Shown: positions 1-64,000 of the stretch, one piece after another
Layout of the letters: each line of letters opens with the position of its first letter
How positions within the stretch are numbered: position 1 is the first letter of the stretch
NCBI GenBank assembly: GCA_030614005.1
Contig: JAUWKS010000005.1
Coordinates: 41,964-105,963 of the forward strand
Direction: 5' to 3'
Length of the DNA: 64,000 bases
Source: Candidatus Heimdallarchaeota archaeon
GTDB lineage: Archaea; Asgardarchaeota; Heimdallarchaeia; JABLTI01
Made by a program: the position numbers and the translations under genes
Notes under the pieces: generated by a model
Seen by the model: only the letters and a program-made list of their open reading frames with translations
What the model was told of the DNA's origin: nothing
The model's database searches: none

Positions 1-711
1 ACAGAACCAGAGGTTAGTGGTGAAGAAGTCCAAATGGCAAAACCAGGACATGATCAATTCCAACAACCTCAACAAGAATTGCCGCATTTGGTTCAAAGAA
101 ATTACTTAATTTGGTTTCTACTAAATTTTGTTGTCCCTATAGCTTACTTAATCTACTTTTACTTTGTATTTGACGATCTAAATAAACTTGACCAATATCC
201 AAAACCTGCTGGCAATACATCAACAAAGCTGGAACAGAACTCTATGATACTAATTATAGTACTTTATGTATTAGGTTTAGGTCTTATTGCAAACTATATT
301 CTTTATAGTAAAAAGTATGGCATGTTCAATGATTATCTTGATACACACCCACAAAAACAAACGAAATTACCATCTAAAAATTTCATTAAATTAATGATAT
401 TTCGGGACATATCGTTGTACTTAGGGTTGGGGCTCGCTTTTGGTGGTGCAGCAATTTTAGGATTTTTTGCAGGAAAAGGTGTTGATTTATTTTTTTCTAT
501 AGCTAATGTCGCACCCTCTATTGCAGCAACAATCGGTTTTTCATCTGGTTTATATGCTGGAATCATTTTATTGGTTCTAGGTATTTTGCTCTCAATTCCT
601 TCCATGATTATAGGAATATATATGATCGTTCTAGATTTCAGATGGCAAGAAGCAATGAATGAACGGGTAAGTATCATTGACCCAAATTTCATAAAGAAGG
701 ATTTCTTATAA
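1..711 (+). CDS. Polytopic membrane protein; the reading frame is open from window position 1 (no stop in the 11 codons before the ATG at 34), so the N-terminus may lie upstream of the window
   Basis: ORF 34..711 with several hydrophobic helices (LIWFLLNFVVPIAYLIYFYF, MILIIVLYVLGLGLIANYIL, GLGLAFGGAAILGFFAG, GIILLVLGILLSIPSMIIGIYMIV). The in-frame upstream codons TEPEVSGEEVQ contain no stop. Confidence 0.5.
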   Translation, partial: TEPEVSGEEVQMAKPGHDQFQQPQQELPHLVQRNYLIWFLLNFVVPIAYLIYFYFVFDDLNKLDQYPKPAGNTSTKLEQNSMILIIVLYVLGLGLIANYILYSKKYGMFNDYLDTHPQKQTKLPSKNFIKLMIFRDISLYLGLGLAFGGAAILGFFAGKGVDLFFSIANVAPSIAATIGFSSGLYAGIILLVLGILLSIPSMIIGIYMIVLDFRWQEAMNERVSIIDPNFIKKDFL

Positions 712-878
712 AGAAATCACTTCCTATATTTTTTTAAAAATTAAGTTATAATAATCTTTTTTTTTACAAGTGCCTTCTATAGTAACAAATCGTTTATTGA
801 TAAAATAGCTTTACTAACAAGTATTGTATTCTTGAAAGAAAATAGTAATCTGTTGAATATCGAAAGCAGTGATTTAAA

Positions 879-1868
879 ATGATGAATGTAAATATAATGA
901 AATTAATTATTGATCCAATCGAAAGTCGTAAAGAAACTTTTGCTCATAAAATGGCAAGACTTTGGAACTATAAGGAAAAAACATTAGCATTAATAAATGC
1001 AAGTTCCAATTTTGCCTTTGAAATGAAAGAAAACAAAACAGAACGTGTTTTACGATTGAGTCATCAAACAGAGCGCTCATTGGGAATTATTCAAGCAGAA
1101 CTTGATTTCATTTTATATCTTGATTCTCAAAAAATACCTGTAGCAAAACCAATCCCTTCGAATAATGGAAAAACTGTGGAACAACTAGAGACAGAACATG
1201 GTACATTCAATGGAGTGGTTTTTGAAAAAATCCAAGGGGATTATGTTGGACTTGAAGATATGGAAGAATGGCAATTGAAGGATTGGGGAAAAATGATGGC
1301 AAGAATGCACAATCTTTCTCTAAAGTATAAAGCACATCCTGAAAGAAGAAGACGGTTCTTCAACGAAGATATCGACCATTGGAAAAAATGGATACCTGCT
1401 TCTGAAAGTCGGTTCATAAAAAAGATCGATGAATTGAAACTCTGGGTTAACAAGTTGGCTGAAAATAAAAACCAATTTGGTTTGATCCATTATGACATGT
1501 CTTATGATAATTTTATTTGGAAAGGAAAAGAATTCTCAATAATTGATTTTGATGATTCAGCATATTATCCATTCGAAGCTGATATTGCTTTTGCATTAGA
1601 TGATATTCGTTCAATGAAAAATGGTGTTGGTGAGCGAATTTTAGGTGTTTTTATAGAAGGGTATCTGTCTAAAAGAAAACTAAGAGATACTTGGAAACAA
1701 GAGATCGAACAATTCTTAATTTTAGAGGATTTTCTAAAATACGCAAGAATGAGACGAGCTTACGATAAAGTTCAAACTGAAAGTCTTTTGCCATGGAGTA
1801 AAAAAATGAGCAGCAAGCATATGAAATGGTTTGAAGATGTAGTAATAGAACTAGATGCTTATCTTTAG
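879..1868 (+). CDS. Phosphotransferase of the APH / eukaryotic-like kinase superfamily (aminoglycoside phosphotransferase / choline-kinase-like fold)
   Basis: Brenner-type catalytic motif LIHYDMSYDNFIW (HxDxxxxN) followed by IIDFDDS (the DFD/DFG-like metal-binding Asp). The length of 329 aa is typical for the family. Confidence 0.55.
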   Translation: MMNVNIMKLIIDPIESRKETFAHKMARLWNYKEKTLALINASSNFAFEMKENKTERVLRLSHQTERSLGIIQAELDFILYLDSQKIPVAKPIPSNNGKTVEQLETEHGTFNGVVFEKIQGDYVGLEDMEEWQLKDWGKMMARMHNLSLKYKAHPERRRRFFNEDIDHWKKWIPASESRFIKKIDELKLWVNKLAENKNQFGLIHYDMSYDNFIWKGKEFSIIDFDDSAYYPFEADIAFALDDIRSMKNGVGERILGVFIEGYLSKRKLRDTWKQEIEQFLILEDFLKYARMRRAYDKVQTESLLPWSKKMSSKHMKWFEDVVIELDAYL

Positions 1869-2145
1869 TAAACTAAAAAAAATTGAGTGTTGTTTCTTGG
1901 AAAAACTATTTTCCAGCAACAGCTTTACTTGCTTTCTCTTTCTTTGCTTTCTTTTTATGTAATAATTCCGGTGCCAAATTCATTAATATTTCATTGTGAA
2001 TTTTATTTACATTAAACCATAACTCGAATCCAATAAGTGGAAGTACCATATTTATTTTGAATTTTTGGGATTAAATTGTTCTGAAACAAGATAAAATTTA
2101 AGAAAATAACAAATACTATAAATCAGAAATAAATACAGCTACTCA

Positions 2146-3015
2146 ATGTTATTAGAAATTAACGACAAAAAGAAGGTAAAAAGAATGACAAAAACAGACT
2201 CATATTCAGTTGAACCCTTTCCCCGGTTTCGAGAAATAATAATAGAATCCGTTGAAGCAGGTAAAAGGATGAATCATGTTATTGCACTGCCTATTTATGA
2301 TGTGACAAAGGCTCGAGAGCTAATTCGGAAGCATAAGGAAAAAACCAAGGAAACAATATCGTTTACAGCATTCATCATACATTGTCTGGGAAAGGTAGTT
2401 AGTGAAAATAAACAAATTCATGGGATAAGAAAGGGAAAACGAAAAGTAATTGTTTTTGATGATGTCAATATTCGATTGAACATTGAAAGAGAATTAGATG
2501 GGGTAAAAACAGCGGTAATGTTAATTGTTCGAAAAGCTAATGAGAAAAGCTTGCGAGAAATACATGATGAAATCAGAAGAGCTCAAGGCAAAAAAGATAA
2601 CACAAAAATGGAACCAGTTACTAAAAAACAAAAAAAATCTCGCAATAATCAAAATCTGCTAATATCTCTGCCAAAATTCATCAGAAGAATTATCTGGTGG
2701 AAGTTAAAATATGACCCATTCTTCATTCAGAAAAATATGGGCACTGTTGGAGTCACTACTTTAGGAACGATGTTCAAAGGTAGAGGTGGGTATGCAATTA
2801 CAGCTAGTCCACAGACGTTAAGCGTATCATTAGGAGCAATAGAAAAAAGACCCGGAGTAGTAAATGAAAAAATCGAAATCCGAGAATATCTTTACGCATC
2901 CGTGATGTTTAATCATGATGTAGTGGATGGTGCTCCAGCAGCAAGATTCCTAACCAAATTAGGTGATTTGATAGAAGAAGGATATGGTTTAACTTCTTTC
3001 GAAGCTAAAAAATGA
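2146..3015 (+). CDS. Stand-alone 2-oxoacid dehydrogenase E2 / chloramphenicol-acetyltransferase-like acyltransferase catalytic domain protein (no lipoyl domain)
   Basis: C-terminal motif MFNHDVVDGAPAARFL matches the catalytic DHRxxDG(A) motif of the E2 catalytic domain. Upstream, the GxxGGYAITASPQTLSVSLG core resembles the E2 segment TFTISNxGxxG...AIL. No lipoyl or E3-binding domain is present. Confidence 0.65.
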   Translation: MLLEINDKKKVKRMTKTDSYSVEPFPRFREIIIESVEAGKRMNHVIALPIYDVTKARELIRKHKEKTKETISFTAFIIHCLGKVVSENKQIHGIRKGKRKVIVFDDVNIRLNIERELDGVKTAVMLIVRKANEKSLREIHDEIRRAQGKKDNTKMEPVTKKQKKSRNNQNLLISLPKFIRRIIWWKLKYDPFFIQKNMGTVGVTTLGTMFKGRGGYAITASPQTLSVSLGAIEKRPGVVNEKIEIREYLYASVMFNHDVVDGAPAARFLTKLGDLIEEGYGLTSFEAKK

Positions 3016-3077
3016 AAAGTGATATGGGAAATTCCCATAAACACTTTTTTCTTTTACTTTCTGATATCACGATGAGA

Positions 3078-6000
3078 TTACTCTGTTTGGGGGAGGAGTA
3101 TCTCATTTTCAACAAAGTAGATTATTTGCTGAAGAATTTCATCATGAGAGAGAGTTTTCGACTCTTTAAATGAACGAGTAATTAATTGATGAATATCTAA
3201 AGCTGTATCTTCACCAAAATTCTCAAGATGGTTTTCAAGAATAGAAACCATTTGAATATCCGCAATATTTGTTTTAGCTAGATTTTCCTTGTGAATAAGC
3301 ATGGGAGCAAAGTAGTAGATATGTAAGTACTCATCCAATAATGGTATTGCAGTATTAAATACTTCAACGAGCCCAGTGAATTCTTCTAGGTCTCTTTTAA
3401 AGACAGTTTCAAATCGTTTAAGCAAGTCCCAATTTGGCATTTTGAATTCCTTGGATGGCTCATCATCAAGAAGGAGAGCAAGTCTAACATTCTTACCCTC
3501 AAAAATCCAGAAAATGCCTCCTTTTTGACCCATTTGACTAAATTTGTTAGAAGGTGGTTGATCAGCATCTACCAATTCTTGACCAAAACCTGCAATTGCT
3601 GTCAAAAAGCCACTAGCTAAGGCTGAATCAATGTTATGAGCAAAATTAATTGAAAGTAATGGAACTCCATTCTTCTCCATGAAGATAATGGATTTGATTT
3701 TTAAAATATCAGTTAAAAAGCCAATAGAAACTTTCGAATCAGTTTTCAAAACGGAAACTACAGGAGAAGTTTCAGGAGCTTTAATAGCGTCAAAATTCAG
3801 TGGTTCAATTTCAGTTGTTTCGATAATAGCAACTGGAGCAGCTTCAGTTTTTGCTAGATCTTCAGCTTGGAGCTCTTTCCGTCTTAACTTTCTTTCCTTT
3901 CTCGCCGGTCGTAATTTTATTACAAGCAAAGTTGAGATGATAATTACAACAGCACCTGTGGACAAACCACCTATCAATAGATAAAGCCAAAGATTATTGC
4001 CAGGATAATCAGTGTTGTCATTTGGGTCAGTTCCTGCGTCAATTTCCTCTTTGTCAGTAAAACCATCGTTGTCTGAATCGGCGCTAAGGGGGTTGGTTAT
4101 AAAACCATCAACTCCCTCAAAGACTTCTTCTCCATCTAAAATACCATCGTCATCGGTGTCCTCATTATTGGGATCAGTGTAATAAGTAAAAATCTCGAGA
4201 TTATCATCTAACCCATCGGAATCTGTATCTGCTTTGTAGGGATTTGTTTCAAAAATCTCTAGTTCAAAGTAATCAGCAAGACCATCACCATCAAAATCGC
4301 GGTCAATGATTTCTAAACCATCATTAAAGTCTGCAAGGTAAGTGTAATTTTCATAAAAAGAAACACCATAAGCATTTCCACCATCGTAAAATTCTTCTCT
4401 TAGTCTTGGACTAGCTTTATTTGTAACATCAATTGTTTTCAAACCTGAACTACCATCAGCGAGATATGCAAAATCACCGAAAACATCTATCCCATATGCC
4501 GAACTGGTCCCATCATCATATTCACCTACTTCTTGAGGGTTCACTTTATCACTGATATCAACAATTTCCAAACCAAGCGATCTATCAACTAAATAAGCAT
4601 AAGCACCATTCACTACAACTTCATTGCAGCTTCCGCCATCATCAAAAACACCTACAGTAACAGGATTTAACTTATCATTAATATTAATAATCTTCAAACC
4701 ATCATAATTATCTGCGATGTAAGCGTAATTACCTGAAACAAAAATGCTCTGAGCGTTAGTAATTAGATTATCGTATTTTACTAATTGTACTGGGCTGTTT
4801 TTATCTGTGATGTCAAAAATTTCCAAACCATCTGAGCTATCCGCTAAGAAAGCATAATTATCAACCACCATCACATCTGTGTAATACCCACCATCAGTAA
4901 AGTCACCAACTTTCTGAGGACTGTCTTTATTACTAACGTCAATAATTTTGAAACCATCATTTCCACAAGCAATAAAAACATAATTGCCTGCTACAAAAAT
5001 ATCATTGGTATAACCACCATCATTGAAGTGACCTATACTTTGAGGATGTGTTTTGTTACTAATATCGATAATATCCATACCATTGTAACCACTAGCAAGA
5101 TATGCGAAATTATCTTCGACTGCAACTTTTCTTGCGTATCCTCCTGTAACAAATTGTCCTTCTTCAAATGGATTAGATTTGACACTAGCGTCAATGATTT
5201 CAAAACCATCCCAACCATCTGCTAAATAAACAATATTTCCGTCAACTAAAACATCTACAGCATATCCACCATCGAAGAAGTATCCAACTTCTACCGGGTT
5301 AAATAGGTCTACAATACTAACTATGATCAAACCACTCAGATAGGTAGCTAAGTAAGCAAAATCACCAAAAACATCGATATCTTGAACAAAATATCCATCA
5401 TCGAATGTACTAACTAATGCTGGGCTATTTTTGTAAGTGACATCAATTATCTTCATTCCATCCCAACCAGCTGCAAGAAAGATATTATTACCGTTCAATG
5501 CAATACTAGAGTAAGAATCTCCAGCATCATAACCACTAATTGGATCGGGATGGCTTTTATCAGTAATATTTAAGATATTTAAACCATCATTTCCAGCTGC
5601 TAGAAAAGCAATATCTTCATCGATAACAATATCATACTCGTTTCCAAGTGTATTGAATACACTTTTTTGAACAGGGTTATTTTTATCAGAAACATCAACA
5701 ATTATCATACCATTTGAATATTCCATAATGTAAACAAAATTACCATCCACAACGATGGATTCAATGCTACTCCATGTGGAAAGATGAGCAATTTCTATAG
5801 GATTTGTTTTATTACTGATATCAATAACTCTTAGACCATTATAACCTACAAAGGCATAATCGCCATCTACTGCTACTGCTCTAATTATGTAATTATCATA
5901 CAGTTGACTTACAAATGAAGGTGATGTAGAATCGCTTATATCAAGAATTTGAAAACCGCTAAAAGAACTAGCCAGGTAAGCATAATCACCTGAAATATCC

Positions 6001-6251
6001 ACATCTAATATTGAACCATACTTTTCATCAATTTGACCGAGTTCGATATCATAGTAAATAGAAGTCGTCTCTAAATTGGTAAAAGGTGGGAGACTATTAG
6101 TGATTAACTCATTTTCGTCAATGTTCTCTCCACTAAGAAAGTTATTTTGCTGCAATTGGAAAAATATTGAACAACAAAAAAGTAAAATTACAAATCCTGG
6201 CATTAATGTTCTTCTCAATTGCCAGATATTAAGTAACATCAAAGTAATCAT
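3078..6251 (-). CDS. Large single-pass membrane receptor-like protein. Order: signal peptide, ~14 LVIVD beta-propeller repeats, thrombospondin type-3-like Ca-binding repeats, TM helix, cytoplasmic Roadblock/LC7 (MglB-like) domain, helical C-terminal domain
   Basis: N-terminal hydrophobic signal. Repeated ~43-aa units of the form GDYAYLA...GLxIIDISNKTNP (LVIVD signature GMIIVDVSD, GLEIVDISD, GFEIIDASV). DxDxDGxxDxxE repeats (DTDSDGLDDNLE, DTDDDGILDGEE, DSDNDGFTDKEE). TM LWLYLLIGGLSTGAVVIIISTLLVIKL followed by the basic stop-transfer RPARKERKLRRK. Cytoplasmic SKVSIGFLTDILKIKSIIFMEKNGVPLLSINFAHNIDSALASGFLTAIAGFGQELV...GGIFWIFEGKNVRLALLLDDE fits the roadblock fold consensus. Confidence 0.8.
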   Translation of the reverse strand: MITLMLLNIWQLRRTLMPGFVILLFCCSIFFQLQQNNFLSGENIDENELITNSLPPFTNLETTSIYYDIELGQIDEKYGSILDVDISGDYAYLASSFSGFQILDISDSTSPSFVSQLYDNYIIRAVAVDGDYAFVGYNGLRVIDISNKTNPIEIAHLSTWSSIESIVVDGNFVYIMEYSNGMIIVDVSDKNNPVQKSVFNTLGNEYDIVIDEDIAFLAAGNDGLNILNITDKSHPDPISGYDAGDSYSSIALNGNNIFLAAGWDGMKIIDVTYKNSPALVSTFDDGYFVQDIDVFGDFAYLATYLSGLIIVSIVDLFNPVEVGYFFDGGYAVDVLVDGNIVYLADGWDGFEIIDASVKSNPFEEGQFVTGGYARKVAVEDNFAYLASGYNGMDIIDISNKTHPQSIGHFNDGGYTNDIFVAGNYVFIACGNDGFKIIDVSNKDSPQKVGDFTDGGYYTDVMVVDNYAFLADSSDGLEIFDITDKNSPVQLVKYDNLITNAQSIFVSGNYAYIADNYDGLKIININDKLNPVTVGVFDDGGSCNEVVVNGAYAYLVDRSLGLEIVDISDKVNPQEVGEYDDGTSSAYGIDVFGDFAYLADGSSGLKTIDVTNKASPRLREEFYDGGNAYGVSFYENYTYLADFNDGLEIIDRDFDGDGLADYFELEIFETNPYKADTDSDGLDDNLEIFTYYTDPNNEDTDDDGILDGEEVFEGVDGFITNPLSADSDNDGFTDKEEIDAGTDPNDNTDYPGNNLWLYLLIGGLSTGAVVIIISTLLVIKLRPARKERKLRRKELQAEDLAKTEAAPVAIIETTEIEPLNFDAIKAPETSPVVSVLKTDSKVSIGFLTDILKIKSIIFMEKNGVPLLSINFAHNIDSALASGFLTAIAGFGQELVDADQPPSNKFSQMGQKGGIFWIFEGKNVRLALLLDDEPSKEFKMPNWDLLKRFETVFKRDLEEFTGLVEVFNTAIPLLDEYLHIYYFAPMLIHKENLAKTNIADIQMVSILENHLENFGEDTALDIHQLITRSFKESKTLSHDEILQQIIYFVENEILLPQTE
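4100..6050 (-). repeat. Tandem ~129-nt (43-codon) coding repeats encoding the LVIVD beta-propeller blades of the 3078..6251 gene
   Basis: Periodic recurrence of GD(Y/F)AY(L/I)A ... G(L/M)xI(I/V)D(I/V)S(D/N)K(T/N/S)xP in the translation. Boundaries are approximate. Confidence 0.6.
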
Positions 6252-6376
6252 CCCTTAAGATAACTCGTTTAGTTAATTAGAAATACATACGTATGTTGGA
6301 TTAATGTGACAAAAAGTATAAGAGTATTTTTATTTAAGATTCTTTTGAATAAAGGAGATTATTTGCCAATTTAAAA

Positions 6377-7174
6377 TTACTTGAACTTATTTAGAAACCC
6401 TAAAATCACTTCATAAAAAATAACTGGATTATTATACATCATTGCATGCCCCGCGTTTGGGATATAATTAATTGGAAATTTCTTTGCTAATTTTTGCTCA
6501 GAAGTAAATTTCCCTTTGTTCTCTTCGCCAAATATCACTATTGTTGGTAAATCCAAATTTACAAGGCGTTCGAATAAATGCCCACTTCTAGATTCTCTAA
6601 CAAGATCTAATGATGATTTATATGTTGTAATTGGTCCTGCTTTAGCAAAGGATTTTGCAAAGAAAAGCTCGATAGCTTCATCAGCCATCTCCTCTAAACT
6701 ATTCAGAACAGTAGCAAAGCCAATACCTTTCCATTCAGCTATAGTATACTGCTCAATTATTGATAGAGAGAAGAAACAATCATTTTCATCCACATTTCCT
6801 TCTGCATAGATAATTCCTTTTACTTTGCTACTTAGAGTTTCTGCTAAATATACTCCCACCGGTCCACCCATGGAATGACATAAAAGTATAAAATCATCTG
6901 CCAATTCCAGTTTTTCAATCAGTTTCAATAATACCTTTGCCTGTGTATTCATTGCATAAGTAAAATTAATCGGCGTAGTGGAGTCATTATGACCAACTAG
7001 ATCTACAGCAAGTAAACCATATTCTTTCAATAGGTGATTACTAAATGCATCCAAATAATCATTTTTGCTACCACCAAGACCATGGATTAATATTAACGTT
7101 AATCCATTGTTTGATTTTCGATGATAATAACTCAGCTGGATTCTAGAATCGATGTGCATTGTTAAGGATTGCAT
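6377..7174 (-). CDS. Alpha/beta-fold hydrolase (esterase/lipase family)
   Basis: LILIHGLGGS (oxyanion HGxGG region) and nucleophile elbow CHSMGG (GxSxG). SD-like AGGTGA lies 5 nt upstream of the ATG. Confidence 0.7.
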   Translation of the reverse strand: MQSLTMHIDSRIQLSYYHRKSNNGLTLILIHGLGGSKNDYLDAFSNHLLKEYGLLAVDLVGHNDSTTPINFTYAMNTQAKVLLKLIEKLELADDFILLCHSMGGPVGVYLAETLSSKVKGIIYAEGNVDENDCFFSLSIIEQYTIAEWKGIGFATVLNSLEEMADEAIELFFAKSFAKAGPITTYKSSLDLVRESRSGHLFERLVNLDLPTIVIFGEENKGKFTSEQKLAKKFPINYIPNAGHAMMYNNPVIFYEVILGFLNKFK

Positions 7175-7312
7175 AATTTCACCTATGAGTTGTTCAGATA
7201 GCTGTTTCTTTTTAATATCTTGTTATTAGAAACTGCTTTATTCATGAAAAAAAATGAGGGAAAAAACCTTACTGTTTTTGCTTTAAAAAAACAAAAGGTC
7301 CTTCTATCTCCT

Positions 7313-8248
7313 TTATTGGTTAGATTTAACAATTGTCAAATAATTTGTTGTTGTTTTAAAATCTAATTTCTTATAAAGTTTGTAAGCTGTAGTATTTTCT
7401 AAAGTTACTGCTAAACCGATTTTTTTGTAACCTTTTTTAGCACATTCGGTAATTATTTTGTTTGTTAGTGCTTTTCCTAATCCTTTGCGCTGATGGTATG
7501 GAGATACTGATATTTCTGCAATGAATGCAATTTCAGAATTGTGTGATATTATGAAGCTTAAACCAATAAGCTTATTTTCAAAAATTATTTGAGGATTAAT
7601 ATCAATATCCAAACTTGTAAATTCATTTGACATTTTACTGAAAATTTCTTTACTTTTTTCCGGGTTTAACATTTCAGGATAAATGATTGAATCCGAATGT
7701 TCTTTAGGATTTGCATCTTTCATTAGTTGAAACATCTCATCAACTCTCTCTATAGAAAATAATTCAAAAGTATACTTTTCAGGGAGTATGATAGGTAGAG
7801 TTTGATCTTTTTGCAAATCTCTCATCATCTGCACTCTTTCGTAAACTCTAAAACCGTCATTTTCTAAGGCATTCTCAAGAGACGATTCGAAATTTGTTGG
7901 CAATGTTATAGTTTGTCGATAATGCTTGAAACCCTTTTCAAAAATCCTGTTTGAAAAAGTAGAAATCAATTGGAAAGCACAGTTTTCTGAATCGTTTCCA
8001 TCTTGAATATAAAACCCTGTGGTTTCAACGAACTCTCTTTCTATATTTCCAGCTAAAAACCCTATAGGTTTGTCATTCTGAAAAGCAACAAAGATTATTC
8101 TCTTCTTTTCTTTGACTTTTTCTTTCAAATCAGTAAGAAGTTGTTTTATCTTTTTTTCATCTGTTACTTTGAATGACTTTACCAGATATTCGGTAAATAG
8201 ATCTGAAATATCGTTAATATTTTCTCGTTCTTCAATAACTACTGTCAT
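7313..8248 (-). CDS. GNAT-family N-acetyltransferase, apparently two tandem GNAT folds
   Basis: C-terminal motif A/B region ISVSPYHQRKGLGKALTNKIITECAKKGYKKIGLAV. A GNAT-like N-terminal half (IFVAFQNDKPIGFLAG). Confidence 0.7.
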   Translation of the reverse strand: MTVVIEERENINDISDLFTEYLVKSFKVTDEKKIKQLLTDLKEKVKEKKRIIFVAFQNDKPIGFLAGNIEREFVETTGFYIQDGNDSENCAFQLISTFSNRIFEKGFKHYRQTITLPTNFESSLENALENDGFRVYERVQMMRDLQKDQTLPIILPEKYTFELFSIERVDEMFQLMKDANPKEHSDSIIYPEMLNPEKSKEIFSKMSNEFTSLDIDINPQIIFENKLIGLSFIISHNSEIAFIAEISVSPYHQRKGLGKALTNKIITECAKKGYKKIGLAVTLENTTAYKLYKKLDFKTTTNYLTIVKSNQ

Positions 8249-8388
8249 TTATAATCAACATAGCAAATGATAGATTATTCATAAAATTATTGTCGAGAAA
8301 GGAAAAAAAGCACGAAAAATTTATCTTCATATAAACTAAATTAAATATAACATTGTATTAGCATTTTTCAATTCAATGGGGGATATAA

Positions 8389-9279
8389 ATGAACAAAGTA
8401 GGACTCATCGCTGATTCTTCTTGTGATTTACCAGTTGAAATCATCGAGCAATATGATATTAATATAGTATCAGTATCAATGTATTTCCCTGAAGAAACGA
8501 GGACTCAATACATTGATATTACGACAGAAGAATTCTTTGAAAAATTAGTTGATGAGGATTTACATTGTACCACAGGTGTTCCTCCTCCTAAGAGATACAT
8601 AACGACGATAAATTCTGCGCTAAGTAAAAATGAACAAATAATAATGTTACATCTTTCAAGCGAATTAAGTGGAATTTGGGCCAGTGGAGTTGTTCATGCG
8701 AAAAATTTAGCTCCAGAAAGAATAACTGTTGTAGATGTAAGAACAACAACAAATGCATTTGGGTTAATTGTACTCAAAGTTGCAAGATTGATCAAAGATG
8801 GGTTGTCTAAAGAAAAAATATTGAATATTCTAAATAATGAGATTATACCAAAAATTCAGTTAAACGCTTTTGTTGGGACGTTAAAATATCTAAAACGTTC
8901 AGGGCGAATTGCAAGTCTACAACACATACTCGGTGAAATATTCCGTTTTAAACCATTAATTGTGATTGAGGATGGTAAACTGGAATCACCAACAAAAGTT
9001 CGTGGTGAAAAAGCATCTTTTAGTTTCTTGAAAAAATTGGGAAGAAAATTAACTGAAGTGCTGCCAGAAAATGAAACATTAATTGTAATTCACTCCCGAA
9101 ACATCACAAGAGCAATGGAATTAACTAATATCTTACAGAATCTGAATCAAAATAGAATCGAAATTTTAACTTGGGAAATTGGTCCAGCAATTGGTGTGCA
9201 TGTTGGACCCGGAGCATTGGGGTTGGTCTGGGTGGGTAAACCTTCAAATGAGCTTTTAGAAAAAAAGAAACAAAAATAG
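8389..9279 (+). CDS. DegV-family (fatty-acid/lipid-binding, EDD fold) protein
   Basis: N-terminus MNKVGLIADSSCDLPVEIIEQYDINIVSVSMYF matches the DegV start (kiaivtDSt.dlp......giavvPL). Length is ~290 aa. RBS GGGGGA precedes the ATG. Confidence 0.8.
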   Translation: MNKVGLIADSSCDLPVEIIEQYDINIVSVSMYFPEETRTQYIDITTEEFFEKLVDEDLHCTTGVPPPKRYITTINSALSKNEQIIMLHLSSELSGIWASGVVHAKNLAPERITVVDVRTTTNAFGLIVLKVARLIKDGLSKEKILNILNNEIIPKIQLNAFVGTLKYLKRSGRIASLQHILGEIFRFKPLIVIEDGKLESPTKVRGEKASFSFLKKLGRKLTEVLPENETLIVIHSRNITRAMELTNILQNLNQNRIEILTWEIGPAIGVHVGPGALGLVWVGKPSNELLEKKKQK

Positions 9280-9314
9280 AACGAATAGAAAAAAATAATT
9301 GAAGTTCTCTTAGG

Positions 9315-10292
9315 TTAGATTACTGATTCAATAAATCGTTGAATTACTTTCATTACCTCTTGCTTCTCTGGTCCATAAAGAATAGTGTGGTGACTATCTG
9401 GAGCGAAAAAATCTTCTTTGATTTTGCTGTTCACTTGGCTGCGAATTTTTTCAGCATTATATAATGGAACACGCTTATCCTTACCCGCAGTAATTGTTAA
9501 TATCGGTGCAGTCACCTTATGGATTTCATCTCGAGCGATTTCCATAAGTTCAAGAAGATTATCAACTGCTTTTAGAGAAGAAACGCGATAATTGAGCATT
9601 TTATGTTTATCCATCAAAGCAACTTCCTCTTTTCTTCGGGGGAAATATTTCAATAAATCAGCAATTAAGAATAGATAATCTTGCATAAAATATTCAACTT
9701 TTACGGGAGCACACATTGTAACGATAGCATCAACATGTTCGTTTGCAGCCAAAAGAAGCGATAAAGTTGCTCCCATAGAATGTCCTACAAGAATAATTTT
9801 TGAACAAACCCGTTTCAGAAGATCATGTCCCTCTTTGAATGACTTGTACCAATCTATCATATCTGTTTGTGCGAGGTCTCCTGGACTCGTTCCATGACCT
9901 GCTAATAGTACCGCAAAAGTTGTGTAACCATCTTTTTCATTTAAAATCTGAGCTAATTCCATCATTTCTTGTGCAGTTGAACTAAAACCATGAGTAAGTA
10001 AAACGCCTACTTCATTTCCTTGATTAAAAAATGGTCCAGCATTGTCACGTACACTTCGTTCAATTTTGCTTGGAGCAAGATTATCAATTAAAGCAAATAT
10101 TGATTGCATAGATGTTGATGATGAAAAAGAGGAACTAGCATCTTTTTTTATGAAATTGAGAGTAAATGAATTAAGCCAAGAAAACATTTCTTTATATGGA
10201 GAGAGTACTTGCGAGGCTATTTCTCGATAAGAGATGTTTTTTTTCTTTTCTTTAGTTCCATTAGTTTTCTCTAAAGACTGCTTTGAACTCAT
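9315..10292 (-). CDS. Alpha/beta hydrolase (carboxylesterase / monoacylglycerol-lipase-like) with an ~90-aa N-terminal extension
   Basis: VLLTHGFSST ... ILVGHSMGATLSL (GxSxG nucleophile elbow); later His/Asp candidates. Confidence 0.7.
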   Translation of the reverse strand: MSSKQSLEKTNGTKEKKKNISYREIASQVLSPYKEMFSWLNSFTLNFIKKDASSSFSSSTSMQSIFALIDNLAPSKIERSVRDNAGPFFNQGNEVGVLLTHGFSSTAQEMMELAQILNEKDGYTTFAVLLAGHGTSPGDLAQTDMIDWYKSFKEGHDLLKRVCSKIILVGHSMGATLSLLLAANEHVDAIVTMCAPVKVEYFMQDYLFLIADLLKYFPRRKEEVALMDKHKMLNYRVSSLKAVDNLLELMEIARDEIHKVTAPILTITAGKDKRVPLYNAEKIRSQVNSKIKEDFFAPDSHHTILYGPEKQEVMKVIQRFIESVI

Positions 10293-10335
10293 TTAATTAA
10301 CACCTACTAAAAATATTTCAATTTTCATGATTCAA

Positions 10336-10884
10336 TTACTCTTCCATTTCATGCTGTTTCATTTCTTCTACAGCTTTTCTGAATTTATCAATTGGTTTAT
10401 CCTTTTTACGACCAAATTTAGTAACAATGGGTATTAACACACCAAATGTGAGTAAAGCTGCAATGGGAATCGTTGCCCAATCTAATTTTAATAATCCATC
10501 ATTTGGTGGAAAAACTAAATCAAGTGCTAATAAAAGACCACTAGCTCCTACCATTAATATTGGTCCAACAATCCAAGCAATTTCTGGTCGTTTGAAGATA
10601 ATGAAGCTAACAACATATGCAAAAATTAATCCACCCATTGGCCACCAAGCCCAATCAATTTGTAAAATGGCAGTATTTGGCAAAGTTACAATGTCAATTA
10701 CCAGTAAGAAAATGCAAATTAAACTAATATTTAGTGGTGTTACCCACCATTTAAAAGTCGGAATTCTATCCCAAAACGTTCTTTTGGTTGAAAAATCTTG
10801 AATTACTTTTTCTTTGCTTTGAAGAGTATTCTTCTCCTTATTGGGATCTGTTGTATTCTTATTGTTCACTGTTGTCATTTCCAT
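10336..10884 (-). CDS. Membrane protein with an internal duplication (two TM hairpins), function unknown
   Basis: Repeated LQIDWAWWP... / LKLDWATIP... segments, each followed by hydrophobic helices. Confidence 0.45.
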   Translation of the reverse strand: MEMTTVNNKNTTDPNKEKNTLQSKEKVIQDFSTKRTFWDRIPTFKWWVTPLNISLICIFLLVIDIVTLPNTAILQIDWAWWPMGGLIFAYVVSFIIFKRPEIAWIVGPILMVGASGLLLALDLVFPPNDGLLKLDWATIPIAALLTFGVLIPIVTKFGRKKDKPIDKFRKAVEEMKQHEMEE

Positions 10885-10987
10885 CTAAAGAAAAGTTCAC
10901 CACTAGCTATTTATTTGTTTAGAAATAATGGATTAACCAATTGCTTGTAGACATAAAAATAATATTGAGCATCAGCAAATATAGCAA

Positions 10988-11368
10988 TTAAAATTCTATG
11001 ATATAACGGCTAAATTTTAAAAACCATCCTTCGTCATTCAGGAGCTCTGAATGAAGACCTTCACTCAAAGTAACAATATTAGTTCCATCAACAGAGACTT
11101 CTATATCCTTTGTTGTCTCATAATTCTCTTCCAAGGCAAATAGAAAATCATGAATGGCAGTATCAATTCCTGCAACAAAGCTCTTGCGGATTGTTTCTCT
11201 TTGTTCTGAAGAGAATTCTTTCAAATCTTTCTGTATTTTCTGTAACGCTGAAGGTTTCCAGTATCCGATTAATAGTTTGTCGAAGAAATCAATTGCACTA
11301 TCTCTCAAATTGCTAACTAGAAATTCACCAAATTTATCTAATAGGAGATCAGAACTCATTGTACTCAT
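10988..11368 (-). CDS. Hypothetical cytoplasmic protein
   Basis: 126-aa ORF with coding-like composition; no recognisable motif. Confidence 0.35.
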   Translation of the reverse strand: MSTMSSDLLLDKFGEFLVSNLRDSAIDFFDKLLIGYWKPSALQKIQKDLKEFSSEQRETIRKSFVAGIDTAIHDFLFALEENYETTKDIEVSVDGTNIVTLSEGLHSELLNDEGWFLKFSRYIIEF

Positions 11369-11525
11369 TTTGAAGTAAATAATAGCTTGTTTTAAATTCT
11401 TATTATCATTAAAATAATACTCACATACTCTTAAGAGTAGAGTGATTAGTAGTTCTCCGTATTACATCATTGAACTTTAAATGAACTTTTTCTTCTTTTT
11501 TGACATTTGTTGAGTCAATTGGTTT

Positions 11526-12059
11526 TTATTCTTCAACAGAGAGTGCTAATCCATCTTTGTTTATTTTTCCATCTTTAAGATCAATAACTCGTGTTCCATC
11601 TCTAACTAAATTAATATCATGAGTTGTAATTAATAGAGTAACTTTGAGTTGTCTATGTAATTCGTAAAGTTGATCCATGACATTATCTGCAAGTTCAGAA
11701 TCCATATTTGCGGTAGGTTCGTCTAAAATTAGTATCCTTGGCGAACCAAATAGAGCAATAGCGAGAGAAGCTCTTTGCAATTCTCCGCCTGAGATTTCCA
11801 ATGGGAATGAATCTTTTCTGTGATTAATTTGGTACAGCTCAAATATACTGCTAATCTTAGTTTCGGGTAAGTCGTTTACTAGAACTGTTTTTCCAGCTAA
11901 AATATCCTTAACAAATAAGTTCTCTTGCAAAGTCATAAACGGATGAAGGTCACCTTGCTAAAATACAATGCCAATATTATTTCGTCTGAATTTTGCTCTA
12001 GCAGTATCATTGAGAGTATGAAGAGGTTGGTTGAGAATAAGAGGACCAGAATTATCATT
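11526..12059 (-). pseudogene. ABC transporter ATP-binding protein remnant: N-terminus including Walker A is deleted, and an in-frame amber (TAG, 11958..11960) replaces the conserved Q-loop glutamine
   Basis: Downstream ORF has the ABC signature LSGGELQRASLAIAL, Walker B ILILDEPT and H-loop TTHD. The same frame upstream reads ...SGPLILNQPLHTLNDTARAKFRRNNIGIVF*QGDLHPFMTLQENL, i.e. the Q-loop consensus IGxVFQ...P.lTv.EN with TAG exactly at the Q codon. Further upstream there is only an AT-rich non-coding sequence with a TAA stop where Walker A should be. Confidence 0.7.
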
Positions 12060-12214
12060 TTAGATAACAAATACTTTCTTTCTTTCCTGTTAGTCTGTGC
12101 TTTATTTCCTTTCTAAATTTTATTTATATTGGTATAAACATACAATTTGATTGCTAAATTTAACTTATTGAATTCTAAATTGTAAGAAACAATTAATTTA
12201 GGAAAAAAACGTAA

Positions 12215-12259
12215 TAAACTTGAAATAAAATAAAAAAATAGAAGGGAAAAAATCCTTCT
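12215..12259 (-). terminator. Hairpin (AGAAGG-N8-CCTTCT, 12240..12259) followed on the minus strand by an oligo-T tract; putative terminator of the C11 peptidase gene
   Basis: Inverted repeat 14 nt downstream of the stop at 12273; minus-strand T-rich run ATTTTTTTATTTTATTT. Confidence 0.4.
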
Positions 12260-12272
12260 AAGCAATTTTTGA

Positions 12273-14378
12273 TTATCTATTTTTTTTGCGAAGTACGTAA
12301 GCACCAACTGCAATTAAACCAAATGTACTAACAATAATAGTAAATCCATTGAATAAGCCAGATGGTTCAGAACTACTAGAACCAACTTCATCAGAAGTCA
12401 AAGTGAATGTAAAGGAACCTTGCCCTTCGTAAGAAAAGATACAAATAATATAGGTTACTGATTCTGTAATAGTTAGAGATAGTGAATCTGTATCACCTAC
12501 TCCTTCTGAAGAATCAATGATAACAAATGTTTCAGTTGTTACAAACAAGTCAAAATCAACAACAGCGCTGTTATAGGTTAGTTCTAAATAATAATCACCA
12601 GGTGTATCGAAAGTAAATTGGTAATAATGATTGTATGTTTGCTGGAAATGATCATTGTCAACACCTTCATGGGATCCACTACTGTCTGTAACACTATTTC
12701 CAAGAACCAATGTTTGAGGAGTGACTTCTTCTATTCTTAAATCGTAAGTGGATGAAGAGTAACCGTATATATTGATAACATATGTTCCAGGTTGGAAGGC
12801 TAACTGAATTGCTTCAGTGTTGCTATCTCCTGGGTTGTATAGTATGCTATAACCCATTAAAGTTAGATCAAATCCTCCATAGAGATAGAGGTCTGCATCT
12901 CCACCAGACACCAAAGCGGTTATTTCGTAGATTCCGTAATCTGGGATGTAAAATTGATAGTAGTGATCTTCATCTTCACTTATTGATACGGTTCCAGTAG
13001 AAACACCAATATCAATTTCGTCAAAGTCTAATTTTTGAGCACCAAAACCCGCTGTGTAGAAATCGTCTAAAAATTCGTCCCAGAGAGTGTCAGTTTGCCA
13101 ATCTAGAAAAGCATAACTATCTGTGACATCGAGGTAATCTTGAATATATGGAACATAAGTGGGTGTATCTACTGGCATAAAGATTGTTATTCCATTTGCA
13201 TTGGATGAATAACAACTGTGCTGATAGTTGTCAACTATAAGATCTGCGAGAGCACTTTGAAGATTTGTCGCGCTAGTAGATAAAAGAGTATAAGATGACA
13301 TCATAGTTGAATTAGCTTGAATATTTTCTACGAAATGAACTAAATCAACAATAAAGTAATCATAAAAGAATTGAGTGTCTAAGAAAGCATCATTTATTCC
13401 TCCTCCGTTACCATCAGCAACAACTATAGATAGATTGCCGGCAAAATAATTTAATTCTTGGGCTACAACATCCATTACACTTAGATTAATGGTTGAAAGT
13501 GTCGTATAATCAACAGATGGGTTGTAATAGCTTTCATACGCATCTACTATAACTGTTGATAAAGTAGCTGCATCCATAGTGGCCGTATCATTCAACGAAG
13601 AAATTACTGGTGCATAATCAAAACCAGCAAATGGTATAGATTCTTCAGAAGCAATAAAGTAATCCGCTTGATCTTTAAATTCGTAAGCAACTTCGATCAT
13701 ATTCATATAACAAGCATCATGTGAAATGATAGCAAAGGTTTCACTGTGAGTATCAATATTTTCTTGAATAGCTACTTGCATTTCTTCCATAGTTAGCTTA
13801 TCAGCTGAAGCACTGTCATCCCAACAAATGCCATCTATACCTCCTCCGTGATCCCAGATGTTTAACCAGTACTGATTAGCATCGTAATTTGTGAAACAAA
13901 AATCGATAAAATACTCTAGAATGTCTCCATTAGCCATATTTAGCTCTCCCTCATCACTAAGTAAGGTGGAAGCTATTGTTGTGGTGTCATCTGAAACAAT
14001 TTCGTAAATTCGCGCGCCTGTCCAGTCACCATTTGAGGTATCATACCCCACAGCTCTGTCGATTAAAACAATAACCTTAATGTCAGTGTTTGAACCAAGT
14101 CCTGATTCCAATTCATTAAAGTCCTCAATTGCTACTTCTTCAAGATCATTATCTCCATCTAAGTAAACCATAACAACCCATTCATAATCATAAGCTTTTA
14201 TTGTTACATTTAGTTGTGTTGGTAAACTCTCTTGTGAAACGATTTGATCATTTTGTGTTTGTCCTTGAGTTTGTAAAATAGTTGTTGAACTAAATAACAT
14301 AATTAGAACAAATGGTAGAAGAAGCAAAGCATTAACACTTCGAATCTTTTTTGCAATTTTATTAAATGAATTTAGCAA
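12273..14378 (-). CDS. Secreted clostripain-family (C11) cysteine peptidase with a C-terminal pre-peptidase (PPC)-like beta domain and a PGF-CTERM-like membrane anchor
   Basis: Signal peptide; MVYLDGDNDLE motif; catalytic His/Cys context WDHGGGIDG ... ISHDACYM (the C11 His-Cys dyad arrangement); PPC-like YYQFYIPDYGIYEITALVSGGDADLYLY. C-terminal Ser-rich linker plus LFNGFTIIVSTFGLIAVGAYVLRKKNR (TM plus basic tail). Confidence 0.75.
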   Translation of the reverse strand: MLNSFNKIAKKIRSVNALLLLPFVLIMLFSSTTILQTQGQTQNDQIVSQESLPTQLNVTIKAYDYEWVVMVYLDGDNDLEEVAIEDFNELESGLGSNTDIKVIVLIDRAVGYDTSNGDWTGARIYEIVSDDTTTIASTLLSDEGELNMANGDILEYFIDFCFTNYDANQYWLNIWDHGGGIDGICWDDSASADKLTMEEMQVAIQENIDTHSETFAIISHDACYMNMIEVAYEFKDQADYFIASEESIPFAGFDYAPVISSLNDTATMDAATLSTVIVDAYESYYNPSVDYTTLSTINLSVMDVVAQELNYFAGNLSIVVADGNGGGINDAFLDTQFFYDYFIVDLVHFVENIQANSTMMSSYTLLSTSATNLQSALADLIVDNYQHSCYSSNANGITIFMPVDTPTYVPYIQDYLDVTDSYAFLDWQTDTLWDEFLDDFYTAGFGAQKLDFDEIDIGVSTGTVSISEDEDHYYQFYIPDYGIYEITALVSGGDADLYLYGGFDLTLMGYSILYNPGDSNTEAIQLAFQPGTYVINIYGYSSSTYDLRIEEVTPQTLVLGNSVTDSSGSHEGVDNDHFQQTYNHYYQFTFDTPGDYYLELTYNSAVVDFDLFVTTETFVIIDSSEGVGDTDSLSLTITESVTYIICIFSYEGQGSFTFTLTSDEVGSSSSEPSGLFNGFTIIVSTFGLIAVGAYVLRKKNR

Positions 14379-14506
14379 ATTAAAAACTCCTAAATAACTA
14401 TTTTAAATCTAAAAGTAAACTAGAAACCGTCTCTAATAAACCTATACTTGTAAGCATTGCGTTTTAATCATATAAATTTATGAATAAAATTATGGAATTC
14501 TGTTTA

Positions 14507-14575
14507 TTTTTAGGAAGAGTAAAAAGAAAAAATAGAATCATTGTTGTAGATGGATATTGAACCCCTCTACAACAA
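14507..14575 (-). terminator. Strong hairpin (10-bp perfect stem TTGTTGTAGA / TCTACAACAA, 15-nt loop) followed on the minus strand by TATTTTTTCTTTTT; terminator of the 14640..14924 gene
   Basis: Perfect inverted repeat at 14541..14550 / 14566..14575. The oligo-T run lies immediately 3' on the minus strand, ~65 nt downstream of the stop. Confidence 0.5.
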
Positions 14576-14639
14576 AATACGAGGTTCAGTTTGTAATTTA
14601 GACATTTCTGCTTGATATTGTTTTATAAAAACCCCATAC

Positions 14640-14924
14640 TTAACAGATAAATTCAAAATTTACAGTTGGAATTGAGTCTGGAGTTACTCCAGGTGGTGGG
14701 GTTGGATCATCAGCTGGAGGATCATCAATTGGTGGATCAGCGTTTGGTTCCACTGGATCGTCAGGTGGTGGATAGTCACCAGGTCCCATGCCATTGCCAG
14801 GATCATTCGGATCATCGTCATACGGTAAATGACAACTTACTTGAGATAATAATTGACTACCTGTGATAGCAATAAAACCAACTATTAAGAATAGACTTAA
14901 TGTTATTTTTGTTTTGTTTCTCAT
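14640..14924 (-). CDS. Small secreted Pro/Asp-rich protein
   Basis: N-terminal signal/TM (ITLSLFLIVGFIAITG) followed by the low-complexity DDDPNDPGNGMGPGDYPPPDDPVEPNADPPIDDPPADDPTPPPG. Confidence 0.45.
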   Translation of the reverse strand: MRNKTKITLSLFLIVGFIAITGSQLLSQVSCHLPYDDDPNDPGNGMGPGDYPPPDDPVEPNADPPIDDPPADDPTPPPGVTPDSIPTVNFEFIC

Positions 14925-15085
14925 GTTTTTTATACACCCTTCATATTTTTTTATAAATTTTCATCTCTACGTAACTTTAATATAGTAAAGTTCTAATATT
15001 TGAGACAAATAATATTTATATTGATTATATCATAATTCTGATATAAAAGTTATTCCATTTGACTTAATCTCGAGGGTCTAACATA

Positions 15086-16534
15086 GTGAGCGCAGGAAGT
15101 AAAAAAGCAATTAAGATAGATCACCTTATGCTAAAAGCTCCTGAGAGGTATCAAGACAAAGATTACACAAAAATCACTTTAAAACAATTTGAGAGTTTAA
15201 TTCCTGAAGAGGTACCGAGTTTAATAAAAGAAGATATTGTATCTTATTTTAACTATCTAAGAGACAATAGAAGCAAGAAAAGTTTGAAGCAATGGGAAAC
15301 AGTTTCGAGTTGTAAGGATTCAGCGAATAGTTACAAAGTAGAGAACTATCGACCTATTTTTTCTTTTCTATATTATGATCGAATCACAGAAGGACTTTTC
15401 TTACCTTTGCTATTGAATAAAATAGATATTACTGCTGGAAGTCATTCCGAAGAAATATCTATTGATGTATTTAATCAACTCTGTCGATTAACCATTGTTG
15501 GGTTTAAACCGAAAATTGATGCTATCGATTTGAAAATATTGCAAGCTCTTTCAAAAGACCCATCTATGGTCACTCAAACTTTGACTGATAAAATAGGTCA
15601 TTCATATGCTGCTGTTTATCATCATTTACAAAGATTGAAAGGTAAAATGGGTTTAAGAATAACTACTCGAGTTAATTGGGCAAAATTAGGTGTTCAAAGG
15701 GTATTTCTTATTTCAGATGAAGAAAAGAATTTCGAGATCTTTAGGGATTATAAACCATTCTTAGATGGTCAATCATCATTTCTTTGGGGAGGAACATTTT
15801 ATTTACAATATTATCTTTTACGAAGTGAAATAAGAGAAAAATTCATACAAAAATATCAAGATTTGGCAGAAAACCAAAAACAATCAATGAAGCTATATGA
15901 GCTTTCTGCTGCACCAATTTCTGGTATTAGTTTTGATTTGTACAAACTAGACGAACAAAAGTGGGACTTTGATTTCGCATCAACTTTTTTGAAACCAAAA
16001 ACAATCACTAAAGCAGTTAAACGTGAATTTTTCTTAGATCTATTCCCTCCAGAAACTGTTTATGAGTTGAATGAATTAGAACAAAAAATAATAAATGAAC
16101 TAGTAGTTAGCTATGCACTTGCTCAAAAAGAAATTGCTAGTTCCTTGGGGATTCATCCACCAAATTTATCCATAATCAAAAACAAATTACAGAAAGATGA
16201 AATAATTAAACCACAACTAATGGTTACAACATTTTTACCTCTCTATTGTATTTTATGGTGTAGCTCTCAAGAGCAAGAAATTATTGATACACTTGTTGCA
16301 TTAATGGAAAAAATCCCCTATTCAAATATCTCTCCAGTCTATTCTTTTGAAGAAACGAAAACAAAACAATTAATTTGCTATCTACTTATGGATGATGTTC
16401 TATACTATAGCTTAGTAACTTTCTTGATGAATTTAGTGAAAGAAAATCGATTAATTGATTTTCGTTTGGGTCTAATTACTGATCGCTATTTTAGTATAGC
16501 GAGGATCATTGATATTTTAAATAAAGAAATTTAG
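15086..16534 (+). CDS. Transcription-regulator-like protein with two Lrp/AsnC-type winged-helix HTH modules (GTG start called; the true start may be the ATG at ~15128)
   Basis: IDAIDLKILQALSKDPSMVTQTLTDKIGHSYAAVYHHLQRLKGKMG (HTH_AsnC-like) and a second LNELEQKIINELVVSYALAQKEIASSLGIHPPNLSIIKNKLQKDEII. Same architecture as 38638..39732. Confidence 0.5.
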   Translation: MSAGSKKAIKIDHLMLKAPERYQDKDYTKITLKQFESLIPEEVPSLIKEDIVSYFNYLRDNRSKKSLKQWETVSSCKDSANSYKVENYRPIFSFLYYDRITEGLFLPLLLNKIDITAGSHSEEISIDVFNQLCRLTIVGFKPKIDAIDLKILQALSKDPSMVTQTLTDKIGHSYAAVYHHLQRLKGKMGLRITTRVNWAKLGVQRVFLISDEEKNFEIFRDYKPFLDGQSSFLWGGTFYLQYYLLRSEIREKFIQKYQDLAENQKQSMKLYELSAAPISGISFDLYKLDEQKWDFDFASTFLKPKTITKAVKREFFLDLFPPETVYELNELEQKIINELVVSYALAQKEIASSLGIHPPNLSIIKNKLQKDEIIKPQLMVTTFLPLYCILWCSSQEQEIIDTLVALMEKIPYSNISPVYSFEETKTKQLICYLLMDDVLYYSLVTFLMNLVKENRLIDFRLGLITDRYFSIARIIDILNKEI

Positions 16535-16582
16535 AGGATTCATTTCTACACAATAATTAAGAATTGAAACAAGATTCTGTTT

Positions 16583-17422
16583 TTAACTCATTGAATCAAA
16601 TTCATCAATATTTAATGTTTCAAGCATTGTATTTAGTTTTGCTAACTGATTTACTGCATCATTGTAGTTATTCATGCTATATTGAAGTTGAATGGTACCA
16701 GTTCTCATTTGATCAATAACTTCTCTTAAACCAAAATTAACTTTCATTTGCAAATCTCCAAACCTACAAGCAGCGCTATTTAGCTTGATAAAGCGATGTT
16801 GCATATTGATCATAAAAATCGTACTTAGCAAACCGCTTGTGTTTGTTGGAACAACACTCATCTTAGCGAGTTCTTGATACGTTTTTCCAGAAAGTACTCC
16901 GTAAACAAAATCGGGAATATACATTAGAACAAAATCAGTAGTTTCATTCGAATCAATATATTTGACAATTTCTTTTGCTCTCCTGATTGCTTTCTTGTTT
17001 AATCCATCGATTGCTAATTTGTCTAATTGAAGTCCTTCATTTTCTTCGAAACCATTTGGTAAGATAAATTTACTATCAATAGGAATAAACAGATCACTAT
17101 CAGGTAATCTAACTACAAAATCTATTCTCCCTGAAATATCAGGTGGCTGGTATTGAGTTTTCACCGTGTCATTTGGTAAATTGGAGAGCAATATTTCAAC
17201 AATATTTTCCCCGAAACCACCTTTTGCGGTAGGTTTCATTTTTAGCAAATCGAAGAATTTCTGCATCTCTCGCGTTGTTTTGTCTACAGCAAATTGCATT
17301 TGCTTTGTATATGCAGTTGCTTCTCCCTTTTTTTTACTTTGAATGAACATTTGATAAAAAATGCTCACTAATCCTAATACACAAGCTATAGAGATTAGTA
17401 CATACACCAATACTTCTGCCAA
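16583..17422 (-). CDS. rmuC: RmuC-family protein (short form; N-terminal TM, nuclease-like core)
   Basis: ISGRIDFVVRLPDSDLFIPIDSKF and DFVLMYIPDFVYGVL closely match the conserved RmuC core blocks (RPDFVVRLP..IDAK, DFVLLFVPSE). N-terminal TM helix. Confidence 0.6.
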   Translation of the reverse strand: MAEVLVYVLISIACVLGLVSIFYQMFIQSKKKGEATAYTKQMQFAVDKTTREMQKFFDLLKMKPTAKGGFGENIVEILLSNLPNDTVKTQYQPPDISGRIDFVVRLPDSDLFIPIDSKFILPNGFEENEGLQLDKLAIDGLNKKAIRRAKEIVKYIDSNETTDFVLMYIPDFVYGVLSGKTYQELAKMSVVPTNTSGLLSTIFMINMQHRFIKLNSAACRFGDLQMKVNFGLREVIDQMRTGTIQLQYSMNNYNDAVNQLAKLNTMLETLNIDEFDSMS

Positions 17423-17660
17423 TGATCCTTCACACCTAATAATAACTTTGAGAGCGGAAAATTTTTCCTCATTCCTTCTTTCTAATATATTACTTTGAAT
17501 TTTTCTATTTAAGGCAGCGTAATATAAACAAAATTATTGTTTTTGTCGTAAATTTAACCTCTACTCACAACGGTACTTTTTTCAAACGCTTTATATACTA
17601 TATCGAATAATCTAATCTCACGAATTCCATTTATAAAATTCGAAATGGATAGGGTGCTAA

Positions 17661-19016
17661 ATGAAATCGAAATTTCTTACCTTGATATTAGTGGTATGTA
17701 TTACCACACCAGGGTTCTTCGTTATAGCAACTGAAGTTAGTAGTATGCCAATTTTTGCAAATGCAACTGATTTCTTTGACATACAAGATGAACCATATTT
17801 AGTTTTGAGTGGAGACAGTCTCAGTACAGAAAAAAGTGTTTTACCTTCCGTCATTCCTTTTTGGCATGATTTGGTTGATAAAGAAAATGTACCTTTGACT
17901 GGTGAAGGTGTTTATGTAGCAGTATTGGATACTGGTCTTCTCCCAGATTGGGAATTCATCTTCTCTGAAGCAAATATAGCGAGTGAACTCGGAATGGGTT
18001 TCTCTCATGATATCTACTGGGATGATACAATTGAAGATATAGTAATAAGCGACGTTGTTTCTGATCGTGGATTTTTAACTGATTTAGCGAGTGGACATGG
18101 AACTCATGTCACAAGTACAATTGTTGGTTATAATTATGCAGATATGGTATGGATAGAAGGCATCGCTCCGGATGTGACTATCATCCCAATTCTAGTATTA
18201 GATGCTTGGATGGTTGACACTCCAGTTGGACCTGTTACTTTTAGTGGTGGGTCAAGTGCAATGATTGCTACTGGAATATACTATATTGCTGATTTAACAG
18301 AAAGTTTGGACGGACCAGTTATTATCAATATGAGTCTAGGTGGTTCCGGGGAAACTCCTGAAATCGAAGCAGCAGTAGATTATGCTATTAGTAAAGGTGT
18401 AATTATAGTCGCTTCCGCAGGTAATAACGGAGAAGCAGGGATGAGTTATCCCGGTGCTTATAATCAAGTAATCTCTGCAGCAGCGTGCGGTTGGACTGAT
18501 ATGCTTGCCCAAGGTTGGACTGCAGATGTCCCTGAAAAACTTAACACTAATGATAGTTTAGGAAATGACTATCAAGTATATCTAACAGGATTCAGTAGCA
18601 GACCAAATAGAACATTAGGGCAAAAATACCGTGATCTTGATGTAATGGCTCCTGGAGATTGGATCGTAGGTCCATATAAATTAAAATGGGCTCCAGTTGA
18701 ATATTGGGGTTATTATTATGTCTCTGGTACAAGTATGGCTGCTCCACATGTTTCAGCAATAGCTGCTTTGGTTTTAGAAATATTTCCAATGTTTGACCAA
18801 AGAGACATTGAATTTGTGCTAAAATTGGCTGCTAGTGGTGTTGGTCCAAATAAACGAAGAGGCTTCCCACGAATTGGTGAAGATGTTAAAGTTGCGTATT
18901 TTGGCAATCAATACTATACTGTTTCCTGGGGAAGACATGATTATGGTCGTGGATTCTTGCAAGCTGATACAGCAATATTAACTGCATTGCTTTATTACTT
19001 CATCTTTTATCGCTAG
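17661..19016 (+). CDS. Secreted subtilisin-like serine protease (S8) with N-terminal signal and propeptide
   Basis: Catalytic triad motifs VAVLDTGL (Asp), HGTHVTSTIVG (His), SGTSMAAPHVSAIAALV (Ser). Signal peptide MKSKFLTLILVVCITTPGFFVIA. SD GGGTG precedes the ATG. Confidence 0.85.
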   Translation: MKSKFLTLILVVCITTPGFFVIATEVSSMPIFANATDFFDIQDEPYLVLSGDSLSTEKSVLPSVIPFWHDLVDKENVPLTGEGVYVAVLDTGLLPDWEFIFSEANIASELGMGFSHDIYWDDTIEDIVISDVVSDRGFLTDLASGHGTHVTSTIVGYNYADMVWIEGIAPDVTIIPILVLDAWMVDTPVGPVTFSGGSSAMIATGIYYIADLTESLDGPVIINMSLGGSGETPEIEAAVDYAISKGVIIVASAGNNGEAGMSYPGAYNQVISAAACGWTDMLAQGWTADVPEKLNTNDSLGNDYQVYLTGFSSRPNRTLGQKYRDLDVMAPGDWIVGPYKLKWAPVEYWGYYYVSGTSMAAPHVSAIAALVLEIFPMFDQRDIEFVLKLAASGVGPNKRRGFPRIGEDVKVAYFGNQYYTVSWGRHDYGRGFLQADTAILTALLYYFIFYR

Positions 19017-19104
19017 GTCAAATACAGTTCAAAGCTTCATTGCTTGTAAAGAAAAAAACGAGTAATGAAGCGTGTCCTTTTTTTTCTAACCAGATTTCAG
19101 TAAA
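19017..19104. terminator. Bidirectional terminator region between convergent genes (T9 run on plus, T7 run on minus, weak hairpin)
   Basis: CCTTTTTTTTTCT at ~19075..19088 on plus, A7 (T7 on minus) at ~19055..19061. Genes converge here. Confidence 0.35.
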
Positions 19105-20586
19105 TTACGCAGATTGTTCTTCTGCAGAACCAGAAGACAAATTTTCTATTGAAAGAGCTTCTCTCTTTACTGGAATGAAATTGACCCAATAGATTTTCTC
19201 GGAATCTAAAAGATCAACAATTTGTTTCATGTCAGTAGTAAGTAATTTTGATTGGACTTTAGAAATTGTCCATTCCAATGATCCAATGTAGTTGGCTTTC
19301 TCCCAAACAACAAGAACTAAATGATACATCGAAACAATCAATATTACTGCAAAAATTAAACCAAGCTCTTCACCATTGCCATATATTTTTGATTTCATGA
19401 AATTTTTGCCAGAAATGGTTCCAAATAGTAGCTGCATAATTAATCGTGGAATATATTCAAAAATCTTCATACAATAGAGCGTGAGAGAAAGAACACCCCA
19501 ACGTCTAATGAATTTCACAAAATGACGATTAGCGAATTTATCACCTCTACCTCGATATTCAATGAAATAAAGAAACGCCCAGATGAAAATGATTTGTCCT
19601 CCAAATCGGAGTAAATAAGTTGATACTTCGGTATTTATTTCAATTGTAGACCATGGAGAGCCAACTGCTATCAAAATGACTCCGGTGCTCATTGATAGCA
19701 GACCAATTAGAATGCCATATAGAGGTGCAAGACGCACCTTCCCCGGATTAGCTAAGGTTAAACCTATCATTGTTCCAGCAAAGGATGTCGCAATAAATGG
19801 GAAGATTGGAAGCAAATTAGCAAATGAGATTGATATTAACCAAGCTGGGAAAGTACCAGTGCTTATTGTAATAGAACTTAAATCCAATATTGACCCACCA
19901 TCAGGGTATAACCAGTTCAAATTTGGAATCCATTTTCTCATGAAGAACGTGAAAACGATTGTTCCAACAATCATACAAGCAAGAATAATCATATTTCTTG
20001 AGTGTTTTTTTAAACCATCGTTCTTACTGAAAAGATAGAGAATGAGTGTGTTTATAATTAAACAAAAACCGATAATTTGAAGTGTTTCTATACGATACAG
20101 AGACCAGATAAATTTTGAAAATCCACCAGTATAAGTTCCTGTACTAATAAGTGAACCAATAATACCATAATATCCAAGTGCTTGCTCTAACCATCCAATG
20201 ATAATTAAAACAATGCCCATAAAAAACTGCTTTAAGATTATGGGTTTTGCATTTTCATTCCTTGATAGTTTTTTGAAAACAGCATAAGAATTAACGATAG
20301 ATGAAATAAACAGAAAGAATCCATGCCATGTACCAAAAAAGGCACATATTCCCAAAATGACAACAATAATGATGTTTATTTCCAAAAGTGTTTCAAAATC
20401 TTCAAGAAAACTATAATCATAAACACCCATCAATGAATGATAAGTTATCATAGAGAATAAAGCCAATCCACGTAAGAAATCTAGTGAAGCAATGCGCTTC
20501 AATGGTTTTTTGTCTTTTTTCAATGAGTAGGTAAGAGATTGAATATCTTCGTCTCCTTGTTGAGATACTTGAATGTATTCGCTCAT
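19105..20586 (-). CDS. Polytopic membrane protein, DUF1624 / HGSNAT-like (heparan-alpha-glucosaminide N-acetyltransferase-like) family
   Basis: N-terminal LDFLRGLALFSMITYHS motif typical of the DUF1624/HGSNAT transmembrane acyltransferase family; ~11 hydrophobic helices. Confidence 0.5.
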   Translation of the reverse strand: MSEYIQVSQQGDEDIQSLTYSLKKDKKPLKRIASLDFLRGLALFSMITYHSLMGVYDYSFLEDFETLLEINIIIVVILGICAFFGTWHGFFLFISSIVNSYAVFKKLSRNENAKPIILKQFFMGIVLIIIGWLEQALGYYGIIGSLISTGTYTGGFSKFIWSLYRIETLQIIGFCLIINTLILYLFSKNDGLKKHSRNMIILACMIVGTIVFTFFMRKWIPNLNWLYPDGGSILDLSSITISTGTFPAWLISISFANLLPIFPFIATSFAGTMIGLTLANPGKVRLAPLYGILIGLLSMSTGVILIAVGSPWSTIEINTEVSTYLLRFGGQIIFIWAFLYFIEYRGRGDKFANRHFVKFIRRWGVLSLTLYCMKIFEYIPRLIMQLLFGTISGKNFMKSKIYGNGEELGLIFAVILIVSMYHLVLVVWEKANYIGSLEWTISKVQSKLLTTDMKQIVDLLDSEKIYWVNFIPVKREALSIENLSSGSAEEQSA

Positions 20587-20744
20587 TGGAACACCAAAAT
20601 AGATTATTCATTCTTACACTTACATCTTGCATAGATTTTTGAGAATAATATATGCTCTTAGAACTTCATTACTCAAGAACTTTCCTTAACTACAATGTAA
20701 GTTCTTTTTCAAAAATCAACCAGCTCTGAGATTTCTTTTAATTG

Positions 20745-21161
20745 CTATTCCGAAGGTATGTAAACTTCATGAACATGAACCCATTCAACACCATTAACCG
20801 CTTTTTCATTATTGCGAAAGAGTGCAGAAGATAAGCGAGCGGTAGTTATACCGTTAACTTCAGCCCATTCTTCATAAGTTACTAAACAAAGATTTCCTTC
20901 AGTTAATCTGCATTGAATATTTTGAACCCATAAGCGATATTCCTTTTTATCATCTTTTCGAGAACCATATCCGGCTTTTATTTGTTGTAGAATTTTTTCG
21001 CGAGATTGTAATTCCCCTGTTGGGGCAATTAAAATAAATTGCTTATCTAAAGCATTCTCTACACGTAAAAACACATCATCATTGTTTTCGACGTCTGATC
21101 TAAACCATTGAGCAAAAAACGTGTGCAAACTAATTACTTCTTTTTCACATTTCTTTTCCAT
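20745..21161 (-). CDS. NTF2-like fold protein (SnoaL/DUF4440-like)
   Basis: Size and sequence pattern (HTFFAQWF ... WVHVHEVYIP) resemble the NTF2-like superfamily. Weak. Confidence 0.4.
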   Translation of the reverse strand: MEKKCEKEVISLHTFFAQWFRSDVENNDDVFLRVENALDKQFILIAPTGELQSREKILQQIKAGYGSRKDDKKEYRLWVQNIQCRLTEGNLCLVTYEEWAEVNGITTARLSSALFRNNEKAVNGVEWVHVHEVYIPSE

Positions 21162-21316
21162 TTTTATTACCTCCAGTATTTATTTTATTGTATTGTACAA
21201 AAATTTTTCTCTCCAGTCTCGAGATAAATGAGGTATGTATCTAAATGTATTATAATGTAAAGTATAAATAGGAGAAGCGAAGTAAATTAGCTAACAATGT
21301 TAAATGGTGTGTTTAA

Positions 21317-22258
21317 TTGAAGCAAGTATCTATTACTGAAGAAGTTAGAAATTTAAAATCAAGTGATGTAAGCACTCGTAAGAAAGCAGCGTGGTCTTTA
21401 GGAGATATTGGGGATAAAAGAGTTGTAGGTCCTTTGGTGACTGCTCTAACAAAGGATAAAGATAGATTTGTTAGAAAAAATGCCGCAAAAGCATTAGCAA
21501 AGATAGGCGATCCAAGAGCAAATAAGGCTTTAAAATTTGCTAAACAGAAAGATAGAGATCCGAAAGTAAGAGAAGAAGCTGCATACGCAATTTCTAGAAT
21601 TAAAGAGCTAAATTCAAAATCAAAAAAACCAAAACTGAAAGTTTCACGAACAGTAGGAAAAGTGCGTAATAAAAATCCTCCAAAAAGAAGTGAAATTTCA
21701 CAAGTACACACCAAAAGACCTGTTGTTAAGAAAAGAAGGAAAGCACCTGTAAGGAAAATTGCTAAACTATCTACTCGAGTAAGTTCAAAATCAAGAAGTT
21801 CTTCACCAATTAGAAGGAGTACATCTAGTTCCTCTGCAAGGAAAAAACCATCTTCTAAAAAACCTGTTAGAGTAAAGCCAAAATCAAAACCTGCAGCAAG
21901 AACACCAGTAAGAAGCACAAAACCAAGGAGTCAATCCTCTACAAGAAAAATTAGTAGTACTGGTAGGTCAGTAAAAACAAGAAGCAGTAGCAGTTCAGCG
22001 AGACCTGTTAGAAAAGTATCTAGTAGTTCATCAAAATCCGTTCGACGAACTTCAAGTAGATCCTCAAAACCCGTCAGACGAACTTCGAGCAGCACAACAA
22101 GAACAGTGGTTAAAGTATCTGGTAGCAAACCTAGCACAAGACCTGTTAAGAAAGGTGTAAAAAGAACCTCAAGCTCTGTAAAGAGTTCCACCTCAAAAAG
22201 AAAAAGCAGTGATAAGTATCCTAGACCAGTTTCTTCAAAGAAGAAGAGAAGAAGGTAA
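21317..22258 (+). CDS. HEAT-repeat (PBS-lyase-type) protein with a ~215-aa highly basic Ser/Arg/Lys/Pro-rich low-complexity C-terminal tail
   Basis: RKKAAWSLGDIGDKRVVGPLVTALTKDKDRFVRKNAAKALAKIGDPRA (PBS-lyase HEAT-like repeats), then KKPKLKVSRTVGKVRNK...SRSSSPIRRSTSSSSARKKPSSKKPVRVKPKSKPAARTPVRS...VRRTSSRSSKPVRRTSSSTTR... ending KKKRRR. Confidence 0.7.
   Translation: MKQVSITEEVRNLKSSDVSTRKKAAWSLGDIGDKRVVGPLVTALTKDKDRFVRKNAAKALAKIGDPRANKALKFAKQKDRDPKVREEAAYAISRIKELNSKSKKPKLKVSRTVGKVRNKNPPKRSEISQVHTKRPVVKKRRKAPVRKIAKLSTRVSSKSRSSSPIRRSTSSSSARKKPSSKKPVRVKPKSKPAARTPVRSTKPRSQSSTRKISSTGRSVKTRSSSSSARPVRKVSSSSSKSVRRTSSRSSKPVRRTSSSTTRTVVKVSGSKPSTRPVKKGVKRTSSSVKSSTSKRKSSDKYPRPVSSKKKRRR
21600..22258 (+). 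repeat. Low-complexity, imperfectly repetitive coding tract (S/R/K/P/V-rich; recurring ...SSKPVRRTSS... units) producing long spurious antisense ORFs
   Basis: Compositional bias visible in the translation. The antisense ORFs 21313..21918 and 21931..22284 are Leu/Phe-rich mirror artefacts. Confidence 0.6.
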
Positions 22259-22378
22259 CAAGTACCATTGCTGATAAATTGCAATAATAATTACTTCAAT
22301 TGTATCTTGAACGAATTAAAAATTCGCTCGTAGATACACTTGTACTTATTCAGAGGTTATTGGCTCGTTTAACTTTGT

Positions 22379-24811
22379 TTATTCTCTAATTGCAGTTGCT
22401 AATTGTAGTTTTCGAAGTAAATTTAGACTTGGTAAGGTCGAGATGAATACACAACTAAGTGCAAATCCGAAAGTCATAAGATAATCGCCCCAAAAATACA
22501 CAGAATCCAACTCGAAAAATAACTCACTGATGAAATATTTAATCAATCGACCCAAGCCTTCTCCACCAAGTGCTATTCCAAATAACACTGCTAAAAAGAT
22601 TAAAGCGCCTATCTCTAAGATGATTTGAAGGAAAATCTGCCCCTTTCGAAATCCGAAAGTTCTTTGTAAAGCTATCTCACGAGTCCGTTCAATTATTGAA
22701 ACAAAAGCTGTCACAAAGATGATCAGAAATGAAATAACCAAAGACAAAACAATTGTTACTTTTACAATGAATAGTTGAGTATTCACCATATGAACCATTC
22801 GAGTTTCATAAGTATCTTTCATTATAGCATATTGAATTTGGGTGTTTTCGTTTAAGTCTAAGAGCAATGAATCAATGGATGCGGTATTCAATGTGTCCAT
22901 ATTGGCTAGTTTAATAAATGCCCTATTTATCGCAGAAAATCCCAATGTTTCTTCAATAGCAGGGATTAACATGAAGCATGAATTTGGTATATCTAAATCT
23001 CGAACAATACCAACAATTTCAATTTGAAATTCAACTCCTAATAACGAAAAGTTGAAATAATCTCCGACTCCTAGACCCAAAGGTTTCGCAGAATAACTTG
23101 AGATAATTCCTTCTTGAGCTGATTCATTCGAAAACATTGCGCCTTCCTTAAGACTGATGGTATACAAGGTTGAATCAGGTTGTAATCCTCTAAGATCTAG
23201 ACTATATTCCGGCATGTCTGGCATTTCTGTATTTCCACTCAAGTAAGGTTCATAACTTTCAATAAAGTCATACTCATCGAGAATGTTCTGTATCTCAGCT
23301 TCCGATTTAAAGGAATCAAACCGGGTTTGCACGTCCCAATGGATTTGATCATCAAAGTAGTTATCAAATGTTGTGTTAATTGAAGTCTGGGTTTGAATTA
23401 AAGCAAAAGAAATTGCTATAGCACTGATAAATGCACTAGTAATTAAAATACCTCTGACACGATTTCGTGAAATATTACGAAGAGGATATTTAATTGAAGT
23501 TGATAATGATGATGATTTTGTTCCTCTAACCGAATTTGGTGATTTCTTCTTTCTTTTCTTTACTTTGTATTCAGTTTTTCCTCGTATTGCTTCATATGGA
23601 GTCATTTTTACATTACTTCGACAAGCAAAGTATGTGAAGAGTTGTGATGAGAGAATGACGAGAGCAGGAACAACAATTAACCCTGGAATTGAGAAACGAG
23701 TTAATATCAAAGGTATCCCCCATCGAGAGACTAAGATACGTACCAATATCTGTAAAAATCCATATGAACCAAGGATTCCGAGAAGAGTAGATAATATTGA
23801 GATAATTAACGTTCGGAGCATGAAGACCCGTAAAATAATTTTAGATTGATAACCAAAAGCATACAACATGCCTGTCTGTTTTCTCTGTTCGATAGCATAT
23901 CGCTTGGTAATCAAATAAATTACAATTCCCGCACCCAAGATTATTGCACATGCCATAACAAAAAGTATTTGGGAAGTTAGATTGAGAACATCTTGGAAAA
24001 GAGAGCTAATACTGAATTCCCGAACATACCATTCATAGAGGATTTGTGCTTCAACAGGATTGACTTCTTCGCGCAAATCATCGGCAAATGTTGTTACAAA
24101 TTCAAGGTCAGGATCACTTGGGAAATAAAAAGCAACACTATTAAATTGAATTTTATTCCAATCATTAAATTCTTGGAAGGTTTCATAGTTAAGATAGATA
24201 GCTCCCTCTAAGGATAAATCATAACTCAAAAATTCAATTGATTTTACTAACCCAACTATTTCTACTTCTTTCACTCCAGCAATTGTATAGAGGGTAATCG
24301 TATCTCCAATCCCAATGTCTAATTCACTGGCAAATGATTCCAAAATAAAAGCTGTATCATTTTGTAATGCTGAAAATTCTCTATCTGAACTGACTTGATT
24401 GACTTTTGGTGGAGCTGTTGTATTAATTCCAATAATACTCGTAAAATACCATTTTGATGCATGGTATAGTTGAAAACTACAAGAGGGTCGAACATCATAT
24501 GAAATATTATTATAATTTGGATTTGTATTGATTAGATCTTCAACACTATTACGAATTTCACTAGTATTACCCGCAAAACCCATTTCTAAGTACGACAATT
24601 TATATGATTCATTACTTTCTAGTATGGAGGCATTTATGCTGGGATCAATTGAAAACATAGCTAGAGGAACGGAGACTATGACAAAGAAAACAAGAAATAA
24701 CAAGAAGGTGCGTTTCTTTTGAAAACGAAATTCTCGAAAAATGGTTTTATATATTTGCCGCATTTGATACTGCTCCATCTTCGGTTTTACTGAATAAAGA
24801 TTTTGATTCAT
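22379..24811 (-). CDS. ABC transporter permease, FtsX/MacB-like, with two FtsX domains and large extracytoplasmic domains
   Basis: 810 aa; two 4-TM FtsX-like blocks (…GYQSKIILRVFMLRTLIISILSTLLGILGSYGF… and C-terminal …QRTFGFRKGQIFLQIILEIGALIFLAVLFGIALG…), each preceded by a large soluble domain. Overlaps the upstream ATPase gene end by up to 65 nt, consistent with translational coupling. Confidence 0.8.
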   Translation of the reverse strand: MNQNLYSVKPKMEQYQMRQIYKTIFREFRFQKKRTFLLFLVFFVIVSVPLAMFSIDPSINASILESNESYKLSYLEMGFAGNTSEIRNSVEDLINTNPNYNNISYDVRPSCSFQLYHASKWYFTSIIGINTTAPPKVNQVSSDREFSALQNDTAFILESFASELDIGIGDTITLYTIAGVKEVEIVGLVKSIEFLSYDLSLEGAIYLNYETFQEFNDWNKIQFNSVAFYFPSDPDLEFVTTFADDLREEVNPVEAQILYEWYVREFSISSLFQDVLNLTSQILFVMACAIILGAGIVIYLITKRYAIEQRKQTGMLYAFGYQSKIILRVFMLRTLIISILSTLLGILGSYGFLQILVRILVSRWGIPLILTRFSIPGLIVVPALVILSSQLFTYFACRSNVKMTPYEAIRGKTEYKVKKRKKKSPNSVRGTKSSSLSTSIKYPLRNISRNRVRGILITSAFISAIAISFALIQTQTSINTTFDNYFDDQIHWDVQTRFDSFKSEAEIQNILDEYDFIESYEPYLSGNTEMPDMPEYSLDLRGLQPDSTLYTISLKEGAMFSNESAQEGIISSYSAKPLGLGVGDYFNFSLLGVEFQIEIVGIVRDLDIPNSCFMLIPAIEETLGFSAINRAFIKLANMDTLNTASIDSLLLDLNENTQIQYAIMKDTYETRMVHMVNTQLFIVKVTIVLSLVISFLIIFVTAFVSIIERTREIALQRTFGFRKGQIFLQIILEIGALIFLAVLFGIALGGEGLGRLIKYFISELFFELDSVYFWGDYLMTFGFALSCVFISTLPSLNLLRKLQLATAIRE

Positions 24812-25505
24812 CGCTTACAATTTGACCAGAACGTAAAGTAATCACACGATCAGCATAGCATTCTAATTCTTGATCATGAGTAACCAACAGAACAGTTTTA
24901 TTTTTCTCTTTAGCAATTTTTTGAATTAAGCTAACGATATTGTTTCCTGTCTTCTGATCTAATTGTCCAGTGGGTTCATCAATTAACAAGATATCAGGGC
25001 TCTTGGCTAAAGCACGAGCAATTGCAACACGTTGACGCTCGCCACCTGAAAGCTGAAAGGGGAAATTATCCATCCGATGTTCCAACCCAACCAAGGTAAG
25101 ATGTTCTTCAGCGAGTTTGCTAATATCTTTTCGTTTGCGAAGGGTTAATTCTAATACAAGTTCAACATTTTCACGGGCTGTTAGTGTTGGAATTAAAGAA
25201 TAAAACTGAAATACGAAAGCTAGTCTTTTCTTACGATAAAGTGTTAGCTCTTTATCTGAGTATTGAGCAATATCGTCTCCCAAAATTTCGATAGACCCAC
25301 TAGTAGGATGATCGATTCCACCTATAAGATTAATTAGAGTTGTTTTTCCCGAGCCAGAAGGGCCCATAATAAAAACAATTTCTCCTGAGTCGACAGTAAA
25401 TGAAATATTATCCAAAGCATTAACAGACATATCTCCTAATTTGTAATGCTTTGTTAAATTTGATATTTTAATGATTGAATTTGAATCTTTATGGTGGGAT
25501 ATCAT
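24747..25505 (-). CDS. ABC transporter ATP-binding protein (MacB/LolD-like)
   Basis: Walker A GPSGSGKTTL, Q-loop FVFQF, signature LSGGERQRVAIARAL, Walker B LLIDEPTGQLD, H-loop VTHD. Confidence 0.9.
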   Translation of the reverse strand: MISHHKDSNSIIKISNLTKHYKLGDMSVNALDNISFTVDSGEIVFIMGPSGSGKTTLINLIGGIDHPTSGSIEILGDDIAQYSDKELTLYRKKRLAFVFQFYSLIPTLTARENVELVLELTLRKRKDISKLAEEHLTLVGLEHRMDNFPFQLSGGERQRVAIARALAKSPDILLIDEPTGQLDQKTGNNIVSLIQKIAKEKNKTVLLVTHDQELECYADRVITLRSGQIVSDESKSLFSKTEDGAVSNAANI

Positions 25506-25687
25506 TTGTTTAAAGGAATTTTTTTTAATATAAATATGTTGATTTCGGCGAATTAAATTGCGATTGTTAAAAAAAATTTATCATCTTTAAATATTGAAAA
25601 ATCTAGCATCAAATCATAAAACATTTTCAATTACATTATTTTACTCTGGGAAAGAATTATTAATTTTTAATTAATTGATAATAAGTT

Positions 25688-27325
25688 ATGGCAAATCAAG
25701 CGAAGTGGTGGCAAAAAGCAGTTTTTTATCAGATTTATCCACGTTCATTTAGTGATAGTACGAATACTGGTGTCGGGGATCTTCGAGGGATAATAAATAA
25801 ACTGGATTATTTGAAAGAATTGGGTATCGACGGTATTTGGATTTCCCCATTTTTCCCATCACCTCAAGAAGATTGTGGGTACGATATAACTGATTTTGGT
25901 TCAGTTAATCCTGAATATGGGACAATGAAAGATTTTGAAGAGCTATTAAAAAAATCACATAAAAACGATATCAAAATCATTTTGGATATTATTCTTAATC
26001 ATACTTCAGCTCAACATCCATGGTTTCTTGAATCGAAAAAAGACCAAACAAACGAAAAGAAGGATTGGTATGTTTGGCGAGATGGGCGAGGTAAAAGTGG
26101 TAAGAAACCACCTAATAATTGGAACTCAATGATTGGCGGTTCAGCTTGGGAGTGGTGTGAAGAAAGAAAGCAGTTTTATCTTCATCAATTCTTAACTTTT
26201 CAACCTGACCTCAATTGGAGAAATCCTGATGTACAGATTGCCATGTTTAATTACATCCGATTCTGGCTTGATAAAGGAGTGGATGGGTTTAGACTTGATA
26301 TAATCCAAACACTTTTTGAAGATAAACATTTCAAAAATAATCCAAAAAGCTGGCGATTTTTCCCATCCCACAATACAAATGAAGCACTTTTTCAAAAACC
26401 AAAGTACACTCAGTTTTTACCGGAAACTATTGAAGTGTGCCGAAAACTAAGAGAGCTTGTAAGTTCATATTCTCCAGAAAGAATGTTAGTTGGTGAAGCT
26501 GCAGGTAATCCTCAGATGATAAAGCCATTGTATGGTAAGAATGGTGATGGATTACATCTCTCCTTTAATTTTAAATTCGCCGGTCAACCGTTTTCAGCTC
26601 GTAAATTTAGAAGGGTTTTAGAGGAAACACAAGAAATACTTCCAGAACCATATTGGCCTTGTTATGTTTTTTCAAATCATGATTCTAACCGTTTAATTTC
26701 ACGTCAAAAGCAAAATATTGAGAAAGCAAAATTATTAGCTATTTTGCTTCTTACGGTGCGAGGGACACCTTTCATTTATTATGGGGAGGAAATTGGTATG
26801 CTACAAGCAAAAGTACCTAAAGAGAAACAATTGGACCCTATTTCAAAGATAAAAATTTGGGGAATTCCTCTTGGTGCTCGCTATGGTCGAGATGGTTGTA
26901 GAACGCCAATGCAATGGGATGACTCACCAATAAATGCTGGTTTTTCAAAGAAATCTAAAATCGTTCCGTGGTTGCCAATTGGGCAGAACAAGAGTATAAA
27001 TGTTAAAAGCGAACTTAGTGATGAAAAGTCTATGCTAACATACTTCAAGAAATTGATCAAAGTCAGAAAACAATATGAAGCACTACAAATTGGACAACTA
27101 GATGTTTCAGAAGATAGTAATTCAGATTTGTTGATCTATAAACGAACTTTCCAAAAACAACAGCTAACAATACTCTTGAATTTTAGCAGCAAGATACAAA
27201 ACATTGCTACAATAAATAAAGTTAAACAAATATTCTCAACAAAACTATTTAAAGAACAGAAAGACGTATCTGATGAAATAACTCTGGAACCATTTGAGGG
27301 TATAATTGTAGAACAGATGAAATAA
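25688..27325 (+). CDS. GH13 alpha-glucosidase / oligo-1,6-glucosidase-like (alpha-amylase family)
   Basis: N-terminal WWQKAVFYQIYPRSF, GIDGIWISP, catalytic GVDGFRLDI, and FSNHD conserved regions of GH13 subfamily exo-glucosidases. Confidence 0.85.
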   Translation: MANQAKWWQKAVFYQIYPRSFSDSTNTGVGDLRGIINKLDYLKELGIDGIWISPFFPSPQEDCGYDITDFGSVNPEYGTMKDFEELLKKSHKNDIKIILDIILNHTSAQHPWFLESKKDQTNEKKDWYVWRDGRGKSGKKPPNNWNSMIGGSAWEWCEERKQFYLHQFLTFQPDLNWRNPDVQIAMFNYIRFWLDKGVDGFRLDIIQTLFEDKHFKNNPKSWRFFPSHNTNEALFQKPKYTQFLPETIEVCRKLRELVSSYSPERMLVGEAAGNPQMIKPLYGKNGDGLHLSFNFKFAGQPFSARKFRRVLEETQEILPEPYWPCYVFSNHDSNRLISRQKQNIEKAKLLAILLLTVRGTPFIYYGEEIGMLQAKVPKEKQLDPISKIKIWGIPLGARYGRDGCRTPMQWDDSPINAGFSKKSKIVPWLPIGQNKSINVKSELSDEKSMLTYFKKLIKVRKQYEALQIGQLDVSEDSNSDLLIYKRTFQKQQLTILLNFSSKIQNIATINKVKQIFSTKLFKEQKDVSDEITLEPFEGIIVEQMK

Positions 27326-27413
27326 CGACTGTTTTAAAACTAAAAGGATTTATATCAAAATACTAGTTTGAATTTGTGAATTAATATCCGTTCAAATGAA
27401 TGGTGAGTAGTAA

Positions 27414-28040
27414 ATGACCACTGATGACAAATTGAAAAAAGCGGCAGCGTTAAACGAAAAGAGTTTGAAATCATTAACTAATGGTAAAATAGATGAGGCA
27501 ATTGATTTTTTGGAAGAAGCGATTAAATTAGATCCCACATTGGATCTTGCTTATGGAAATCTGGCAATTTGTTTTGCAAAACTAAGAAAATATGAAGAGG
27601 CATTGACTTCTTATAAAAAAGCACTTGATATTAATTCATCACGAATCGCTTTTCATACAGGTATAGCAGCGATTTATCTTGATACAAAACAATACGATAA
27701 TGCTCAAAAACATCTAGAAATCGCGAAAAAGATTGCTCCAAAAAATCTAGCATATTTGCTAAACTATGGTCTCTGGTTATTTGTAACAAATAGATATCAA
27801 GAGACGATAGACTTTCATGAAGAATTTCTTAATTCCGGATTATTACCTGAAACTGATTTACGTAATAAAGCCATTGTTAATTATCGACTGGCTTTTTCCT
27901 ATATCGAAGTAAATAATGTTGGACGTGGTCTTGACATTGTTGAAGAATGTTTAAACACTCCTTTCATTGCAAATGATTTTCAGTTATCTCTTGTTTTTCG
28001 ACAAGTGAAAAATAAAGCTAAATATAAAATAGGTGGGTAA
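27414..28040 (+). CDS. TPR-repeat protein
   Basis: 34-aa units with the AxxxxxxAL...Y..AL pattern (EAIDFLEEAIKLDP, AYGNLAICFAKLRKYEEALTSYKKALDIN). SD GGTGAG precedes the start. Confidence 0.6.
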   Translation: MTTDDKLKKAAALNEKSLKSLTNGKIDEAIDFLEEAIKLDPTLDLAYGNLAICFAKLRKYEEALTSYKKALDINSSRIAFHTGIAAIYLDTKQYDNAQKHLEIAKKIAPKNLAYLLNYGLWLFVTNRYQETIDFHEEFLNSGLLPETDLRNKAIVNYRLAFSYIEVNNVGRGLDIVEECLNTPFIANDFQLSLVFRQVKNKAKYKIGG

Positions 28041-28091
28041 AAGATTAGACTAGGTAGTACTCATTTACCTACGAAGATTATGATGTTTCTA

Positions 28092-28286
28092 CTACAAGGC
28101 AATTGTTTGCGATTTCTCTGGTTCAACAAATTCTGACTTTACTACCAATTGTTTTCTTGCACCTGCAGCTTGTATTGCTATATTTACAGCGTTCAAAAGA
28201 ATGACAATTTTTTGCCCAATTATTAAACCTATTACACACAGTATGATTGCTAACCACCAGCTAACTTGAATACCTCCATAAATCAA
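28092..28286 (-). CDS. Small predicted membrane protein (64 aa)
   Basis: Single hydrophobic helix WWLAIILCVIGLIIGQKIVILL. Short; could be non-coding. Confidence 0.3.
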   Translation of the reverse strand: MIYGGIQVSWWLAIILCVIGLIIGQKIVILLNAVNIAIQAAGARKQLVVKSEFVEPEKSQTIAL

Positions 28287-28389
28287 GCCTATAGCTAAAC
28301 CACTACTTCAGTAAGTATTCCAATTATTGTTAATAAATATTATAGAAAATAAAAGGAGAAAAATGATAAAAAAGCCATTTTTCTAGATA

Positions 28390-29088
28390 TTACATATCAT
28401 CAGTATCAATGAAGAAGATTGCAATACAATCAACAATGAGGATCAATTTCTGTGATGTTTGAGCTAGAATTTGTAATACTGGACTGCTAGTAATTACTTT
28501 CATTGAATAGAAAATCGCGAAGATAAGTAATGCAATGAATACAATTATTGTAATTGCTAAATCTCGATGGAACGCAGGTGTTTTTTCGGGTTTTAGAGGA
28601 CGGTGTTTTCTTGTAAATCTAATCATTTGTAATATGAAGTTGAGAATACCAAAACTAGCAATAAACAGTGCTGCACCTATCCCATGAAGAATACCCCAAG
28701 TTGGTAGACCTGCAGGTATAGCTGTTAAAACTGCTCCAACTGCCATAATAAGGCCAAATATACCTTTCAAAACATTGTTTTCGAGTTCATTCTTCATAAA
28801 ATAAATAATTGCTATCGCAAGAAAAATTGCTCCACAAATACAAAAACCAGCACTAAAAATGATCATTGATGTTAAATTAGGTAGAGAGCTAGCACTAAGA
28901 TATTTTCCTAGTTGGCTAACATATTCTTGAAAGAATAGATATTTTTCTGGATAGAAAATCCAAGCAAAAACAATAGTGAATACTAGAATCGGTGCAATAG
29001 TAACAATCAATCCTTGGAGAAATCTCTGGATTTTATAATTTGGTCCTTTATCTTCGACATTTTGATTTGGAATAGTAACTGATTGCAT
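28390..29088 (-). CDS. Polytopic membrane protein, DUF998-like; tandem paralog A
   Basis: ~6 TM helices; ~75-80% identical in long blocks to 29250..29942 (shared FFQEYVSQLGKY, RFTRKHR, KPEKTPAF, ISQKLILIV.CIAIFFID). Confidence 0.6.
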   Translation of the reverse strand: MQSVTIPNQNVEDKGPNYKIQRFLQGLIVTIAPILVFTIVFAWIFYPEKYLFFQEYVSQLGKYLSASSLPNLTSMIIFSAGFCICGAIFLAIAIIYFMKNELENNVLKGIFGLIMAVGAVLTAIPAGLPTWGILHGIGAALFIASFGILNFILQMIRFTRKHRPLKPEKTPAFHRDLAITIIVFIALLIFAIFYSMKVITSSPVLQILAQTSQKLILIVDCIAIFFIDTDDM

Positions 29089-29249
29089 AATATTTACTAA
29101 TCATTCAGAATTTAAATAGATATAGTTTAACGAAGGTAAATTTAGCTGCTGCTAGTTTTTTTTAATTATAATTGATGGTAGCAACAAGGTATCTTCTAAT
29201 TAGGGAAATCAAAAGCGAAAAATAAGAAAAAAAACCATTTTTCAATAAA

Positions 29250-29942
29250 CTACATATCTTCGATATCAATAAAAAAGATAGCAATGCAATTGACTATTAG
29301 AATTAATTTCTGTGATATTTGCGCTAGTAAAATCAATGTATCATTACTACTAATTATTATCAAAAGGTAGAAAAACGTGAAGAGAGACGCTACAAAGAAT
29401 ACAATTATTGTCATTGTAAGATCCCAATAAAAAGCAGGTGTTTTTTCTGGTTTTTTTAGACGGTGTTTTCTTGTGAACCTCAGCATTTGTAAAAAGAAGT
29501 TGAGAAAACCAAAACCAGCAATAAACAATGTAGCACCTATTCCATGAAGAAGTCTTAAGGTAGTATGATCCGCAGGTATAGCTGTTAATGCTCCTCCAAC
29601 AGCCATAATAAGACTAACTATACCTTTCGAAACATTATGTTTGAGCTCTTTCATGACAAAATAGATAATTGCAATAACAAGGAAAATTGTACTACAGATA
29701 GAAAAGCCAATGCCAAAAATAATTGATGATGTTAAATTTGAAAGATAGTTAGCACTAAAATATTTCCCAAGCTGGCTTACATATTCTTGAAAGAAGAAGT
29801 ATTTTTCAGGAAAGAATATCCAAGAAAAAACAATAGTAAAAAATAGAATTGGTGCAATAGATATAATTAATCTGTGAAGTAATTTTTGGGTTTTGAGATT
29901 AGTATTTTCTTTTTCGTTGAGAGGTGGATTAATTGATTGCAT
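29250..29942 (-). CDS. Polytopic membrane protein, DUF998-like; tandem paralog B
   Basis: See paralog A. Conserved 3' flank (AAAAAAGCCATTTTTC / AAAAAAACCATTTTTC) indicates a segmental tandem duplication. Confidence 0.6.
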   Translation of the reverse strand: MQSINPPLNEKENTNLKTQKLLHRLIISIAPILFFTIVFSWIFFPEKYFFFQEYVSQLGKYFSANYLSNLTSSIIFGIGFSICSTIFLVIAIIYFVMKELKHNVSKGIVSLIMAVGGALTAIPADHTTLRLLHGIGATLFIAGFGFLNFFLQMLRFTRKHRLKKPEKTPAFYWDLTMTIIVFFVASLFTFFYLLIIISSNDTLILLAQISQKLILIVNCIAIFFIDIEDM

Positions 29943-30188
29943 GTGATATGGTAATTATTTGTGATTTATATAGATATATCCTAGCATTGCACATAATAAT
30001 GAAGCACTTTCGATGGTACTTTTTGTTTCAAAAAACATTGAATAGCAAAGTACACAACTGTTAACCAAAATATTTTTGATTTTGTTTTAATAAAAATTTT
30101 ATGCGGTTTTAGTCGAAAAAAAAGGCTTTGTAGATAAATAGTCTGAGAGGTCATCCTATCTTCTACTATTTACCATTTTAATTAGTTT

Positions 30189-30524
30189 TCATCCTTGATA
30201 TTGATCAAAGCTACTTTCTATTGGAACAGATGATTTTTCTCTTCCTCTCCTCACAAATTCCCGAATAATATTAATAGATGTAATTAAGGCGAATATTTCA
30301 AATACAATAAACGCTAATGAAAGCACTATTGCAGCAATTATCTGAAAAGTATCCCAAGTGTAAAAAAGATCAGGTGAGAATGTGCCACCTTTAAAGAAAC
30401 CTGGAATTATTAAATATTGTACTAAAGCTATTGGTAAGCTTATTCCAAATAATAAAGCTCCAATTAGTACTGATACTAGGTGGAATATTGACTTGTATTG
30501 ATGTCGTGTATCCATGTATATCAA
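30189..30524 (-). CDS. Small membrane protein (3 predicted TM helices)
   Basis: Hydrophobic segments LVSVLIGALLFGISLPIALVQYLIIPGFF and IIAAIVLSLAFIVFEIFALI. Confidence 0.4.
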   Translation of the reverse strand: MIYMDTRHQYKSIFHLVSVLIGALLFGISLPIALVQYLIIPGFFKGGTFSPDLFYTWDTFQIIAAIVLSLAFIVFEIFALITSINIIREFVRRGREKSSVPIESSFDQYQG

Positions 30525-30566
30525 CTCTTTCTGTTATGAAATATCCTAATTTATTAATGTTTATTG

Positions 30567-31073
30567 TTAGTACATATCCCAATGAACTAGTTCATCAAGT
30601 TCTTTTCTAGATGATTCTCGTTCTTGATCTGGATAACCCAATGCCACTAAAGCCATTATGTTCAGATTATCAGGTACATTGAGTAATTTCTTTAGTTCTG
30701 ATTCAAAAGATGTTCCAATTACTCCCGCCCAACAGGTACCTAAACCCTCAGCATGAGCTTGAATCATAAAGTGAAGAATTGTAAGCCCCGTATCTGACAT
30801 ATGATATTTGGAGTGAATTTCAGGATTTGTTAAAGGGATGAAAACTACTGGGCTTTCAGCAACGAATTTTGCATACGGATGAATTTCAGCAAATTTCTTT
30901 CTCATAACTTCATCTTTAACAATTAAGAATTCCCAAGGTTGTTTATTAGATGCTGAAGGAGCCCATCTAGCTGCTTCAAGACATTTGTTCAACTTTTCTT
31001 CTTCTACTGGTTTTGATTTGTATTTTCTTATACTTCTCCTTGATTTCAATAATTCTAATGTATCCATCTTCAT
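30567..31073 (-). CDS. Nitroreductase-family (NAD(P)H:FMN oxidoreductase fold) protein
   Basis: LLKSRRSIRKYKSKPVEEEKLNKCLEAARWAPSASNKQPWEFLIV is the canonical nitroreductase N-terminal block. Confidence 0.85.
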   Translation of the reverse strand: MKMDTLELLKSRRSIRKYKSKPVEEEKLNKCLEAARWAPSASNKQPWEFLIVKDEVMRKKFAEIHPYAKFVAESPVVFIPLTNPEIHSKYHMSDTGLTILHFMIQAHAEGLGTCWAGVIGTSFESELKKLLNVPDNLNIMALVALGYPDQERESSRKELDELVHWDMY

Positions 31074-31523
31074 TCACCATTCTTTCTTATGTATCACTAA
31101 TTGTTTAATAGTTATTAGTTTCCTTTTCAGTTTCAATACCGTCATATATCAGTCAATTTCTTAAGAATACCATTAAAGCAAATACAAAATAGTATATCTG
31201 ATATGAACTTACCATAAATCTTTCAATTAATCCCATAAAACTACTTGTGACAAAGATTCCAGAAATTATCACTTAAATTAAAGACACACAAGCAGCGACT
31301 AATGAAAATATTGCGAAACCAGTCCAACCTTCAGTCACTCTTAATCGAACGAACACAAATACCATTGCTGTAATTTGGCGCCAACATTCCACAAATAGCT
31401 AGAATATGAAATTTATTCATAGAAATCACAATCAGATAGTTATAATTCTAAAATATTATTTTAAACAATTGTGTATCAATTACAAAAAAATTTCTTGTTA
31501 GAAATTAAAAATTACCAAAGTTT

Positions 31524-32489
31524 TTATTCGAGAGCATCTTTGATTATTTCTTGGAATAGCAGTTCATCAATATTTCCACCTGACATCACTGCTACTACTA
31601 CTCTATCTCTAAAAAGTGATTTGTTTTCCAATATTGGAGCTACGGCTGCAGCTGCAGCACCTTCAACTCTAATATTCTCTCTATGCCAAATAAGAGCAAG
31701 TGCTTTACGAATGGATTCTTCTTCTACTAGAACAACTTCATCTACATATTGCTTAATAATATCGAAGGTTATTGATCCAAGCTCAATGCCACCAAACATA
31801 CCATCTGTAATCGAATCCTTCATTTCAACATCAATTATTTTACCTGCTTTTAGAGATTCATAAAATGCTGGACACGCAGAAGTTTGAACGCCAACAATAT
31901 TGATATCAGGTCTTTTTGATTTAATTGCAATTAAAATACCTGATAATAACCCTCCACCTCCCAAAGGAACCAGAACATCGGTTATTGATGGTTGTTGTTC
32001 TAATAGTTCCAAACCAATTGTTCCTTGACCTGCCACAACTAACTCATCATTATATCCTGAAACAAAGGTGAGAGATTCTTCTTTAGCTAATTTTCTGGCA
32101 TAAACTTCAGCTTCGTCATAGTTGTTGCCTTCAAGAACCAATTCAACTTTGTATTTTCTAATCTTGTCAATTTTGTTTTGTGGAGTGCTTTTTGGGATGA
32201 CAATTTTTGCAGAAATCTCTAGCTGTTCTGTAACAACACCAACAGCTTGAGCGTGATTCCCAGAAGAAACTGCCAATACTCCCTTCTTTTTTTCCTCTAT
32301 TGAGAGATTCAACATTTTATTCAAAGCACCTCGTATTTTGAAAGAATTAGTTATTTGTTGGTTCTCTAATTTGAGAAATATTTGTCCGCTGCAGTAACTG
32401 CTAAGGTATTCAGAGAAATGTAAAGGAGTTTCATTGATGAAAGGTTGAATTATTTCCCGTGCTTTCTCTATTGCTTGAATATTGACCAT
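31524..32489 (-). CDS. PLP-dependent threonine/serine dehydratase (fold type II; threonine ammonia-lyase / serine racemase-like)
   Basis: PLP-lysine motif SFKIRGALNK; Gly-rich PLP phosphate loop VLVPLGGGGLLSGI; length 321 aa (catabolic, no ACT domains). Confidence 0.8.
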   Translation of the reverse strand: MVNIQAIEKAREIIQPFINETPLHFSEYLSSYCSGQIFLKLENQQITNSFKIRGALNKMLNLSIEEKKKGVLAVSSGNHAQAVGVVTEQLEISAKIVIPKSTPQNKIDKIRKYKVELVLEGNNYDEAEVYARKLAKEESLTFVSGYNDELVVAGQGTIGLELLEQQPSITDVLVPLGGGGLLSGILIAIKSKRPDINIVGVQTSACPAFYESLKAGKIIDVEMKDSITDGMFGGIELGSITFDIIKQYVDEVVLVEEESIRKALALIWHRENIRVEGAAAAAVAPILENKSLFRDRVVVAVMSGGNIDELLFQEIIKDALE

Positions 32490-32621
32490 AAATTAGTAGT
32501 AGTCTATAACAATTTATTAATTTTGTAAACTCTTTAGTATCAAAAATGGAATACAGAATATTAATTAGAACTGAGATTACTTTTGATATCAAGATTAGCT
32601 GAATATTAATTTTGATAACTG

Positions 32622-33578
32622 GTGTTTGAATTGATGAAAATTGTCACTCTAAAAGAAATAAAGGAAATTTTAGGAAAAATAGATTCGATTAAAGAGATAG
32701 AGAAAGGTTTTGTAGAATATTCAAACGGGAATGTTGTTGTTCCTCCAGTTGGAGAAATGATATTCAAAGATCCACCAGGTGACGTTCACATAAAGTATGG
32801 ATATATCAAAGAGGATAGATTTTTCGTTGTAAAAATCGCTTCTGGTTTTTACGAAAATATAAATTTTGGTCTACCAAATAATTCAGGTTTAATGTTATTA
32901 TTCACTCAAAAAACCGGGGAGTTACTCTGTATCCTCCTAGATGAAGGTCATTTAACGAATATTCGCACTGCTGCAGCAGGAGCTGTCGTAGCATGTTATC
33001 TTGCACCGAAGAAGGTAAATCGTATAGGTATTTTTGGTACAGGTGTCCAAGGAAAGCTTCAGCTCGAATACCTAAAATCTTTTGTCAAATGCAATGAAGT
33101 CATTGTTTGGGGTCGAAGTCAACAGAGATTAGATTTATACAAAGAGGAAATGAAAACTTTTGATTTCAATATTGAAACAACACTCAATGCTGAAGATGTA
33201 ACCTCTACTTGTAATTTCATTGTTACTTGTACTCCATCAACATCTCCACTAATTAATTCAGACCAAGTGATGAAAGGAACACACATTACAGCAGTTGGAT
33301 CTGACACGCCGGAAAAACAAGAATTAGATGCAAAAATATTACAAAAAGCTGATCGTGTAGTAGTTGATAGCATTAGCCAAGTTTTATCTCGAGGGGAGAG
33401 TTTTCATGCTCTTGAAATGGGCTTGATCACTGAAGAGGATTTAATTGAACTAGGAAATGTAATACAAAATAAAAAATTGCAAAGAGCATCAGATGATGAA
33501 ATAACAGTAGCAGATCTAACTGGAGTAGCAGTTCAAGATTTACAAATAGCCAAAGCAGTTTGGGGAAAAATTTGTTAA
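32622..33578 (+). CDS. Ornithine cyclodeaminase / mu-crystallin family NAD-dependent enzyme (archaeal alanine dehydrogenases also belong to this family)
   Basis: Rossmann motif IGIFGTGVQGKLQ; TAAAGAV segment; size and overall pattern of the OCD/mu-crystallin family. SD GGTG upstream. Confidence 0.75.
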   Translation: MFELMKIVTLKEIKEILGKIDSIKEIEKGFVEYSNGNVVVPPVGEMIFKDPPGDVHIKYGYIKEDRFFVVKIASGFYENINFGLPNNSGLMLLFTQKTGELLCILLDEGHLTNIRTAAAGAVVACYLAPKKVNRIGIFGTGVQGKLQLEYLKSFVKCNEVIVWGRSQQRLDLYKEEMKTFDFNIETTLNAEDVTSTCNFIVTCTPSTSPLINSDQVMKGTHITAVGSDTPEKQELDAKILQKADRVVVDSISQVLSRGESFHALEMGLITEEDLIELGNVIQNKKLQRASDDEITVADLTGVAVQDLQIAKAVWGKIC

Positions 33579-33627
33579 AATAATTAAGTGGAGAAATATA
33601 CTAATAATAACAGATAGAAATCAATCA

Positions 33628-34761
33628 ATGGAGAAGCAGAAAATGAAAGTTGACGATTTTTTGGTAGAATTATTTATGGATAAATATGAAATGAATGTTG
33701 AGATAAACATTGCAGAAACCTGTGTTGATCCTTTTACACTAGGTGAGTTTCTTAAATTAGTGGAGTATGAAGATTTCTTTGAGGATTTTAAAAGTAAAAA
33801 ATTAACATATGGACATATTACCGGTTCACCAGAATTAAGACAAGGTATTGCAAATTTGTATGATACGATGAGTGCAAAGAACATACTCTTGAGTGGTGGT
33901 GCTATTGGAGCAAATTTTCTTTCATTCTACAGCTTAATTGATTCTGGAGATACCGTTGTTTCTATTTTTCCAGCCTATCAGCAATTGTATAGTGTTGCAA
34001 AATCTTTCGGGGCTAATGTTAAATTATGGAAGCTGAAATGGGAAGAAAAGTGGCAACCAAATATAGACGATTTAGCATCTCTTGTTGATAAGAAAACAAA
34101 AATGATAGTTATAAATAATCCACATAACCCCACAGGTTGTTTAATTAGCAACAAACAACTCAAACAAATATGTGAAATAGCAGAAGACTGTGATGCTTAC
34201 GTTCACTATGACGAAGCCTACAAAGGCCTCTATCTGAATGATAATGACAAGATTACTTCAGCAGTAGATATTTATGATAAAGCGATTTCTACAGGATCTT
34301 TTTCAAAAGGTCTATCTCTAACAGGATTGCGATTGGGATGGATTGCAGCAAGTGAAGAGATTACAGAAAGATTTGCCGGATATAGGCAATATACAACAAT
34401 TAGCAATGGAATGTTAGACGATGCACTAGGAGCATTAGCAATGAAACATGTGGATCGAATTTATGAAAGAAACATTGGTATAATAAAAACGAATTTCAAA
34501 ATACTTGCTGAATTCATTGAAAAAGAACCACTACTAGATTGGATCCCACCAAGAGCAGGAAGTGTAGGATTCTTAAAACTTAATTTAGATATGCCAACTG
34601 AAGATTTTTGTGTACAGCTTATCAATCAGAAAAGTACTTTTCTAGTTCCTAGCACTTGTTTTGAAATGGAGGGCTTTCTACGAATAGGATTTGGAAACAA
34701 CACTGAAGTGTTAAAGGCAGGGTTAATCCGGTTAAAAGAATTCCTAGATACTATGAGGTAA
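33628..34761 (+). CDS. Class I/II PLP-dependent aminotransferase
   Basis: PLP-Lys block GSFSKGLSLTGLRLGWIAAS (SxSK...G.R.G), NNPHNPTG and YDEAY blocks. Confidence 0.8.
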   Translation: MEKQKMKVDDFLVELFMDKYEMNVEINIAETCVDPFTLGEFLKLVEYEDFFEDFKSKKLTYGHITGSPELRQGIANLYDTMSAKNILLSGGAIGANFLSFYSLIDSGDTVVSIFPAYQQLYSVAKSFGANVKLWKLKWEEKWQPNIDDLASLVDKKTKMIVINNPHNPTGCLISNKQLKQICEIAEDCDAYVHYDEAYKGLYLNDNDKITSAVDIYDKAISTGSFSKGLSLTGLRLGWIAASEEITERFAGYRQYTTISNGMLDDALGALAMKHVDRIYERNIGIIKTNFKILAEFIEKEPLLDWIPPRAGSVGFLKLNLDMPTEDFCVQLINQKSTFLVPSTCFEMEGFLRIGFGNNTEVLKAGLIRLKEFLDTMR

Positions 34762-34767
34762 GTGTAA

Positions 34768-35634
34768 ATGGAAGAACAAGAACTAAATCAACTATTTCCT
34801 ACTATTTCTTCTCGAGAGAAATTCTATATAGAAATGGTTGATGGTGCAAAAGTAATGGTGTACAAATTTCTACCAAATGAAGAAAAAGAATCAGAACTAA
34901 AAGCTCCTATATTATTTGTTCCAGGGTTCACATCATATTTCAGTCAATGGTGTACAATCATAAACTACTTGGTAGAGCAAAGACACACTGTGTATGTTTT
35001 TGAAAGTAGAGAGAAAAAGACTTCTACTTCAAAAGTATCTGCCCCTCGCTCTGATACTGATGGACTAATTGCCGATTTAAATGATGTAGTAGCATTTCTT
35101 AAACTTCCACAACCATTTTTTATGATTGGAAATTCACTCGGATCAACAATGATTCTAAAACACGTTATTGATAATGAAACAAATAGTGCACAACTACCAG
35201 ATAAAATTGCATTGCTTCAAGCAGTGTACACCTCATCACCTCTTCAACGGTTTATAGATTTAGCAGAAAGAAAAATACTATTCCATATTGTAATGAGGTT
35301 TATGCTAACATTTTCACCAATTATTTTCTGGAAAAGCAGAAGAAAGACACCAAACTCATATCGAAATTCTATAAATAATTTAAGAAATACTGAACTAGAA
35401 AAAATGAGAATTGGTTTTATCTGTTCTGTTACTTTAAGAATACTTGATGATTTGCCTAAAGTAAAAGTTCCTACATTAGCAATTGGTATTGGAAATGATG
35501 CCACACATCCTAAAGAACAAGCAATACTAATTTCTGAACAAGTAAAGAATGGTTTCTATCATGAAATCCCGGATAAAGAGACTATAGATTCTGAAATAAC
35601 TGCGAAGATCATCACTGATTTCCTCGAAAAATGA
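34768..35634 (+). CDS. Alpha/beta hydrolase-fold protein
   Basis: LFVPGFTSY and nucleophile elbow GNSLGS. Directly follows the aminotransferase, likely the same operon. Confidence 0.55.
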   Translation: MEEQELNQLFPTISSREKFYIEMVDGAKVMVYKFLPNEEKESELKAPILFVPGFTSYFSQWCTIINYLVEQRHTVYVFESREKKTSTSKVSAPRSDTDGLIADLNDVVAFLKLPQPFFMIGNSLGSTMILKHVIDNETNSAQLPDKIALLQAVYTSSPLQRFIDLAERKILFHIVMRFMLTFSPIIFWKSRRKTPNSYRNSINNLRNTELEKMRIGFICSVTLRILDDLPKVKVPTLAIGIGNDATHPKEQAILISEQVKNGFYHEIPDKETIDSEITAKIITDFLEK

Positions 35635-35847
35635 TTAATGCTATTCATAGTAAAAAACTAATCTCTCTATTTCGGAATTTTTTTGCAAGAGTTTTAATCC
35701 TTTCTCTGTTCTTTTTTTTGTAATTAACATTTTTTTTTACGTATATTAGTTGTATTCTTAAAATAACTGAAAAAAATCTTGCAATTAATTCAGAATTTGA
35801 ATAAATAAATCTTCCGTGTTATTACTAAAAGAATAAGAAATCTTTAT

Positions 35848-36654
35848 TTGATTTCATTAACAAAAAGAGAAATTGTGGGAAGAGTCATGCAGAGCAAAAA
35901 TAAACATGATATGATTATGTTTACATTTAGATTATTATTAGCTATTTTTAGTTGGATTGTATTAGTGATGATGTTTTATCAAAATGTAATAAGTCAATCC
36001 AATATATCTTCAGGAATATTAGCTGCAATTGGCTCATACAAATATTACTCTAGGCAAACCAATCTATTGGTTGCGTTATGGTATAGCTTTGCTCTGATAT
36101 TTCATTTTAAACCAATTTATCTTAAGAAAATACAAGGTGTGCTCAAAGGAGCAATTACAGTTTATATTACAATAACTTTTGTAGTTTTTGCTGTGATGTT
36201 GAGTGATTTGTATCACCCAACAGGTATTGATAGTTTCTTGAGTGTTTGTTCACATTATCTTATTCCTATTATGTTTGTTGTTGATTGGTTTATATTTGAA
36301 ACAGATAACAACTACGAGTGGAGATATCTAGCCTATTGGATTATTTATTTACTTCTTTATTTGATTTTTACAATTGTTTATGCATATTTTACAAATAACT
36401 ATCTCTACCCATTTCTCAATATTCAAAATTTAGGCTGGGGTAAATTTACCTTAAATGTAGGTTTATTAATAGCTGTATCTCTATTTTTTGGATTACTATT
36501 TATTAGTGCGAATAAAATTATCAGATACACAATTGAAAAGAGGAGTTTATCGAAAGATAATGTCAATTTTATCAACTTTGGCTCCAATAAAAAATCAAGA
36601 ATCCCAACTTCGACTGAATATTATGATAGTTTTTGTATTGTGATATCATCTTAA
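35848..36654 (+). CDS. Polytopic membrane protein, unknown function
   Basis: 6-7 hydrophobic helices; no motif recognised. Confidence 0.4.
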   Translation: MISLTKREIVGRVMQSKNKHDMIMFTFRLLLAIFSWIVLVMMFYQNVISQSNISSGILAAIGSYKYYSRQTNLLVALWYSFALIFHFKPIYLKKIQGVLKGAITVYITITFVVFAVMLSDLYHPTGIDSFLSVCSHYLIPIMFVVDWFIFETDNNYEWRYLAYWIIYLLLYLIFTIVYAYFTNNYLYPFLNIQNLGWGKFTLNVGLLIAVSLFFGLLFISANKIIRYTIEKRSLSKDNVNFINFGSNKKSRIPTSTEYYDSFCIVISS

Positions 36655-36768
36655 ATCAAGACAATTGTGGTGTTAAATTAGTTGAATCTGTTTTAAATGA
36701 TGAAGTTTGTAAATATGCAATAAATTTACTTGATATCATTCTAAAACAAGTGGAAAAAAGAATATTTA

Positions 36769-37371
36769 TCAAACTTTTCTTTTTCTTTCTTTTTTAGTAA
36801 AAATTCTTATGAATACAAAAAAGAACCAAGAAAAGATGATTGTGAATGGGATAATAGTTAACACTGCGACTAAGTTTTTTACAATTATGTATTCAGAAGC
36901 AATACCAAATACAAGCGCAAGCGAAATCCCTAATGAAATCAAAAATGAGATTCCATAAATTATCAGACTCTGTCTGTTTAAGAACCTTGATTTACTTTTA
37001 TTCTTTTCTGAGAAATCACTACTACCACATTTGATACAATATTGAACTCCTGTTGGATTATTAAAAGAACAGATATTACATTTTTGAATGAATAGTCTCT
37101 TTGCTTTGGCTTCCAATAAGATTCTATTCATATCTTGATTGCATTCAAGGCAGGTACTATTTTGCTCTATTTGGAGTAATTTATGATCTGTGGCCTTTCC
37201 GCAATATGGACAAAAAATAATATTATGATATACGCCCTTTTTTCTTGCTTCAGGTTTTTCAATTTTCTCCTCTTCTGAAACCATTTCAATCCTCATTTTG
37301 TTATTCAATTGCTTGTTATTTAAGGAATTGTATTCATAAATAAGAAAAAACATCATTGCAATTAGTGGCAA
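36769..37371 (-). CDS. Double zinc-ribbon protein with a C-terminal 2-TM anchor (true start probably the internal Met MRIEMVSEEE)
   Basis: CPYCGK...CLECNQ and CNICSF...CIKCGS CxxC pairs, then TM helices LIIYGISFLISLGISLALVFGIA and LVAVLTIIPFTIIFSWFFFVFI. Confidence 0.5.
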   Translation of the reverse strand: MPLIAMMFFLIYEYNSLNNKQLNNKMRIEMVSEEEKIEKPEARKKGVYHNIIFCPYCGKATDHKLLQIEQNSTCLECNQDMNRILLEAKAKRLFIQKCNICSFNNPTGVQYCIKCGSSDFSEKNKSKSRFLNRQSLIIYGISFLISLGISLALVFGIASEYIIVKNLVAVLTIIPFTIIFSWFFFVFIRIFTKKERKRKV

Positions 37372-37423
37372 TATTTATTAATGTTTTTTGCCAACTATTG
37401 TATAGTGCTCGGAGAAAACTTGA

Positions 37424-38605
37424 ATGACTAATACAATTGAAATTTTTGGAAAAGATCAAAAGGAAATTGAGAAAAAAATACATTCCATTGAAAATGGGTT
37501 AATTCCTATAGCTATCGAAGATAATCAGCTTGCACCTCAATGGACTGAGAAAGCTAACCTCGAGGAACGAATGGAATTCTATAATGTTCCAGGTTTAAGT
37601 ATTGCTTATATCAATAATTTTGAAGTTGAATGGTCGAAAACTTTTGGTATAAGAGATGCACGAACAACAGACATTGTTTCACTTGATACTCTGTTTGAAT
37701 CAGGCTCAACAGCAAAATCGTTTACAGCATTAGCAGCACTGCAATCTGTTGCAAAGAATTTATTGAATTTAGATGAGAATGTTAATGATAAATTGAAGGC
37801 TTGGAAAATACCTGAGAGTGATTTAACTAAAGAGGAGAAAGTAACACTTGAACGTCTTTTATCTCACACCGCAGGAATTAACAGACCTGATAGTATGTTT
37901 GGATCAGAACCAGGTTCTATTCTAACAATTGACCACATCTTAAGTGGAGAGAAACCAGCTTTAAATGATCCCGTGAAAGTCGAATTCGTACCTGGATCAA
38001 GTCACCAATATTCCAATCTTGGATATATCATCATTGAGAAACTTTTAACTGATATTTACGGAAAGTCTTTCGTTGATTTAATGAAAGAAATTATTCTTGA
38101 ACCTCTCTCAATGAAACGTTCTACATTTGAGTATCCTGAAGGTGAACTTGGAAAAAGGACTATTGTTCCACACGACCAAAATGGTGATGCACAAGAAACA
38201 GGAATAATGCGTGGGGCTGCTGCTCATGGCGGTCTTCTAACTACGCCTGTTGAGCTTGGCCAATTTGTAGTTGAATTGATGAAAGGCTATAATGGTAACT
38301 CTAAAATTCTTTCTCAAGAAACAGTAAAACAAATGCTAACACCTGTTTTACCTCTTGATCCAGCAAAATTCTTTGGTTTTACGGGGCAAGCATTAGGAAT
38401 GTTTCTAATAGAAAAAGATGATAATTTGTTCTTCACACATCCCGGAACAAATATGCCTGGTGCAGTATGTTTTATGGCAGGAAGTCCATCTGCTAGTCAA
38501 GGATTAATTGTTATGTCAAATGCTATCAAAGCAGAATTGCTTCATTTGGAGATTCTCCATGGAATTGCTACAATTTTTGATTGGCCATTTTGGCAAAAAG
38601 ATTAA
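37424..38605 (+). CDS. Serine hydrolase of the beta-lactamase / PBP (class C-like) family
   Basis: SxxK active-site motif FESGSTAKSF; second motif YSN (HQYSNLGY); later HxG/KTG-region candidates (FTHPGT). SD GGAGA upstream. Confidence 0.8.
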   Translation: MTNTIEIFGKDQKEIEKKIHSIENGLIPIAIEDNQLAPQWTEKANLEERMEFYNVPGLSIAYINNFEVEWSKTFGIRDARTTDIVSLDTLFESGSTAKSFTALAALQSVAKNLLNLDENVNDKLKAWKIPESDLTKEEKVTLERLLSHTAGINRPDSMFGSEPGSILTIDHILSGEKPALNDPVKVEFVPGSSHQYSNLGYIIIEKLLTDIYGKSFVDLMKEIILEPLSMKRSTFEYPEGELGKRTIVPHDQNGDAQETGIMRGAAAHGGLLTTPVELGQFVVELMKGYNGNSKILSQETVKQMLTPVLPLDPAKFFGFTGQALGMFLIEKDDNLFFTHPGTNMPGAVCFMAGSPSASQGLIVMSNAIKAELLHLEILHGIATIFDWPFWQKD

Positions 38606-38637
38606 TCGATTAAAAGAAGCTAGAGAAGAGTGATTGC

Positions 38638-39732
38638 ATGTCTAATAATTATCTGTCTGAATTGGATCATAATGATATTCGTATTGTTAGCACGCTTGAT
38701 TCTCTTCCACACAGGAGCTCCACAGAAAGAATTAGTGTGGAATTGGATATTCCATCACGGAGCATTCGTTATCGGTTATCGAAATTAAAAGAAAAAAATA
38801 TTCTAAAAGAGCAAACGGTTATTACTCATGAACGAAAGCTCGGCATTCGGGAATCTTTTATTATTATTGAAGAAAATCCCAAATACAGAGAAACATTTCA
38901 GAAAATCATTGGGGAGAATCCTGCTCTAAGCTGGTACGTTCCTACTTCTGGAAAGTTTCAAGGATTTATATTGCATTCAATAAATACAATGAATGTACCA
39001 GATTATCCTCAGCAATTATTAGCACTAATGAAAGAAAACGAGATAGTTAATGATTATTTTCATTTTGAGATAATTGATTATCAGGAATTTGGATGGAACT
39101 ACAATTATTTTAACACAGAAGGGAAATGGATTTGGAATTGGAAGATTTGGGAAGATAATATCAGAAATAAAAATTATAATCAGGAATCAGTCGTGTTTGA
39201 AGAAAACCCTGAAGTAACTAATTTTGATTATCTTGATATTCAAATATTGAAAAATCTCATTCTTTTTGAAAGTATAACGCAAAAGGAGATAGGAAAGAAA
39301 TTAGCACTATCTGAATCACAAATTGGCCGAAGGATTCGTTCAATGGAACAAAGTGGAATTATTCGCGGTTATCGAACTGGTTTCGCACCCTTTTCTGAAA
39401 CTCAAACAGTTATGTGTATGATTAAAATTGGCGATTCCTTTGATCGTATTGTGAATATTCTAAAACAAATCCCATATCCAAAAACAATAGCTTTTGAAAA
39501 TAGACAATCGATTGGTTTTGGTTTTCAAATACCAACCAATGAAATGAAGGGTTTTCTCAATGGACTTCATTGTTTGCGTCCTCTCATAGATTCATACTTT
39601 GTTCAATATCAACTAAGAAGCCCAACTTTCAATCCGCAGATATCTTTTGATTTGTTTGACAAAGGTTCAAATGATTTGAACCGAGTAGTAAAAGAATATG
39701 AACGATCTTTAGAATTCGTTAAAGCAATCTAA
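38638..39732 (+). CDS. Double winged-helix (Lrp/AsnC-like HTH) regulator-like protein, paralogous in architecture to 15086..16534
   Basis: DIRIVSTLDSLPHRSSTERISVELDIPSRSIRYRLSKLKEKNIL and DYLDIQILKNLILFESITQKEIGKKLALSESQIGRRIRSMEQSGIIRGY, with a Trp-rich linker (WIWNWKIWEDN). Confidence 0.5.
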   Translation: MSNNYLSELDHNDIRIVSTLDSLPHRSSTERISVELDIPSRSIRYRLSKLKEKNILKEQTVITHERKLGIRESFIIIEENPKYRETFQKIIGENPALSWYVPTSGKFQGFILHSINTMNVPDYPQQLLALMKENEIVNDYFHFEIIDYQEFGWNYNYFNTEGKWIWNWKIWEDNIRNKNYNQESVVFEENPEVTNFDYLDIQILKNLILFESITQKEIGKKLALSESQIGRRIRSMEQSGIIRGYRTGFAPFSETQTVMCMIKIGDSFDRIVNILKQIPYPKTIAFENRQSIGFGFQIPTNEMKGFLNGLHCLRPLIDSYFVQYQLRSPTFNPQISFDLFDKGSNDLNRVVKEYERSLEFVKAI

Positions 39733-40600
39733 ACATTGGTTCAGCTTTGCGTAGGATTTCACCAAGTTCATTTGCACCATCCTTATTGAAGACTAGCGCA
39801 TCTAGATTGATTTTCTTGTTAGGTTTATTTTTGTATTTCTTAGCTATTTCCTTTAATCCTAATAATGCATTGCTGATAAGTTCAGTATAATTTCTCAATT
39901 TTCGAGCTACAATAATCAATAGCAGATGTGATTCAATCTTGTCTCCTATTTGAATGCATTTTTTGAATGCTTTTGGTATTCGGATAAATAAAGTAAATGG
40001 CAAATTTTTATCAGATAAATATTCTACAATTCCAATTAAATCTTGAATATTGGTAATTAAATTGCTGATTTTCACTTTCTTTTTTGAATGTGGCTCTCCT
40101 TCACTTTCAAATCGCGAAACTAATAAGTAAATATTCAGAATTAAATCTTCGAAATTCTTTTCACTGAAATAATACATTTTTTCATAATCGAAATTACCCT
40201 TTGAAATATAATCTGAAGTGCCAAAAAGACCTGTACTAATATCATATATGAATTTTTGATTATTGATTAAATTTTGAGCTGATTTACAGATGTTTATGAG
40301 TATATCAAAAAAATAATCAGATGCTAAGAGATTTAGTGATGATTGGTAAATTTTCTTTTCTAAAGCCTTCAAATTTTGAATGACTGGTTTTAGGTTCTCA
40401 ACAAACACACTTGAGTGGTAAGTTAAACTCTTAATTTCTTTTAATATTAGCAAACATTCACGAGCTTCGGATGCAATAATGTCAATATTATCTAGCTCAG
40501 CTAAATGCATTTTTTTTAATAGATGAGAATTTTCCTTAATGTGCTTCAAATATTCCATTTCTTGAAAAACGATTCTAACCATTTTTTCTGATATCTCCAT
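39719..40600 (-). CDS. Hypothetical all-helical protein (293 aa)
   Basis: Coding-like ORF overlapping the 3' end of the convergent upstream gene by 14 nt; no motif recognised. Confidence 0.4.
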   Translation of the reverse strand: MEISEKMVRIVFQEMEYLKHIKENSHLLKKMHLAELDNIDIIASEARECLLILKEIKSLTYHSSVFVENLKPVIQNLKALEKKIYQSSLNLLASDYFFDILINICKSAQNLINNQKFIYDISTGLFGTSDYISKGNFDYEKMYYFSEKNFEDLILNIYLLVSRFESEGEPHSKKKVKISNLITNIQDLIGIVEYLSDKNLPFTLFIRIPKAFKKCIQIGDKIESHLLLIIVARKLRNYTELISNALLGLKEIAKKYKNKPNKKINLDALVFNKDGANELGEILRKAEPMFRLL

Positions 40601-40778
40601 TTGATAAATAACTTAACTGAATTATAATTTCTAATCTTTTAAAAAATCTTCCCCAAAACTTATGATTTGTCAAATAGCTATTAACGGATGTCATTTAAAT
40701 ACCTCTCTGAATTAGATAGAATTTATAAAAATGAAAATAATACTATATTCCAATCTGTAACATTAAGAGTGAACAAAG

Positions 40779-42278
40779 ATGGACGAGTACAGCATTGATC
40801 AGATTCAAGAAAAAATGGAAAATGGGGAACTAACAGCAAGGAAAATCATCGAGGTATTTCTAAATAGAATCCAAGAAGTAGACAAAAATGGACCAAAAGT
40901 AAATGCGATTATAGAGATTAATCCTGATGTACTAGATATTGCAGATACTCTCGATAAGGAACGCAAAAACAAGAAAGTTCGTGGACCACTACACGGCATC
41001 CCAGTTGTTATTAAGGATAACATAGAAACGGCAGACAAAATGATGACTACTGCTGGATCTCTTGCTCTCGAAGGGCATATAGCTTCTCAAGATTCATTTA
41101 TTGTTCAGAAACTCAGAGATGCAGGTGCAATCATATTGGCGAAAGCAAACCTCAGTGAGTGGGCTAATTTTCGTTCAACACGTTCTTCCAGTGGTTGGAG
41201 TAGTCGTGGAGGTCAAACATTGAACCCCTATGTTCTTATTAGAAGTCCTTGCGGTTCGAGTTCAGGTTCAGCAGTAGCTGTTGCAGCGAATTTATGCACG
41301 GTAGCAATTGGTACAGAAACAGATGGCTCCGTTATTTGTCCAGCTCAAATAAACTCTGTTGTTGGAATAAAACCCACTGTCGGATTAGTAAGTCGTTCCG
41401 GAATTATTCCTATAAGTCATACTCAAGATACTGCCGGACCAATGGGAAGAACTGTTCGTGATGCAGTTATACTACTAAATGCCCTTGTAGGTGAAGATAC
41501 TCGAGATAGTGCTACAACAAAACATACAAAGAAACTTCCTGAAGATTATACTGAATTTTTGGTGGGAAATGGATTAAAAGGTGCAAGAATAGGCGTTGCT
41601 CGAAATTACTTTGGCAAAAATGATAATGTGGATAAACTAATGGAACAAGCAATTGAGACAATGAAAGATTTGAGTGCAGAGATTATTGATCCAATAGAAA
41701 TTACTACTTTGAAAGATTTTGGAGATTCAGAATTCCAAGTCCTATTATTTGATTTTAAAAATGACTTGAATGCATTTTTAGCTACAACAAGTTCTGGTTG
41801 TAAAAATCGAACCTTGAAAGATATTATTGAATTCAACAAAGAACATAGTGAAGAAGTGATGCCTTATTTTGGGCAAGAGCTACTAATTAAAGCGGAAGAA
41901 AAAGGTCCATTAACAAGTAAGGATTATTTGGAAGCATTAGAGAAATGCGATAAATATGCTCGAAAAGAGGGTCTAGATAAAATTTTGGTTGAAAATAAAC
42001 TTGATGCTATTATTGCTCCGAGTGGGGGAATAGCATGGCCAATAGATTGGGTAAATGGTGACCATTTCACTGGAGGAAGCTCTTCAATTGCTGCAGTAGC
42101 AGGGTACCCAAATATTACTGTTCCATTAGGATATGTTTGGGGTTTACCAGTAGGTATTTCATTCTTTAGTGGCGCATTTCAAGAACCTATTCTGATAAAA
42201 TTAGCTTATGCATTCGAGCAAGCAACCAAAGTTAGGCAGCCACCGAAATTTTTGAAAGAAGTAAATTACGAGAAATAG
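40779..42278 (+). CDS. Amidase-signature (AS) family amidase
   Basis: GIPVVIKDNIETADKMMTTAGS and the AS Ser-cisSer-Lys region GGSSRGG...CGSSSGSAVAVAANL (GGSSGG-type signature). Confidence 0.9.
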   Translation: MDEYSIDQIQEKMENGELTARKIIEVFLNRIQEVDKNGPKVNAIIEINPDVLDIADTLDKERKNKKVRGPLHGIPVVIKDNIETADKMMTTAGSLALEGHIASQDSFIVQKLRDAGAIILAKANLSEWANFRSTRSSSGWSSRGGQTLNPYVLIRSPCGSSSGSAVAVAANLCTVAIGTETDGSVICPAQINSVVGIKPTVGLVSRSGIIPISHTQDTAGPMGRTVRDAVILLNALVGEDTRDSATTKHTKKLPEDYTEFLVGNGLKGARIGVARNYFGKNDNVDKLMEQAIETMKDLSAEIIDPIEITTLKDFGDSEFQVLLFDFKNDLNAFLATTSSGCKNRTLKDIIEFNKEHSEEVMPYFGQELLIKAEEKGPLTSKDYLEALEKCDKYARKEGLDKILVENKLDAIIAPSGGIAWPIDWVNGDHFTGGSSSIAAVAGYPNITVPLGYVWGLPVGISFFSGAFQEPILIKLAYAFEQATKVRQPPKFLKEVNYEK

Positions 42279-42362
42279 GTAAACAATTCATAGAATGTAT
42301 CCTTGGATACTTTTTTGAGGGAATGTATCCAAAATATACCATAAAACACTCAACAACCAATT

Positions 42363-42677
42363 GTGAACAATATGACTGATAAAATATATCGTTCAATAAG
42401 TGAAAATATTATGAATAAAGAAATTACTCTTAGAGGCATTGCTATGGATGCAAAAGGTGGTGCAGTACTCATATTATTCGAGGGAGAAGTAATCTATTTG
42501 CAAAATATGGACAGTTGGGATGATGCTTTATTCAATAAGGGCGTTCTTGTAAAAGGGTTATTGGTTGAAAAAAAATTAATTCCTGATCCTATTGTTGCAA
42601 AAGATGGAGCGATAAGTGCAGGTGCTATTGGCACTCAATATGTTTTAGAGAATGCAAAAGTAATACAGAAAGAATAA
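42363..42677 (+). CDS. Hypothetical small protein (104 aa)
   Basis: ORF only. Confidence 0.3.
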   Translation: MNNMTDKIYRSISENIMNKEITLRGIAMDAKGGAVLILFEGEVIYLQNMDSWDDALFNKGVLVKGLLVEKKLIPDPIVAKDGAISAGAIGTQYVLENAKVIQKE

Positions 42678-42916
42678 GAAACTCTTGACCTCAGAATTTC
42701 TTACAATTTCGTTTTATAGATTACTAGTTGACACTATATTTGTGTATTAATCTTCGCTAGCTTTCATGTTATCCCAGAATTCTTTTGGTGGGTGTGCTAA
42801 ATTCCAATCTACTCGAGTATCATGAATTACTCGAGAGCAATATGGATCTCCTTGAGCAATAGTATGTTCCATTGTTAATATGAAATTTGTCTCATACTAT
42901 TTTTAATTCCTTATTT

Positions 42917-44166
42917 CTAATGATTATTTTTCTTTTTTTTGTAGACTGTTTTTACAACCTTTCTTTTCTTAGAGATATTTTTTCGAGTCTTCAAAGTGTC
43001 TCTTGATTTTGGATAGATGCCTGATGTATTTCTAACCTTATTTTGTAATAACTGAAACGCAAAAGCTGATGTTGAAAAAGTAGTTGCATCAATTGTTTTT
43101 GCAATTTCTGCTAATTCCTCATCAAACATTCGGACAAATAATTCTATTTGAGGATACTTTTTCTTAACTGCTACAGTTAAAATGATTGCATCTGAGAATA
43201 GTTCCTCTGTATTCCAGCAGATATACATCTGAGAAATTTTATTCATATCACATCGTTCTTCTAAGTTCTCAACAAATTGCACTCGTTCCTCAAAAGATGA
43301 ACATTCGGTAAATCTTTGTAGACTTCTGCATCAATTTCAGGATCGATTAGATAGACATTACTTTCTAAATGGTTGCCGAAATAATCAACCATACGAACAA
43401 CAATACTATCATTTTCTAAAACTATTATACTGTTCTCTTTAGTAATCTTCTCACTCCATTTCACAACAGAATTCATCGTCCATTTGGATAAGGAAAAGGT
43501 GTATGCATTCCAAGGTTCGCTAGTTAAATACTCTCTAAAGTGATCATTGAAAACGCGCATATAAAGATCACAGGTACTATTTAGTTCCCTTACTTTTACC
43601 GCTGCAATTAAAGCTCTTCGAAGGTCACTAGTAACACAAATAACTTCCTTACATTTTTTGACTCCAGCAAGTTCCATAATATCAATGTCAGTATAATCTC
43701 CTACAACAACTGGTTGATGAAAATTAATGAGATCTTCAACTTTGGTCATATCTATTTCCACGACGGAATATGGTTGATTGTTCTCTCTAAGATATTCAAC
43801 TACACGCTTCCCTAAATGGTTACATCCTAAAACTACTGTATGATTAGATTTACGAGATGACATTTTCCTGGAACTTATTATTGGATTATATCCATAGAAC
43901 TCTTGTAATGTTGTTAGAATAAATGTTAAGATAAGCAATTCAAACAATAAAGGCCATATGAATTGGTACAAATTGTTCAAGGTTTCACTTGCTTCACTTG
44001 GCTTAACACAAATTGATATCAGTAAAATCTCCCAAAACTTTGCGTCCTTTTCAATGATAAGAAAAGTAATTATCCCTGCTATCCAGAATAATAGAAAAAT
44101 AAGAAATGGTACTCTAAAATTTTTTAATTGATCCCCGAATGTCCTCATTCTGCTACGTGGTTTCAT
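42917..44166 (-). pseudogene. RCK/TrkA-N domain K+-channel-like membrane protein (2 TM helices, one complete RCK_N domain, a second degenerate RCK-like half) split by a +1 frameshift near 43285..43310
   Basis: ORF 43261..44166: TM helices, then Rossmann VVLGCNHLGKRVV ... VVEID ... VVVGDYTD ... NSTCDLYMRVFNDHF. Its C-terminus (VYLIDPEIDAEVYKDLPNVHLL) continues in the other frame as ...ISQMYICWNTEELFSDAIILTVAVKKKYPQIELFVRMFDEELAEI (ORF 42917..43282, GTG-called), which is the second half of an RCK_N-like fold. Confidence 0.5.
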
Positions 44167-44400
44167 ACTCTAGTATTAAACTGTAGAAATATAATAAAGC
44201 TTGTGAAAAAAACCTTTGAAAATATGTATTCATTATACTATGATGTGACTATTATAACCAAAGTTATTCATTGAATGTTTCAAATTTTCATTACATTTCC
44301 AGTCGTTTTTTCTCAATCTGATGAGAATGTTTTTTTAGGTAAATGAAAAATATTCTATTTATACAGATTATTTTAGAGATGAATAAAAGTAGTTGATTAA

Positions 44401-45360
44401 ATGACTTCCTCAATTGATGATTCTGAAGAAAAAAATTACTCCTTCAATTTTAAAAACACTAAATTCAAATATACTGTAGTTTCCGTCAAATTTTTCGACG
44501 AGCTTCAAAAGGACTTGGATAAATTATATCAAAATGAGAATCTTAGTACGCACAAAAATTTCCGTGTCTATATCGACAAGATGAAATTTGTTCTACCGGA
44601 AGATTTTCCCTCAGCAAAGTATGTTATATTATTAGCACGAGAAACTAAGCTTGGGTTAATTGATCTCAATTATGAAGGTAAAAAACACCAGATAATGATC
44701 TCTCCTGGTTATTTTGGTAAATCGAATTATGATCAAAATGAACTAATCGATTACATAAAGACGAATATAACAAAGAGTTCTGATTATAGAATTGAACCTG
44801 TGACAGGCAATTTGCACATAAAATCAATAACTGTTAGAAGTGGGTTGGGTCGATATGGCAGAAACAATTTATGCTATATTGATGAAATGGGTAGTTTCAT
44901 TGCATTACGTGCATACCTCACAGATTTTGATTTTAAAGAAGAAAAATTCTTTGATATGAGATTAATGGATGCTTGCGAGAATTGTCGAATATGTGTTACA
45001 AAATGTCCAACTCAAGCTATTTCTGAAGATAATTCGCCTATAGATGTTGATAGATGTATCACCCTTTATAATGAAAATCCCGGTGAATTGCCAGATTGGA
45101 TAGAACAGCCGTTACATAACGCCTTGTTTGGATGTATGAGTTGTCAAATGTTTTGTCCTGCAAATAAAGACGTAATGAAGAATCCACTTCATTTAGGTGA
45201 ACTCACAGAGGAAGAAACGATGTTACTGTTAAAAGGTACAAAAGACAGTCCTTTGCTTGCTTCAATAAGTGAGAAGCTACAAATTCCAATTGCTAAACAT
45301 CAGGATTATTATCTATCGGTAATTCAAAGAAACCTTAAAGTTCTGTTAGAAAAAAGTTGA
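44401..45360 (+). CDS. Fe-S protein with a QueG/RdhA-type double [4Fe-4S] ferredoxin domain and an uncharacterised N-terminal domain
   Basis: CENCRICVTKCP (Cx2Cx2Cx3CP) and LFGCMSCQMFCP (the GCxxCxxxCP arrangement seen in epoxyqueuosine reductase / reductive dehalogenase Fe-S modules). Confidence 0.55.
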   Translation: MTSSIDDSEEKNYSFNFKNTKFKYTVVSVKFFDELQKDLDKLYQNENLSTHKNFRVYIDKMKFVLPEDFPSAKYVILLARETKLGLIDLNYEGKKHQIMISPGYFGKSNYDQNELIDYIKTNITKSSDYRIEPVTGNLHIKSITVRSGLGRYGRNNLCYIDEMGSFIALRAYLTDFDFKEEKFFDMRLMDACENCRICVTKCPTQAISEDNSPIDVDRCITLYNENPGELPDWIEQPLHNALFGCMSCQMFCPANKDVMKNPLHLGELTEEETMLLLKGTKDSPLLASISEKLQIPIAKHQDYYLSVIQRNLKVLLEKS

Positions 45361-45563
45361 TAATAGATTTTCCTGAGCTAAATCAATTATTTGGATACCT
45401 TTATTTACATAAAACTGTAATACAATTACAGACAATCAGTCGAGATTAGCGGTAACGATATTTCAGATACTTACCTCTCTGATACAATCGTACTAATAAT
45501 CGCAAAGGAAGGCATTCGTACTTCTGCAAGGTTGATTTGTCAATTTACAAAGAGGTATAGCTG

Positions 45564-47174
45564 ATGAACAATAATACTCGCAAAGAGATATTAGAACAAA
45601 TTGCAGAAGGAATAATTTCTGCAGATGAAGGTTTTAGACTTCTTCAAAAATTTGAACGAGCAGATGCTGAAATTTCACATCTGGTTAACATCAATTCTCA
45701 TACGCCCGTTTCAACAGATGTTTTTAATGAAATATCTACAAACATTGCACCTTATATTAAACCAGAATTTTTGCTTGCATTACGCGAATTTAATTTCGAA
45801 GAAGGTATCACTCACTATGAGTTAAAAGAATTCATTTTGAAAGAGCTCAATAACGATTATCAGAAAGCTATAGCCAAATATGGTTATAAGAAACTCTCCA
45901 AGGATGACCTCTACAGTTTTCTAACAAATGGCATCACCCCAGAATATTTGTATGAGTTAAAAAGACGTGGCTATTCCGATATTCCAATATCTCAATTGAT
46001 CAAGATGGGCATTCACAATGTCGAAGTAGATTTTATTGATGATTTGAAGGACCAAGGTTATGATGGTTTATCTCCAAATCAATTAGTAAAAATGTCTCTA
46101 CGAGATGTCACACCCGACTTTATTTCTACATTAAAAGAACTCGGTTATCAAAATCTTTCTGTTAATCAATTAGTGAAACTTCAAAGTGCAGGGATAACTG
46201 CCAAATATATTATTGAACTTGAAAAGGCAGGATTTAGTGAACTTGCCCCCAGTATTTTGTTAAGTTTAATCACTGCAGGTGTAGATAAGGAATTTATCAA
46301 AAAAGCACGAAAGGAATTTGGAAAAGATATTCCATTAAACCAAATCCTGAAAATGAAAAAATATAGTGTAACAGATTCTTTCGTAAAAGAAATGAAAAGT
46401 TTGGGTTATGATAATCTCTCACCAAACCGTTTTGTTGAATTGAAAAAGAGTGGTGTAGATACCGGTCCAATAACAAATTTGGAATCTCTAGGCTACTCCA
46501 ATATTTCAGTCGATACTTTGTTGGAACTACAAAAACATGATGTTTCTATGAACTATATCAATAAAGTTCTTGATGCTGGGTTGAAAGTTAAGGATATTGA
46601 AGATTTTATCGAACTTTCAAATCATGATGTTTCACCACGGTTTATTGAACATGTAATGAAATTAGATCTAAATATCAAGGATATTGATGACCTAATCGAA
46701 CTCTCAAGTCATGATGTTTCTATTGAATATATTCAGAAATTGAAAGATAGAAATATCCAAATAAAAAATATCGATGAATTGGTAGAATTTGCAAGTCATG
46801 GCGTTACTCCAGAATATATTAGCAAACTTCAAAATGCGGGTTTGAAAATCAAAGATTTAGATGAATTGGTTGAATTAGCTAGTCATGATGTATCTCCACA
46901 ATTTATCATTGATTTACAACAATCTGGTTATGGAAAATTTGACATCGATGATATTATAGAATTACATGATAATGGAATAGATGTTAAATTCATGACAAAA
47001 ATAGCTGAACTCGGGTATTCTAAACTTGATGTTGACCAACTGATCGAGTTCCATAATCATGATATCGATGCAGCATTCATTCAAGCGCTTAAGAATAAAG
47101 GAATAAAAAAACTTACTCCTGATAAACTCATTGAAGCAAAAGAAAATGATTTATTGAATTTCTTTGATGATTGA
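45564..47174 (+). CDS. Tandem-repeat protein: N-terminal ~110-aa domain followed by ~14 consecutive 29-residue repeats (predicted alpha-solenoid)
   Basis: Units such as PNQLVKMSLRDVTPDFISTLKELGYQNLS / VNQLVKLQSAGITAKYIIELEKAGFSELA / IDELVEFASHGVTPEYISKLQNAGLKIKD / LDELVELASHDVSPQFIIDLQQSGYGKFD. SD AGAGGT precedes the ATG. Confidence 0.7.
   Translation: MNNNTRKEILEQIAEGIISADEGFRLLQKFERADAEISHLVNINSHTPVSTDVFNEISTNIAPYIKPEFLLALREFNFEEGITHYELKEFILKELNNDYQKAIAKYGYKKLSKDDLYSFLTNGITPEYLYELKRRGYSDIPISQLIKMGIHNVEVDFIDDLKDQGYDGLSPNQLVKMSLRDVTPDFISTLKELGYQNLSVNQLVKLQSAGITAKYIIELEKAGFSELAPSILLSLITAGVDKEFIKKARKEFGKDIPLNQILKMKKYSVTDSFVKEMKSLGYDNLSPNRFVELKKSGVDTGPITNLESLGYSNISVDTLLELQKHDVSMNYINKVLDAGLKVKDIEDFIELSNHDVSPRFIEHVMKLDLNIKDIDDLIELSSHDVSIEYIQKLKDRNIQIKNIDELVEFASHGVTPEYISKLQNAGLKIKDLDELVELASHDVSPQFIIDLQQSGYGKFDIDDIIELHDNGIDVKFMTKIAELGYSKLDVDQLIEFHNHDIDAAFIQALKNKGIKKLTPDKLIEAKENDLLNFFDD
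45890..47170 (+). repeat. 87-nt period tandem coding repeats (29 codons, ~14 copies) inside 45564..47174
   Basis: Periodicity read from the translation; approximate boundaries. Confidence 0.6.
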
Positions 47175-47553
47175 ATGATACTGTAAATGAAAAAGGGTTA
47201 TTAAATTGACTAATCCTTTTTTTACTTTCTTTTTTCCACCAAAAGCAATCTTAAAAAAAGTTAATCCTCCCATTATATTAGCTTAATTCCACATTTATGG
47301 TATTTCTGCAGATTTCATTCACTCTCTGTTTGAAAATCCTAAAATTCTATTACAATGTGGACAAGTATACATAAACACACTATATCTAGTATGTTTTATT
47401 AATGGAGTTTCCACATGTTTTTCCCAATAAGGACAAAGCAGGTGGTTTTTGTTCTGATAGTTTCTTAGACATATTTATCAAGAAATTGACTATTTTCTAA
47501 TTGCATTGTTGATTTGCAGTAATTAAAGGTTTTTTACAAAACAACAAACAATT

Positions 47554-48753
47554 TTACTTCTGTAAATCTTCAATAGAATCTATTGTAATTTTCTGTAAAC
47601 ATATAGGGCATTTACCTTGTGTTTTTAACCATTCGAAGAGATGGGTAAGATGGGCTTTGGATTCACAGAGAGGACATTGACCAATTTCTTGATTTTGTGA
47701 AATAGGTAATTTGCAAACAGAACATTTGAGGGTTTCCTTGTTGCAATTTGAGCAAATTTTCTGAGTTTTAGAAATCGGGCTCATGCAATAATAACATACA
47801 AGTCCATTTCTTGCTTCTTTAAAGTTAAATATATTATCAATTTCAGCTCTAAATTGAGAATCGCCCAATAACATATTTTGAAGATCTTTCTCTTGTCGTC
47901 CTCTTTCGTTTATGATTAAATGTCTCGAGCCACTCTTACTATCAAATCGAGCTATCCAAAATAAATGGTAAAAAGTATCAACATTTTCAAATTTGGTTAT
48001 TTTGAAATCCTTTTTAATTTTCAAAGCATTTCTCATACCAAGAAACCATTGCCTTTTGAATTTCTCCACAATGCTATTCTGTATAGCAATCTTACCATTT
48101 GCTTCTTTTCTTAATTTTCTCGTTTGGTTTTTGAAATCAGTAGCTTGTTGTCTGTATTCTTTGTATTCAGGCGATGATTTATTAGAGGAGTACATTTCAG
48201 CATTTTTTTGAGCAATGTCTGCTTTTTGTTGAAGAGTGTCAGCTTCTGTAAATAATGGTTGCACTTCTTCTCTAGTTTTTTCTAAATCCAATACTAACTC
48301 ATCATGACGGTGAATATATATTTCAAATAAGCTAGTATAAACAATGCTAGGATCTAAAAACTGAATCACGGGTACATTAATAGTATACGAACCTAAAAGG
48401 TGCAAAAGCCTTTTTTCCTCTTTTGAATAAATCAATGTTAATGCTTTTCTTCCTCCTTTATCCAGTAAAAGTTTCTGAACAAAAGGAAATGAAAATTTAC
48501 CCAACATAAAATTACTTCTTGTATGAATTTTAGTTGAAGTATCAATAGGAGAATTCTGTTTTGTGTAGCTAATCTCAAATTGCCGTACTGGCCATAACAC
48601 TGGTTTGAGATAGGTTAATTTTTCAATTATTTTTCTCTGTAAGAGCCCCCCTTTCTTCCGATGCCTTTCGACTATTTCTTTGATTTTACTTTTCTCTAAA
48701 TTATTCTGAATAACGCGATAACTCACACGGGAAGGCTCCTGGAGAAAATTCAT
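47554..48753 (-). CDS. Coiled-coil protein with C-terminal zinc-ribbon plus RING-H2/PHD-like cross-brace zinc finger
   Basis: C-terminus CYYC-x9-CSNC (ribbon), then CSVC-x12-CPLC-x4-HLTH-x3-WL-x5-CPIC, i.e. Cx2C-x12-Cx2C-x4-Hx2H-x10-Cx2C with the WL....CPxC signature typical of RING-H2 fingers. Confidence 0.55.
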   Translation of the reverse strand: MNFLQEPSRVSYRVIQNNLEKSKIKEIVERHRKKGGLLQRKIIEKLTYLKPVLWPVRQFEISYTKQNSPIDTSTKIHTRSNFMLGKFSFPFVQKLLLDKGGRKALTLIYSKEEKRLLHLLGSYTINVPVIQFLDPSIVYTSLFEIYIHRHDELVLDLEKTREEVQPLFTEADTLQQKADIAQKNAEMYSSNKSSPEYKEYRQQATDFKNQTRKLRKEANGKIAIQNSIVEKFKRQWFLGMRNALKIKKDFKITKFENVDTFYHLFWIARFDSKSGSRHLIINERGRQEKDLQNMLLGDSQFRAEIDNIFNFKEARNGLVCYYCMSPISKTQKICSNCNKETLKCSVCKLPISQNQEIGQCPLCESKAHLTHLFEWLKTQGKCPICLQKITIDSIEDLQK

Positions 48754-48917
48754 CTTAATATTTTACTTCAGATTGATTTTCAAGTAGAATTAAATGGATA
48801 TTCATGTTATTTAAACATGATAATACCTCTATTTTGAAGAAAAAGTGATTTCTTCATTTACTAACTCTTTGTTTAATTACCAACTGTTTTTAAAGCTAAT
48901 TTGCACTTAATTTCAAT

Positions 48918-49664
48918 ATGGTAAGGATTGATTATTGTTCGATTTGTGGGAAAATGCTGCATGGGATTGTACGTAATTGTAGTTATTGTGCTAGAACATT
49001 GTGTAGGAAACATTGTGTAAATGGATTGTGTCCAGATCATCAACATACGATGACAGCTAAACAATCAAAACAACTTGGACAACAAACTAATTCATCAATT
49101 TGGTTAATTATATGTGTATGTCCTATTGGATTATTTTCACTTATGTTTGGTATATTTGGTTTGATTTGGGGGGATGGCTTAATTTTTGGGCTTGTTAGTA
49201 TGTCAATTTTTGTTGTTGTTATTATTGTAACAGTTCTAATTCTTAGAAGGAATAGCAGACGTATTGATAACATTCATACTGAAATAAATCAAGATCGACA
49301 GCAATTAGTTAGCATTTGTCCAAATTGTGGCGGTCCAATTATGGCTAGTAATTCTTCATGTTCGAATTGTGGTACACCTGTTGATTATTTAACATCTCAG
49401 CCATTACCCACTCCCCAAAAAATAAGTAATGATCAAGAACACCACATACCTCCACCTCCTCCTGGTTGGACACCGAATCCACAAATCGACAGAGGTTTAC
49501 AAGAAATTGTTGATGCAAATCCTGGGTCCAAAATTGAAGTCACAGGATTTTATGATGAGGCAACAAATTCCGGATTTCATATTTGTAAGCATTGTAACAT
49601 GAGATTTGAAACCAAAGGTAATACTCGAGAGTGTCCTTATTGCCGAAAACCATTATATGGTTAA
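48918..49664 (+). CDS. Membrane protein with three zinc-ribbon modules (N-terminal, central, C-terminal), two TM helices and a Pro-rich linker
   Basis: CSICGK...CSYCAR...C.KHC; TM helices WLIICVCPIGLFSLMFGIFGLIWG and LVSMSIFVVVIIVTVLIL; CPNCGG...CSNCGT; PPPPPGWTPNP; CKHCN...CPYCRK. Confidence 0.55.
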   Translation: MVRIDYCSICGKMLHGIVRNCSYCARTLCRKHCVNGLCPDHQHTMTAKQSKQLGQQTNSSIWLIICVCPIGLFSLMFGIFGLIWGDGLIFGLVSMSIFVVVIIVTVLILRRNSRRIDNIHTEINQDRQQLVSICPNCGGPIMASNSSCSNCGTPVDYLTSQPLPTPQKISNDQEHHIPPPPPGWTPNPQIDRGLQEIVDANPGSKIEVTGFYDEATNSGFHICKHCNMRFETKGNTRECPYCRKPLYG

Positions 49665-49870
49665 ATCAAATTTCTTTTTCTGTTTTTCTCTCTATTTCTT
49701 CTCGTTTTCTCTTTTAATAAATATACAACAAATTACAAAAAATAGTAAAGTTAATTGAATATGCACAATATCCTATATTCCTAATTTTAAGAAATTCATT
49801 CTTTTTGATTTCCATTTTCTAAGAATTGATATATTTCATTTAATGGTAGATGATCGGCAATACTGTTTAT

Positions 49871-50347
49871 TTAATATGCTCGTTTAATAACTAGATTTTC
49901 AATTAAGAAATCTGCAGGTACTAAGTTCACTTGCCCTTCCCTTTTGCCAGTTTTAAATCCCTTTTTAATTGCTTTATTCATAGTTTTAGTGAGACCACCC
50001 TTAACGTATTTTAGCCAAGATTTCTCTACACCAAATAATTTGTAAATTTTTCTTTCAGGATCAGGGATTAAAGGGAAAGGTACTTCTTGCTTACCAACAT
50101 ATTGTTCCATGCTTTCCATAGGAGATTGGAAGAAAGCAATGATAACTAGTCCCTTCTTTTTTAGCGTATCATATTCTTGAATCAGTTGACTAATTCGTAG
50201 GTTACATAATGCACAAGAAGCATATCTAAAAAATGAGAGTAATATTTTTTTCTCTTTGTAATCTTCCAGTTTAATGTTATTTCCTTCAAAATCCGTTACA
50301 GAGAATAATTTTGCTTTATTTCCTTCTTTCAGTCTCATTTCAATCAA
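49871..50347 (-). CDS. Thioredoxin-fold redoxin (AhpC/TSA / peroxiredoxin-like) protein
   Basis: ILLSFFRYASCALCNLRISQL (redox-active Cys context in a thioredoxin-fold beta-alpha unit); size 158 aa. Confidence 0.5.
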   Translation of the reverse strand: MIEMRLKEGNKAKLFSVTDFEGNNIKLEDYKEKKILLSFFRYASCALCNLRISQLIQEYDTLKKKGLVIIAFFQSPMESMEQYVGKQEVPFPLIPDPERKIYKLFGVEKSWLKYVKGGLTKTMNKAIKKGFKTGKREGQVNLVPADFLIENLVIKRAY

Positions 50348-50482
50348 ATAGTGATTACTAAATATTTGAATTAAAGATGTTGGTTCAGAAAATACTGTGC
50401 TAGTTTCTAAAAAATGTTTTTTACTACTTCATTAATCAATTTTATATTAAAAGTTTATAATTTGGAATAACAATCTAATTTT

Positions 50483-51226
50483 ATGCCTGATAAAAACAAA
50501 AATTCTTTACTTCTTGTAGAAATCTTATCCTCTCCATGGTCGACCACAGATTTCTCCAATGAGAAGGTGAAAATTAAAGGTGCAGTGAAGGCTGATTCAC
50601 TTGAAATTGGTGTATCTGAAATTGACCTTATAGCTAGTTTGTTGGATCATAAAGATCCAAAAGTACAAATTGGTGCAACTAAGATACTTGGGTTATTTAA
50701 ACAAAATGCAAATGCTTATGTCAAGAAAATATCAGAACTTTATAGCTTAACAGATGAAAAAGAACGCAACGAAATTATTGTTGCTCTTTCGAGTATTGGT
50801 ACATTAGATGCGCTTAAAGCTCTAGGAGATATAGTAGCTAGTCAGCCGTCATATGACGAATTATTTGATATAATCTTCCATATTGGTTCCTTTTTTGTTG
50901 ATTATCCAATTGAGAGTTTAGAAGCAATCCTTCAATGTCATACCAATGAACCTATGTGGGGAGTCATTCAAGGAAGTTTTAGAAAACCTCTAGAGAAGAA
51001 AGTAGATAATAAAACAGATTCACTTAGGGAAGAAATAGAATCCTTCGAGCGAATACCAATAGGTATTAGTCAAGAAATGGAACGTCAAAGGGTAACAAAG
51101 AATGCTGTGTTCTTTAGAATAAAACAAAATATGACACTAATACTACAAATGGAGCAAAGTAAAAATAAAGATGAGAGTAAAGCAGCTAAAATTTTCATTA
51201 AGAAAATTAGGAAATTACTGAAATAG
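50483..51226 (+). CDS. HEAT/PBS-lyase-like repeat protein
   Basis: Repeats such as LLDHKDPKVQIGATKILGLF and ERNEIIVALSSIGTLDALKALGDI. Confidence 0.45.
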   Translation: MPDKNKNSLLLVEILSSPWSTTDFSNEKVKIKGAVKADSLEIGVSEIDLIASLLDHKDPKVQIGATKILGLFKQNANAYVKKISELYSLTDEKERNEIIVALSSIGTLDALKALGDIVASQPSYDELFDIIFHIGSFFVDYPIESLEAILQCHTNEPMWGVIQGSFRKPLEKKVDNKTDSLREEIESFERIPIGISQEMERQRVTKNAVFFRIKQNMTLILQMEQSKNKDESKAAKIFIKKIRKLLK

Positions 51227-51237
51227 CAATCTCCTAA

Positions 51238-51960
51238 TTATTTTGTTTTTTCATCCCAATAATCGTAACAACTACTGCAGAGTCCTCCTGGTGCATCCAT
51301 CAGACCTCCACAATTCCAACAAAGATCAAGTTTTTCATAATGTGAAACCTTTCCAAAGGATTCTCTATTTGCATCAGATAATCCAAAGTATTTTAGCGAT
51401 TTATTCTTAATACCTTCAAATACACTCAGTAATGATTTTACTTCAATTGATCGAAATAGTTTGATAAAAATTGCAAACCCTATAAGAAGTGTTTTGTCAA
51501 TCTCAGACCAATCTTTCCACACTTCCTTGAAATGTTTATCTAGAATTTTATATCCTTTACCAAGTTCATCATAAGCTGAATCTTTCCCAAATATCACAAA
51601 GTGAAATACTCTGTCCATGTGATCCTTATACATGTAAATATCATTAATAGTGTCAAAATACCAAAATATCAATTCTATGTTGGCAAAATATTCATTATCA
51701 CATTTTTCTCCATGTAAATTTGTTACAATATATCTTTGCTGAAGGAATTTTTTCGGAATTGCATTTTGGTTTGAATTAAAGTCTTTATTTTTTGGAGCTC
51801 GAAAAAAAGTGAGATGTTCGTCCTCCTCTTTCGTAAAGATAATATCCTCTTCCGTAATTTTATCTTTAAATCTAAATTTTATGTAGAGTTTTAACCAATC
51901 TAATTCTTCTTCTGAGAATCCCTCTTTTTTTATTGATCGTAACTTTAGCTTGTTCAGCAA
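51238..51960 (-). CDS. Hypothetical protein with a C-terminal zinc ribbon
   Basis: C-terminal CWNCGGLMDAPGGLCSSC. Confidence 0.4.
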   Translation of the reverse strand: MLNKLKLRSIKKEGFSEEELDWLKLYIKFRFKDKITEEDIIFTKEEDEHLTFFRAPKNKDFNSNQNAIPKKFLQQRYIVTNLHGEKCDNEYFANIELIFWYFDTINDIYMYKDHMDRVFHFVIFGKDSAYDELGKGYKILDKHFKEVWKDWSEIDKTLLIGFAIFIKLFRSIEVKSLLSVFEGIKNKSLKYFGLSDANRESFGKVSHYEKLDLCWNCGGLMDAPGGLCSSCYDYWDEKTK

Positions 51961-52007
51961 ATAATTCCCTCATTAGATTTAGTTTTATATTATTAAATAA
52001 TTAATAT

Positions 52008-52469
52008 TTATAAAAGTGATTCTTCTGCAGTAATAGCACTTTTCTTCTCTGAATAGTTTCGTCTAAATTCTTGTAATAATACCTTTCTTCTATGATTGAA
52101 CCAAATAAAAGATCCAATTGCTACAACCAAAAAAAATACGAAAGGTAATGTAAGCGTGTATAGAAACAATAATGACACATCAAATATGTAATTGTGTGGT
52201 AAAGCGTAAAATGGATTTGAGTGATAATGAGTGAAATAAGTTATTACAGGTATTGAGAGGCAAGTAATGATTGAACTCAAATTTAGTGATAATGCGAGAT
52301 TATATCTCAAATCATTGACTTTCTTACTCTTTTTTCTCAGATTCAAAATAGTGAAACAGATAATTCCACAGAAAACTGTTAGAATGAGATAAATTATAGA
52401 ATAAACTAGAACATATTGTTGTATTGTTCCATCTGGCTCAAGTAAAAAGAGAATATTCATATCATTCAC
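52008..52469 (-). CDS. Membrane protein (4 predicted TM helices)
   Basis: Hydrophobic helices; no motif. Confidence 0.4.
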   Translation of the reverse strand: MNDMNILFLLEPDGTIQQYVLVYSIIYLILTVFCGIICFTILNLRKKSKKVNDLRYNLALSLNLSSIITCLSIPVITYFTHYHSNPFYALPHNYIFDVSLLFLYTLTLPFVFFLVVAIGSFIWFNHRRKVLLQEFRRNYSEKKSAITAEESLL

Positions 52470-52564
52470 TCAAAAATATTATAATTTAAATAATTAAAAA
52501 TATTGTTGTTTTTTAGAAAGTTTTTTTAAAAAGAAGCAACTATTTTCTAGCGAGACGATTTCAG

Positions 52565-53050
52565 ATGAAAATTGGTATAATTATTTGTGCTCGATACAAA
52601 GCTTGTGATGGTGGAAAGTGTTTTCGAGCAGTTAATAATCATGAAGGAGCATTCCGAAGATATTCAAAAGATGAACCTTTAGAAGTTGTTGCTTACACTT
52701 CTTGTGGAGGTTGTCCAGGTGGCAACATAGAAGTTACTGCTGCTAATGGTTTTAAGAAATATGGTGCAGAAGCAATTCATCTTGCTACTGGACTTTTAGC
52801 TGGTTATCCACCTTGTAAATATTTGTCTACTCATATTAAATTTCTAGAAGAACATACTGGATTACCTGTTATTGTTGGTACTCATCCTATGCCCACGAAC
52901 TATATTGCAATGCACAAGAAAGTTGGTGATTGGTCAAAATTCCATCTAGAATTAATGGAGAAATTTGATCTTCTTCATCCAGAAGAAACAGTAAAATACG
53001 ATTCCACCCGTTCAGATTACGTTTCCATATTGCAGAAAGAAGTGAAGTAA
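52565..53050 (+). CDS. CGGC-domain protein
   Basis: MKIGIIICARYKACDGGKCF and YTSCGGCPGG match the conserved Cys blocks of the CGGC domain family. Confidence 0.7.
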   Translation: MKIGIIICARYKACDGGKCFRAVNNHEGAFRRYSKDEPLEVVAYTSCGGCPGGNIEVTAANGFKKYGAEAIHLATGLLAGYPPCKYLSTHIKFLEEHTGLPVIVGTHPMPTNYIAMHKKVGDWSKFHLELMEKFDLLHPEETVKYDSTRSDYVSILQKEVK

Positions 53051-53147
53051 ATTCACTTTTTCTCGATTTTTTTTAAAATTATTTACCCAAAGATTAAATT
53101 TGAACTTGATTAATGTTATAGTAGCTATGTATTGAAGATGATTATTA

Positions 53148-54089
53148 TTGAAAAAAAGTTACAAATACATTTTTGGTCCTGTGCCATCAAGACGATTAGG
53201 TAAATCTCTTGGTGTAAGCCCCATCCCTCAAAAAACATGCAACTATTCTTGTGTATATTGTCAAATTGGACGAACAACTCATTTTACTAACACTCGAGAG
53301 GATTTTTTCCCCAGAAATGAAATTCTAGATGAAATAAAAGATGCCGTAGAGCAATTGGATTTTGATTACGTTACTTTCGTTGGAGAAGGTGAACCCACTT
53401 TAAGTAAAAGCTTGGGCTGGTTGATAATTGAAACTAAAAAATTAACTGATAAACCTGTTGCAGTAATTACTAATGGAGCATTGCTATATGATCCTCAAGT
53501 TAGAAACGAATTACTTACTGCAGATGTAATTCTACCAACGTTAGATGCAACTACTCAAGAATTATTTAAAAAAATAAACAGGCCAAAGAAAGAACTAGAT
53601 ATCGAGAAAATAATTAAAGGATTCCAAGATTTTCGCGAAAAATATACCGGACAAATTTGGATGGAAGTTATGGTAGTTGATGGATTGAATGATTCCGAAG
53701 AAGATATTGCTGCTATAAAGAAAGTATTGGATCGAATCAAATGTGAACGAGTGTATGTCAATGTTCCAATACGGCCCCCTGCTGAAAAATGGGTAAAAAT
53801 TCCAACCAAAGAGCGAGTAATTGAAATTTGTAAAATTCTGAATGCAGAAAATATCGATTCATATGAAGAAACGGAAGGATTCCACATTGATAAAGATAAA
53901 GACCTTAAAGAGCAAATTCTAAAAACAACGTTAAGACATCCTTTACGCGAATCACAAATATTGTCTATGTTAGATCTCCCAGAGGATGAGATACTGCAAT
54001 TATTGCACGAAATGGAAGCAAATGGTGTAATTAGAAAAAAAATTTACAATGAAAAAACTTTCTGGGTTAGAACAAAACAAAAAGAATAG
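53148..54089 (+). CDS. Radical SAM enzyme with a C-terminal winged-helix-like domain (TTG start as called; conserved N-terminus FGPVPSRRLGKSLGV)
   Basis: CNYSCVYC (Cx3Cx2C) radical SAM cluster motif; GEGEPTL (SAM-binding GGEP-like) block. Confidence 0.8.
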   Translation: MKKSYKYIFGPVPSRRLGKSLGVSPIPQKTCNYSCVYCQIGRTTHFTNTREDFFPRNEILDEIKDAVEQLDFDYVTFVGEGEPTLSKSLGWLIIETKKLTDKPVAVITNGALLYDPQVRNELLTADVILPTLDATTQELFKKINRPKKELDIEKIIKGFQDFREKYTGQIWMEVMVVDGLNDSEEDIAAIKKVLDRIKCERVYVNVPIRPPAEKWVKIPTKERVIEICKILNAENIDSYEETEGFHIDKDKDLKEQILKTTLRHPLRESQILSMLDLPEDEILQLLHEMEANGVIRKKIYNEKTFWVRTKQKE

Positions 54090-54185
54090 AGAGATTGTTA
54101 CTAATTAAAATATCATGCCAAAATCTTGTATAAGTGTCTATCCAAAGAGAAAATTTTTACTTCATAATGTTACCTAATAGCTATT

Positions 54186-55166
54186 ATGAATCAAAATAAC
54201 TCTATGTTAAAAGTTGCCGTTGTGCAAGAATCCTCGGTAATAATGAACAAAGACGGATGTTTGAAAAAAGTAGCTGAAATAACTAAAAAAGCAGCGGATA
54301 ATGGCGCAAAACTTGTTCTGTTCCCTGAAGCATTTATTCCTGCATATCCTAGAGGGTTATTATTCGGTACAAAAATAGGTAGTCGTTCAGAGGAAGGAAA
54401 AGATGATTTTGCTAGGTATAGACAGAACTCTATTGAAATTCCAAGCGAAGATATTTCTATTCTAGGCGAAATGGCGAAATCAAACAATGTTTACCTTATC
54501 GTTGGTATAATAGAACGTGATAATAGAAGTAAGGGTGGAACACTTTATTGCTCAATGGTTTATTTTGATCCTGATGGAAACTATCTAGGCAAACACAGAA
54601 AATTAAAACCAACTGGTTCTGAAAGGTTAATCTGGGGTGAAGGTGATGGGAGCACTTTAACTGTTATTGAAACTCCATTTGGTAAAGTTGGTGGGCTAAT
54701 TTGCTGGGAAAACTATATGCCTTTAGCTAGAACAGCTATTTATGGAAAAGGTGTAGACATCTATTTAGCCCCAACAGCAGATTCTCGAGAGCTCTGGCAA
54801 TCAACTGTTAGGCATATTGCTTTAGAAGGACGGTGTTTTGTTCTCTCCTGCAACCAATTTGTAACTAAGGATATGTATCCTAAAGATTTGGCTTGTTATG
54901 ATGAATTAAAGAGCTCTCCAGATATAATGTCTCGAGGTGGTAGTGCGATAATTGATCCAAATGGTAATTATTTGGCTGGACCGTTATTTGATTCAGCAGG
55001 AATACTTTATGCTAATCTTGATCTTTCCCTAATAGCAAAAAGTCGATTTGATTTTGATGTTATAGGTCATTATGCCCGACCAGATATTTTTCAATTAATT
55101 GTTAATGAAGAAAAACAGAAATCAGTTAACTTGAAAAAAAGAAAACGTAAATTGTTCGGTAAATGA
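54186..55166 (+). CDS. Nitrilase / cyanide hydratase-type carbon-nitrogen hydrolase
   Basis: Catalytic triad contexts LVLFPEAF (Glu), KHRKLKPT (Lys), GGLICWENYMP (Cys); branch-1 nitrilase-like length with a C-terminal extension. Confidence 0.85.
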   Translation: MNQNNSMLKVAVVQESSVIMNKDGCLKKVAEITKKAADNGAKLVLFPEAFIPAYPRGLLFGTKIGSRSEEGKDDFARYRQNSIEIPSEDISILGEMAKSNNVYLIVGIIERDNRSKGGTLYCSMVYFDPDGNYLGKHRKLKPTGSERLIWGEGDGSTLTVIETPFGKVGGLICWENYMPLARTAIYGKGVDIYLAPTADSRELWQSTVRHIALEGRCFVLSCNQFVTKDMYPKDLACYDELKSSPDIMSRGGSAIIDPNGNYLAGPLFDSAGILYANLDLSLIAKSRFDFDVIGHYARPDIFQLIVNEEKQKSVNLKKRKRKLFGK

Positions 55167-55284
55167 TACGATATCATCGGATTTTTCTATTAAATAGTAG
55201 AGATGAAAAAAACTTGAGACTAATTACTTTTATTTGTCTACATTTATATACTACACTTCTCCTTTTTTTAATTAGGGAATTGAA

Positions 55285-56250
55285 TTGAAAAGCAAATCGA
55301 TACAATTTATTACTGGGATATCAGCAATTCTAATTATTCTTTTTTCAAGTTTCATTTTAGAACTGCAAATTGTGAAGAGTGAATTAGTCCATTCTGAGAG
55401 TGGTTATACTTCAACAAGTACCGAAGTTGAAATAAAAGATTTTAGCGATTTTTCACTTTTTCAGGATATTGATACTGTTGAAAGTAGTATTAGTGATTCT
55501 AATATTAGTTTTAAAAGTACAGCTAGTACAATAACTCATGAGTACTATATACTCAATTTCAGTCAGTATCTTGAAAACTGTTCTAATATGGAGCTAACGA
55601 TTGAGTTTAATTATAATTTTAGTAATTCTGATGCTTTAATAGAATTTCAGTTAGGATCATATTATTATTCTAACGGAGAAAAAATGAACCCTGCATGGTG
55701 GGATGATTCTGATATAGGAACGGTAGCTATCAATGAGGATAGATTTAGAGTTCGAACTGATTTCAAAAAAGATGGAACTAGTGATATAATCAAAAATTAT
55801 GTTGGAATAGATCCAATCAATTCAGCAACAATTTATCTAAAGAAACAGAGAAATACCATGAAATGTTCAATGTCAGATAGCACCGGTAATATACTAATAT
55901 CAAAAAAATGGTTCTCTATTAACTATTATATTCCAGCGAATTTTCTTCTCATAGGCTTTTATACAAAAGTAAAAGGTAATTCAGTAAATATTACTGATAT
56001 TGATGGCAATCTAACTTTTGAAAATATTGATTGGCAATCCAAAATTGCTACTGCTAAAATATTAACAATTCTAGCAGGTACTATAATACCAATTTTAGTT
56101 TTGGCTAATATGGTTTGGTTTGGCTTTCATGCCTTTAAAAAAGGTCGTAATAAAAGACGATATTCACGTAAAGAAAATATTATAAAATTGAATGAAGAAG
56201 GTTTATCAAACGAAGAGTATTTAGATAAATTAGATAGAGCTCTAAAATAA
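55285..56250 (+). CDS. Type-I membrane/surface protein (signal peptide, extracellular domain, C-terminal TM plus basic cytoplasmic tail)
   Basis: N-terminal ITGISAILIILFSSFILEL; C-terminal ILTILAGTIIPILVLANMVWFGF followed by KKGRNKRRYSRK. Confidence 0.45.
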   Translation: MKSKSIQFITGISAILIILFSSFILELQIVKSELVHSESGYTSTSTEVEIKDFSDFSLFQDIDTVESSISDSNISFKSTASTITHEYYILNFSQYLENCSNMELTIEFNYNFSNSDALIEFQLGSYYYSNGEKMNPAWWDDSDIGTVAINEDRFRVRTDFKKDGTSDIIKNYVGIDPINSATIYLKKQRNTMKCSMSDSTGNILISKKWFSINYYIPANFLLIGFYTKVKGNSVNITDIDGNLTFENIDWQSKIATAKILTILAGTIIPILVLANMVWFGFHAFKKGRNKRRYSRKENIIKLNEEGLSNEEYLDKLDRALK

Positions 56251-56535
56251 ATTAATACTCTTTGGATTTCTTTTTTTCTAAAAAGACTAATTTTTAGAAG
56301 TGAATTTATTGAGCAGAACGAAATTTCTGGTACTGCACTTTTTCCTATTCCTGATCATGATGGTGTTCAAGTAGACAAAAAAGACCTTCTATTTCAATTC
56401 TTTAATCATACACTTTATCACCGTGGGCAAATTATGTTAGCTCTAAATAAACTGGAAAAGAAACTGTTGGAACAGACTATATTAAGCACATTTTTAATAG
56501 AATGTTTACGAAGAATAAATGAATATTTTAATTAA
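56251..56535 (+). pseudogene. C-terminal fragment of a DinB/YfiT-family (DinB_2, four-helix-bundle metal-dependent) protein lacking a start codon and N-terminal half
   Basis: Open frame immediately after the stop of 55285..56250 reads ...EQNEISGTALFPIPDHDGVQVDKKDLLFQFFNHTLYHRGQIMLALNKLEKK..., containing the family's C-terminal HxxxHRGQ motif. No in-frame ATG/GTG upstream. Length ~95 codons. Confidence 0.45.
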
Positions 56536-56695
56536 AACACGGAATCGGTTATTAACCAATTGCTTTAATTCTTTTACAATTAGTTAATTTCCTTTCAATT
56601 TTGAAATTGTTTCTCTCAAAAGTCCTCTTCTTCTTGTTGAGAAAAATTCTTAAACTTCTACTGACAATTATACTCTGAAAAGTGAGGTTAATATA

Positions 56696-58153
56696 GTGAC
56701 GAGTTCAAGGTACAGACAGTTAGATCTTTCGGAAGAAGTATCCGAATTCTTTGATGATTTTGAATTAGAGAAAGTTAGCTCAGGCATTTCTCTATTAGAG
56801 TTCTTTCAATTGAAAGGCATTCTTTTCAATCCAAATAAAATTGAAGATAGTGAAGAAAAAATAGAGGAATTAAGGGTCACAGGAAATCCAAAACAAACGA
56901 TTATTATGTCATTAGTTTGTGGCCTTGGTGTTATTGTATTAGGTATTATTATTGCCGCAGTAATAGCAATTGAGGATCTTGCTGTAGTTGCAGGCATTTT
57001 GGGGTTTTTGATAGGTGCTCCGATTATTTTCTTTGGAATTCGAAATGCTTTAACAAATGTTATTGTTTATAGTGACCGTTTAGTTTTTAGAAAACTATTA
57101 GGTGGTGCCAAAGTTTATTGGCATGAAATTAGAAGTATTGATGTTAGATCTAAAGTTCAAATTACTAAACAGAAAAATTTCTGGGGGGTGTATAAAGAAA
57201 CAGGTAGAAAAACAGTAGGTGTTATTTTAGATATTTATATGGTTGATAAAAAAGTATCTCTAGACTTGGAAGCATATGGATTACAATCTGGTCAATATAT
57301 TCTAAAGAAAATCTTTGATTATATGATTTATTTCAATCCAAAAATTCAATTTCCCAGTAGGGATGATAGAAATCAGATCCAACAAGCAATTACTAATGCA
57401 TACGCCCAAATAAATAGCAACCCTAGCAAAGCATTTGAGCTTGCTATTGGTTTGTTAGTTTTAGACGATAGAGATCCTAACATTTGGAAAATTTTAGCAC
57501 TCCTCATCACTAACATAATGCCTGAAGAAGCTTTTCCATTTATCGAAACAGCATTAAGTTTAGTGCCTAAAGATGCTGATCTTTGGAATGCTAAAGGGTT
57601 AGTATATGAACACTTGGGTGGAAATGATTTGGCTCTTGAAGCATACGGTCAAGCAATTGCAATTGAACCTAGACATACTTTTGCTGATAATAATCTCCGG
57701 AGACTCACTGGGCAAGATCCCATCCCAAACATTCAACCAATTCAATTTGTTATGCCTACAAGTGAAGTTCACTCAATGGAAGCATTACCTGAAATTGAAA
57801 TAAAGGTGACAGTAAAAGATATTAAACAAATTGAAAAAATAATTGGCAAACAAGACAGAATTTCAGTTGCTCATTTAATTAAATTAACTGGTCTATATAA
57901 AAGCAAAATAATTAAAATTGCTACTGAACATTTACATTTCATCTTAGAGGGTGATGTTTTAGTAAAGGATCCAGAAGCTCTGATTAAAGAACAAAAAGTA
58001 AAAGTGGAACGAGTAAAACATATTATTGAAAGTCAAAAAGACGTTCCCTTGGGTTATCTGGAAATAGTTTTAAAATTACCTCAAGATGAAATTATTGATA
58101 TCGTAAAAAATGAGCTTGGTTATAAAATAATTGATAATAAAGTAATCAAGTAA
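56696..58153 (+). CDS. Membrane protein with 2 TM helices, a bacterial-type PH-like (bPH_2/YdbT-like) domain and a TPR-like region
   Basis: TM IIMSLVCGLGVIVLGIIIAAVIAI and VVAGILGFLIGAPIIFFGI; then VIVYSDRLVFRKLLGGAKVYWHEIRSIDVRS (bPH_2-like); TPR-like DLWNAKGLVYEHLGGNDLALEAYGQAIAIEP. Confidence 0.45.
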   Translation: MTSSRYRQLDLSEEVSEFFDDFELEKVSSGISLLEFFQLKGILFNPNKIEDSEEKIEELRVTGNPKQTIIMSLVCGLGVIVLGIIIAAVIAIEDLAVVAGILGFLIGAPIIFFGIRNALTNVIVYSDRLVFRKLLGGAKVYWHEIRSIDVRSKVQITKQKNFWGVYKETGRKTVGVILDIYMVDKKVSLDLEAYGLQSGQYILKKIFDYMIYFNPKIQFPSRDDRNQIQQAITNAYAQINSNPSKAFELAIGLLVLDDRDPNIWKILALLITNIMPEEAFPFIETALSLVPKDADLWNAKGLVYEHLGGNDLALEAYGQAIAIEPRHTFADNNLRRLTGQDPIPNIQPIQFVMPTSEVHSMEALPEIEIKVTVKDIKQIEKIIGKQDRISVAHLIKLTGLYKSKIIKIATEHLHFILEGDVLVKDPEALIKEQKVKVERVKHIIESQKDVPLGYLEIVLKLPQDEIIDIVKNELGYKIIDNKVIK

Positions 58154-58252
58154 TTAGTATCTCGAAAAAGAGATACATTACTTTTTTCAATATTGGTTTT
58201 CTTATCTTTAGTAAATCAATCTTGATTCTAAAGCTAAATAAAAAAAATTAAA

Positions 58253-58624
58253 TCATGAAAGTGAATAGACACTTTTCATGATTGCTACATAATCTCTTTC
58301 GTTAAATTTCAAACCTAAAATATGATTTGTTTCGAAAATTTCGAAGCCATATTTGCTTAATAAATTGAGTTGGTTTTCATTCGATTTTCGTTCAATAACT
58401 ATTGTATTGATTTTTAATTGAGAATTATTCTTTATATGCCTCAGAGCATAATTTATCATTTGATTAGCTATTTTTTCTCCATAGGCTGGAGATAAAACAA
58501 GAGAAGTTTTGAGCAATCTTTCGCAGGAAGAATATTTAGAGATTATACTAAAAGAACAGAAAAATGCTAAGAAAATGAAAAATATTGGACACTTGATGAA
58601 TATTGAAGACCCAGAAACATTCAA
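58253..58624 (-). pseudogene. GNAT acetyltransferase C-terminal half (motifs A/B only); N-terminal ~40 aa of the ORF is non-GNAT, likely a truncated remnant
   Basis: LVLSPAYGEKIANQMINYALRHIK ... YGFEIFETNHILGLKF resembles GNAT motif A/B. The preceding MNVSGSSIFIKCPIFFIFLAFFCSFS is hydrophobic junk. Only 36 nt separate it from the upstream gene. Confidence 0.3.
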
Positions 58625-58660
58625 TCAATATATCGAGGAATTAGCAATGAAATGACAGTT

Positions 58661-59995
58661 TCAATTTGTTTGAATTTTGATTTTTATTCCTAATTTCACC
58701 AATCTTCTAAAGAAGAATTTTTCTACATCGGGTTCTTCTACTGTTCGGGAAAAATTAATAATAAATTTATCTTTAAAACTAACAATCGCGCAACCATTAG
58801 CGATCGTTGAGCTTGGTGCAAGAACAAAGTCGAAATTTTCTATTTCATTTGCAAAAGCTTCTGGCATGATCACTCTTCCAATATTACTCAATTTTCCTGA
58901 ATTTTGTTTTTCACCCATTTTTTCAAAGATAATCTTACCAAATAATCTCTTAATAAAAAGTGGAATAAACCTTACATAAGGATAGTATTCTCCTCTCACA
59001 TTTCGAGAAATAAATTGTTTGAGATCTCTTTTTGAAGTGTCTTTTCTTAACGTATGATGAACGATATTTACAATTTCTTCAAAACTATGTTTACCCAATT
59101 GAGGATTTATTCCAGGATTAACCATGAAACTGAAATTTCTCATTGTTTTTGAAGGGAATGGATTTCTGAGATTTACTGGAACAGCTATTCTGATTGGTTT
59201 AATATATTTCTTTCTTTTTTCTATTGGGATGTTAAACAGTGTTTCCTGAAGTGCTTCGATGTAAATGCTGGTTAACAATTCTGTTATTGAGACTTTTTTA
59301 GCTCGAGCTATCTGTAAAAGTTGCTTCACAGACATTATTGCAGAAACGATATGAAATACTCCTGTTTCTACTTTTGTAAAAGGCGCTTTATAACCAGGTC
59401 CATTTACTTGTGGATTCGGTAGTTCTTTACCGTAATTGCTTTTGTAAGAATCATCATATTCTTCTGGGTGAGGTGCTTGGTCAAATCTAAACACGTCCCC
59501 CCAATCGTTTGTTCTTACTCCTCGCAAGAAAAGGTAGTCTGCAATTAATGCTCGTAAGAAGGTTATTCCACCTAAACCATCAGTTAAACAATGATGAAAT
59601 TCTACAGCAATCCTGTTGTAGTATGCTTTTACTCTAAAAGGAAAAGTACCTGTTTTGTGAACTGGCATGAATTGAGCAGGGAATTTTGTTTCTGCATGGA
59701 TAGTTGGAGTATTCCGATTTTCTTCAAAGTAACTCCAAAAAAAGCCTGTTTTCAATGTTACATTGAAATAAGGAAATCGTTCCATTATTCTGTTTAGAGA
59801 AATTTGCAAGTCTGCTAAATTCACACGTTCTTTTAGTGTGCATGAGACTCGGAAGATATTTGTTGATCGTTCAGATTTCATTAAACTAAAAATAGTTGCT
59901 GCGTTATCTAGTCTGTACCACCGATTAGTAAATAATCTCTTCTGATGTATTTTTGTTACTTTCTTTTCAGAATACAGATGATTTACTTTCGACAA
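58661..59995 (-). CDS. HHxxxDG-motif acyltransferase of the WS/DGAT (wax-ester synthase / diacylglycerol acyltransferase) / condensation-domain superfamily
   Basis: VEFHHCLTDGLGGITFL (HHxxxDG catalytic motif); 444 aa, matching WS/DGAT size; N-terminal WYRLDNAATIFS block. Confidence 0.6.
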   Translation of the reverse strand: MSKVNHLYSEKKVTKIHQKRLFTNRWYRLDNAATIFSLMKSERSTNIFRVSCTLKERVNLADLQISLNRIMERFPYFNVTLKTGFFWSYFEENRNTPTIHAETKFPAQFMPVHKTGTFPFRVKAYYNRIAVEFHHCLTDGLGGITFLRALIADYLFLRGVRTNDWGDVFRFDQAPHPEEYDDSYKSNYGKELPNPQVNGPGYKAPFTKVETGVFHIVSAIMSVKQLLQIARAKKVSITELLTSIYIEALQETLFNIPIEKRKKYIKPIRIAVPVNLRNPFPSKTMRNFSFMVNPGINPQLGKHSFEEIVNIVHHTLRKDTSKRDLKQFISRNVRGEYYPYVRFIPLFIKRLFGKIIFEKMGEKQNSGKLSNIGRVIMPEAFANEIENFDFVLAPSSTIANGCAIVSFKDKFIINFSRTVEEPDVEKFFFRRLVKLGIKIKIQTN

Positions 59996-60112
59996 TTAAG
60001 AGACTACCTATTAAGTTTAGGATATGCCCACTGGCATTTAGTATGTATTAAAGATTGTTGTTTATTACCTCATTGAAGAGGCAATTTTCAATAGAAAATG
60101 AAGTTTACAGTG

Positions 60113-62116
60113 CTATTTTGTAATCCAGATTTGCATTGAGGAAGGAGTTCGATTTGCCCATAAGTAATACGGGATGGCAATTAATGCTTCATTAGCTTTA
60201 CTTTTTGCTTTCAATTTAAACACACCATCGAGAATATTTTCATCAAACTCAGGTACGATTCCTTTAGTAAGATCAATTGATTCATTAGGGATCTGTCTAT
60301 CGGGATTGTCATTTGATTCAAAACAATAGACAAGTGGACCTCTGGATAAAGCAATTTTATTTCGATTATTTTTTACTTTTGGATGGGCATGATGAATATT
60401 TACTTTTATTGGAAATTCTAATTCAATGACAGATTTTTTACTCCAATCTTGAGATATTGGATAGAACTGTGCGCTATTTGGTGAAATATTAGAACCGGTG
60501 TGCTGAATTTCCTTTGGATGATGAATAGAATGCACTTTATCATTGATTACAATAGTTGGGTTTTGAGTCCAGCTTGGTATTCGAAAATTAATTGTAAATT
60601 CTTTGGATTCTGATGATACAACTTCTAATCGTATTTTTCCATTATATGGTAATTCAGAATGGATCTTTATCTTAACTGATAGATCATTCTCCAAGCTAAT
60701 CTTTGTTGAATTGCCAATAAATTGGTGAATCCAAATTTCATTAGAACTATGTGAATAGATATACTGACCAATTGAAGCCCAAATTCTTGAAACATTGCTA
60801 GGACAACAAGGAGTTGCAAACCAAGCTTCTCGAGACAAATTACCACTGGATTCTAGCAAATTACGATAAAGATAGGATGTACCGTTTAAACCAATACCTA
60901 CTGATAACGCATTGTATACTTGCCATTCTAGAAGATCAGAATATTTAGCTTCATTAGTGATTAATGCTAATTCCCAATTAAGAAGGATATTTGCTATCGC
61001 TGCACAAGTTTCACAATATGAGTAATCACTATATAATTCATAATCTCGACCAAAACCTTCTACTGAACCAAGTGCTCCAATTCCACCTGTAATGAACATC
61101 TGCTTTTGAACTAGATGCTCCCAAGTTCGTTGTACTGCCTGTAAAAGCTCTTCATCACCTGTTTCTTGATAGAGCAGAGCCATGGCAGTAACTAGATATC
61201 CCCATCGAACTGCGTGCCCAAATGGACGTTTCATTTTCTTAATAGGAGCATTTTGTTGATGATACCTCCCAGTGAAAAATTGAAAGAAACTTCTCAAACC
61301 AAGAAAAGGTGCTTCTTTCTGATGTTTTGTTTCTCCACCAAAGAAACTCATTTTCCATTCATTTCTAATTTTCTTCTCTTGCATATCTTTCAAGATATGT
61401 TTAGTTCGTTTTTTTTGATCTCGCGCTTGACTAATTATTCGTAAACCAAAGAAATTTGTTCGACCTCGTTGATTGAGGAAATGAGTTGCTAAATCTAAAT
61501 ATTTCTTTTTCTGAGTTATTCGATATAAGCGTATCAATGCTATCTCTATTTCTTGGTGACCTGGAGTGAATTTTGGAGAAGCATCCCGAAAATCAGTTAC
61601 AAGTAAATTTGCTGCTTTTAATGCTATCTCAAGGAATTCTTTTTTGTATTTTTCTGGTTCATTTGTTTCTATATAACTTACTGCTGCTTCTATCAAATGT
61701 CCTAAGCAATATAATTCATGCTCAATTTGTAGATTTGCCCACCGTCTTTTTGGAAAGTGAAATTGATTGTAGGTGAAAAGATAGCCATCTTTTTCTTGAG
61801 CACTTTGTATTAAGTTAATATATTCTCGAATTATCTTGGACAGATTATTATTTTCTTCTGTAATAAGAATTCGCGATGCTGCATCAGCCCACTTGTGAAG
61901 ATCTGAATCACAATAGAAGAAACCAAAACGATAGCCATCTTTCAAACCGGCAAGAACCCGAAAATTATCTTGATTATGAGTTTTTTCTAATTGTTCCCAT
62001 TGATAGAAAATAGCTGTTGAATTATTAATCTCAAAACGCTTTCTCCAGAAGGTATCGGTTATTTTTACCGATTTAATTTTCAGAGGTTTAGATTTCGAGA
62101 ATTTTAAGAAATTCAT
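60113..62116 (-). CDS. Glycoside hydrolase family 127-like (DUF1680; beta-L-arabinofuranosidase-type)
   Basis: N-terminal KSVKITDTFWRKRFEINNSTAIFYQWEQLEKTHNQDNFR block typical of GH127; Zn-binding Cys cluster ...YCETC... and FATPCCPSNVSRIW (CCP motif); ~670 aa. Confidence 0.7.
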   Translation of the reverse strand: MNFLKFSKSKPLKIKSVKITDTFWRKRFEINNSTAIFYQWEQLEKTHNQDNFRVLAGLKDGYRFGFFYCDSDLHKWADAASRILITEENNNLSKIIREYINLIQSAQEKDGYLFTYNQFHFPKRRWANLQIEHELYCLGHLIEAAVSYIETNEPEKYKKEFLEIALKAANLLVTDFRDASPKFTPGHQEIEIALIRLYRITQKKKYLDLATHFLNQRGRTNFFGLRIISQARDQKKRTKHILKDMQEKKIRNEWKMSFFGGETKHQKEAPFLGLRSFFQFFTGRYHQQNAPIKKMKRPFGHAVRWGYLVTAMALLYQETGDEELLQAVQRTWEHLVQKQMFITGGIGALGSVEGFGRDYELYSDYSYCETCAAIANILLNWELALITNEAKYSDLLEWQVYNALSVGIGLNGTSYLYRNLLESSGNLSREAWFATPCCPSNVSRIWASIGQYIYSHSSNEIWIHQFIGNSTKISLENDLSVKIKIHSELPYNGKIRLEVVSSESKEFTINFRIPSWTQNPTIVINDKVHSIHHPKEIQHTGSNISPNSAQFYPISQDWSKKSVIELEFPIKVNIHHAHPKVKNNRNKIALSRGPLVYCFESNDNPDRQIPNESIDLTKGIVPEFDENILDGVFKLKAKSKANEALIAIPYYLWANRTPSSMQIWITK

Positions 62117-62204
62117 CAGTTTTCGCCCAAGTTTCTACGTATCTAAAGTAAAAATTGATTGACTGATAAGTTTTATTAGTATACTTTCTTACTACTAGTA
62201 TATT

Positions 62205-62864
62205 ATGAATCGTAAATGGAAAATAGTGATCATTGTTTTTACAACAATTGTAATCATAATTGGTAGCATAATGGGAATAATAGTCCTTTTGAATTTACCA
62301 GATGGAGATTTGCCACCATCACAAAATGATCCCCCTGAAGCACCAATTTTATTATTTCCTGTTGAAAACACGGATGTTTTGATAACATTAGATGCTTTCA
62401 TCTGGGATAATGTATCGGGGTTTTTGCATAATGGCATTGATTTTGGTATAAATGATACTGCAACAATAATTGCTTCTTGTAATATGACATGCAATGACAA
62501 GAATTTGTTTTATAATGAATTAGGAGGTCATTGGCAAGCTGGTGCATCGTTCACTATCAACGAGGATTATGAGTTGTTTGTTGCTTTCGAATCCTTTGCT
62601 GAGAATGAAACCTTCGGAAATATTCAGCTAGATGCTATTATAGTTGAAATTGGACAAGTAGTTACTCAAGGAGAATTGATAGGTAATTTATTGTATCATC
62701 GAGCAGGAGCTCACATACACTTCATGTTACAAAAGAATAACGAACCTGTTTGTCCCTATCAGTATTTTAGTGCAGATGCGAAATCAATTTTTGATAATCT
62801 TTGGGTACAAATAGGTACTAGTTCTATTCCTTGCAATAATACTTCGTTGATTTGTTCTCATTAA
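62205..62864 (+). CDS. Membrane-anchored peptidase M23 (LytM-domain)-like protein
   Basis: N-terminal TM anchor IVIIVFTTIVIIIGSIMGIIVLL; M23 motifs LHNGIDFGI (HxGxD) and RAGAHIHFML (HxH). Confidence 0.55.
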   Translation: MNRKWKIVIIVFTTIVIIIGSIMGIIVLLNLPDGDLPPSQNDPPEAPILLFPVENTDVLITLDAFIWDNVSGFLHNGIDFGINDTATIIASCNMTCNDKNLFYNELGGHWQAGASFTINEDYELFVAFESFAENETFGNIQLDAIIVEIGQVVTQGELIGNLLYHRAGAHIHFMLQKNNEPVCPYQYFSADAKSIFDNLWVQIGTSSIPCNNTSLICSH

Positions 62865-63072
62865 GCTTTTTTTCTTTCTCTTATTGTTTTATCTTGTTCA
62901 AGCAACAACATATTTTATCTATGAATTGTCTAATAAATGAGTGAAAGAATCTTTGGCAAGAAATAGTTGATGATATTATCTCAGAAGAAATAATAGAGAG
63001 AATAATAAAGAAACAACTATTAAACTAACCACAAAGTAAAATCAGTTAATATCCTTTGGAGTTTGTGTTCAT

Positions 63073-63678
63073 ATGCAAAGAGTAAAGTTCGGAAAGAAAG
63101 TTAGAAAATTCATTTCAGAAATAATACCAATTACATATACTAAAGACATTTCAACATATTTTGAAGAGATAGAAGAATTTGGAAAATTAGCTAAAAAAAT
63201 ACCTGATCAAGAACAAGAGAAATATGAACAATACTTTGCTAAACATATGACTCATCAAATCAATTTAGTACAAATTAATTTTAGAAAAATAGAGATGAAA
63301 TACAGAGATTGTGTTCATAGAACTAGCAAACAATCTGCGAAATTTAATTCGCTATTTGCAGATCCAAAACTAAAACAGCATATGCGGATATTTTATCAAC
63401 AAGAATACTTGAAAATTTTGAATCCAATGTACTTCCTTGAACAGCTAAAGGAAAATTATAGTAAATATCTTGAAGTTTTGGAAATAACTCAAGCTGAATT
63501 CAGTGAATGGTTTTTCTTAGGTAGACTTGATTATTTGAAGCAAGTATTGCAGCCATATATTGTTGAGAATAAGCATTCTGCAAAAGAAAAGGAAATTTGG
63601 ATATATAGAAAACACACTCAAGAATTGACACCTGCACGAAAGAAAAAGATGTTTGAAAAAGCAGGGGTAATCCTCTGA
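63073..63678 (+). CDS. Hypothetical protein (201 aa)
   Basis: ORF only. Confidence 0.3.
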   Translation: MQRVKFGKKVRKFISEIIPITYTKDISTYFEEIEEFGKLAKKIPDQEQEKYEQYFAKHMTHQINLVQINFRKIEMKYRDCVHRTSKQSAKFNSLFADPKLKQHMRIFYQQEYLKILNPMYFLEQLKENYSKYLEVLEITQAEFSEWFFLGRLDYLKQVLQPYIVENKHSAKEKEIWIYRKHTQELTPARKKKMFEKAGVIL

Positions 63679-63717
63679 AAACGTTTTTTTTTAACCTAAG
63701 ATTGTCAGAGGGAACAT

Positions 63718-64000
63718 TTAAACATCTTTAGCAGGAGTCTCATTATTTGTAAGGCTATCTAAATCTTTTCCAAATACAATGAAATACACTATACCGATTA
63801 CACCAAAAGCTCCTGCAACGAGGAAATTTACCAGTGGACCAGCTGTTGTTCCAATATTCCATAAAAATGCCCCACCAAAAGCAGCAATAGAAACAACCAA
63901 ATCTCTTATGAGATAATATGTGCCAAAGGTGTTTGCTTTTGCATCTTCCGGAGCAAGATCCATAATCAGTGCTTTTCTTGTAGGTTCACCAAATTCCTTC
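63718..64000 (-). CDS. C-terminal portion of a transporter-like polytopic membrane protein (possibly MFS); the gene continues beyond the window end
   Basis: Reading frame remains open upstream of the called ATG to position 64000 (…KEFGEPTRKALIMDLAPEDAKA…). TM helices LVVSIAAFGGAFLWNI and LVAGAFGVIGIVYFIVFG. Confidence 0.4.
   Translation of the reverse strand, partial: KEFGEPTRKALIMDLAPEDAKANTFGTYYLIRDLVVSIAAFGGAFLWNIGTTAGPLVNFLVAGAFGVIGIVYFIVFGKDLDSLTNNETPAKDV

Follow-up and report, generated by a model that had tools for sequence, protein, structure and literature searches.

The gene at 3078..6251(−) of the 64-kb window (the whole stretch of DNA analysed here) specifies a surface protein that crosses the membrane once, in a type-I-like manner, and has an N-terminal signal or anchor segment, 14 LVIVD repeats, four thrombospondin type-3 (TSP3) motifs, one transmembrane helix and a 278-aa cytoplasmic tail that carries a predicted roadblock-type domain. 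The homologues point to an Asgard host, probably allied to Heimdallarchaeia. The tail is a portable module, and exhaustive searching identified its closest soluble relatives as fusions of a Rab-like GTPase with the same module, in a Rag-like layout. The original prediction of a receptor with a roadblock-type tail is supported, and the protein can be placed in an Asgard family of module-tailed surface proteins.

Architecture and membrane topology of the receptor

The protein had been described as a 1057-aa single-pass surface protein, and the open reading frame indeed lies exactly at these coordinates, with a lone transmembrane helix after the N-terminal segment. An exact look-up of the protein returned no match. 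Its features are as follows.

3078..6251 (−), whole receptor gene, 1057 codons plus stop, ATG start (open reading frame list, domain scans)
6153..6251 (−), aa 1–33, N-terminal signal peptide or signal anchor, MITLMLLNIWQLRRTLMPGFVILLFCCSIFFQL (hydropathy)
4302..6014 (−), aa ~80–650, 14 extracellular LVIVD repeats with a 42-aa period (Pfam, repeat register)
4017..4298 (−), aa 652–745, TSP3-like Ca-binding stalk with four DxDxDGxxDxxE motifs (Pfam, motif scan)
3915..3992 (−), aa 754–779, single transmembrane helix, LWLYLLIGGLSTGAVVIIISTLLVIK (hydropathy maximum 2.32)
3726..3914 (−), aa 780–842, basic stop-transfer, then low-complexity cytoplasmic linker (sequence)
3402..3725 (−), aa 843–950, predicted roadblock/longin-fold domain, alpha-beta-beta-alpha-beta-beta-beta-alpha
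3081..3401 (−), aa 951–1057, helical linker and acidic, winged-helix-like C-terminal domain (AF2)

Pfam and motif scans agree with the proposed ectodomain of about 14 LVIVD blades followed by TSP3 repeats. The LVIVD family (PF08309) matches 14 stretches (E 1.1e-97; 319.6 bits, cut-off 20.2) and TSP3_bac (PF18884) matches three (E 9.3e-14; 51.4 bits, cut-off 25). The motif scan resolves 13 strict LVIVD cores, G[LFM]x[ITV][ILVF][DNS], spaced 40–43 aa apart, with a degenerate 14th repeat inside a doubled 84-aa gap around aa 307, and it places the four DxDxDGxxDxxE motifs at aa 652–736. The array is predicted to form two seven-bladed beta-propellers, and we read this putative double propeller on its TSP3 stalk as a binding or adhesion head; the net charge of the ectodomain is −102. 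A standard LVIVD array on a bacterial-type TSP3 stalk relates the ectodomain to archaeal and bacterial LVIVD/TSP3 surface proteins (Adindla et al. 2004, PMC2447325). A link to motility through CglD, MtsD and MtsC was rejected because these NCBIfam matches are partial, cover the TSP3 repeats only and fall far under the cut-off. A tandem LVIVD-like paralogue at another locus, L008, has no roadblock-like tail module.

Only two segments are hydrophobic, at aa ~14–34 and aa 754–779. The first reaches a hydropathy maximum of 2.08 at aa 14–34, with a basic RR ahead of the hydrophobic core. The second is preceded by the acidic DPNDNTDYPGNN and followed by the basic LRPARKERKLRRKE, with 8 K/R within the first 14 residues, so that by the positive-inside rule the tail is cytoplasmic; hydropathy and flank charges thus agree with the orientation proposed at the outset, with the LVIVD region outside. 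The linker is modelled over tail residues 1–10, where pLDDT is about 52. Across the family, the median distance from the end of the transmembrane helix to the module is 17 aa, much shorter in most members than here.

An APH kinase gene adjoins the receptor gene in the window, and another adjoins the receptor gene in L008. This pairing was rejected as synteny, the two APH proteins having no detectable similarity.

The fold of the cytoplasmic tail

AlphaFold and Foldseek analysis of the tail gave a roadblock-type fold, in which a central helix lies against a sheet of five strands, with MglB as the best structural match (E 1e-4, 22–25% identity) and LAMTOR2/3, the RagC CRD and Gtr2 among the others. 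The fold expected for the tail is thus borne out by the model; its expected position at ~790–930 is not, because aa 780–842 form the low-complexity linker and the domain occupies aa ~843–950. By sequence, too, the best PDB match is MglB, at E 0.04 across the full domain; one member of the module family has LAMTOR3 as its highest-scoring sequence match, and another, P0027, shows a sub-threshold Robl_LC7 match within the module (E 0.003; 17.6 bits, cut-off 23). Family models and profiles were silent or nearly so: Robl_LC7 (PF03259) has no match in the whole receptor at E<=1 or in the tail alone at E<=10, Pfam and NCBIfam searches found no roadblock or longin family in either, the family profile A1 matched no PDB sequence, and an hhalign comparison of A1 with an MglB fragment reached a probability of only 10%. 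On the predicted structure, the roadblock-type domain is real at the level of fold.

A fold of the roadblock/longin class also raises the reading that the tail serves in sorting or trafficking as a longin-type domain, comparable to those of Sec22b, VAMP7 and Ykt6, which would govern delivery, localization or turnover, for example at protrusions or vesicles, with no part in signalling. We consider this improbable. Ahead of beta1 the tail domain has a predicted helix, conserved in the family as the motif D.LNI; a helix in this N-terminal position would mark roadblock, and not longin, by the definitions in PMC10933270. The weak sequence links lead in every case to roadblock proteins and in none to longins. 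Longin SNAREs, moreover, carry the longin domain at the N terminus and are anchored by the tail, an orientation opposite to that of the receptor, which has no SNARE motif and has both the predicted N-terminal helix and a large ectodomain.

Conservation within the family is strongest on the central helix (G52, F53, A56, F60 and E63), where the family motif D..L.SGFL.AI..F..E is located. This is an indirect hint of putative dimerization through the central helix and an edge strand.

A helical domain of ~130 aa had been expected after the roadblock domain, and a helical domain is present there, spanning aa 951–1057 and winged-helix-like in its predicted form (pLDDT 89.4 when modelled alone with AF2). 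Foldseek of this domain alone found nothing significant, the weak best matches, at E about 1, being winged helices of Fur/PerR/Mur and histone H1; a weak Pfam match in this region is to Cullin_Nedd8 (E 0.087). A winged helix could suggest a membrane-tethered one-component regulator, in which the roadblock-like domain, resembling GAF and profilin folds, would sense a cytoplasmic small molecule and the winged helix would bind DNA. This appears very improbable: besides the insignificant winged-helix matches, family-model searches of the tail detected no HTH family, and the C-terminal domain is strongly acidic (net charge −12, with 7 K/R against 19 D/E), its net charge being positive in only 8 of 34 family members. 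A membrane-tethered transcription factor of the ToxR/CadC type was rejected because of this acidity.

A portable tail module in Asgard archaea

The module comprises ~215 aa in two domains, the predicted roadblock/longin-fold domain and then the helical, winged-helix-like one. Exhaustive searching, on which the extent of the family rests, recovered 243 representative clusters that contain it (a word-indexed homologue search yielded just 2 and 6 matches), and the named sources are all Asgard (Heimdall, Loki and Odin). Among the 150 best, roughly two thirds have the module directly behind a transmembrane helix with a large, variable ectodomain above, which gives at least about 100 different surface proteins with a single membrane pass and with heads that include LVIVD, FG-GAP, Ig-like and solute-binding domains; the relative P0003 has an SBP_bac_5 head. 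A pattern scan for the close subfamily returned one locus in genome contigs and one in metagenome contigs. Among the neighbouring genes, one of ~120 aa is conserved.

This family falls outside all Pfam and NCBIfam models searched, and the literature searched contains no description of the signal peptide–ectodomain–transmembrane–roadblock architecture. Expansion and domain shuffling of the Asgard roadblock/longin superfamily are described by Tran et al. 2024 (PMC10933270) and Liu et al. 2020 (asCOGs), in passages that deal with soluble proteins, with GTPase fusions and with two-component fusions; the word ‘transmembrane’ does not occur in the former. The soluble roadblock, longin and GTPase–roadblock proteins treated there have superfold and lineage in common with the receptor tail.

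The GTPase connection comes from the soluble paralogues. Three of them (P0006, P0007 and P0011) carry a Ras-superfamily G domain followed by the module, as in Rag proteins, and two of the three genes are immediate neighbours, in the manner of a Rag pair. Among the three queries HRAS, ARF1 and RAB5, their G domains score best against Rab5. The receptor itself contains no G domain or P-loop in domain and motif scans. The statement that no GTPase gene is adjacent extends, by Pfam and sequence scans, to the entire window, and at the module-family loci examined no GTPase is encoded near the receptor genes. A match of profile A1 at 48114..48281(−) of the window was judged spurious, being out of frame with the real open reading frame.

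This absence of neighbouring GTPases is compatible with the module being a generic oligomerization or scaffolding unit without a GTPase role, which would cluster surface proteins or tie them to module-bearing cytoplasmic machines, the GTPase fusions being one cargo among many. The range of other carriers points the same way: the module occurs on HerA/FtsK ATPases in 5 of the 10 soluble members scanned and on HEAT/PC-repeat, FG-GAP+PCI/DDRGK and TPR proteins, and two module-bearing genes adjoin each other in each of L002 and L007. We nevertheless regard this reading as somewhat unlikely, since the GTPase fusions are the closest soluble relatives of the receptor tail and many structural neighbours of the tail domain are GTPase platforms. 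It shares its pairing step with the explanation that we prefer.

A candidate membrane platform for small GTPases

In Myxococcus and Thermus, MglB is a roadblock-domain protein that acts as the GAP for MglA, a Ras-like GTPase. In Ragulator, LAMTOR2/3 roadblock dimers are anchored to the membrane by lipidated LAMTOR1, and Rag proteins combine a G domain with a C-terminal roadblock. The order of fold elements in MglB is the same as in the receptor tail domain. MglB is a small soluble homodimer, whereas the receptor carries the domain as the tail of a 1057-aa transmembrane protein, adds a winged-helix-like domain, has no Pfam Robl_LC7 match and has no cognate GTPase gene nearby. The Ragulator–Rag layout is likewise a membrane-anchored roadblock platform with soluble GTPases that bring a roadblock domain of their own, here the three fusion paralogues. 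Its anchor is a lipidated scaffold protein; that of the receptor is a transmembrane helix, joined in one polypeptide to a large ectodomain.

The explanation that we prefer, with confidence that is about evenly balanced, is that the protein is a surface sensor or adhesin whose tail, fixed to the membrane, provides a pairing platform for small GTPases or for partners that bear the module. The ectodomain, a predicted double LVIVD propeller on a TSP3 stalk, would bind or adhere outside the cell. The roadblock-like domain would pair with its own copy or with a soluble partner that carries the module too, on the model of MglB dimers, Rag C-terminal domains and Ragulator. The resulting pair would form a membrane-fixed platform and would recruit or regulate a small Rab/Rag-like GTPase at the site of ectodomain engagement. 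Tail dimerization, GTPase binding and the coupling of ligand to tail are steps that we infer.

A more specific version, which we think unlikely, is that the receptor tail and the soluble Rab-like GTPase–module proteins heterodimerize through their shared modules. They would then constitute an archaeal counterpart of Ragulator–Rag in which the anchor is itself a ligand-binding receptor, and the Asgard receptor family would place non-prenylated small GTPases at defined membrane sites upon external contacts. If true, this would amount to pre-eukaryotic receptor-to-GTPase signalling and GTPase membrane targeting.

Small GTPases and roadblock/longin proteins are numerous in Asgard archaea, and these GTPases lack prenylation sites (PMC10933270). 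Cultured Asgards have no S-layer and many uncharacterized surface proteins that are thought to mediate cell–cell contact (PMC9834061). Module-tailed receptors whose nearest paralogues are GTPase–module fusions link the abundance of GTPases with the surface proteins, and the family could show how Asgard archaea connect the cell surface to GTPase switches. Should the preferred explanation be true, coupling of receptors to Ras-superfamily proteins and anchoring of GTPases by membrane-fixed roadblock platforms would predate eukaryotes. Were the module merely a generic pairing domain, it would still define a family outside the Pfam and NCBIfam models searched. The receptor family suggests testable pairs, of tail with GTPase and of tail with tail.

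Receptor architecture and topology

The receptor is encoded by the open reading frame (ORF) whose coordinates the original prediction had placed exactly:

3078–6251, minus strand: receptor ORF, ATG start, 1057 aa

The protein combines a surface-exposed propeller, a calcium-binding stalk, one transmembrane (TM) helix and cytoplasmic roadblock/longin and winged-helix-like domains. Pfam scans of the receptor protein match LVIVD in 14 stretches (E 1.1e-97) and TSP3_bac in three (E 9.3e-14). In a motif scan, the LVIVD cores are spaced 40–43 aa apart from approximately aa 99 to 645, with a degenerate repeat near aa 307, and are followed at aa 652–736 by four DxDxDGxxDxxE calcium-binding motifs, in agreement with the anticipated array of about 14 LVIVD blades and TSP3 repeats. 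NCBIfam matches (CglD, MtsD and others) were discarded, being confined to the TSP3 repeats and far under the cut-off. Hydropathy analysis reveals only two hydrophobic segments, assigned as an N-terminal signal or anchor (aa ~14–34) and the TM helix (aa 754–779). An acidic stretch precedes the TM helix and LRPARKERKLRRKE follows it; the ectodomain has a net charge of −102. The positive-inside rule places the LVIVD/TSP3 region outside the cell and aa 780–1057, the tail, in the cytoplasm, supporting the single-pass topology originally proposed.

Fold of the cytoplasmic tail

The tail had been predicted to contain a Roadblock/LC7 domain. The fold is supported by structure prediction, although Pfam, including Robl_LC7, gave no family match to the tail, either within the whole receptor or alone. 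AlphaFold2, run on a family alignment of 38 tails out of 243 clusters, produced a confident model (pLDDT 87.3, pTM 0.83) with a helix–strand–strand–helix–strand–strand–strand–helix order at aa 843–950, while aa 951–1057 comprise a helical linker, then three helices and short strands. In a Foldseek search of the PDB, MglB is the top match (22–25% identity), ahead of Prometheoarchaeum Roadblock2/3, LAMTOR2/MP1 and the sigma and zeta subunits of adaptor complexes, which are of longin type. Taken together, the predicted fold and its structural neighbours make the roadblock/longin superfold of the modelled domain secure. Conservation across the family is concentrated on the central helix (SGFL.AI..F..E).

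According to Tran et al. 2024 (PMC10933270), roadblock domains have an N-terminal helix that longin domains lack. This helix is predicted in the tail domain and conserved across the alignment (D.LNI). Myxococcus MglB accounts for the top three phmmer matches of the tail against PDB sequences, at a marginal E of 0.04 and over the entire putative domain. In P0027, a homologous protein, the tail matches LAMTOR3/MP1 at E 0.011 (8/8 top matches), and a sub-threshold Robl_LC7 match coincides exactly with the module, the ~215-aa two-domain part of the tail; all other members scanned lack a Pfam family for it. The helix and every weak sequence link favour the roadblock sub-class, and the domain is probably of roadblock type. 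A longin-like sorting role of the tail appears improbable. The family profile has no match in the PDB and aligns with MglB at an hhalign probability of only 10%; the domain is therefore not filed under Pfam Robl_LC7.

The helical domain expected after the roadblock domain is present in the model and reaches pLDDT 89 when predicted alone; its winged-helix resemblance is only weak. Foldseek found no significant structural neighbour for it, the best matches being winged helices of Fur-family regulators and histone H1. The domain is acidic (net charge −12), which counts against DNA binding and makes a role of the receptor as a membrane-tethered regulator highly improbable.

A tail module shared among Asgard archaea

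When 1.84 billion representatives were searched exhaustively by HMMER with the tail, 243 clusters matched at E ≤ 1e-3. Wherever a source names its organism, that organism is Asgard (Heimdallarchaeota, Lokiarchaeota/Promethearchaeota, Promethearchaeia, Odinarchaeia or ‘Asgard group’), and the entries all bear the annotation hypothetical or GTP-binding protein. Of the best 150 of the 243 representatives, 101 carry a TM helix ahead of the module (median gap 17 aa). In 90 of these 101 the N-terminal region is large (median 663 aa, maximum ~1700 aa), and 42 of the 64 such proteins that are complete begin with a hydrophobic signal. Ectodomains vary, including Big_1/MG4 Ig-like domains, FG-GAP and SBBP propellers and LVIVD, and these architectures mark the two-domain tail as a portable module. 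The closest tails (44–55% identity) all lie beneath a head on a TSP3 stalk, the heads being SBP_bac_5 (P0003), LVIVD (P0004 and locus L001) and FG-GAP (P0005). The solute-binding-protein head of P0003 suggests that receptors with this tail sense ligands rather than serving in adhesion alone. At locus L008, an 885-aa paralogue (10433–13126, plus strand) lies directly downstream of an LVIVD–TSP3–TM–module gene; it is 27% identical to the window receptor over 848 aa and has neither the tail module nor a Pfam match.

In about 30 of the 150, no TM helix is predicted ahead of the module; in those scanned, its fusion partners are Rab-like GTPases, HerA/FtsK ATPases, HEAT/PC repeats or FG-GAP+PCI/DDRGK proteins. 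Outside the receptors, the tail is most closely related to P0006, P0007 and P0011 (44, 38 and 33% identity over the whole module). In these ~450-aa proteins a Rab-like G domain (aa ~4–169; E 1e-34 to 1e-39 against Rab5) precedes the module, the same layout as Rag GTPases with their C-terminal roadblock domain. Several loci encode such fusions or further modules with candidate partners:

L002 9977–11305 (plus) and 11734–13113 (minus): neighbouring paralogous Rab-like GTPase+module fusions, Heimdallarchaeota MAG
L002 11357–11713 (plus) and L003 11385–11753 (minus): conserved ~120-aa gene without Pfam family, adjoining the fusions
L003 7211–7825 (plus): 188-aa small GTPase beside a fusion
L003 7877–9544 (minus): 555-aa protein beside a fusion, weak SMCR8_C (DENN/longin GAP-like) match
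L007 5705–7900 (plus): 726-aa TPR protein with the module's roadblock part at its C-terminal end (E 6e-8)

The adjacent paralogues of L002 recall Rag heterodimer pairs. The ~120-aa gene, carried by two independent Asgard contigs and located between the paralogues in L002, may encode a dedicated partner of the fusions. The L007 TPR gene lies ~100 bp upstream of P0003 (SBP_bac_5–TSP3–TM–module) on the same strand. Roadblock domains habitually form homo- and heterodimers, and the co-encoded module pairs of L002 and L007 fit this habit.

We propose that the tail uses its roadblock domain to pair, either with a second copy of itself or with soluble proteins carrying this module, and that such pairs would form a membrane-fixed platform recruiting or regulating a Rab/Rag-like GTPase at the site of ectodomain engagement, analogous to MglB–MglA and Ragulator–Rag. 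We consider this reading, taken whole, evenly poised. Its main rival, a generic pairing or scaffold unit without a GTPase role, draws on the fusions to ATPases and repeat scaffolds and seems unlikely; sorting and membrane-tethered regulation are less likely than either. It is established that the roadblock/longin superfamily has expanded and undergone domain shuffling in Asgards (Liu et al. 2020; Tran et al. 2024, PMC10933270; PMC12962969), and GTPase–roadblock fusions are already known. Receptor-type proteins with signal peptide, ectodomain, TM helix and roadblock tail are undescribed in the literature searched; asCOG supplementary tables may include them uncommented. The family joins two questions: how non-prenylated Asgard GTPases get to membranes (PMC10933270) and what role abundant Asgard surface proteins have (PMC9834061).

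Genes around the receptor

The 64-kb window contains no gene for a small GTPase, roadblock or longin protein, as judged by phmmer with H-Ras, Arf1, Rab5 and Asgard G domains, a scan for P-loop motifs and Pfam scans covering nearly every ORF of at least 100 aa. Receptor homologues of L001, L007 and L008 likewise lack an adjacent GTPase; in L009 one lies ~4 kb away. As originally argued, any partner must therefore act in trans, and these surroundings agree with Tran et al. (PMC10933270), in which Asgard GTPases generally lie outside operons of roadblock or longin genes. A module-profile match at 48114–48281 (minus; E 3e-4, 56 aa) was rejected as spurious, being out of frame with the overlapping ORF 47554–48753. 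Neighbours of the receptor are unrelated enzymes (APH kinase, 2-oxoacid_dh acyltransferase, alpha/beta hydrolases, GNAT and DegV), and the window also encodes:

12273–14378, minus: C11 clostripain-like peptidase with PPC domain, near the receptor gene
17661–19016, plus: S8 subtilase, near the receptor gene
21317–22258, plus: HEAT-repeat gene
22379–25505, minus: MacB-type FtsX permease and ABC ATPase pair
25688–27325: alpha-amylase
60113–62116: GH127

The peptidase, subtilase, GH127 and amylase suggest a lifestyle degrading extracellular polymers. The FtsX/ABC pair and HEAT-repeat gene recur near module-bearing genes of L002 and L007 (ABC ATPases 44–58% identical), probably reflecting genome relatedness and not a functional link. 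A 136-aa ORF at 11526–11936 (minus) corresponds to the C-terminal half of an ABC ATPase, with the SGGELQR signature and Walker B and without Walker A; it is 36–39% identical to full-length ABC ATPases of L002 and L007 and may represent a gene that has been truncated or frameshifted. Two proteins, encoded at 15086–16534 (plus, 482 aa) and 38638–39732 (plus, 364 aa), each contain an internal HTH_24/AsnC-type winged helix, their only Pfam family match.

Follow-up and report, generated by a model that had tools for sequence, protein, structure and literature searches.

A 536-residue Heimdallarchaeota protein carries a predicted alpha-solenoid array of 29-residue repeats that appear to form a widespread, uncurated family shared with bacterial M56/BlaR1-like proteins

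The window, a 64-kb stretch of a Candidatus Heimdallarchaeota contig, has a GC content of 32% and encodes on its forward strand a protein of 536 amino acids with the following features.

45552..45556, + strand: Shine-Dalgarno-like motif GAGGT, read from the upstream sequence, with the ATG 7 nt downstream
45564..47174, + strand: complete gene from the ORF listing, 536 aa plus stop
45576..45656, + strand: candidate SHOCT-like helix, aa 5-31 (PF22746 SHOCT-like_DUF2089-C, E 1.3e-5, 25.0 bits)
45657..45719, + strand: low-confidence linker, aa 32-52 (AF2 pLDDT < 50 at aa 31-43)
45720..45893, + strand: two degenerate units ahead of the canonical ones, aa 53-81 and 82-110, in the shared 29-residue register (AF2 helix pairs H51-64/H67-75 and H84-95/H98-104)
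45894..47111, + strand: fourteen canonical 29-residue units, aa 111-516, at exact spacing (DSSP on the AF2 model, pLDDT 92-98 here)
46590..46937, + strand: block of highest self-similarity, units 9-12 (aa 343-458; DNA identity between neighbouring units, 62-67%; fragment pLDDT 90.8)
47112..47171, + strand: partial unit with C-terminal cap, aa 517-536, identical in 3/3 orthologues

The product is acidic (pI 4.94, net charge about -28 in a physico-chemical scan), has a highly charged N-terminus and contains no Cys and no Trp. Neither a transmembrane (TM) segment nor a signal peptide was found in it (maximum 19-residue Kyte-Doolittle mean, 1.45). The flanking genes encode a Fer4 protein, a TrkA_N channel and zinc-ribbon proteins, all of which appear unrelated, and no conserved functional neighbour was found in the window. 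A RING-like neighbour lies at 47554-48753. An Rfam scan of the window gave no match, and the protein has no exact match on record in the contig collection. Recent transfer was rejected because the GC profile lacks a compositional island.

BLOSUM62 self-autocorrelation of the protein peaks at lags 29, 58, 87 and 116 (z = 21.7, 19.8, 19.5 and 17.8 against shuffles), with z no higher than about 8 at all remaining lags. Cutting the sequence every 29 residues from aa 111 yields, without a single indel, 14 full units that span aa 111-516 (nt 45894-47111), and a unit hidden Markov model (HMM) trained on these units recovers 14/14 at a spacing of exactly 29 residues, confirming the ~14 tandem 29-residue units described in the initial annotation. 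The two leading units (aa 53-110) score under the unit-HMM threshold; with these and the partial trailing unit, the array totals ~16.7 units. The annotated span 45564-47174 is indeed an open reading frame, but its first ~50 residues are not repeat. The family consensus, drawn from 1,844 units, is L-S-x-D-E-L-[IV]-x-L-x-I-H-[GD]-V-[TDS]-P-E-[YF]-[IV]-x-x-L-x-x-x-G-[YF]-x-D and agrees with the one first proposed. Its most informative position is Gly26, followed by His12, which is present in 64% of units overall and in 89% of those in secreted stand-alone proteins; 94% of units have G, D or N next to it, and conservation is lowest at positions 3, 8, 24, 25 and 28. In the 536-aa protein, His12 is missing from 6/14 units. 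To judge from the motifs, the conserved positions look mostly fold-keeping, with two helix N-caps (S/D-x-x-E/Q and T/S-P-E), a C-capping Gly (G26), about 11 hydrophobic positions in the core and the hairpin His H12 as candidate features.

The repeat is visible in the protein only, since TRF found no 87-nt tandem array in the DNA; the 87-nt period claimed earlier therefore stands as a 29-residue period of the protein and falls as a period of the DNA. Identity between units at the DNA level has a mean of 45% and a maximum of 67%, the longest word common to units is 14 nt, and units 9-12 mark an old internal duplication. At 86-90% identity, three syntenic orthologues each have a length of exactly 536 aa and zero indels, and the linker region (aa 32-52) is their most variable stretch. 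Synonymous codon differences outnumber non-synonymous ones (79-106 versus 55-75, orthologues L001 and L002), and this excess, together with the three syntenic orthologues, shows a genuine gene maintained by purifying selection. The earlier suggestion of a recombination-prone array of variable copy number is not supported, because length is constant in all three orthologues and the DNA divergence between units is too great for recombination.

The AF2 model of the whole protein (pLDDT 89.8, pTM 0.70) divides every 29-residue unit into two 9-aa helices, A and B, joined by a hairpin of 4 residues with the motif H-(D/G)-V-(S/T) and followed by a 7-aa linker, and units 9-12 modelled alone as a four-unit fragment reach a pLDDT of 90.8. 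As modelled, the protein is an alpha-solenoid of the tandem repeat class, as had been anticipated for AlphaFold. Foldseek found no significant natural match in the PDB for either the full model or the fragment, and no significant match in BFVD for the fragment, the one query used there. The best PDB matches are helical repeat proteins of de novo design (8v2d O43_129 component A; the DHR series 5cwo, 5cwf and others), with a fold E of 7.6e-4 for the full model, a TMq of 0.52 for the fragment and a sequence-profile E of 9.2e-5. These proteins share short two-helix units and the loop motif G-[LV]-[DT]-P-[DE] with the repeat but are artificial, with a period of 33 residues; the likeness lies in generic capping and loop motifs and thus implies neither homology nor function.

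Curated libraries likewise gave no home to the repeat. Pfam, NCBIfam and PDB sequence searches with the whole protein produced no match covering it, a Pfam scan of 72 double units found no consistent family, and a PDB search with the 72-sequence double-unit profile returned a designed protein only, plus marginal stretches of AlaRS and CPSase. No TPR, HEAT, ARM, ankyrin, PPR, Sel1, LRR or mTERF model matched the 536-aa protein in Pfam at E <= 10, and these families are absent among the 25 most frequent of the 69 families matched by the 72 double units at E <= 1. Membership of the first seven was rejected on this lack of an HMM match and on a unit of 29 residues with two 9-residue helices, compared with unit lengths of 34 (TPR), 37-47 (HEAT), 42 (ARM), 33 (ankyrin), 35 (PPR), 36-44 (Sel1) and 20-29 (LRR). 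The initial annotation was right that TPR, HEAT, ankyrin, PPR and LRR do not fit, and no Pfam or NCBIfam model does either; its loose likeness to mTERF was rejected, with no Pfam or Foldseek match and units of two helices, not the three of the ~30-residue mTERF unit. Its term ‘uncharacterised’ holds in that profile and fold searches yield no curated family and no natural PDB relative, but it missed that the repeat is common, and it missed the candidate SHOCT-like N-terminus.

An exhaustive search returned 2,928 matches, counted as cluster representatives at 50% identity, of which 1,706 have E <= 1e-10; a word-indexed search returned 46. The repeat thus appears to be a widespread family lying outside all curated libraries searched and not a one-off. 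Homologues contain 4-15 units at 28-29-residue spacing. Among the 233 best-scoring relatives, classified heuristically by regex and hydrophobicity, 188 are fused to M56 and 27 are stand-alone proteins with a signal-like N-terminus, so that the array is C-terminal to an M56 (BlaR1-like) protease in about 80%. Further relatives are signal-peptide proteins encoded beside BlaI-M56 pairs, and in BlaI (Penicillinase_R)-M56 operons the repeat is either fused to M56 or encoded immediately downstream. The C-terminal arrays of M56 proteases from Acidobacteriota, Zixibacteria, Vicinamibacteria and others are true homologues of the archaeal array (E 1e-63 to 1e-77, 25-35% identity). Significant array homology, equal unit length and the consensus residues H12, G/D13, V14, Y/F18 and G26 place the 536-aa protein, at the level of sequence, in an uncurated 29-residue repeat family of M56/BlaR1-like C-termini. 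The bacterial homologues are annotated merely ‘M56 family metallopeptidase’, and the M56 architecture most frequent in InterPro ends in a C-terminal region without an identifiable domain (PMC13492132).

The bacterial arrays, whose repeat regions have pI values of 4.3-5.7, are predicted to lie outside the cytoplasm because they follow the last M56 TM segment or a signal peptide; in BlaR1, the C-terminal domain is extracellular and the protease faces the cytoplasm (PMC9834060, PMC3356374). A beta-rich ‘RDAGTFxFEG’ domain precedes the array in the sampled bacterial proteins, both fused and stand-alone. Whereas the bacterial M56 proteins have an M56 domain with HEXXH, several TM segments and this beta-rich domain and are encoded in BlaI-M56 operons, the 536-aa protein lacks the M56 domain, TM segments and beta-rich domain and starts with a candidate SHOCT-like helix. 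An identity as a BlaR1/MecR1-type protease, which calls for TM segments, an M56 domain that contains HEXXH and a neighbouring gene for a BlaI-type repressor, was rejected: the protein has no Peptidase_M56 match and no TM segment, and tblastn with the M56 domain and BlaI protein as queries found no homologue of either in the 64-kb window. The ‘RDAGTFxFEG’ domain was not found at the archaeal locus by tblastn, nor did tblastn with the LRR protein, DUF2089 and the beta-domain from related loci reveal a conserved partner in the window.

At the N-terminus, AF2 predicts a long helix (aa 3-44) with low to moderate confidence. PF22746, a ~30-residue bi-helical module with a gathering threshold of 27 bits, scores below this threshold in the 536-aa protein (25.0), L002 (23.4) and P0063 (25.1) and above it in L001 (27.7) and P0174 (32.7); it is also the precomputed Pfam entry of P0063. 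SHOCT-like domains are predicted anchors of intracellular domains at the inner membrane face and are reported mostly on intracellular proteins (PMC11237479). P0063 (Heimdallarchaeota), P0129 and P0195 (Kariarchaeaceae) and P0185 have the same layout as the 536-aa protein, with a short N-terminal helix, two degenerate units and a 29-residue array, no TM segment and an acidic character. P0129 and P0185 are only 24-31% identical to it over the N-terminal region and do not reach the SHOCT-like Pfam score; the unit HMM finds 9 and 8 canonical units in them, respectively, compared with 14, and unlike the 536-aa protein they retain His12 in all units. Both are preceded by a gene for a ~500-aa LRR protein, whereas the window has no such gene. 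A search from P0129 again recovered bacterial M56 proteins. A profile search with the N-terminal 110 residues retrieved two close Heimdall fragments only, so the extent of the archaeal clade is poorly sampled. At L011, which is probably a bacterial locus, a SHOCT-like plus repeat gene lies directly 3′ of a gene for a DUF2089 ZnR-HTH-SHOCT-like regulator.

We consider it probable, though well short of assured, that the 536-aa protein is a soluble cytoplasmic and possibly membrane-proximal binding scaffold made of a widespread, uncurated sensor repeat. Its location, binding role and any partner are what we infer, the binding role from architecture only. Such a scaffold or adaptor would consist of the repeat module only, joined to a SHOCT-like domain; the N-terminus may keep it close to the membrane or to another partner with a SHOCT domain, and the solenoid surface would capture a protein or a small ligand. 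With His12 lost from 6/14 units, the archaeal protein may differ from the bacterial arrays in what it does.

Other readings were weighed against this one. That AT-rich DNA gave rise to the repeat pattern as a compositional or non-coding artefact could be suspected from the GC content of the window and the lack of a tandem repeat at the DNA level, but the ORF is intact and of equal length in three genomes with a synonymous excess, thousands of homologues occur in GC-rich bacteria and the AF2 model is confident; orthologue comparison, exhaustive homologue search and model refute this reading, which retains practically no probability. Highly improbable, too, is a nucleic-acid-binding array akin to HhH or TALE/BurrH proteins, in which each unit would make one contact as the array follows the DNA. 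TALEs bind DNA, and TALE and BurrH proteins have two-helix units of about 33 residues in a superhelix that the fragment weakly resembles in Foldseek (BurrH 4cj9, E 1.5, TMq 0.41; TAL effector dHax3 4osv and 4ot3, E 4.3-8.3, TMq 0.36-0.39). The repeat is also like HhH/HHH_5 in its succession of helix, tight h-G-h hairpin and helix and in recurrent sub-threshold Pfam matches, with HHH_5 touched weakly by 7/72 double units (best E 0.0057) and summed sub-threshold matches to HHH_5 and DNA_pol_lambd_f in some homologues. However, all HhH and TALE matches are non-significant (Foldseek E 1.5-8), and the 536-aa protein itself has no HhH match. HhH membership, judged by a threshold HMM match, a GhG hairpin, an (HhH)2 five-helix unit and a DNA-binding surface, was rejected: no HMM match reaches threshold, HhH proteins are absent from the Foldseek lists and the AF2 model lacks an (HhH)2-type connector helix. 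TALE/BurrH membership, judged by 33-35-residue units with an RVD loop and by a match of fold or sequence that reaches significance, was rejected on Foldseek values of E 1.5-8.3 and TMq <= 0.41, on the absence of a PDB sequence match and on differences in period and consensus. The acidity of the 536-aa protein (pI 4.9, net charge about -28) and of the bacterial arrays speaks against DNA binding generally, as does the predicted position of the latter outside the cytoplasm, away from DNA.

Sensing of metal or pH, in which a ladder of hairpin His12 residues, each followed by Asp or Gly, would alter the conformation of the solenoid and in bacteria trigger the M56 protease, is unlikely but carries some weight. 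It would account for the prominence of His12 and the small range of residues after it, and the Penicillinase_R repressor family (BlaI/MecI/CopY), the partner of the bacterial repeat, includes the copper-responsive CopY. However, His12 is equally conserved in all units of the non-secreted archaeal P0129 and P0185, so a structural inter-repeat role fits as well as sensing; the 536-aa protein has no Cys and lacks His12 in 6/14 units, and the repeat matches no known metal-binding family. We see very little chance that export takes the archaeal protein to a role at the cell surface as in bacteria, for example as an envelope-binding repeat. In the great majority of classified relatives the array does follow a TM segment or a signal-like N-terminus, but the archaeal protein has no signal peptide or hydrophobic segment, its N-terminus is highly charged, the ‘RDAGTFxFEG’ beta-domain of the sampled bacterial proteins is absent, and SHOCT-like domains occur mostly on intracellular proteins (PMC11237479).

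The cytoplasmic scaffold can be joined to the bacterial context in a wider reading that we put forward tentatively and rate as possible but on balance doubtful: the repeat would be a distinct, unnamed sensor fold serving as read-out of an envelope signal, possibly through the His ladder, and would cover a sizeable share of the class of M56 proteins with no identifiable further domain. Heimdallarchaeia would have adopted the bare module as a cytoplasmic signalling scaffold by fusing it to a SHOCT-like domain, pairing it with an LRR protein in some lineages, while at one probably bacterial locus the pairing would be with a DUF2089 transcription factor.

No link of the repeat protein to eukaryote-like systems was found, and the Asgard interest is modest: it lies in a small, Heimdallarchaeia-specific SHOCT-like plus repeat architecture, in which a module overwhelmingly bacterial in the sample examined would be reused inside an archaeal cell. 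As a very short and regular two-helix solenoid whose sole PDB look-alikes are computer-designed, the repeat may interest repeat-protein engineers. Defining it would give a domain name to some of the BlaR1-like receptors in their largest unannotated class (PMC13492132) and would direct experiments towards what non-beta-lactam BlaI/BlaR systems sense.

The repeat gene encodes a protein whose BLOSUM62 autocorrelation peaks at a lag of 29 residues and its multiples (z of 21.7, 19.8, 19.5 and 17.8 at lags 29, 58, 87 and 116), with no other lag exceeding a z of ~8. Cutting the protein every 29 residues gives the following layout.

Repeat gene and protein layout
45564..47174, + strand: repeat gene, ATG-initiated ORF, 536 aa
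aa 53-110: two degenerate units before the array
aa 111-516: 14 units without indel
aa 517-536: truncated unit C-terminal to the array

An HMM built from the 14 gap-free units recovered the same 14 at a spacing of exactly 29 residues, confirming the ~14 tandem repeats of the initial annotation. The 87-nt DNA period that it also reported was not recovered: TRF detected no 87-nt array in the DNA, units average 45% identity in DNA and 27% in protein, and the longest run of consecutive bases common to any two units is 14. The periodicity is present at the protein level only. Nor is a recombination-prone array of variable copy number supported. A scan of GTDB genomes yielded orthologous loci in two MAGs labelled Candidatus Heimdallarchaeota, with 90% (L001, CSMAG_879) and 86% (L002, HM7_B34) amino acid identity to the window protein; L002 also matches the window in gene order. 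At exactly 536 aa each, the window protein and its two orthologues form a gap-free alignment. Orthologous units resemble each other far more than neighbouring units do, which indicates an old array with copy number fixed in this Heimdallarchaeota lineage. Codon differences among the three (79-106 synonymous versus 55-75 non-synonymous) point to purifying selection, given ~3 non-synonymous sites per synonymous site. Units 9-12 are most similar to one another (62-67% DNA identity) and mark an older internal duplication. The GC content of the gene (0.30-0.33) is the same as that of its surroundings.

Against Pfam-A, the window protein gave only an N-terminal SHOCT-like match and noise, against NCBIfam nothing meaningful, and against PDB sequences (phmmer) no match below E 0.36. 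Eight homologues searched against Pfam showed Peptidase_M56 followed by an array with only summed sub-threshold matches to HHH_5, DNA_pol_lambd_f, GapR and others, and 72 double units searched one at a time gave no consistent Pfam family, the commonest being HHH_5 (7/72, best E 0.0057). A double-unit profile had no clear match to a natural protein in PDB; it matched a designed nanocage component (8v2d, E 9.2e-5) and, marginally, stretches of AlaRS and carbamoyl-phosphate synthetase. The mTERF likeness suggested earlier was rejected, as no sequence or fold search gave a signal for mTERF, TPR, HEAT, ANK, PPR or LRR repeats. The description of the repeat as uncharacterised holds: it is in no curated family of Pfam or NCBIfam and no solved natural structure was found in PDB; a relative may still exist.

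AlphaFold2, with an alignment of 46 homologues, modelled the protein at a mean pLDDT of 89.8 and pTM of 0.70, with the array at pLDDT 92-98. Every unit is modelled alike, as two 9-residue helices joined by a hairpin of four residues (H-D/G-V-S/T) and followed by a 7-residue linker, and a four-unit fragment modelled separately has the same pattern (pLDDT 90.8). Two further helix pairs are predicted at aa 51-104, and, with low to moderate confidence, a long helix at aa 3-44 (pLDDT < 50 at aa 31-43). The predicted fold is well supported and places the window protein in the well-known alpha-solenoid class. The family consensus (n = 1,844 units), L-S-x-D-E-L-[IV]-x-L-x-I-H-[GD]-V-[TDS]-P-E-[YF]-[IV]-x-x-L-x-x-x-G-[YF]-x-D, can be read from its motifs as a hydrophobic core with two capping boxes, a C-cap formed by Gly, and a His conserved in the hairpin. 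With the full model as query, Foldseek returned 8v2d (E 7.6e-4, TM <= 0.23) together with further repeat proteins designed de novo; with the four-unit fragment, 8v2d was again top (TMq 0.52), BurrH and TAL-effector matches were non-significant (E 1.5-8, TMq 0.36-0.41), and BFVD gave no match. No PDB entry matches this natural repeat better than the computationally designed 8v2d chain J, whether compared by sequence profile or by fold; the match is due to the hairpin and capping motifs 'G-[LV]-[DT]-P-[DE]-x-I', which both have.

The repeat family is widespread, mostly in bacteria. A word-indexed search gave 46 matches, nearly all 600-930-aa proteins with PF05569 (Peptidase_M56), labelled M56 family metallopeptidase or beta-lactamase regulating signal transducer, from sources including Acidobacteriota, Zixibacteria, Vicinamibacteria and Sulfotelmatobacter. 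When 1.84 billion cluster representatives were searched exhaustively with HMMER, 2,928 proteins matched at E <= 1e-3 (1,706 at 1e-10, 298 at 1e-30). Of 233 relatives sorted by a simple regex and hydrophobicity heuristic, 188 have an HEXXH/M56 region ahead of the array. Among stand-alone proteins, 27 have a signal-like N-terminus and 13 (counting the window protein and several fragments) do not; the remaining 5 relatives have other architectures. In the M56-fused proteins sampled, the C-terminal region is immediately preceded by a strongly hydrophobic segment (aa 325-343 in P0018, for example). Those fused or stand-alone proteins whose sequence was read carry a beta-rich 'RDAGTFxFEG' domain ahead of the array. 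Operons of the repressor gene BlaI (Penicillinase_R) and M56 occur in neighbourhoods of repeat relatives, with the array fused to M56 in loci L005 and L006 and separate in L007.

L007, 262-5053: operon of BlaI (Penicillinase_R), M56 protease and two tandem signal-peptide repeat proteins (339 and 350 aa)

Locus L009 shares this layout with a single signal-peptide repeat protein after BlaI-M56, so the protease can be partnered by a separate, secreted array. Published work locates the C-terminal BlaR1 sensor extracellularly and the BlaR1 protease towards the cytoplasm (PMC9834060, PMC3356374); the commonest M56 architecture is reported to have a C-terminal region without identifiable domain, and ~96% of M56 proteins to have a BlaI-like gene nearby (PMC13492132). 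We infer that non-beta-lactam BlaI/BlaR systems use the bacterial array as a sensor or accessory module outside the cytoplasm. One 325-aa protein on a 1.5-kb contig (P0041) joins an ABC-transporter ATPase domain to five repeat units; this fusion would place the array in the bacterial cytoplasm, but on so short a contig it may reflect an error of assembly or gene calling.

Whereas the bacterial M56-repeat proteins carry a protease, the window protein combines a SHOCT-like N-terminus with the array. It has no M56 domain, beta-domain, signal peptide or transmembrane segment (maximum Kyte-Doolittle 19-mer mean 1.45), lacks Cys and Trp, and has no M56 or BlaI homologue within the 64-kb window. Residues 5-31 match PF22746 (SHOCT-like_DUF2089-C) at 25.0 bits, just below the 27-bit cut-off, which is passed by the L001 orthologue (27.7 bits) and a relative, P0174 (32.7 bits). 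The same N-terminus-plus-array layout in a Heimdallarchaeota-labelled fragment (P0063, 62% identity), the Kariarchaeaceae-labelled P0129/P0195 and a metagenome protein (P0185) indicates a small, diverged Heimdallarchaeia architecture. Genes near the repeat gene in the window and in relatives are as follows.

L010, 3128-4621, + strand: LRR protein gene (~500 aa; LRR_4 E 1e-34), directly upstream of the repeat gene
L003, 359-1867, + strand: the same
L011, 748-1167, + strand: DUF2089 regulator (Zn-ribbon, HTH, SHOCT-like)
L011, 1202-2404, + strand: P0174 gene (SHOCT-like, Pro-rich linker, repeats), directly after the regulator
Window, 47554-48753, - strand: convergent neighbour, 399 aa, C-terminal Cys/His cluster
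Window, 48918-49664, + strand: second zinc-ribbon-rich protein (DZR E 5e-5), predicted membrane stretch

The LRR and repeat genes form a conserved pair in the Kariarchaeaceae-type relatives L010 and L003, whose LRR proteins share 35% identity (E 2e-92). The adjacent SHOCT-like proteins of L011, a single short, probably bacterial contig (51% GC), hint at pairing. Neither partner was found in the window, where the neighbours (Fer4 protein, TrkA_N channel, zinc-ribbon proteins) appear unrelated. The 399-aa neighbour may be an Asgard RING-type protein, judging by sub-threshold matches (zf-RING_2 E 0.0046, 17.6 bits, cut-off 27.3; Prok-RING_1 E 0.016), and the L002 repeat gene has an ORF of equal size and orientation next to it (7733-8932). 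Several Cys-cluster proteins surround the repeat gene in the window.

We propose, as the best-supported reading, that the window protein, whose membership of the repeat family has good support, would act as an alpha-solenoid scaffold, cytoplasmic given the absence of export signals. Its SHOCT-like helix may localise or pair it; SHOCT-like domains have been predicted to tether intracellular domains to the inner face of the membrane (PMC11237479). Its long acidic repeat surface may bind a protein or small ligand, a role that we infer. A nucleic-acid-binding array of HhH or TALE type is unlikely, as the protein is acidic (pI 4.94; 91 D+E versus 63 K+R), the bacterial arrays are predicted to be periplasmic and no match was significant. 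A ladder of histidines sensing metal or pH is possible for the family, since the hairpin His at unit position 12 occurs in 64-89% of units; however, it is equally conserved in non-secreted archaeal proteins, where a structural role fits as well, and is missing from 6/14 units of the window protein.

In architecture (SHOCT-like plus array, no protease), the window protein represents a new variant within a widespread repeat family absent from the curated libraries searched, but not a system of a categorically new kind. The repeat merits a new family definition and attention from the BlaR-like signalling field.

Follow-up and report, generated by a model that had tools for sequence, protein, structure and literature searches.

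The closest described counterparts of the protein reported here are the C-terminal domains (CTDs) of the GATOR2/SEACAT and IFT-A complexes, together with the RING-type ubiquitin ligases (E3s). The GATOR2 subunits WDR59, WDR24 and MIOS correspond to yeast Sea3, Sea2 and Sea4, and it is to these proteins that the Pfam families zf-RING_16 and zinc_ribbon_16 are assigned. GATOR2 has eight CTD-bearing subunits. The complex has been modelled with 32 Zn, and CTDs of this type form CTD-CTD junctions (PMC12507694). The RINGs of Sea2/3/4-type CTDs 'clearly play a structural role' (PMC9646525). A comparable C-terminal zinc finger plus RING occurs in the IFT-A subunit IFT144/WDR19, and also in IFT121, IFT122 and IFT140. 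The IFT-A CTDs bind IFT43 or TULP3 (bioRxiv 10.1101/2022.08.09.503213). Active archaeal cascades of E1, E2 and RING E3 have already been published (PMC5654768; bioRxiv 10.1101/2023.07.25.550441), those of Asgard archaea being biochemically active (bioRxiv 10.1101/2023.07.25.550441). For the srfp E3 of Caldiarchaeum, mutagenesis established that I30 and W58 matter, and an R69A mutant is impaired (PMC5654768). The RING E3s of Asgard archaea have so far been known only as small, operon-encoded proteins.

The window analyzed here, a stretch of 64,000 nucleotides from a Candidatus Heimdallarchaeota archaeon, encodes a larger protein whose C-terminal tail very probably adopts a ribbon-plus-RING fold.

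Gene and N-terminal region

The open reading frame occupies 47554..48753 on the minus strand, exactly as given in the preliminary description, and encodes 399 amino acids, with the stop codon at 47554..47556 included. At residue 10 (48724..48726, minus strand) lies a GTG codon with which the Met-Ser-Tyr start of most orthologues lines up; translation may thus begin there and yield 390 amino acids. Neither a signal peptide nor a transmembrane (TM) segment is evident in the 399-residue sequence, as inspected by eye. The family comprises one identical protein (P0001) and 16 orthologues, all from Heimdall/Asgard MAGs, which confirms the archaeal context that had been guessed.

Residues 10-310 (47824..48726, minus strand) are modelled by AlphaFold2 (AF2), mostly at pLDDT 80-98, as an alpha/beta domain with strands of about 20 residues (45-65 and 250-272), followed by two short helices at residues 289-308. 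Inserted into this domain is a long helical (coiled-coil) hairpin, residues 135-244 (48022..48351, minus strand; pLDDT 94-98), with predicted helices at 135-163, 165-187 and 195-244. The earlier label of a coiled-coil protein thus captures the long hairpin but misses its setting, inside an alpha/beta domain with very long predicted strands. Searches of Pfam, NCBIfam, PDB sequences, Foldseek-PDB and BFVD returned no significant match to the N-terminal region; matches to occludin, ApoA-I, Vipp1, p85 iSH2 and HlyD were set aside as generic coiled-coil noise. The region is presumed to be the part that binds a partner or substrate.

A conserved zinc ribbon and RING-type finger at the C-terminus

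The tail begins with a zinc ribbon, C320xxC323-x10-C334xxC337 (47743..47796, minus strand), the predicted Zn site 1. Next comes a RING-H2-like finger of C4H2C2 composition (47599..47724, minus strand), C344xxC347-x12-C360xxC363-x4-H368xxH371-x10-C382PxC385, in which the stretch before the last pair reads x3-W375L-x5, so that all eight ligands are spaced as first noted. A short segment, residues 386-399 (47557..47598, minus strand), ends the protein and places L386 at the linchpin position. All 12 ligands of ribbon and RING are invariant in 17 orthologues, which share 40-83% identity (mean column identity, 59%); L372, E374, W375, G380 and P383 are likewise invariant. The extra ribbon N-terminal to the finger, which the preliminary description had also pointed out, is therefore real and conserved, its four Cys being invariant in the same 17 sequences.

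Conservation extends beyond the orthologues to a superfamily of tail proteins. Of 186 retrieved members, 166 have exactly the same inter-ligand spacing (10,6,12,4,10), and the eight RING ligands are present in 203 of 203 sequences, a set that was selected by pattern. Given the invariance of the ligands and their fixed spacing, the motif is, on sequence grounds, more than a chance arrangement. V346, W375 and P383 are candidate contacts for an E2: the first is Val, Ile or Leu in 201 of the 203 sequences and the second is Trp in 191, while Pro follows ligand 7 in 198. After the last Cys, the linchpin residue is Leu or Met in the orthologue family and is basic in 36 of the 203 superfamily members (18%); a median of 18 residues follows this Cys in the superfamily. 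A six-frame regular expression search of the window found no second RING.

The finger is of RING type and RING-H2-like. It is C4H2C2, with PHD-like or 'prokaryotic RING' spacing, and does not match the canonical C3H2C3 pattern, C-x2-C-x(9-39)-C-x(1-3)-H-x(2-3)-H-x2-C-x(4-48)-C-x2-C. The departures are Cys as ligand 4, His as ligand 6 and a gap of 4 between ligands 4 and 5.

The best Pfam match of the protein is zf-RING_2 (PF13639; gathering cut-off, 27.3 bits), which is covered over its full profile at a score below the cut-off, 17.6 bits with the whole protein and 22.6 bits with the tail alone. All matches of this protein to Pfam RING families fall below their cut-offs; one superfamily member, P0196, passes that of zf-RING_2 at 28.7 bits. 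The AlphaFold models have a pLDDT of 85 at full length and, for the tail alone, a pLDDT of 89.6 and a pTM of 0.74; the tail model has the beta-beta-alpha topology of a RING, its helix starting at H368-H371. This model superposes on solved RING/U-box domains: 3lrq at 1.2 A over 59 columns, Rad18 (2y43) at 1.6 A over 57, Prp19 (2bay) at 1.8 A over 56, and the RING-H2 of EL5 (1iym) at 2.2 A over 50. From these superpositions, the cross-brace sites would be C344/C347/H368/H371 and C360/C363/C382/C385. The RING-type cross-brace put forward in the preliminary description is thus borne out at the level of prediction, both by the leading Pfam match and by the fit of the predicted beta-hairpin and helix to solved RING and U-box domains. 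Because of that fit, neither sequential ribbons nor matches confined to non-RING treble-clef families describe what was found.

Similarity to the CTDs of GATOR2 and IFT-A

When the tail is compared with PDB sequences, the top matches are the GATOR2 subunits WDR59, WDR24 and MIOS (E 2e-4), extending across both ribbon and RING. As in the CTDs of GATOR2/SEACAT, the zinc ribbon is followed directly by the RING at the extreme C-terminus, and WDR59 and MIOS share with the window protein an identical CxxC-x4-HxxH-x3-W-x6-CP spacing. A search that starts from WDR59 returns the window protein at 30.5 bits (E 3e-6), close to the 36 bits of WDR24, which is WDR59's own paralogue, and above the 21-25 bits of MIOS or Sea4. 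The RING portion alone scores 16.9 bits against EL5 and 18.5 bits against WDR59, and similarity to GATOR2 beyond that of ordinary RING-H2 domains stems mainly from the ribbon. On the tail, zf-RING_16 and zinc_ribbon_16 both stay below their cut-offs (19.1 versus 27.4 bits, and 16.0 versus 27). By Foldseek, GATOR2 CTDs rank among the top matches at 26-27% identity, although the fold overlap is only TM ~0.5, with an rmsd of 6.5-8 A. Two further differences separate the systems. GATOR2 subunits carry a beta-propeller and alpha-solenoid upstream, whereas the window protein has neither, as judged from the AF2 model and the lack of any WD40 or solenoid Pfam match; and 32 Zn over eight chains would imply about four Zn per GATOR2 CTD, whereas the 12 conserved ligands here are enough for three.

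The best whole-module fold match is instead the CTD of IFT144/WDR19, with a TM of 0.73-0.78, 79-83 of the 85 residues superposing at an rmsd of 1.9-2.7 A (Foldseek). The targets are human, Chlamydomonas and Tetrahymena models, several deposited IFT-A models being AlphaFold-derived fits. The ribbon Cys residues align with the zinc finger of IFT144 as they do with those of WDR59, WDR24 and MIOS. In sequence, the Tetrahymena IFT144 tail scores as high as 36 bits with members from Asgard archaea; with two orthologues of the window protein it scores 30-32 bits, but with the window protein itself only 20. The RING of IFT144 is degenerate, with several ligands lost (bioRxiv 10.1101/2022.08.09.503213, and our alignment), whereas the window protein keeps all of them. 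The IFT144 tail follows WD40 and TPR regions in a ciliary complex; the window protein is archaeal and has no tandem WD40 or TPR. That the closest solved relatives are the CTDs of GATOR2 and IFT-A suggests, from sequence and model together, a real RING that probably serves as a ubiquitin-ligase or assembly module.

Distribution among Asgard archaea and genomic neighbourhood

The ribbon-RING tail recurs in no fewer than 1,606 protein clusters at 50% identity. It nearly always closes the protein at its very C-terminus, preceded by TPR, HEAT, LRR, PCI-like or signal-peptide/ectodomain/TM regions. RING-type fingers had been described as rare outside eukaryotes; with this many clusters, that does not hold for the Asgard lineage. 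Several paralogues of tail proteins occur per MAG. The only taxon name returned by cluster look-ups of superfamily representatives was Odinarchaeota, and the 12 genome loci that were scanned are labelled Heimdallarchaeota/Promethearchaeati, except for two from one MAG labelled Bathyarchaeia. Three apparently 'stand-alone' tails (P0023, P0025 and P0027) were considered as small E3s resembling srfp and rejected, as they look like fragments or frameshifts of larger genes; one stand-alone tail ORF overlaps an upstream TPR ORF.

No E1, E2 or ubiquitin gene had been seen in the window, and a Pfam scan of its 57 ORFs of at least 120 amino acids agrees. Queries with ubiquitin, UBE2D2 and MoeB sequences found no match in the window by tblastn. 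Nor do ubiquitin, E1 or E2 genes lie beside four orthologues or four small paralogues, so guilt by association has nothing to offer at the window or these eight related loci. Rpn11 genes are likewise absent from the window and from all eight. No conserved partner gene is common to the eight. A 77-residue ORF near an EAP30 (ESCRT-II) gene at locus L019 was considered as ubiquitin and proved to be a TM peptide. Separately, an AMMECR1/Mut7-C/DHOase/CBS block is common to loci L004 and L005 and absent from the window and L002.

Proposed function and alternative readings

We consider it somewhat probable that the window protein is a substrate-specific RING E3 ligase, a two-part protein with a mobile ribbon-RING tail. 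It would be a cytosolic Heimdallarchaeial protein in which residues 1-310 form a family-specific alpha/beta domain with its hairpin, and the last 85 residues a three-zinc module, the C4 ribbon packing compactly against the C4H2C2 cross-brace finger. The RING face (V346, the K-L-P-I loop, W375 and P383) would recruit a ubiquitin-charged Asgard E2, and the choice of substrate would fall to the variable N-terminal part; TM paralogues would then be receptor-like E3s. Favouring such a ligase, the positions that correspond to I30 and W58 of srfp (PMC5654768) are conserved as V/I/L and Trp, as is the Pro after ligand 7, and E3 families typically combine a constant C-terminal module with N-terminal regions unrelated to one another. 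The invariant ligands with their fixed spacing, the zf-RING_2 match, the modelled fold with its superpositions and the PDB sequence matches to RING-H2 E3s count in its favour as well. That one tail recurs behind so many different regions favours an effector role shared by these proteins, which would most likely be to recruit an E2. Several paralogues per MAG and the active Asgard E1/E2/RING-E3 cascades (bioRxiv 10.1101/2023.07.25.550441) point the same way.

Readings that deny the tail a RING fold fare poorly. It could consist of three sequential ribbons or knuckles (C320-C337; C344-C363; H368-C385), forming a nucleic-acid or protein binder of the DZR/TackOD1 type. DZR (double zinc ribbon) is in fact the commonest and best-scoring Pfam match across tails (best E 3.1e-7), and P0212 has a weak TackOD1 match (21 bits; cut-off, 32); nevertheless, the DZR matches are below cut-off and cover only the ribbon and the first RING knuckles, and the superpositions of 55-59 residues at 1.2-1.8 A on RING and U-box domains, with beta-beta-alpha topology, point in the models to a cross-brace. 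We regard sequential ribbons as highly improbable, and still more so a PHD finger that reads modified protein tails. In favour of the latter is a CxxC-x12-CxxC-x4-HxxH spacing that fits the PHD consensus except at ligand 6. There the residue is His, so that the ligand set is not C4HC3, and the Trp is placed as in a RING helix, not at the second residue ahead of ligand 7. The Pfam matches include no PHD family even at E<=1, and the top 50 fold matches no PHD structure. Both readings were rejected on fold and profile evidence, and the 'PHD-like' part of the original label is unsupported.

A serious rival, if a rather unlikely one, accepts the RING and denies the catalysis. The tail would be an assembly module that homo- or heterodimerizes with paralogue tails (RING-RING) or docks another partner, thereby linking the many proteins with N-terminal sensors or repeats into larger assemblies, by analogy with the CTDs of Sea2/3/4, WDR24/WDR59/MIOS and IFT-A. 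Its closest matches by sequence and fold are, after all, CTDs of GATOR2 and IFT-A, and the many paralogues per genome could pair together. What speaks for assembly may also tell against a ligase: the Arg or Lys that serves as linchpin in active RING E3s is mostly missing from these sequences, L386 standing there in this protein, no ubiquitin-system neighbourhood is found at the window or the eight related loci, and the nearest solved relatives, GATOR2/SEA and IFT-A, use the module structurally (PMC9646525, PMC12507694, bioRxiv 10.1101/2022.08.09.503213). The sub-threshold scores of all Pfam RING matches to this protein also count against a ligase. Against assembly, the propeller-solenoid scaffold is absent from the window protein, the E2-contact positions are conserved beyond the need of a purely structural role, and the RING portion alone resembles EL5, an E3, about as closely as it does WDR59. 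The evidence takes us exactly as far as the original wording, an 'E3 or protein-interaction module'.

A possible origin of protocoatomer RING domains

With GATOR2 and IFT-A CTDs as its nearest solved relatives, the tail becomes a candidate origin for the RING domains of protocoatomer-type complexes. More specifically, and only tentatively, the Asgard tail might be the direct prokaryotic ancestor of the zinc finger-RING CTDs of GATOR2/SEA and IFT-A, and by extension those of HOPS/CORVET and alpha-COP. Such CTDs hold together the protocoatomer-derived machines of eukaryotes, and in Heimdall-group archaea the tail already sits on alpha-solenoid proteins (TPR, HEAT) and on membrane receptors. Some paralogues do carry TPR or HEAT before the tail, and none of those examined joins a cytosolic propeller to a solenoid. 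If this ancestry is correct, one of three building blocks of the eukaryotic membrane-coat and nutrient-sensing scaffolds predates eukaryotes and started as an Asgard E3 or assembly module. In the literature searched, this link was not found; Asgard and GATOR2 appear nowhere together, and Asgard, protocoatomer and RING only in one review of nuclear pore complex origins.

Comparison with other RING systems

Among prokaryotic families, Prok-RING_1 (PF14446) is matched by all 14 tail sequences tested (best E 1.1e-6). On the window protein, however, the alignment is confined to profile positions 1-31 of 54, and its 15.6-19.3 bits fall short of the cut-off, 29.1. The C4-type first half of the RING resembles the prokaryotic 'C4HC3' configuration (PMC11354881).

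Ranking after GATOR2 among PDB sequences are bona fide RING-H2 E3s, namely Arkadia/RNF111, RNF126, RNF24, RLIM and EL5 (E 1e-3 to 1e-2). Eukaryotic RING-H2 E3s share the Val-Trp-CPxC signature with the window protein, and many of them combine a TM region with a C-terminal RING-H2. The window protein differs in having CxxC-x4-H in place of their C-x-H-x2-H-x2-C, no Arg after the last Cys, and a fused ribbon.

Closer to home, srfp (by its description) and the Helarchaeial RING E3 are archaeal RING-H2-like proteins in which ligands 3 and 4 are off-register and an extra Cys is present (PMC5654768). E3s of the srfp type and the window protein have in common the Ile/Val and Trp at the E2-contact positions. 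The small srfp comes from a Ub-E1-E2 operon and carries a basic residue, R69, as its linchpin. The window gene, by contrast, is monocistronic and lacks ubiquitin neighbours; its product has Leu at the linchpin position, an additional ribbon and an N-terminal region of 310 residues. Unlike the small Asgard E3s described so far, the proteins reported here make up an unannotated Asgard superfamily in which a fixed three-zinc tail is joined to a wide range of recognition domains, receptor-like transmembrane proteins among them. If these tails are E3s, Heimdall-group archaea would already possess diversified, substrate-specific and membrane-anchored ubiquitin ligases in the style of eukaryotes.

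The tail and its predicted fold

The open reading frame at 47554..48753 (minus strand) encodes the 399-amino acid protein that the preliminary description had placed there, a coiled-coil protein ending in a RING-type finger. Its last 85 residues, hereafter the tail, hold ribbon cysteines spaced C320-x2-C323-x10-C334-x2-C337 and a RING-type part reading C344-x2-C347-x12-C360-x2-C363-x4-H368-x2-H371-x3-W375-L-x5-C382-P-x-C385; the eight ligands with their WL and CPxC elements, and the extra Cx2C...Cx2C ribbon said to precede them, are present as described, and 14 residues beyond C385 end the protein. By a six-frame regular expression search, the 64-kb window contains the eight-ligand pattern only at 47599..47724. 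Because a GTG codon at 48724..48726 (48726 on the minus strand; residue 10, nine codons past the ATG) aligns with the Met-Ser-Tyr start (MSYRV...) of most orthologues, the mature protein possibly has 390 residues, and the nine extra ones read from the annotated ATG may be spurious.

A full-length AlphaFold2 model built on a 17-sequence alignment has a mean pLDDT of 84.9, and a model of the 85-residue tail, built on 44 diverse tail sequences, reaches pLDDT 89.6 and pTM 0.74. In the latter, a beta-hairpin (357-359/366-368) leads into a helix (369-379) that starts at the two His and bears W375; as modeled, this order is RING topology. Queried against PDB with Foldseek, the tail model superposes on 3lrq (U-box domain; 1.2 Å over 59 aligned columns), the Rad18 RING 2y43 (1.6 Å, 57) and the Prp19 U-box 2bay (1.8 Å, 56), and the full-length model on the EL5 RING-H2 domain 1iym (2.2 Å, 50). 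Since the model fits solved RING and U-box domains in this way, two sequential zinc ribbons appear unlikely at the level of prediction, and the cross-brace claimed earlier is supported. The superpositions suggest interleaved pairing of C344/C347 with H368/H371 and of C360/C363 with C382/C385. Sequence-profile and fold searches detect no relatives of the N-terminal alpha/beta and coiled-coil domain.

Every Pfam match lies under its cut-off. The zf-RING_2 model scores 17.6 bits with the full protein and 22.6 with the tail (cut-off 27.3), residues 343-385 covering profile positions 2-43 of 44; Prok-RING_1 scores 15.6 and 19.3 (cut-off 29.1), with just the first half of its profile matched; zf-RING_16, 12.7 and 19.1 (27.4); zinc_ribbon_16, 10.2 and 16.0 (27); and the generic double zinc ribbon model DZR, 14.5 and 20.3 (27.3). 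No NCBIfam model matches, and no PHD family appears in the Pfam scan even at E<=1, so the "PHD-like" part of the original proposal is not supported. By profile, then, the protein resembles RING fingers but formally belongs to no curated family.

Orthologues and the Asgard superfamily

Searching 5.8 billion proteins yielded an identical protein and, at 40-83% identity, 16 relatives over the full length. All named relatives come from Asgard/Heimdallarchaeota MAGs except one labeled Bathyarchaeia, which bears out the archaeal context hypothesized at the outset. Among the GTDB species genomes scanned, loci are likewise labeled Heimdallarchaeota or Promethearchaeati, except two from one Bathyarchaeia-labeled MAG. 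The 17 aligned proteins have a mean column identity of 59%; all twelve Cys/His are invariant, as are L372, E374, W375, G380 and P383. P0017 (orthologue) and P0068 (paralogue), members of an otherwise Heimdall/Asgard-restricted family, are encoded on the Bathyarchaeia-labeled contigs (L002/L003, L009/L015; e.g. DATKZI010000004.1), at loci that adjoin a eukaryote-type topoisomerase IB gene; the label of these contigs may be wrong.

An exhaustive HMMER search with the tail profile against 1.84 billion cluster representatives recovers 1,606 proteins at E<=1e-3, of which 361 reach E<=1e-10, one representative being labeled Odinarchaeota. The full ribbon-RING occurs in 186 of 217 fetched proteins, with identical ligand spacing in 166 of these 186, and is almost always terminal (median 18 residues past the last Cys). 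Preceding regions are very diverse: TPR (P0041, P0143), HEAT plus PCI-like (P0061), LRR (P0045, P0183), a solute-binding domain (P0175), an LVIVD propeller and TSP3 followed by a TM helix (P0079, P0137), or a signal peptide, an ectodomain of 500-700 residues, a TM helix and a helical linker (P0064, P0110, P0146, P0157; 800-1,030 residues in total). Single MAGs hold several tail paralogues. One member, P0196, exceeds the zf-RING_2 cut-off (28.7 bits), and plant RING-H2 EL5 gives 45 bits with at least one of the Asgard proteins fetched, so the window protein is much farther from canonical RING-H2 than some members are.

Some seemingly stand-alone tails are pieces of larger genes. The 75-residue P0023 (L020, 211..1973) overlaps the 3' end of a 525-residue TPR ORF in another frame, and the two are probably one TPR-plus-tail gene that is frameshifted or was mis-called; P0027 (L019) similarly lies behind ORFs of 1,001 and 724 residues. 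A distance of 1.2 kb separates one tail-only gene from an EAP30 (ESCRT-II Vps22/36-like) gene at L019 7472..8524, and an actin homologue and LVIVD genes (L022 1532..2671) are close to another; such proximity may be coincidental in both cases.

Genomic context

The window (30-37% G+C) carries ordinary archaeal housekeeping and metabolic genes. The earlier statement that it lacks E1, E2 and Ub genes holds for its 57 ORFs of >=120 residues and for tblastn with Ub, UBE2D2 and MoeB queries; eight related loci show no Ub-system neighbors. The gene appears monocistronic, with synteny that is trivially shared by close relatives and absent from distant orthologues.

The divergent neighbor at 48918..49664 (+) encodes 248 residues that are rich in Cys and His near the N-terminus, include hydrophobic segments that probably span the membrane, a DZR-type ribbon (residues 134-155) and a stretch rich in Pro, and carry CxxC...CxxC at the C-terminus; a gene of like length occupies this position in the close relative L001 and is missing at distant orthologues. 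The 536-residue product of 45564..47174 (+), also matched by a 536-residue ORF at the equivalent position in L001, has a SHOCT-like N-terminus (25 bits, just below cut-off) and, by eye, about a dozen tandem repeats of ~35-40 residues ('...LS.nQLvkl...gvtpefI..L...Gy...') with no family match. At 3078..6251 (-), a 1,057-residue protein has LVIVD repeats (320 bits, 10 repeats) and a bacterial TSP3 repeat, the ectodomain type that precedes the tail in P0079 and P0137, and no RING. The 485-residue product of 56696..58153 (+) lacks the ribbon-RING tail, unlike TPR paralogues elsewhere in Heimdall genomes; its N-terminal region is hydrophobic, it matches TPR weakly, and two helix-rich repeats lie toward its C-terminus.

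Ligase or assembly module

The window protein combines a conserved three-zinc-type ligand set with a predicted ribbon-plus-RING fold, and its tail is a modular terminal domain joined to a wide range of recognition or sensor regions. RING E3 families place an unchanging effector at the C-terminus, after N-termini that vary, and by that pattern the tail would serve as an E2-dependent E3 effector. On balance, the window protein is somewhat more likely than not to be an E3 ligase. The three positions that touch E2 in characterized RINGs, srfp included, kept in 201/203, 191/203 and 198/203 superfamily sequences, count in favor of this activity and against a non-catalytic assembly or docking module. 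E2 contact in srfp, the small RING finger protein E3 of Caldiarchaeum, was addressed with I30 and W58 mutants (PMC5654768), and Asgard E1/E2/RING-E3 cascades function in vitro (bioRxiv 10.1101/2023.07.25.550441).

The module reading, which we consider possible but rather doubtful, draws on the linchpin, the basic residue after the last RING Cys: the window-protein family has Leu or Met (L386 here) in place of Arg/Lys, and just 18% of superfamily members have a basic residue there, which counts against E3 activity. The nearest solved relatives also employ the domain structurally, in RING-RING junctions of SEAC and GATOR2 (PMC9646525, PMC12507694) and in partner docking by the IFT-A C-terminal domain (CTD; bioRxiv 10.1101/2022.08.09.503213). 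Other zinc-finger roles would take up what probability remains beyond ligase and module.

Comparison with known systems

Because RING fingers and working RING E3s of archaea are already published (PMC5654768; bioRxiv 10.1101/2023.07.25.550441), the finding is not categorically new. The ribbon-RING tail, with a superfamily of this size and architectural breadth, and its specific resemblance to GATOR2 and IFT-A CTDs appear undescribed in the searchable literature, where no paper combines 'Asgard' and 'GATOR2', and 'Asgard', 'protocoatomer' and 'RING' together retrieve only a review on nuclear pore complex origins. A 2026 structure-based survey of eukaryotic signature proteins in Asgard archaea uses none of the words 'zinc', 'coatomer', 'intraflagellar' and 'GATOR' in its main text, and has 'ring' in its reference list only.

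Among 177,635 distinct PDB chains, WDR59 constructs of GATOR2 match the tail best by sequence (E ~2e-4); further WDR24 constructs, MIOS and IFT144 rank lower, and each of these alignments runs from the first Cys of the ribbon through the CP in the RING. The ordinary RING-H2 E3s Arkadia, RNF126, RNF24, RLIM and EL5 come next (E 1e-3 to 1e-2). The order is unchanged when a profile of 14 tails is the query. An unusual spacing, CxxC-x4-HxxH-x3-W-x6-CP, is common to the window protein, WDR59 and MIOS. Almost all of the best 30 Foldseek matches to the tail model are IFT-A or GATOR2/SEA chains, several deposited IFT-A models being AlphaFold-derived fits. The whole predicted module overlays the IFT144/WDR19 CTD (TM 0.73-0.78, rmsd 1.9-2.7 Å, 79-83 of 85 residues), whereas GATOR2/SEA CTDs, at 26-27% identity, reach a modeled TM of only ~0.5.

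Reciprocally, the human WDR59 tail scores 36 bits with its paralogue WDR24, 25 with Sea4, 21 with MIOS and 23 with synoviolin, the best non-GATOR2 RING in PDB; the window protein scores 30.5 bits (E 3e-6 at the same database size) and the best Asgard tails 36. With the RING part only, WDR59 and plant EL5 score a near-equal 18.5 and 16.9 bits against the window protein, so the specific likeness lies in the ribbon-plus-RING architecture, spacing and three-dimensional arrangement and not in a much closer RING sequence.

The window protein nevertheless fails membership among the GATOR2/IFT-A CTDs, as it lacks their beta-propeller and alpha-solenoid scaffold, has ligands for three Zn rather than the ~4 per GATOR2 CTD, and falls under the cut-offs of both GATOR2-type Pfam models, zf-RING_16 and zinc_ribbon_16. 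That protocoatomer C-terminal domains descend from the Asgard module is a tentative and somewhat unlikely proposal. Of known objects, the CTDs of GATOR2 and IFT-A lie nearest to the tail, and are plausibly homologous to it at the module level.
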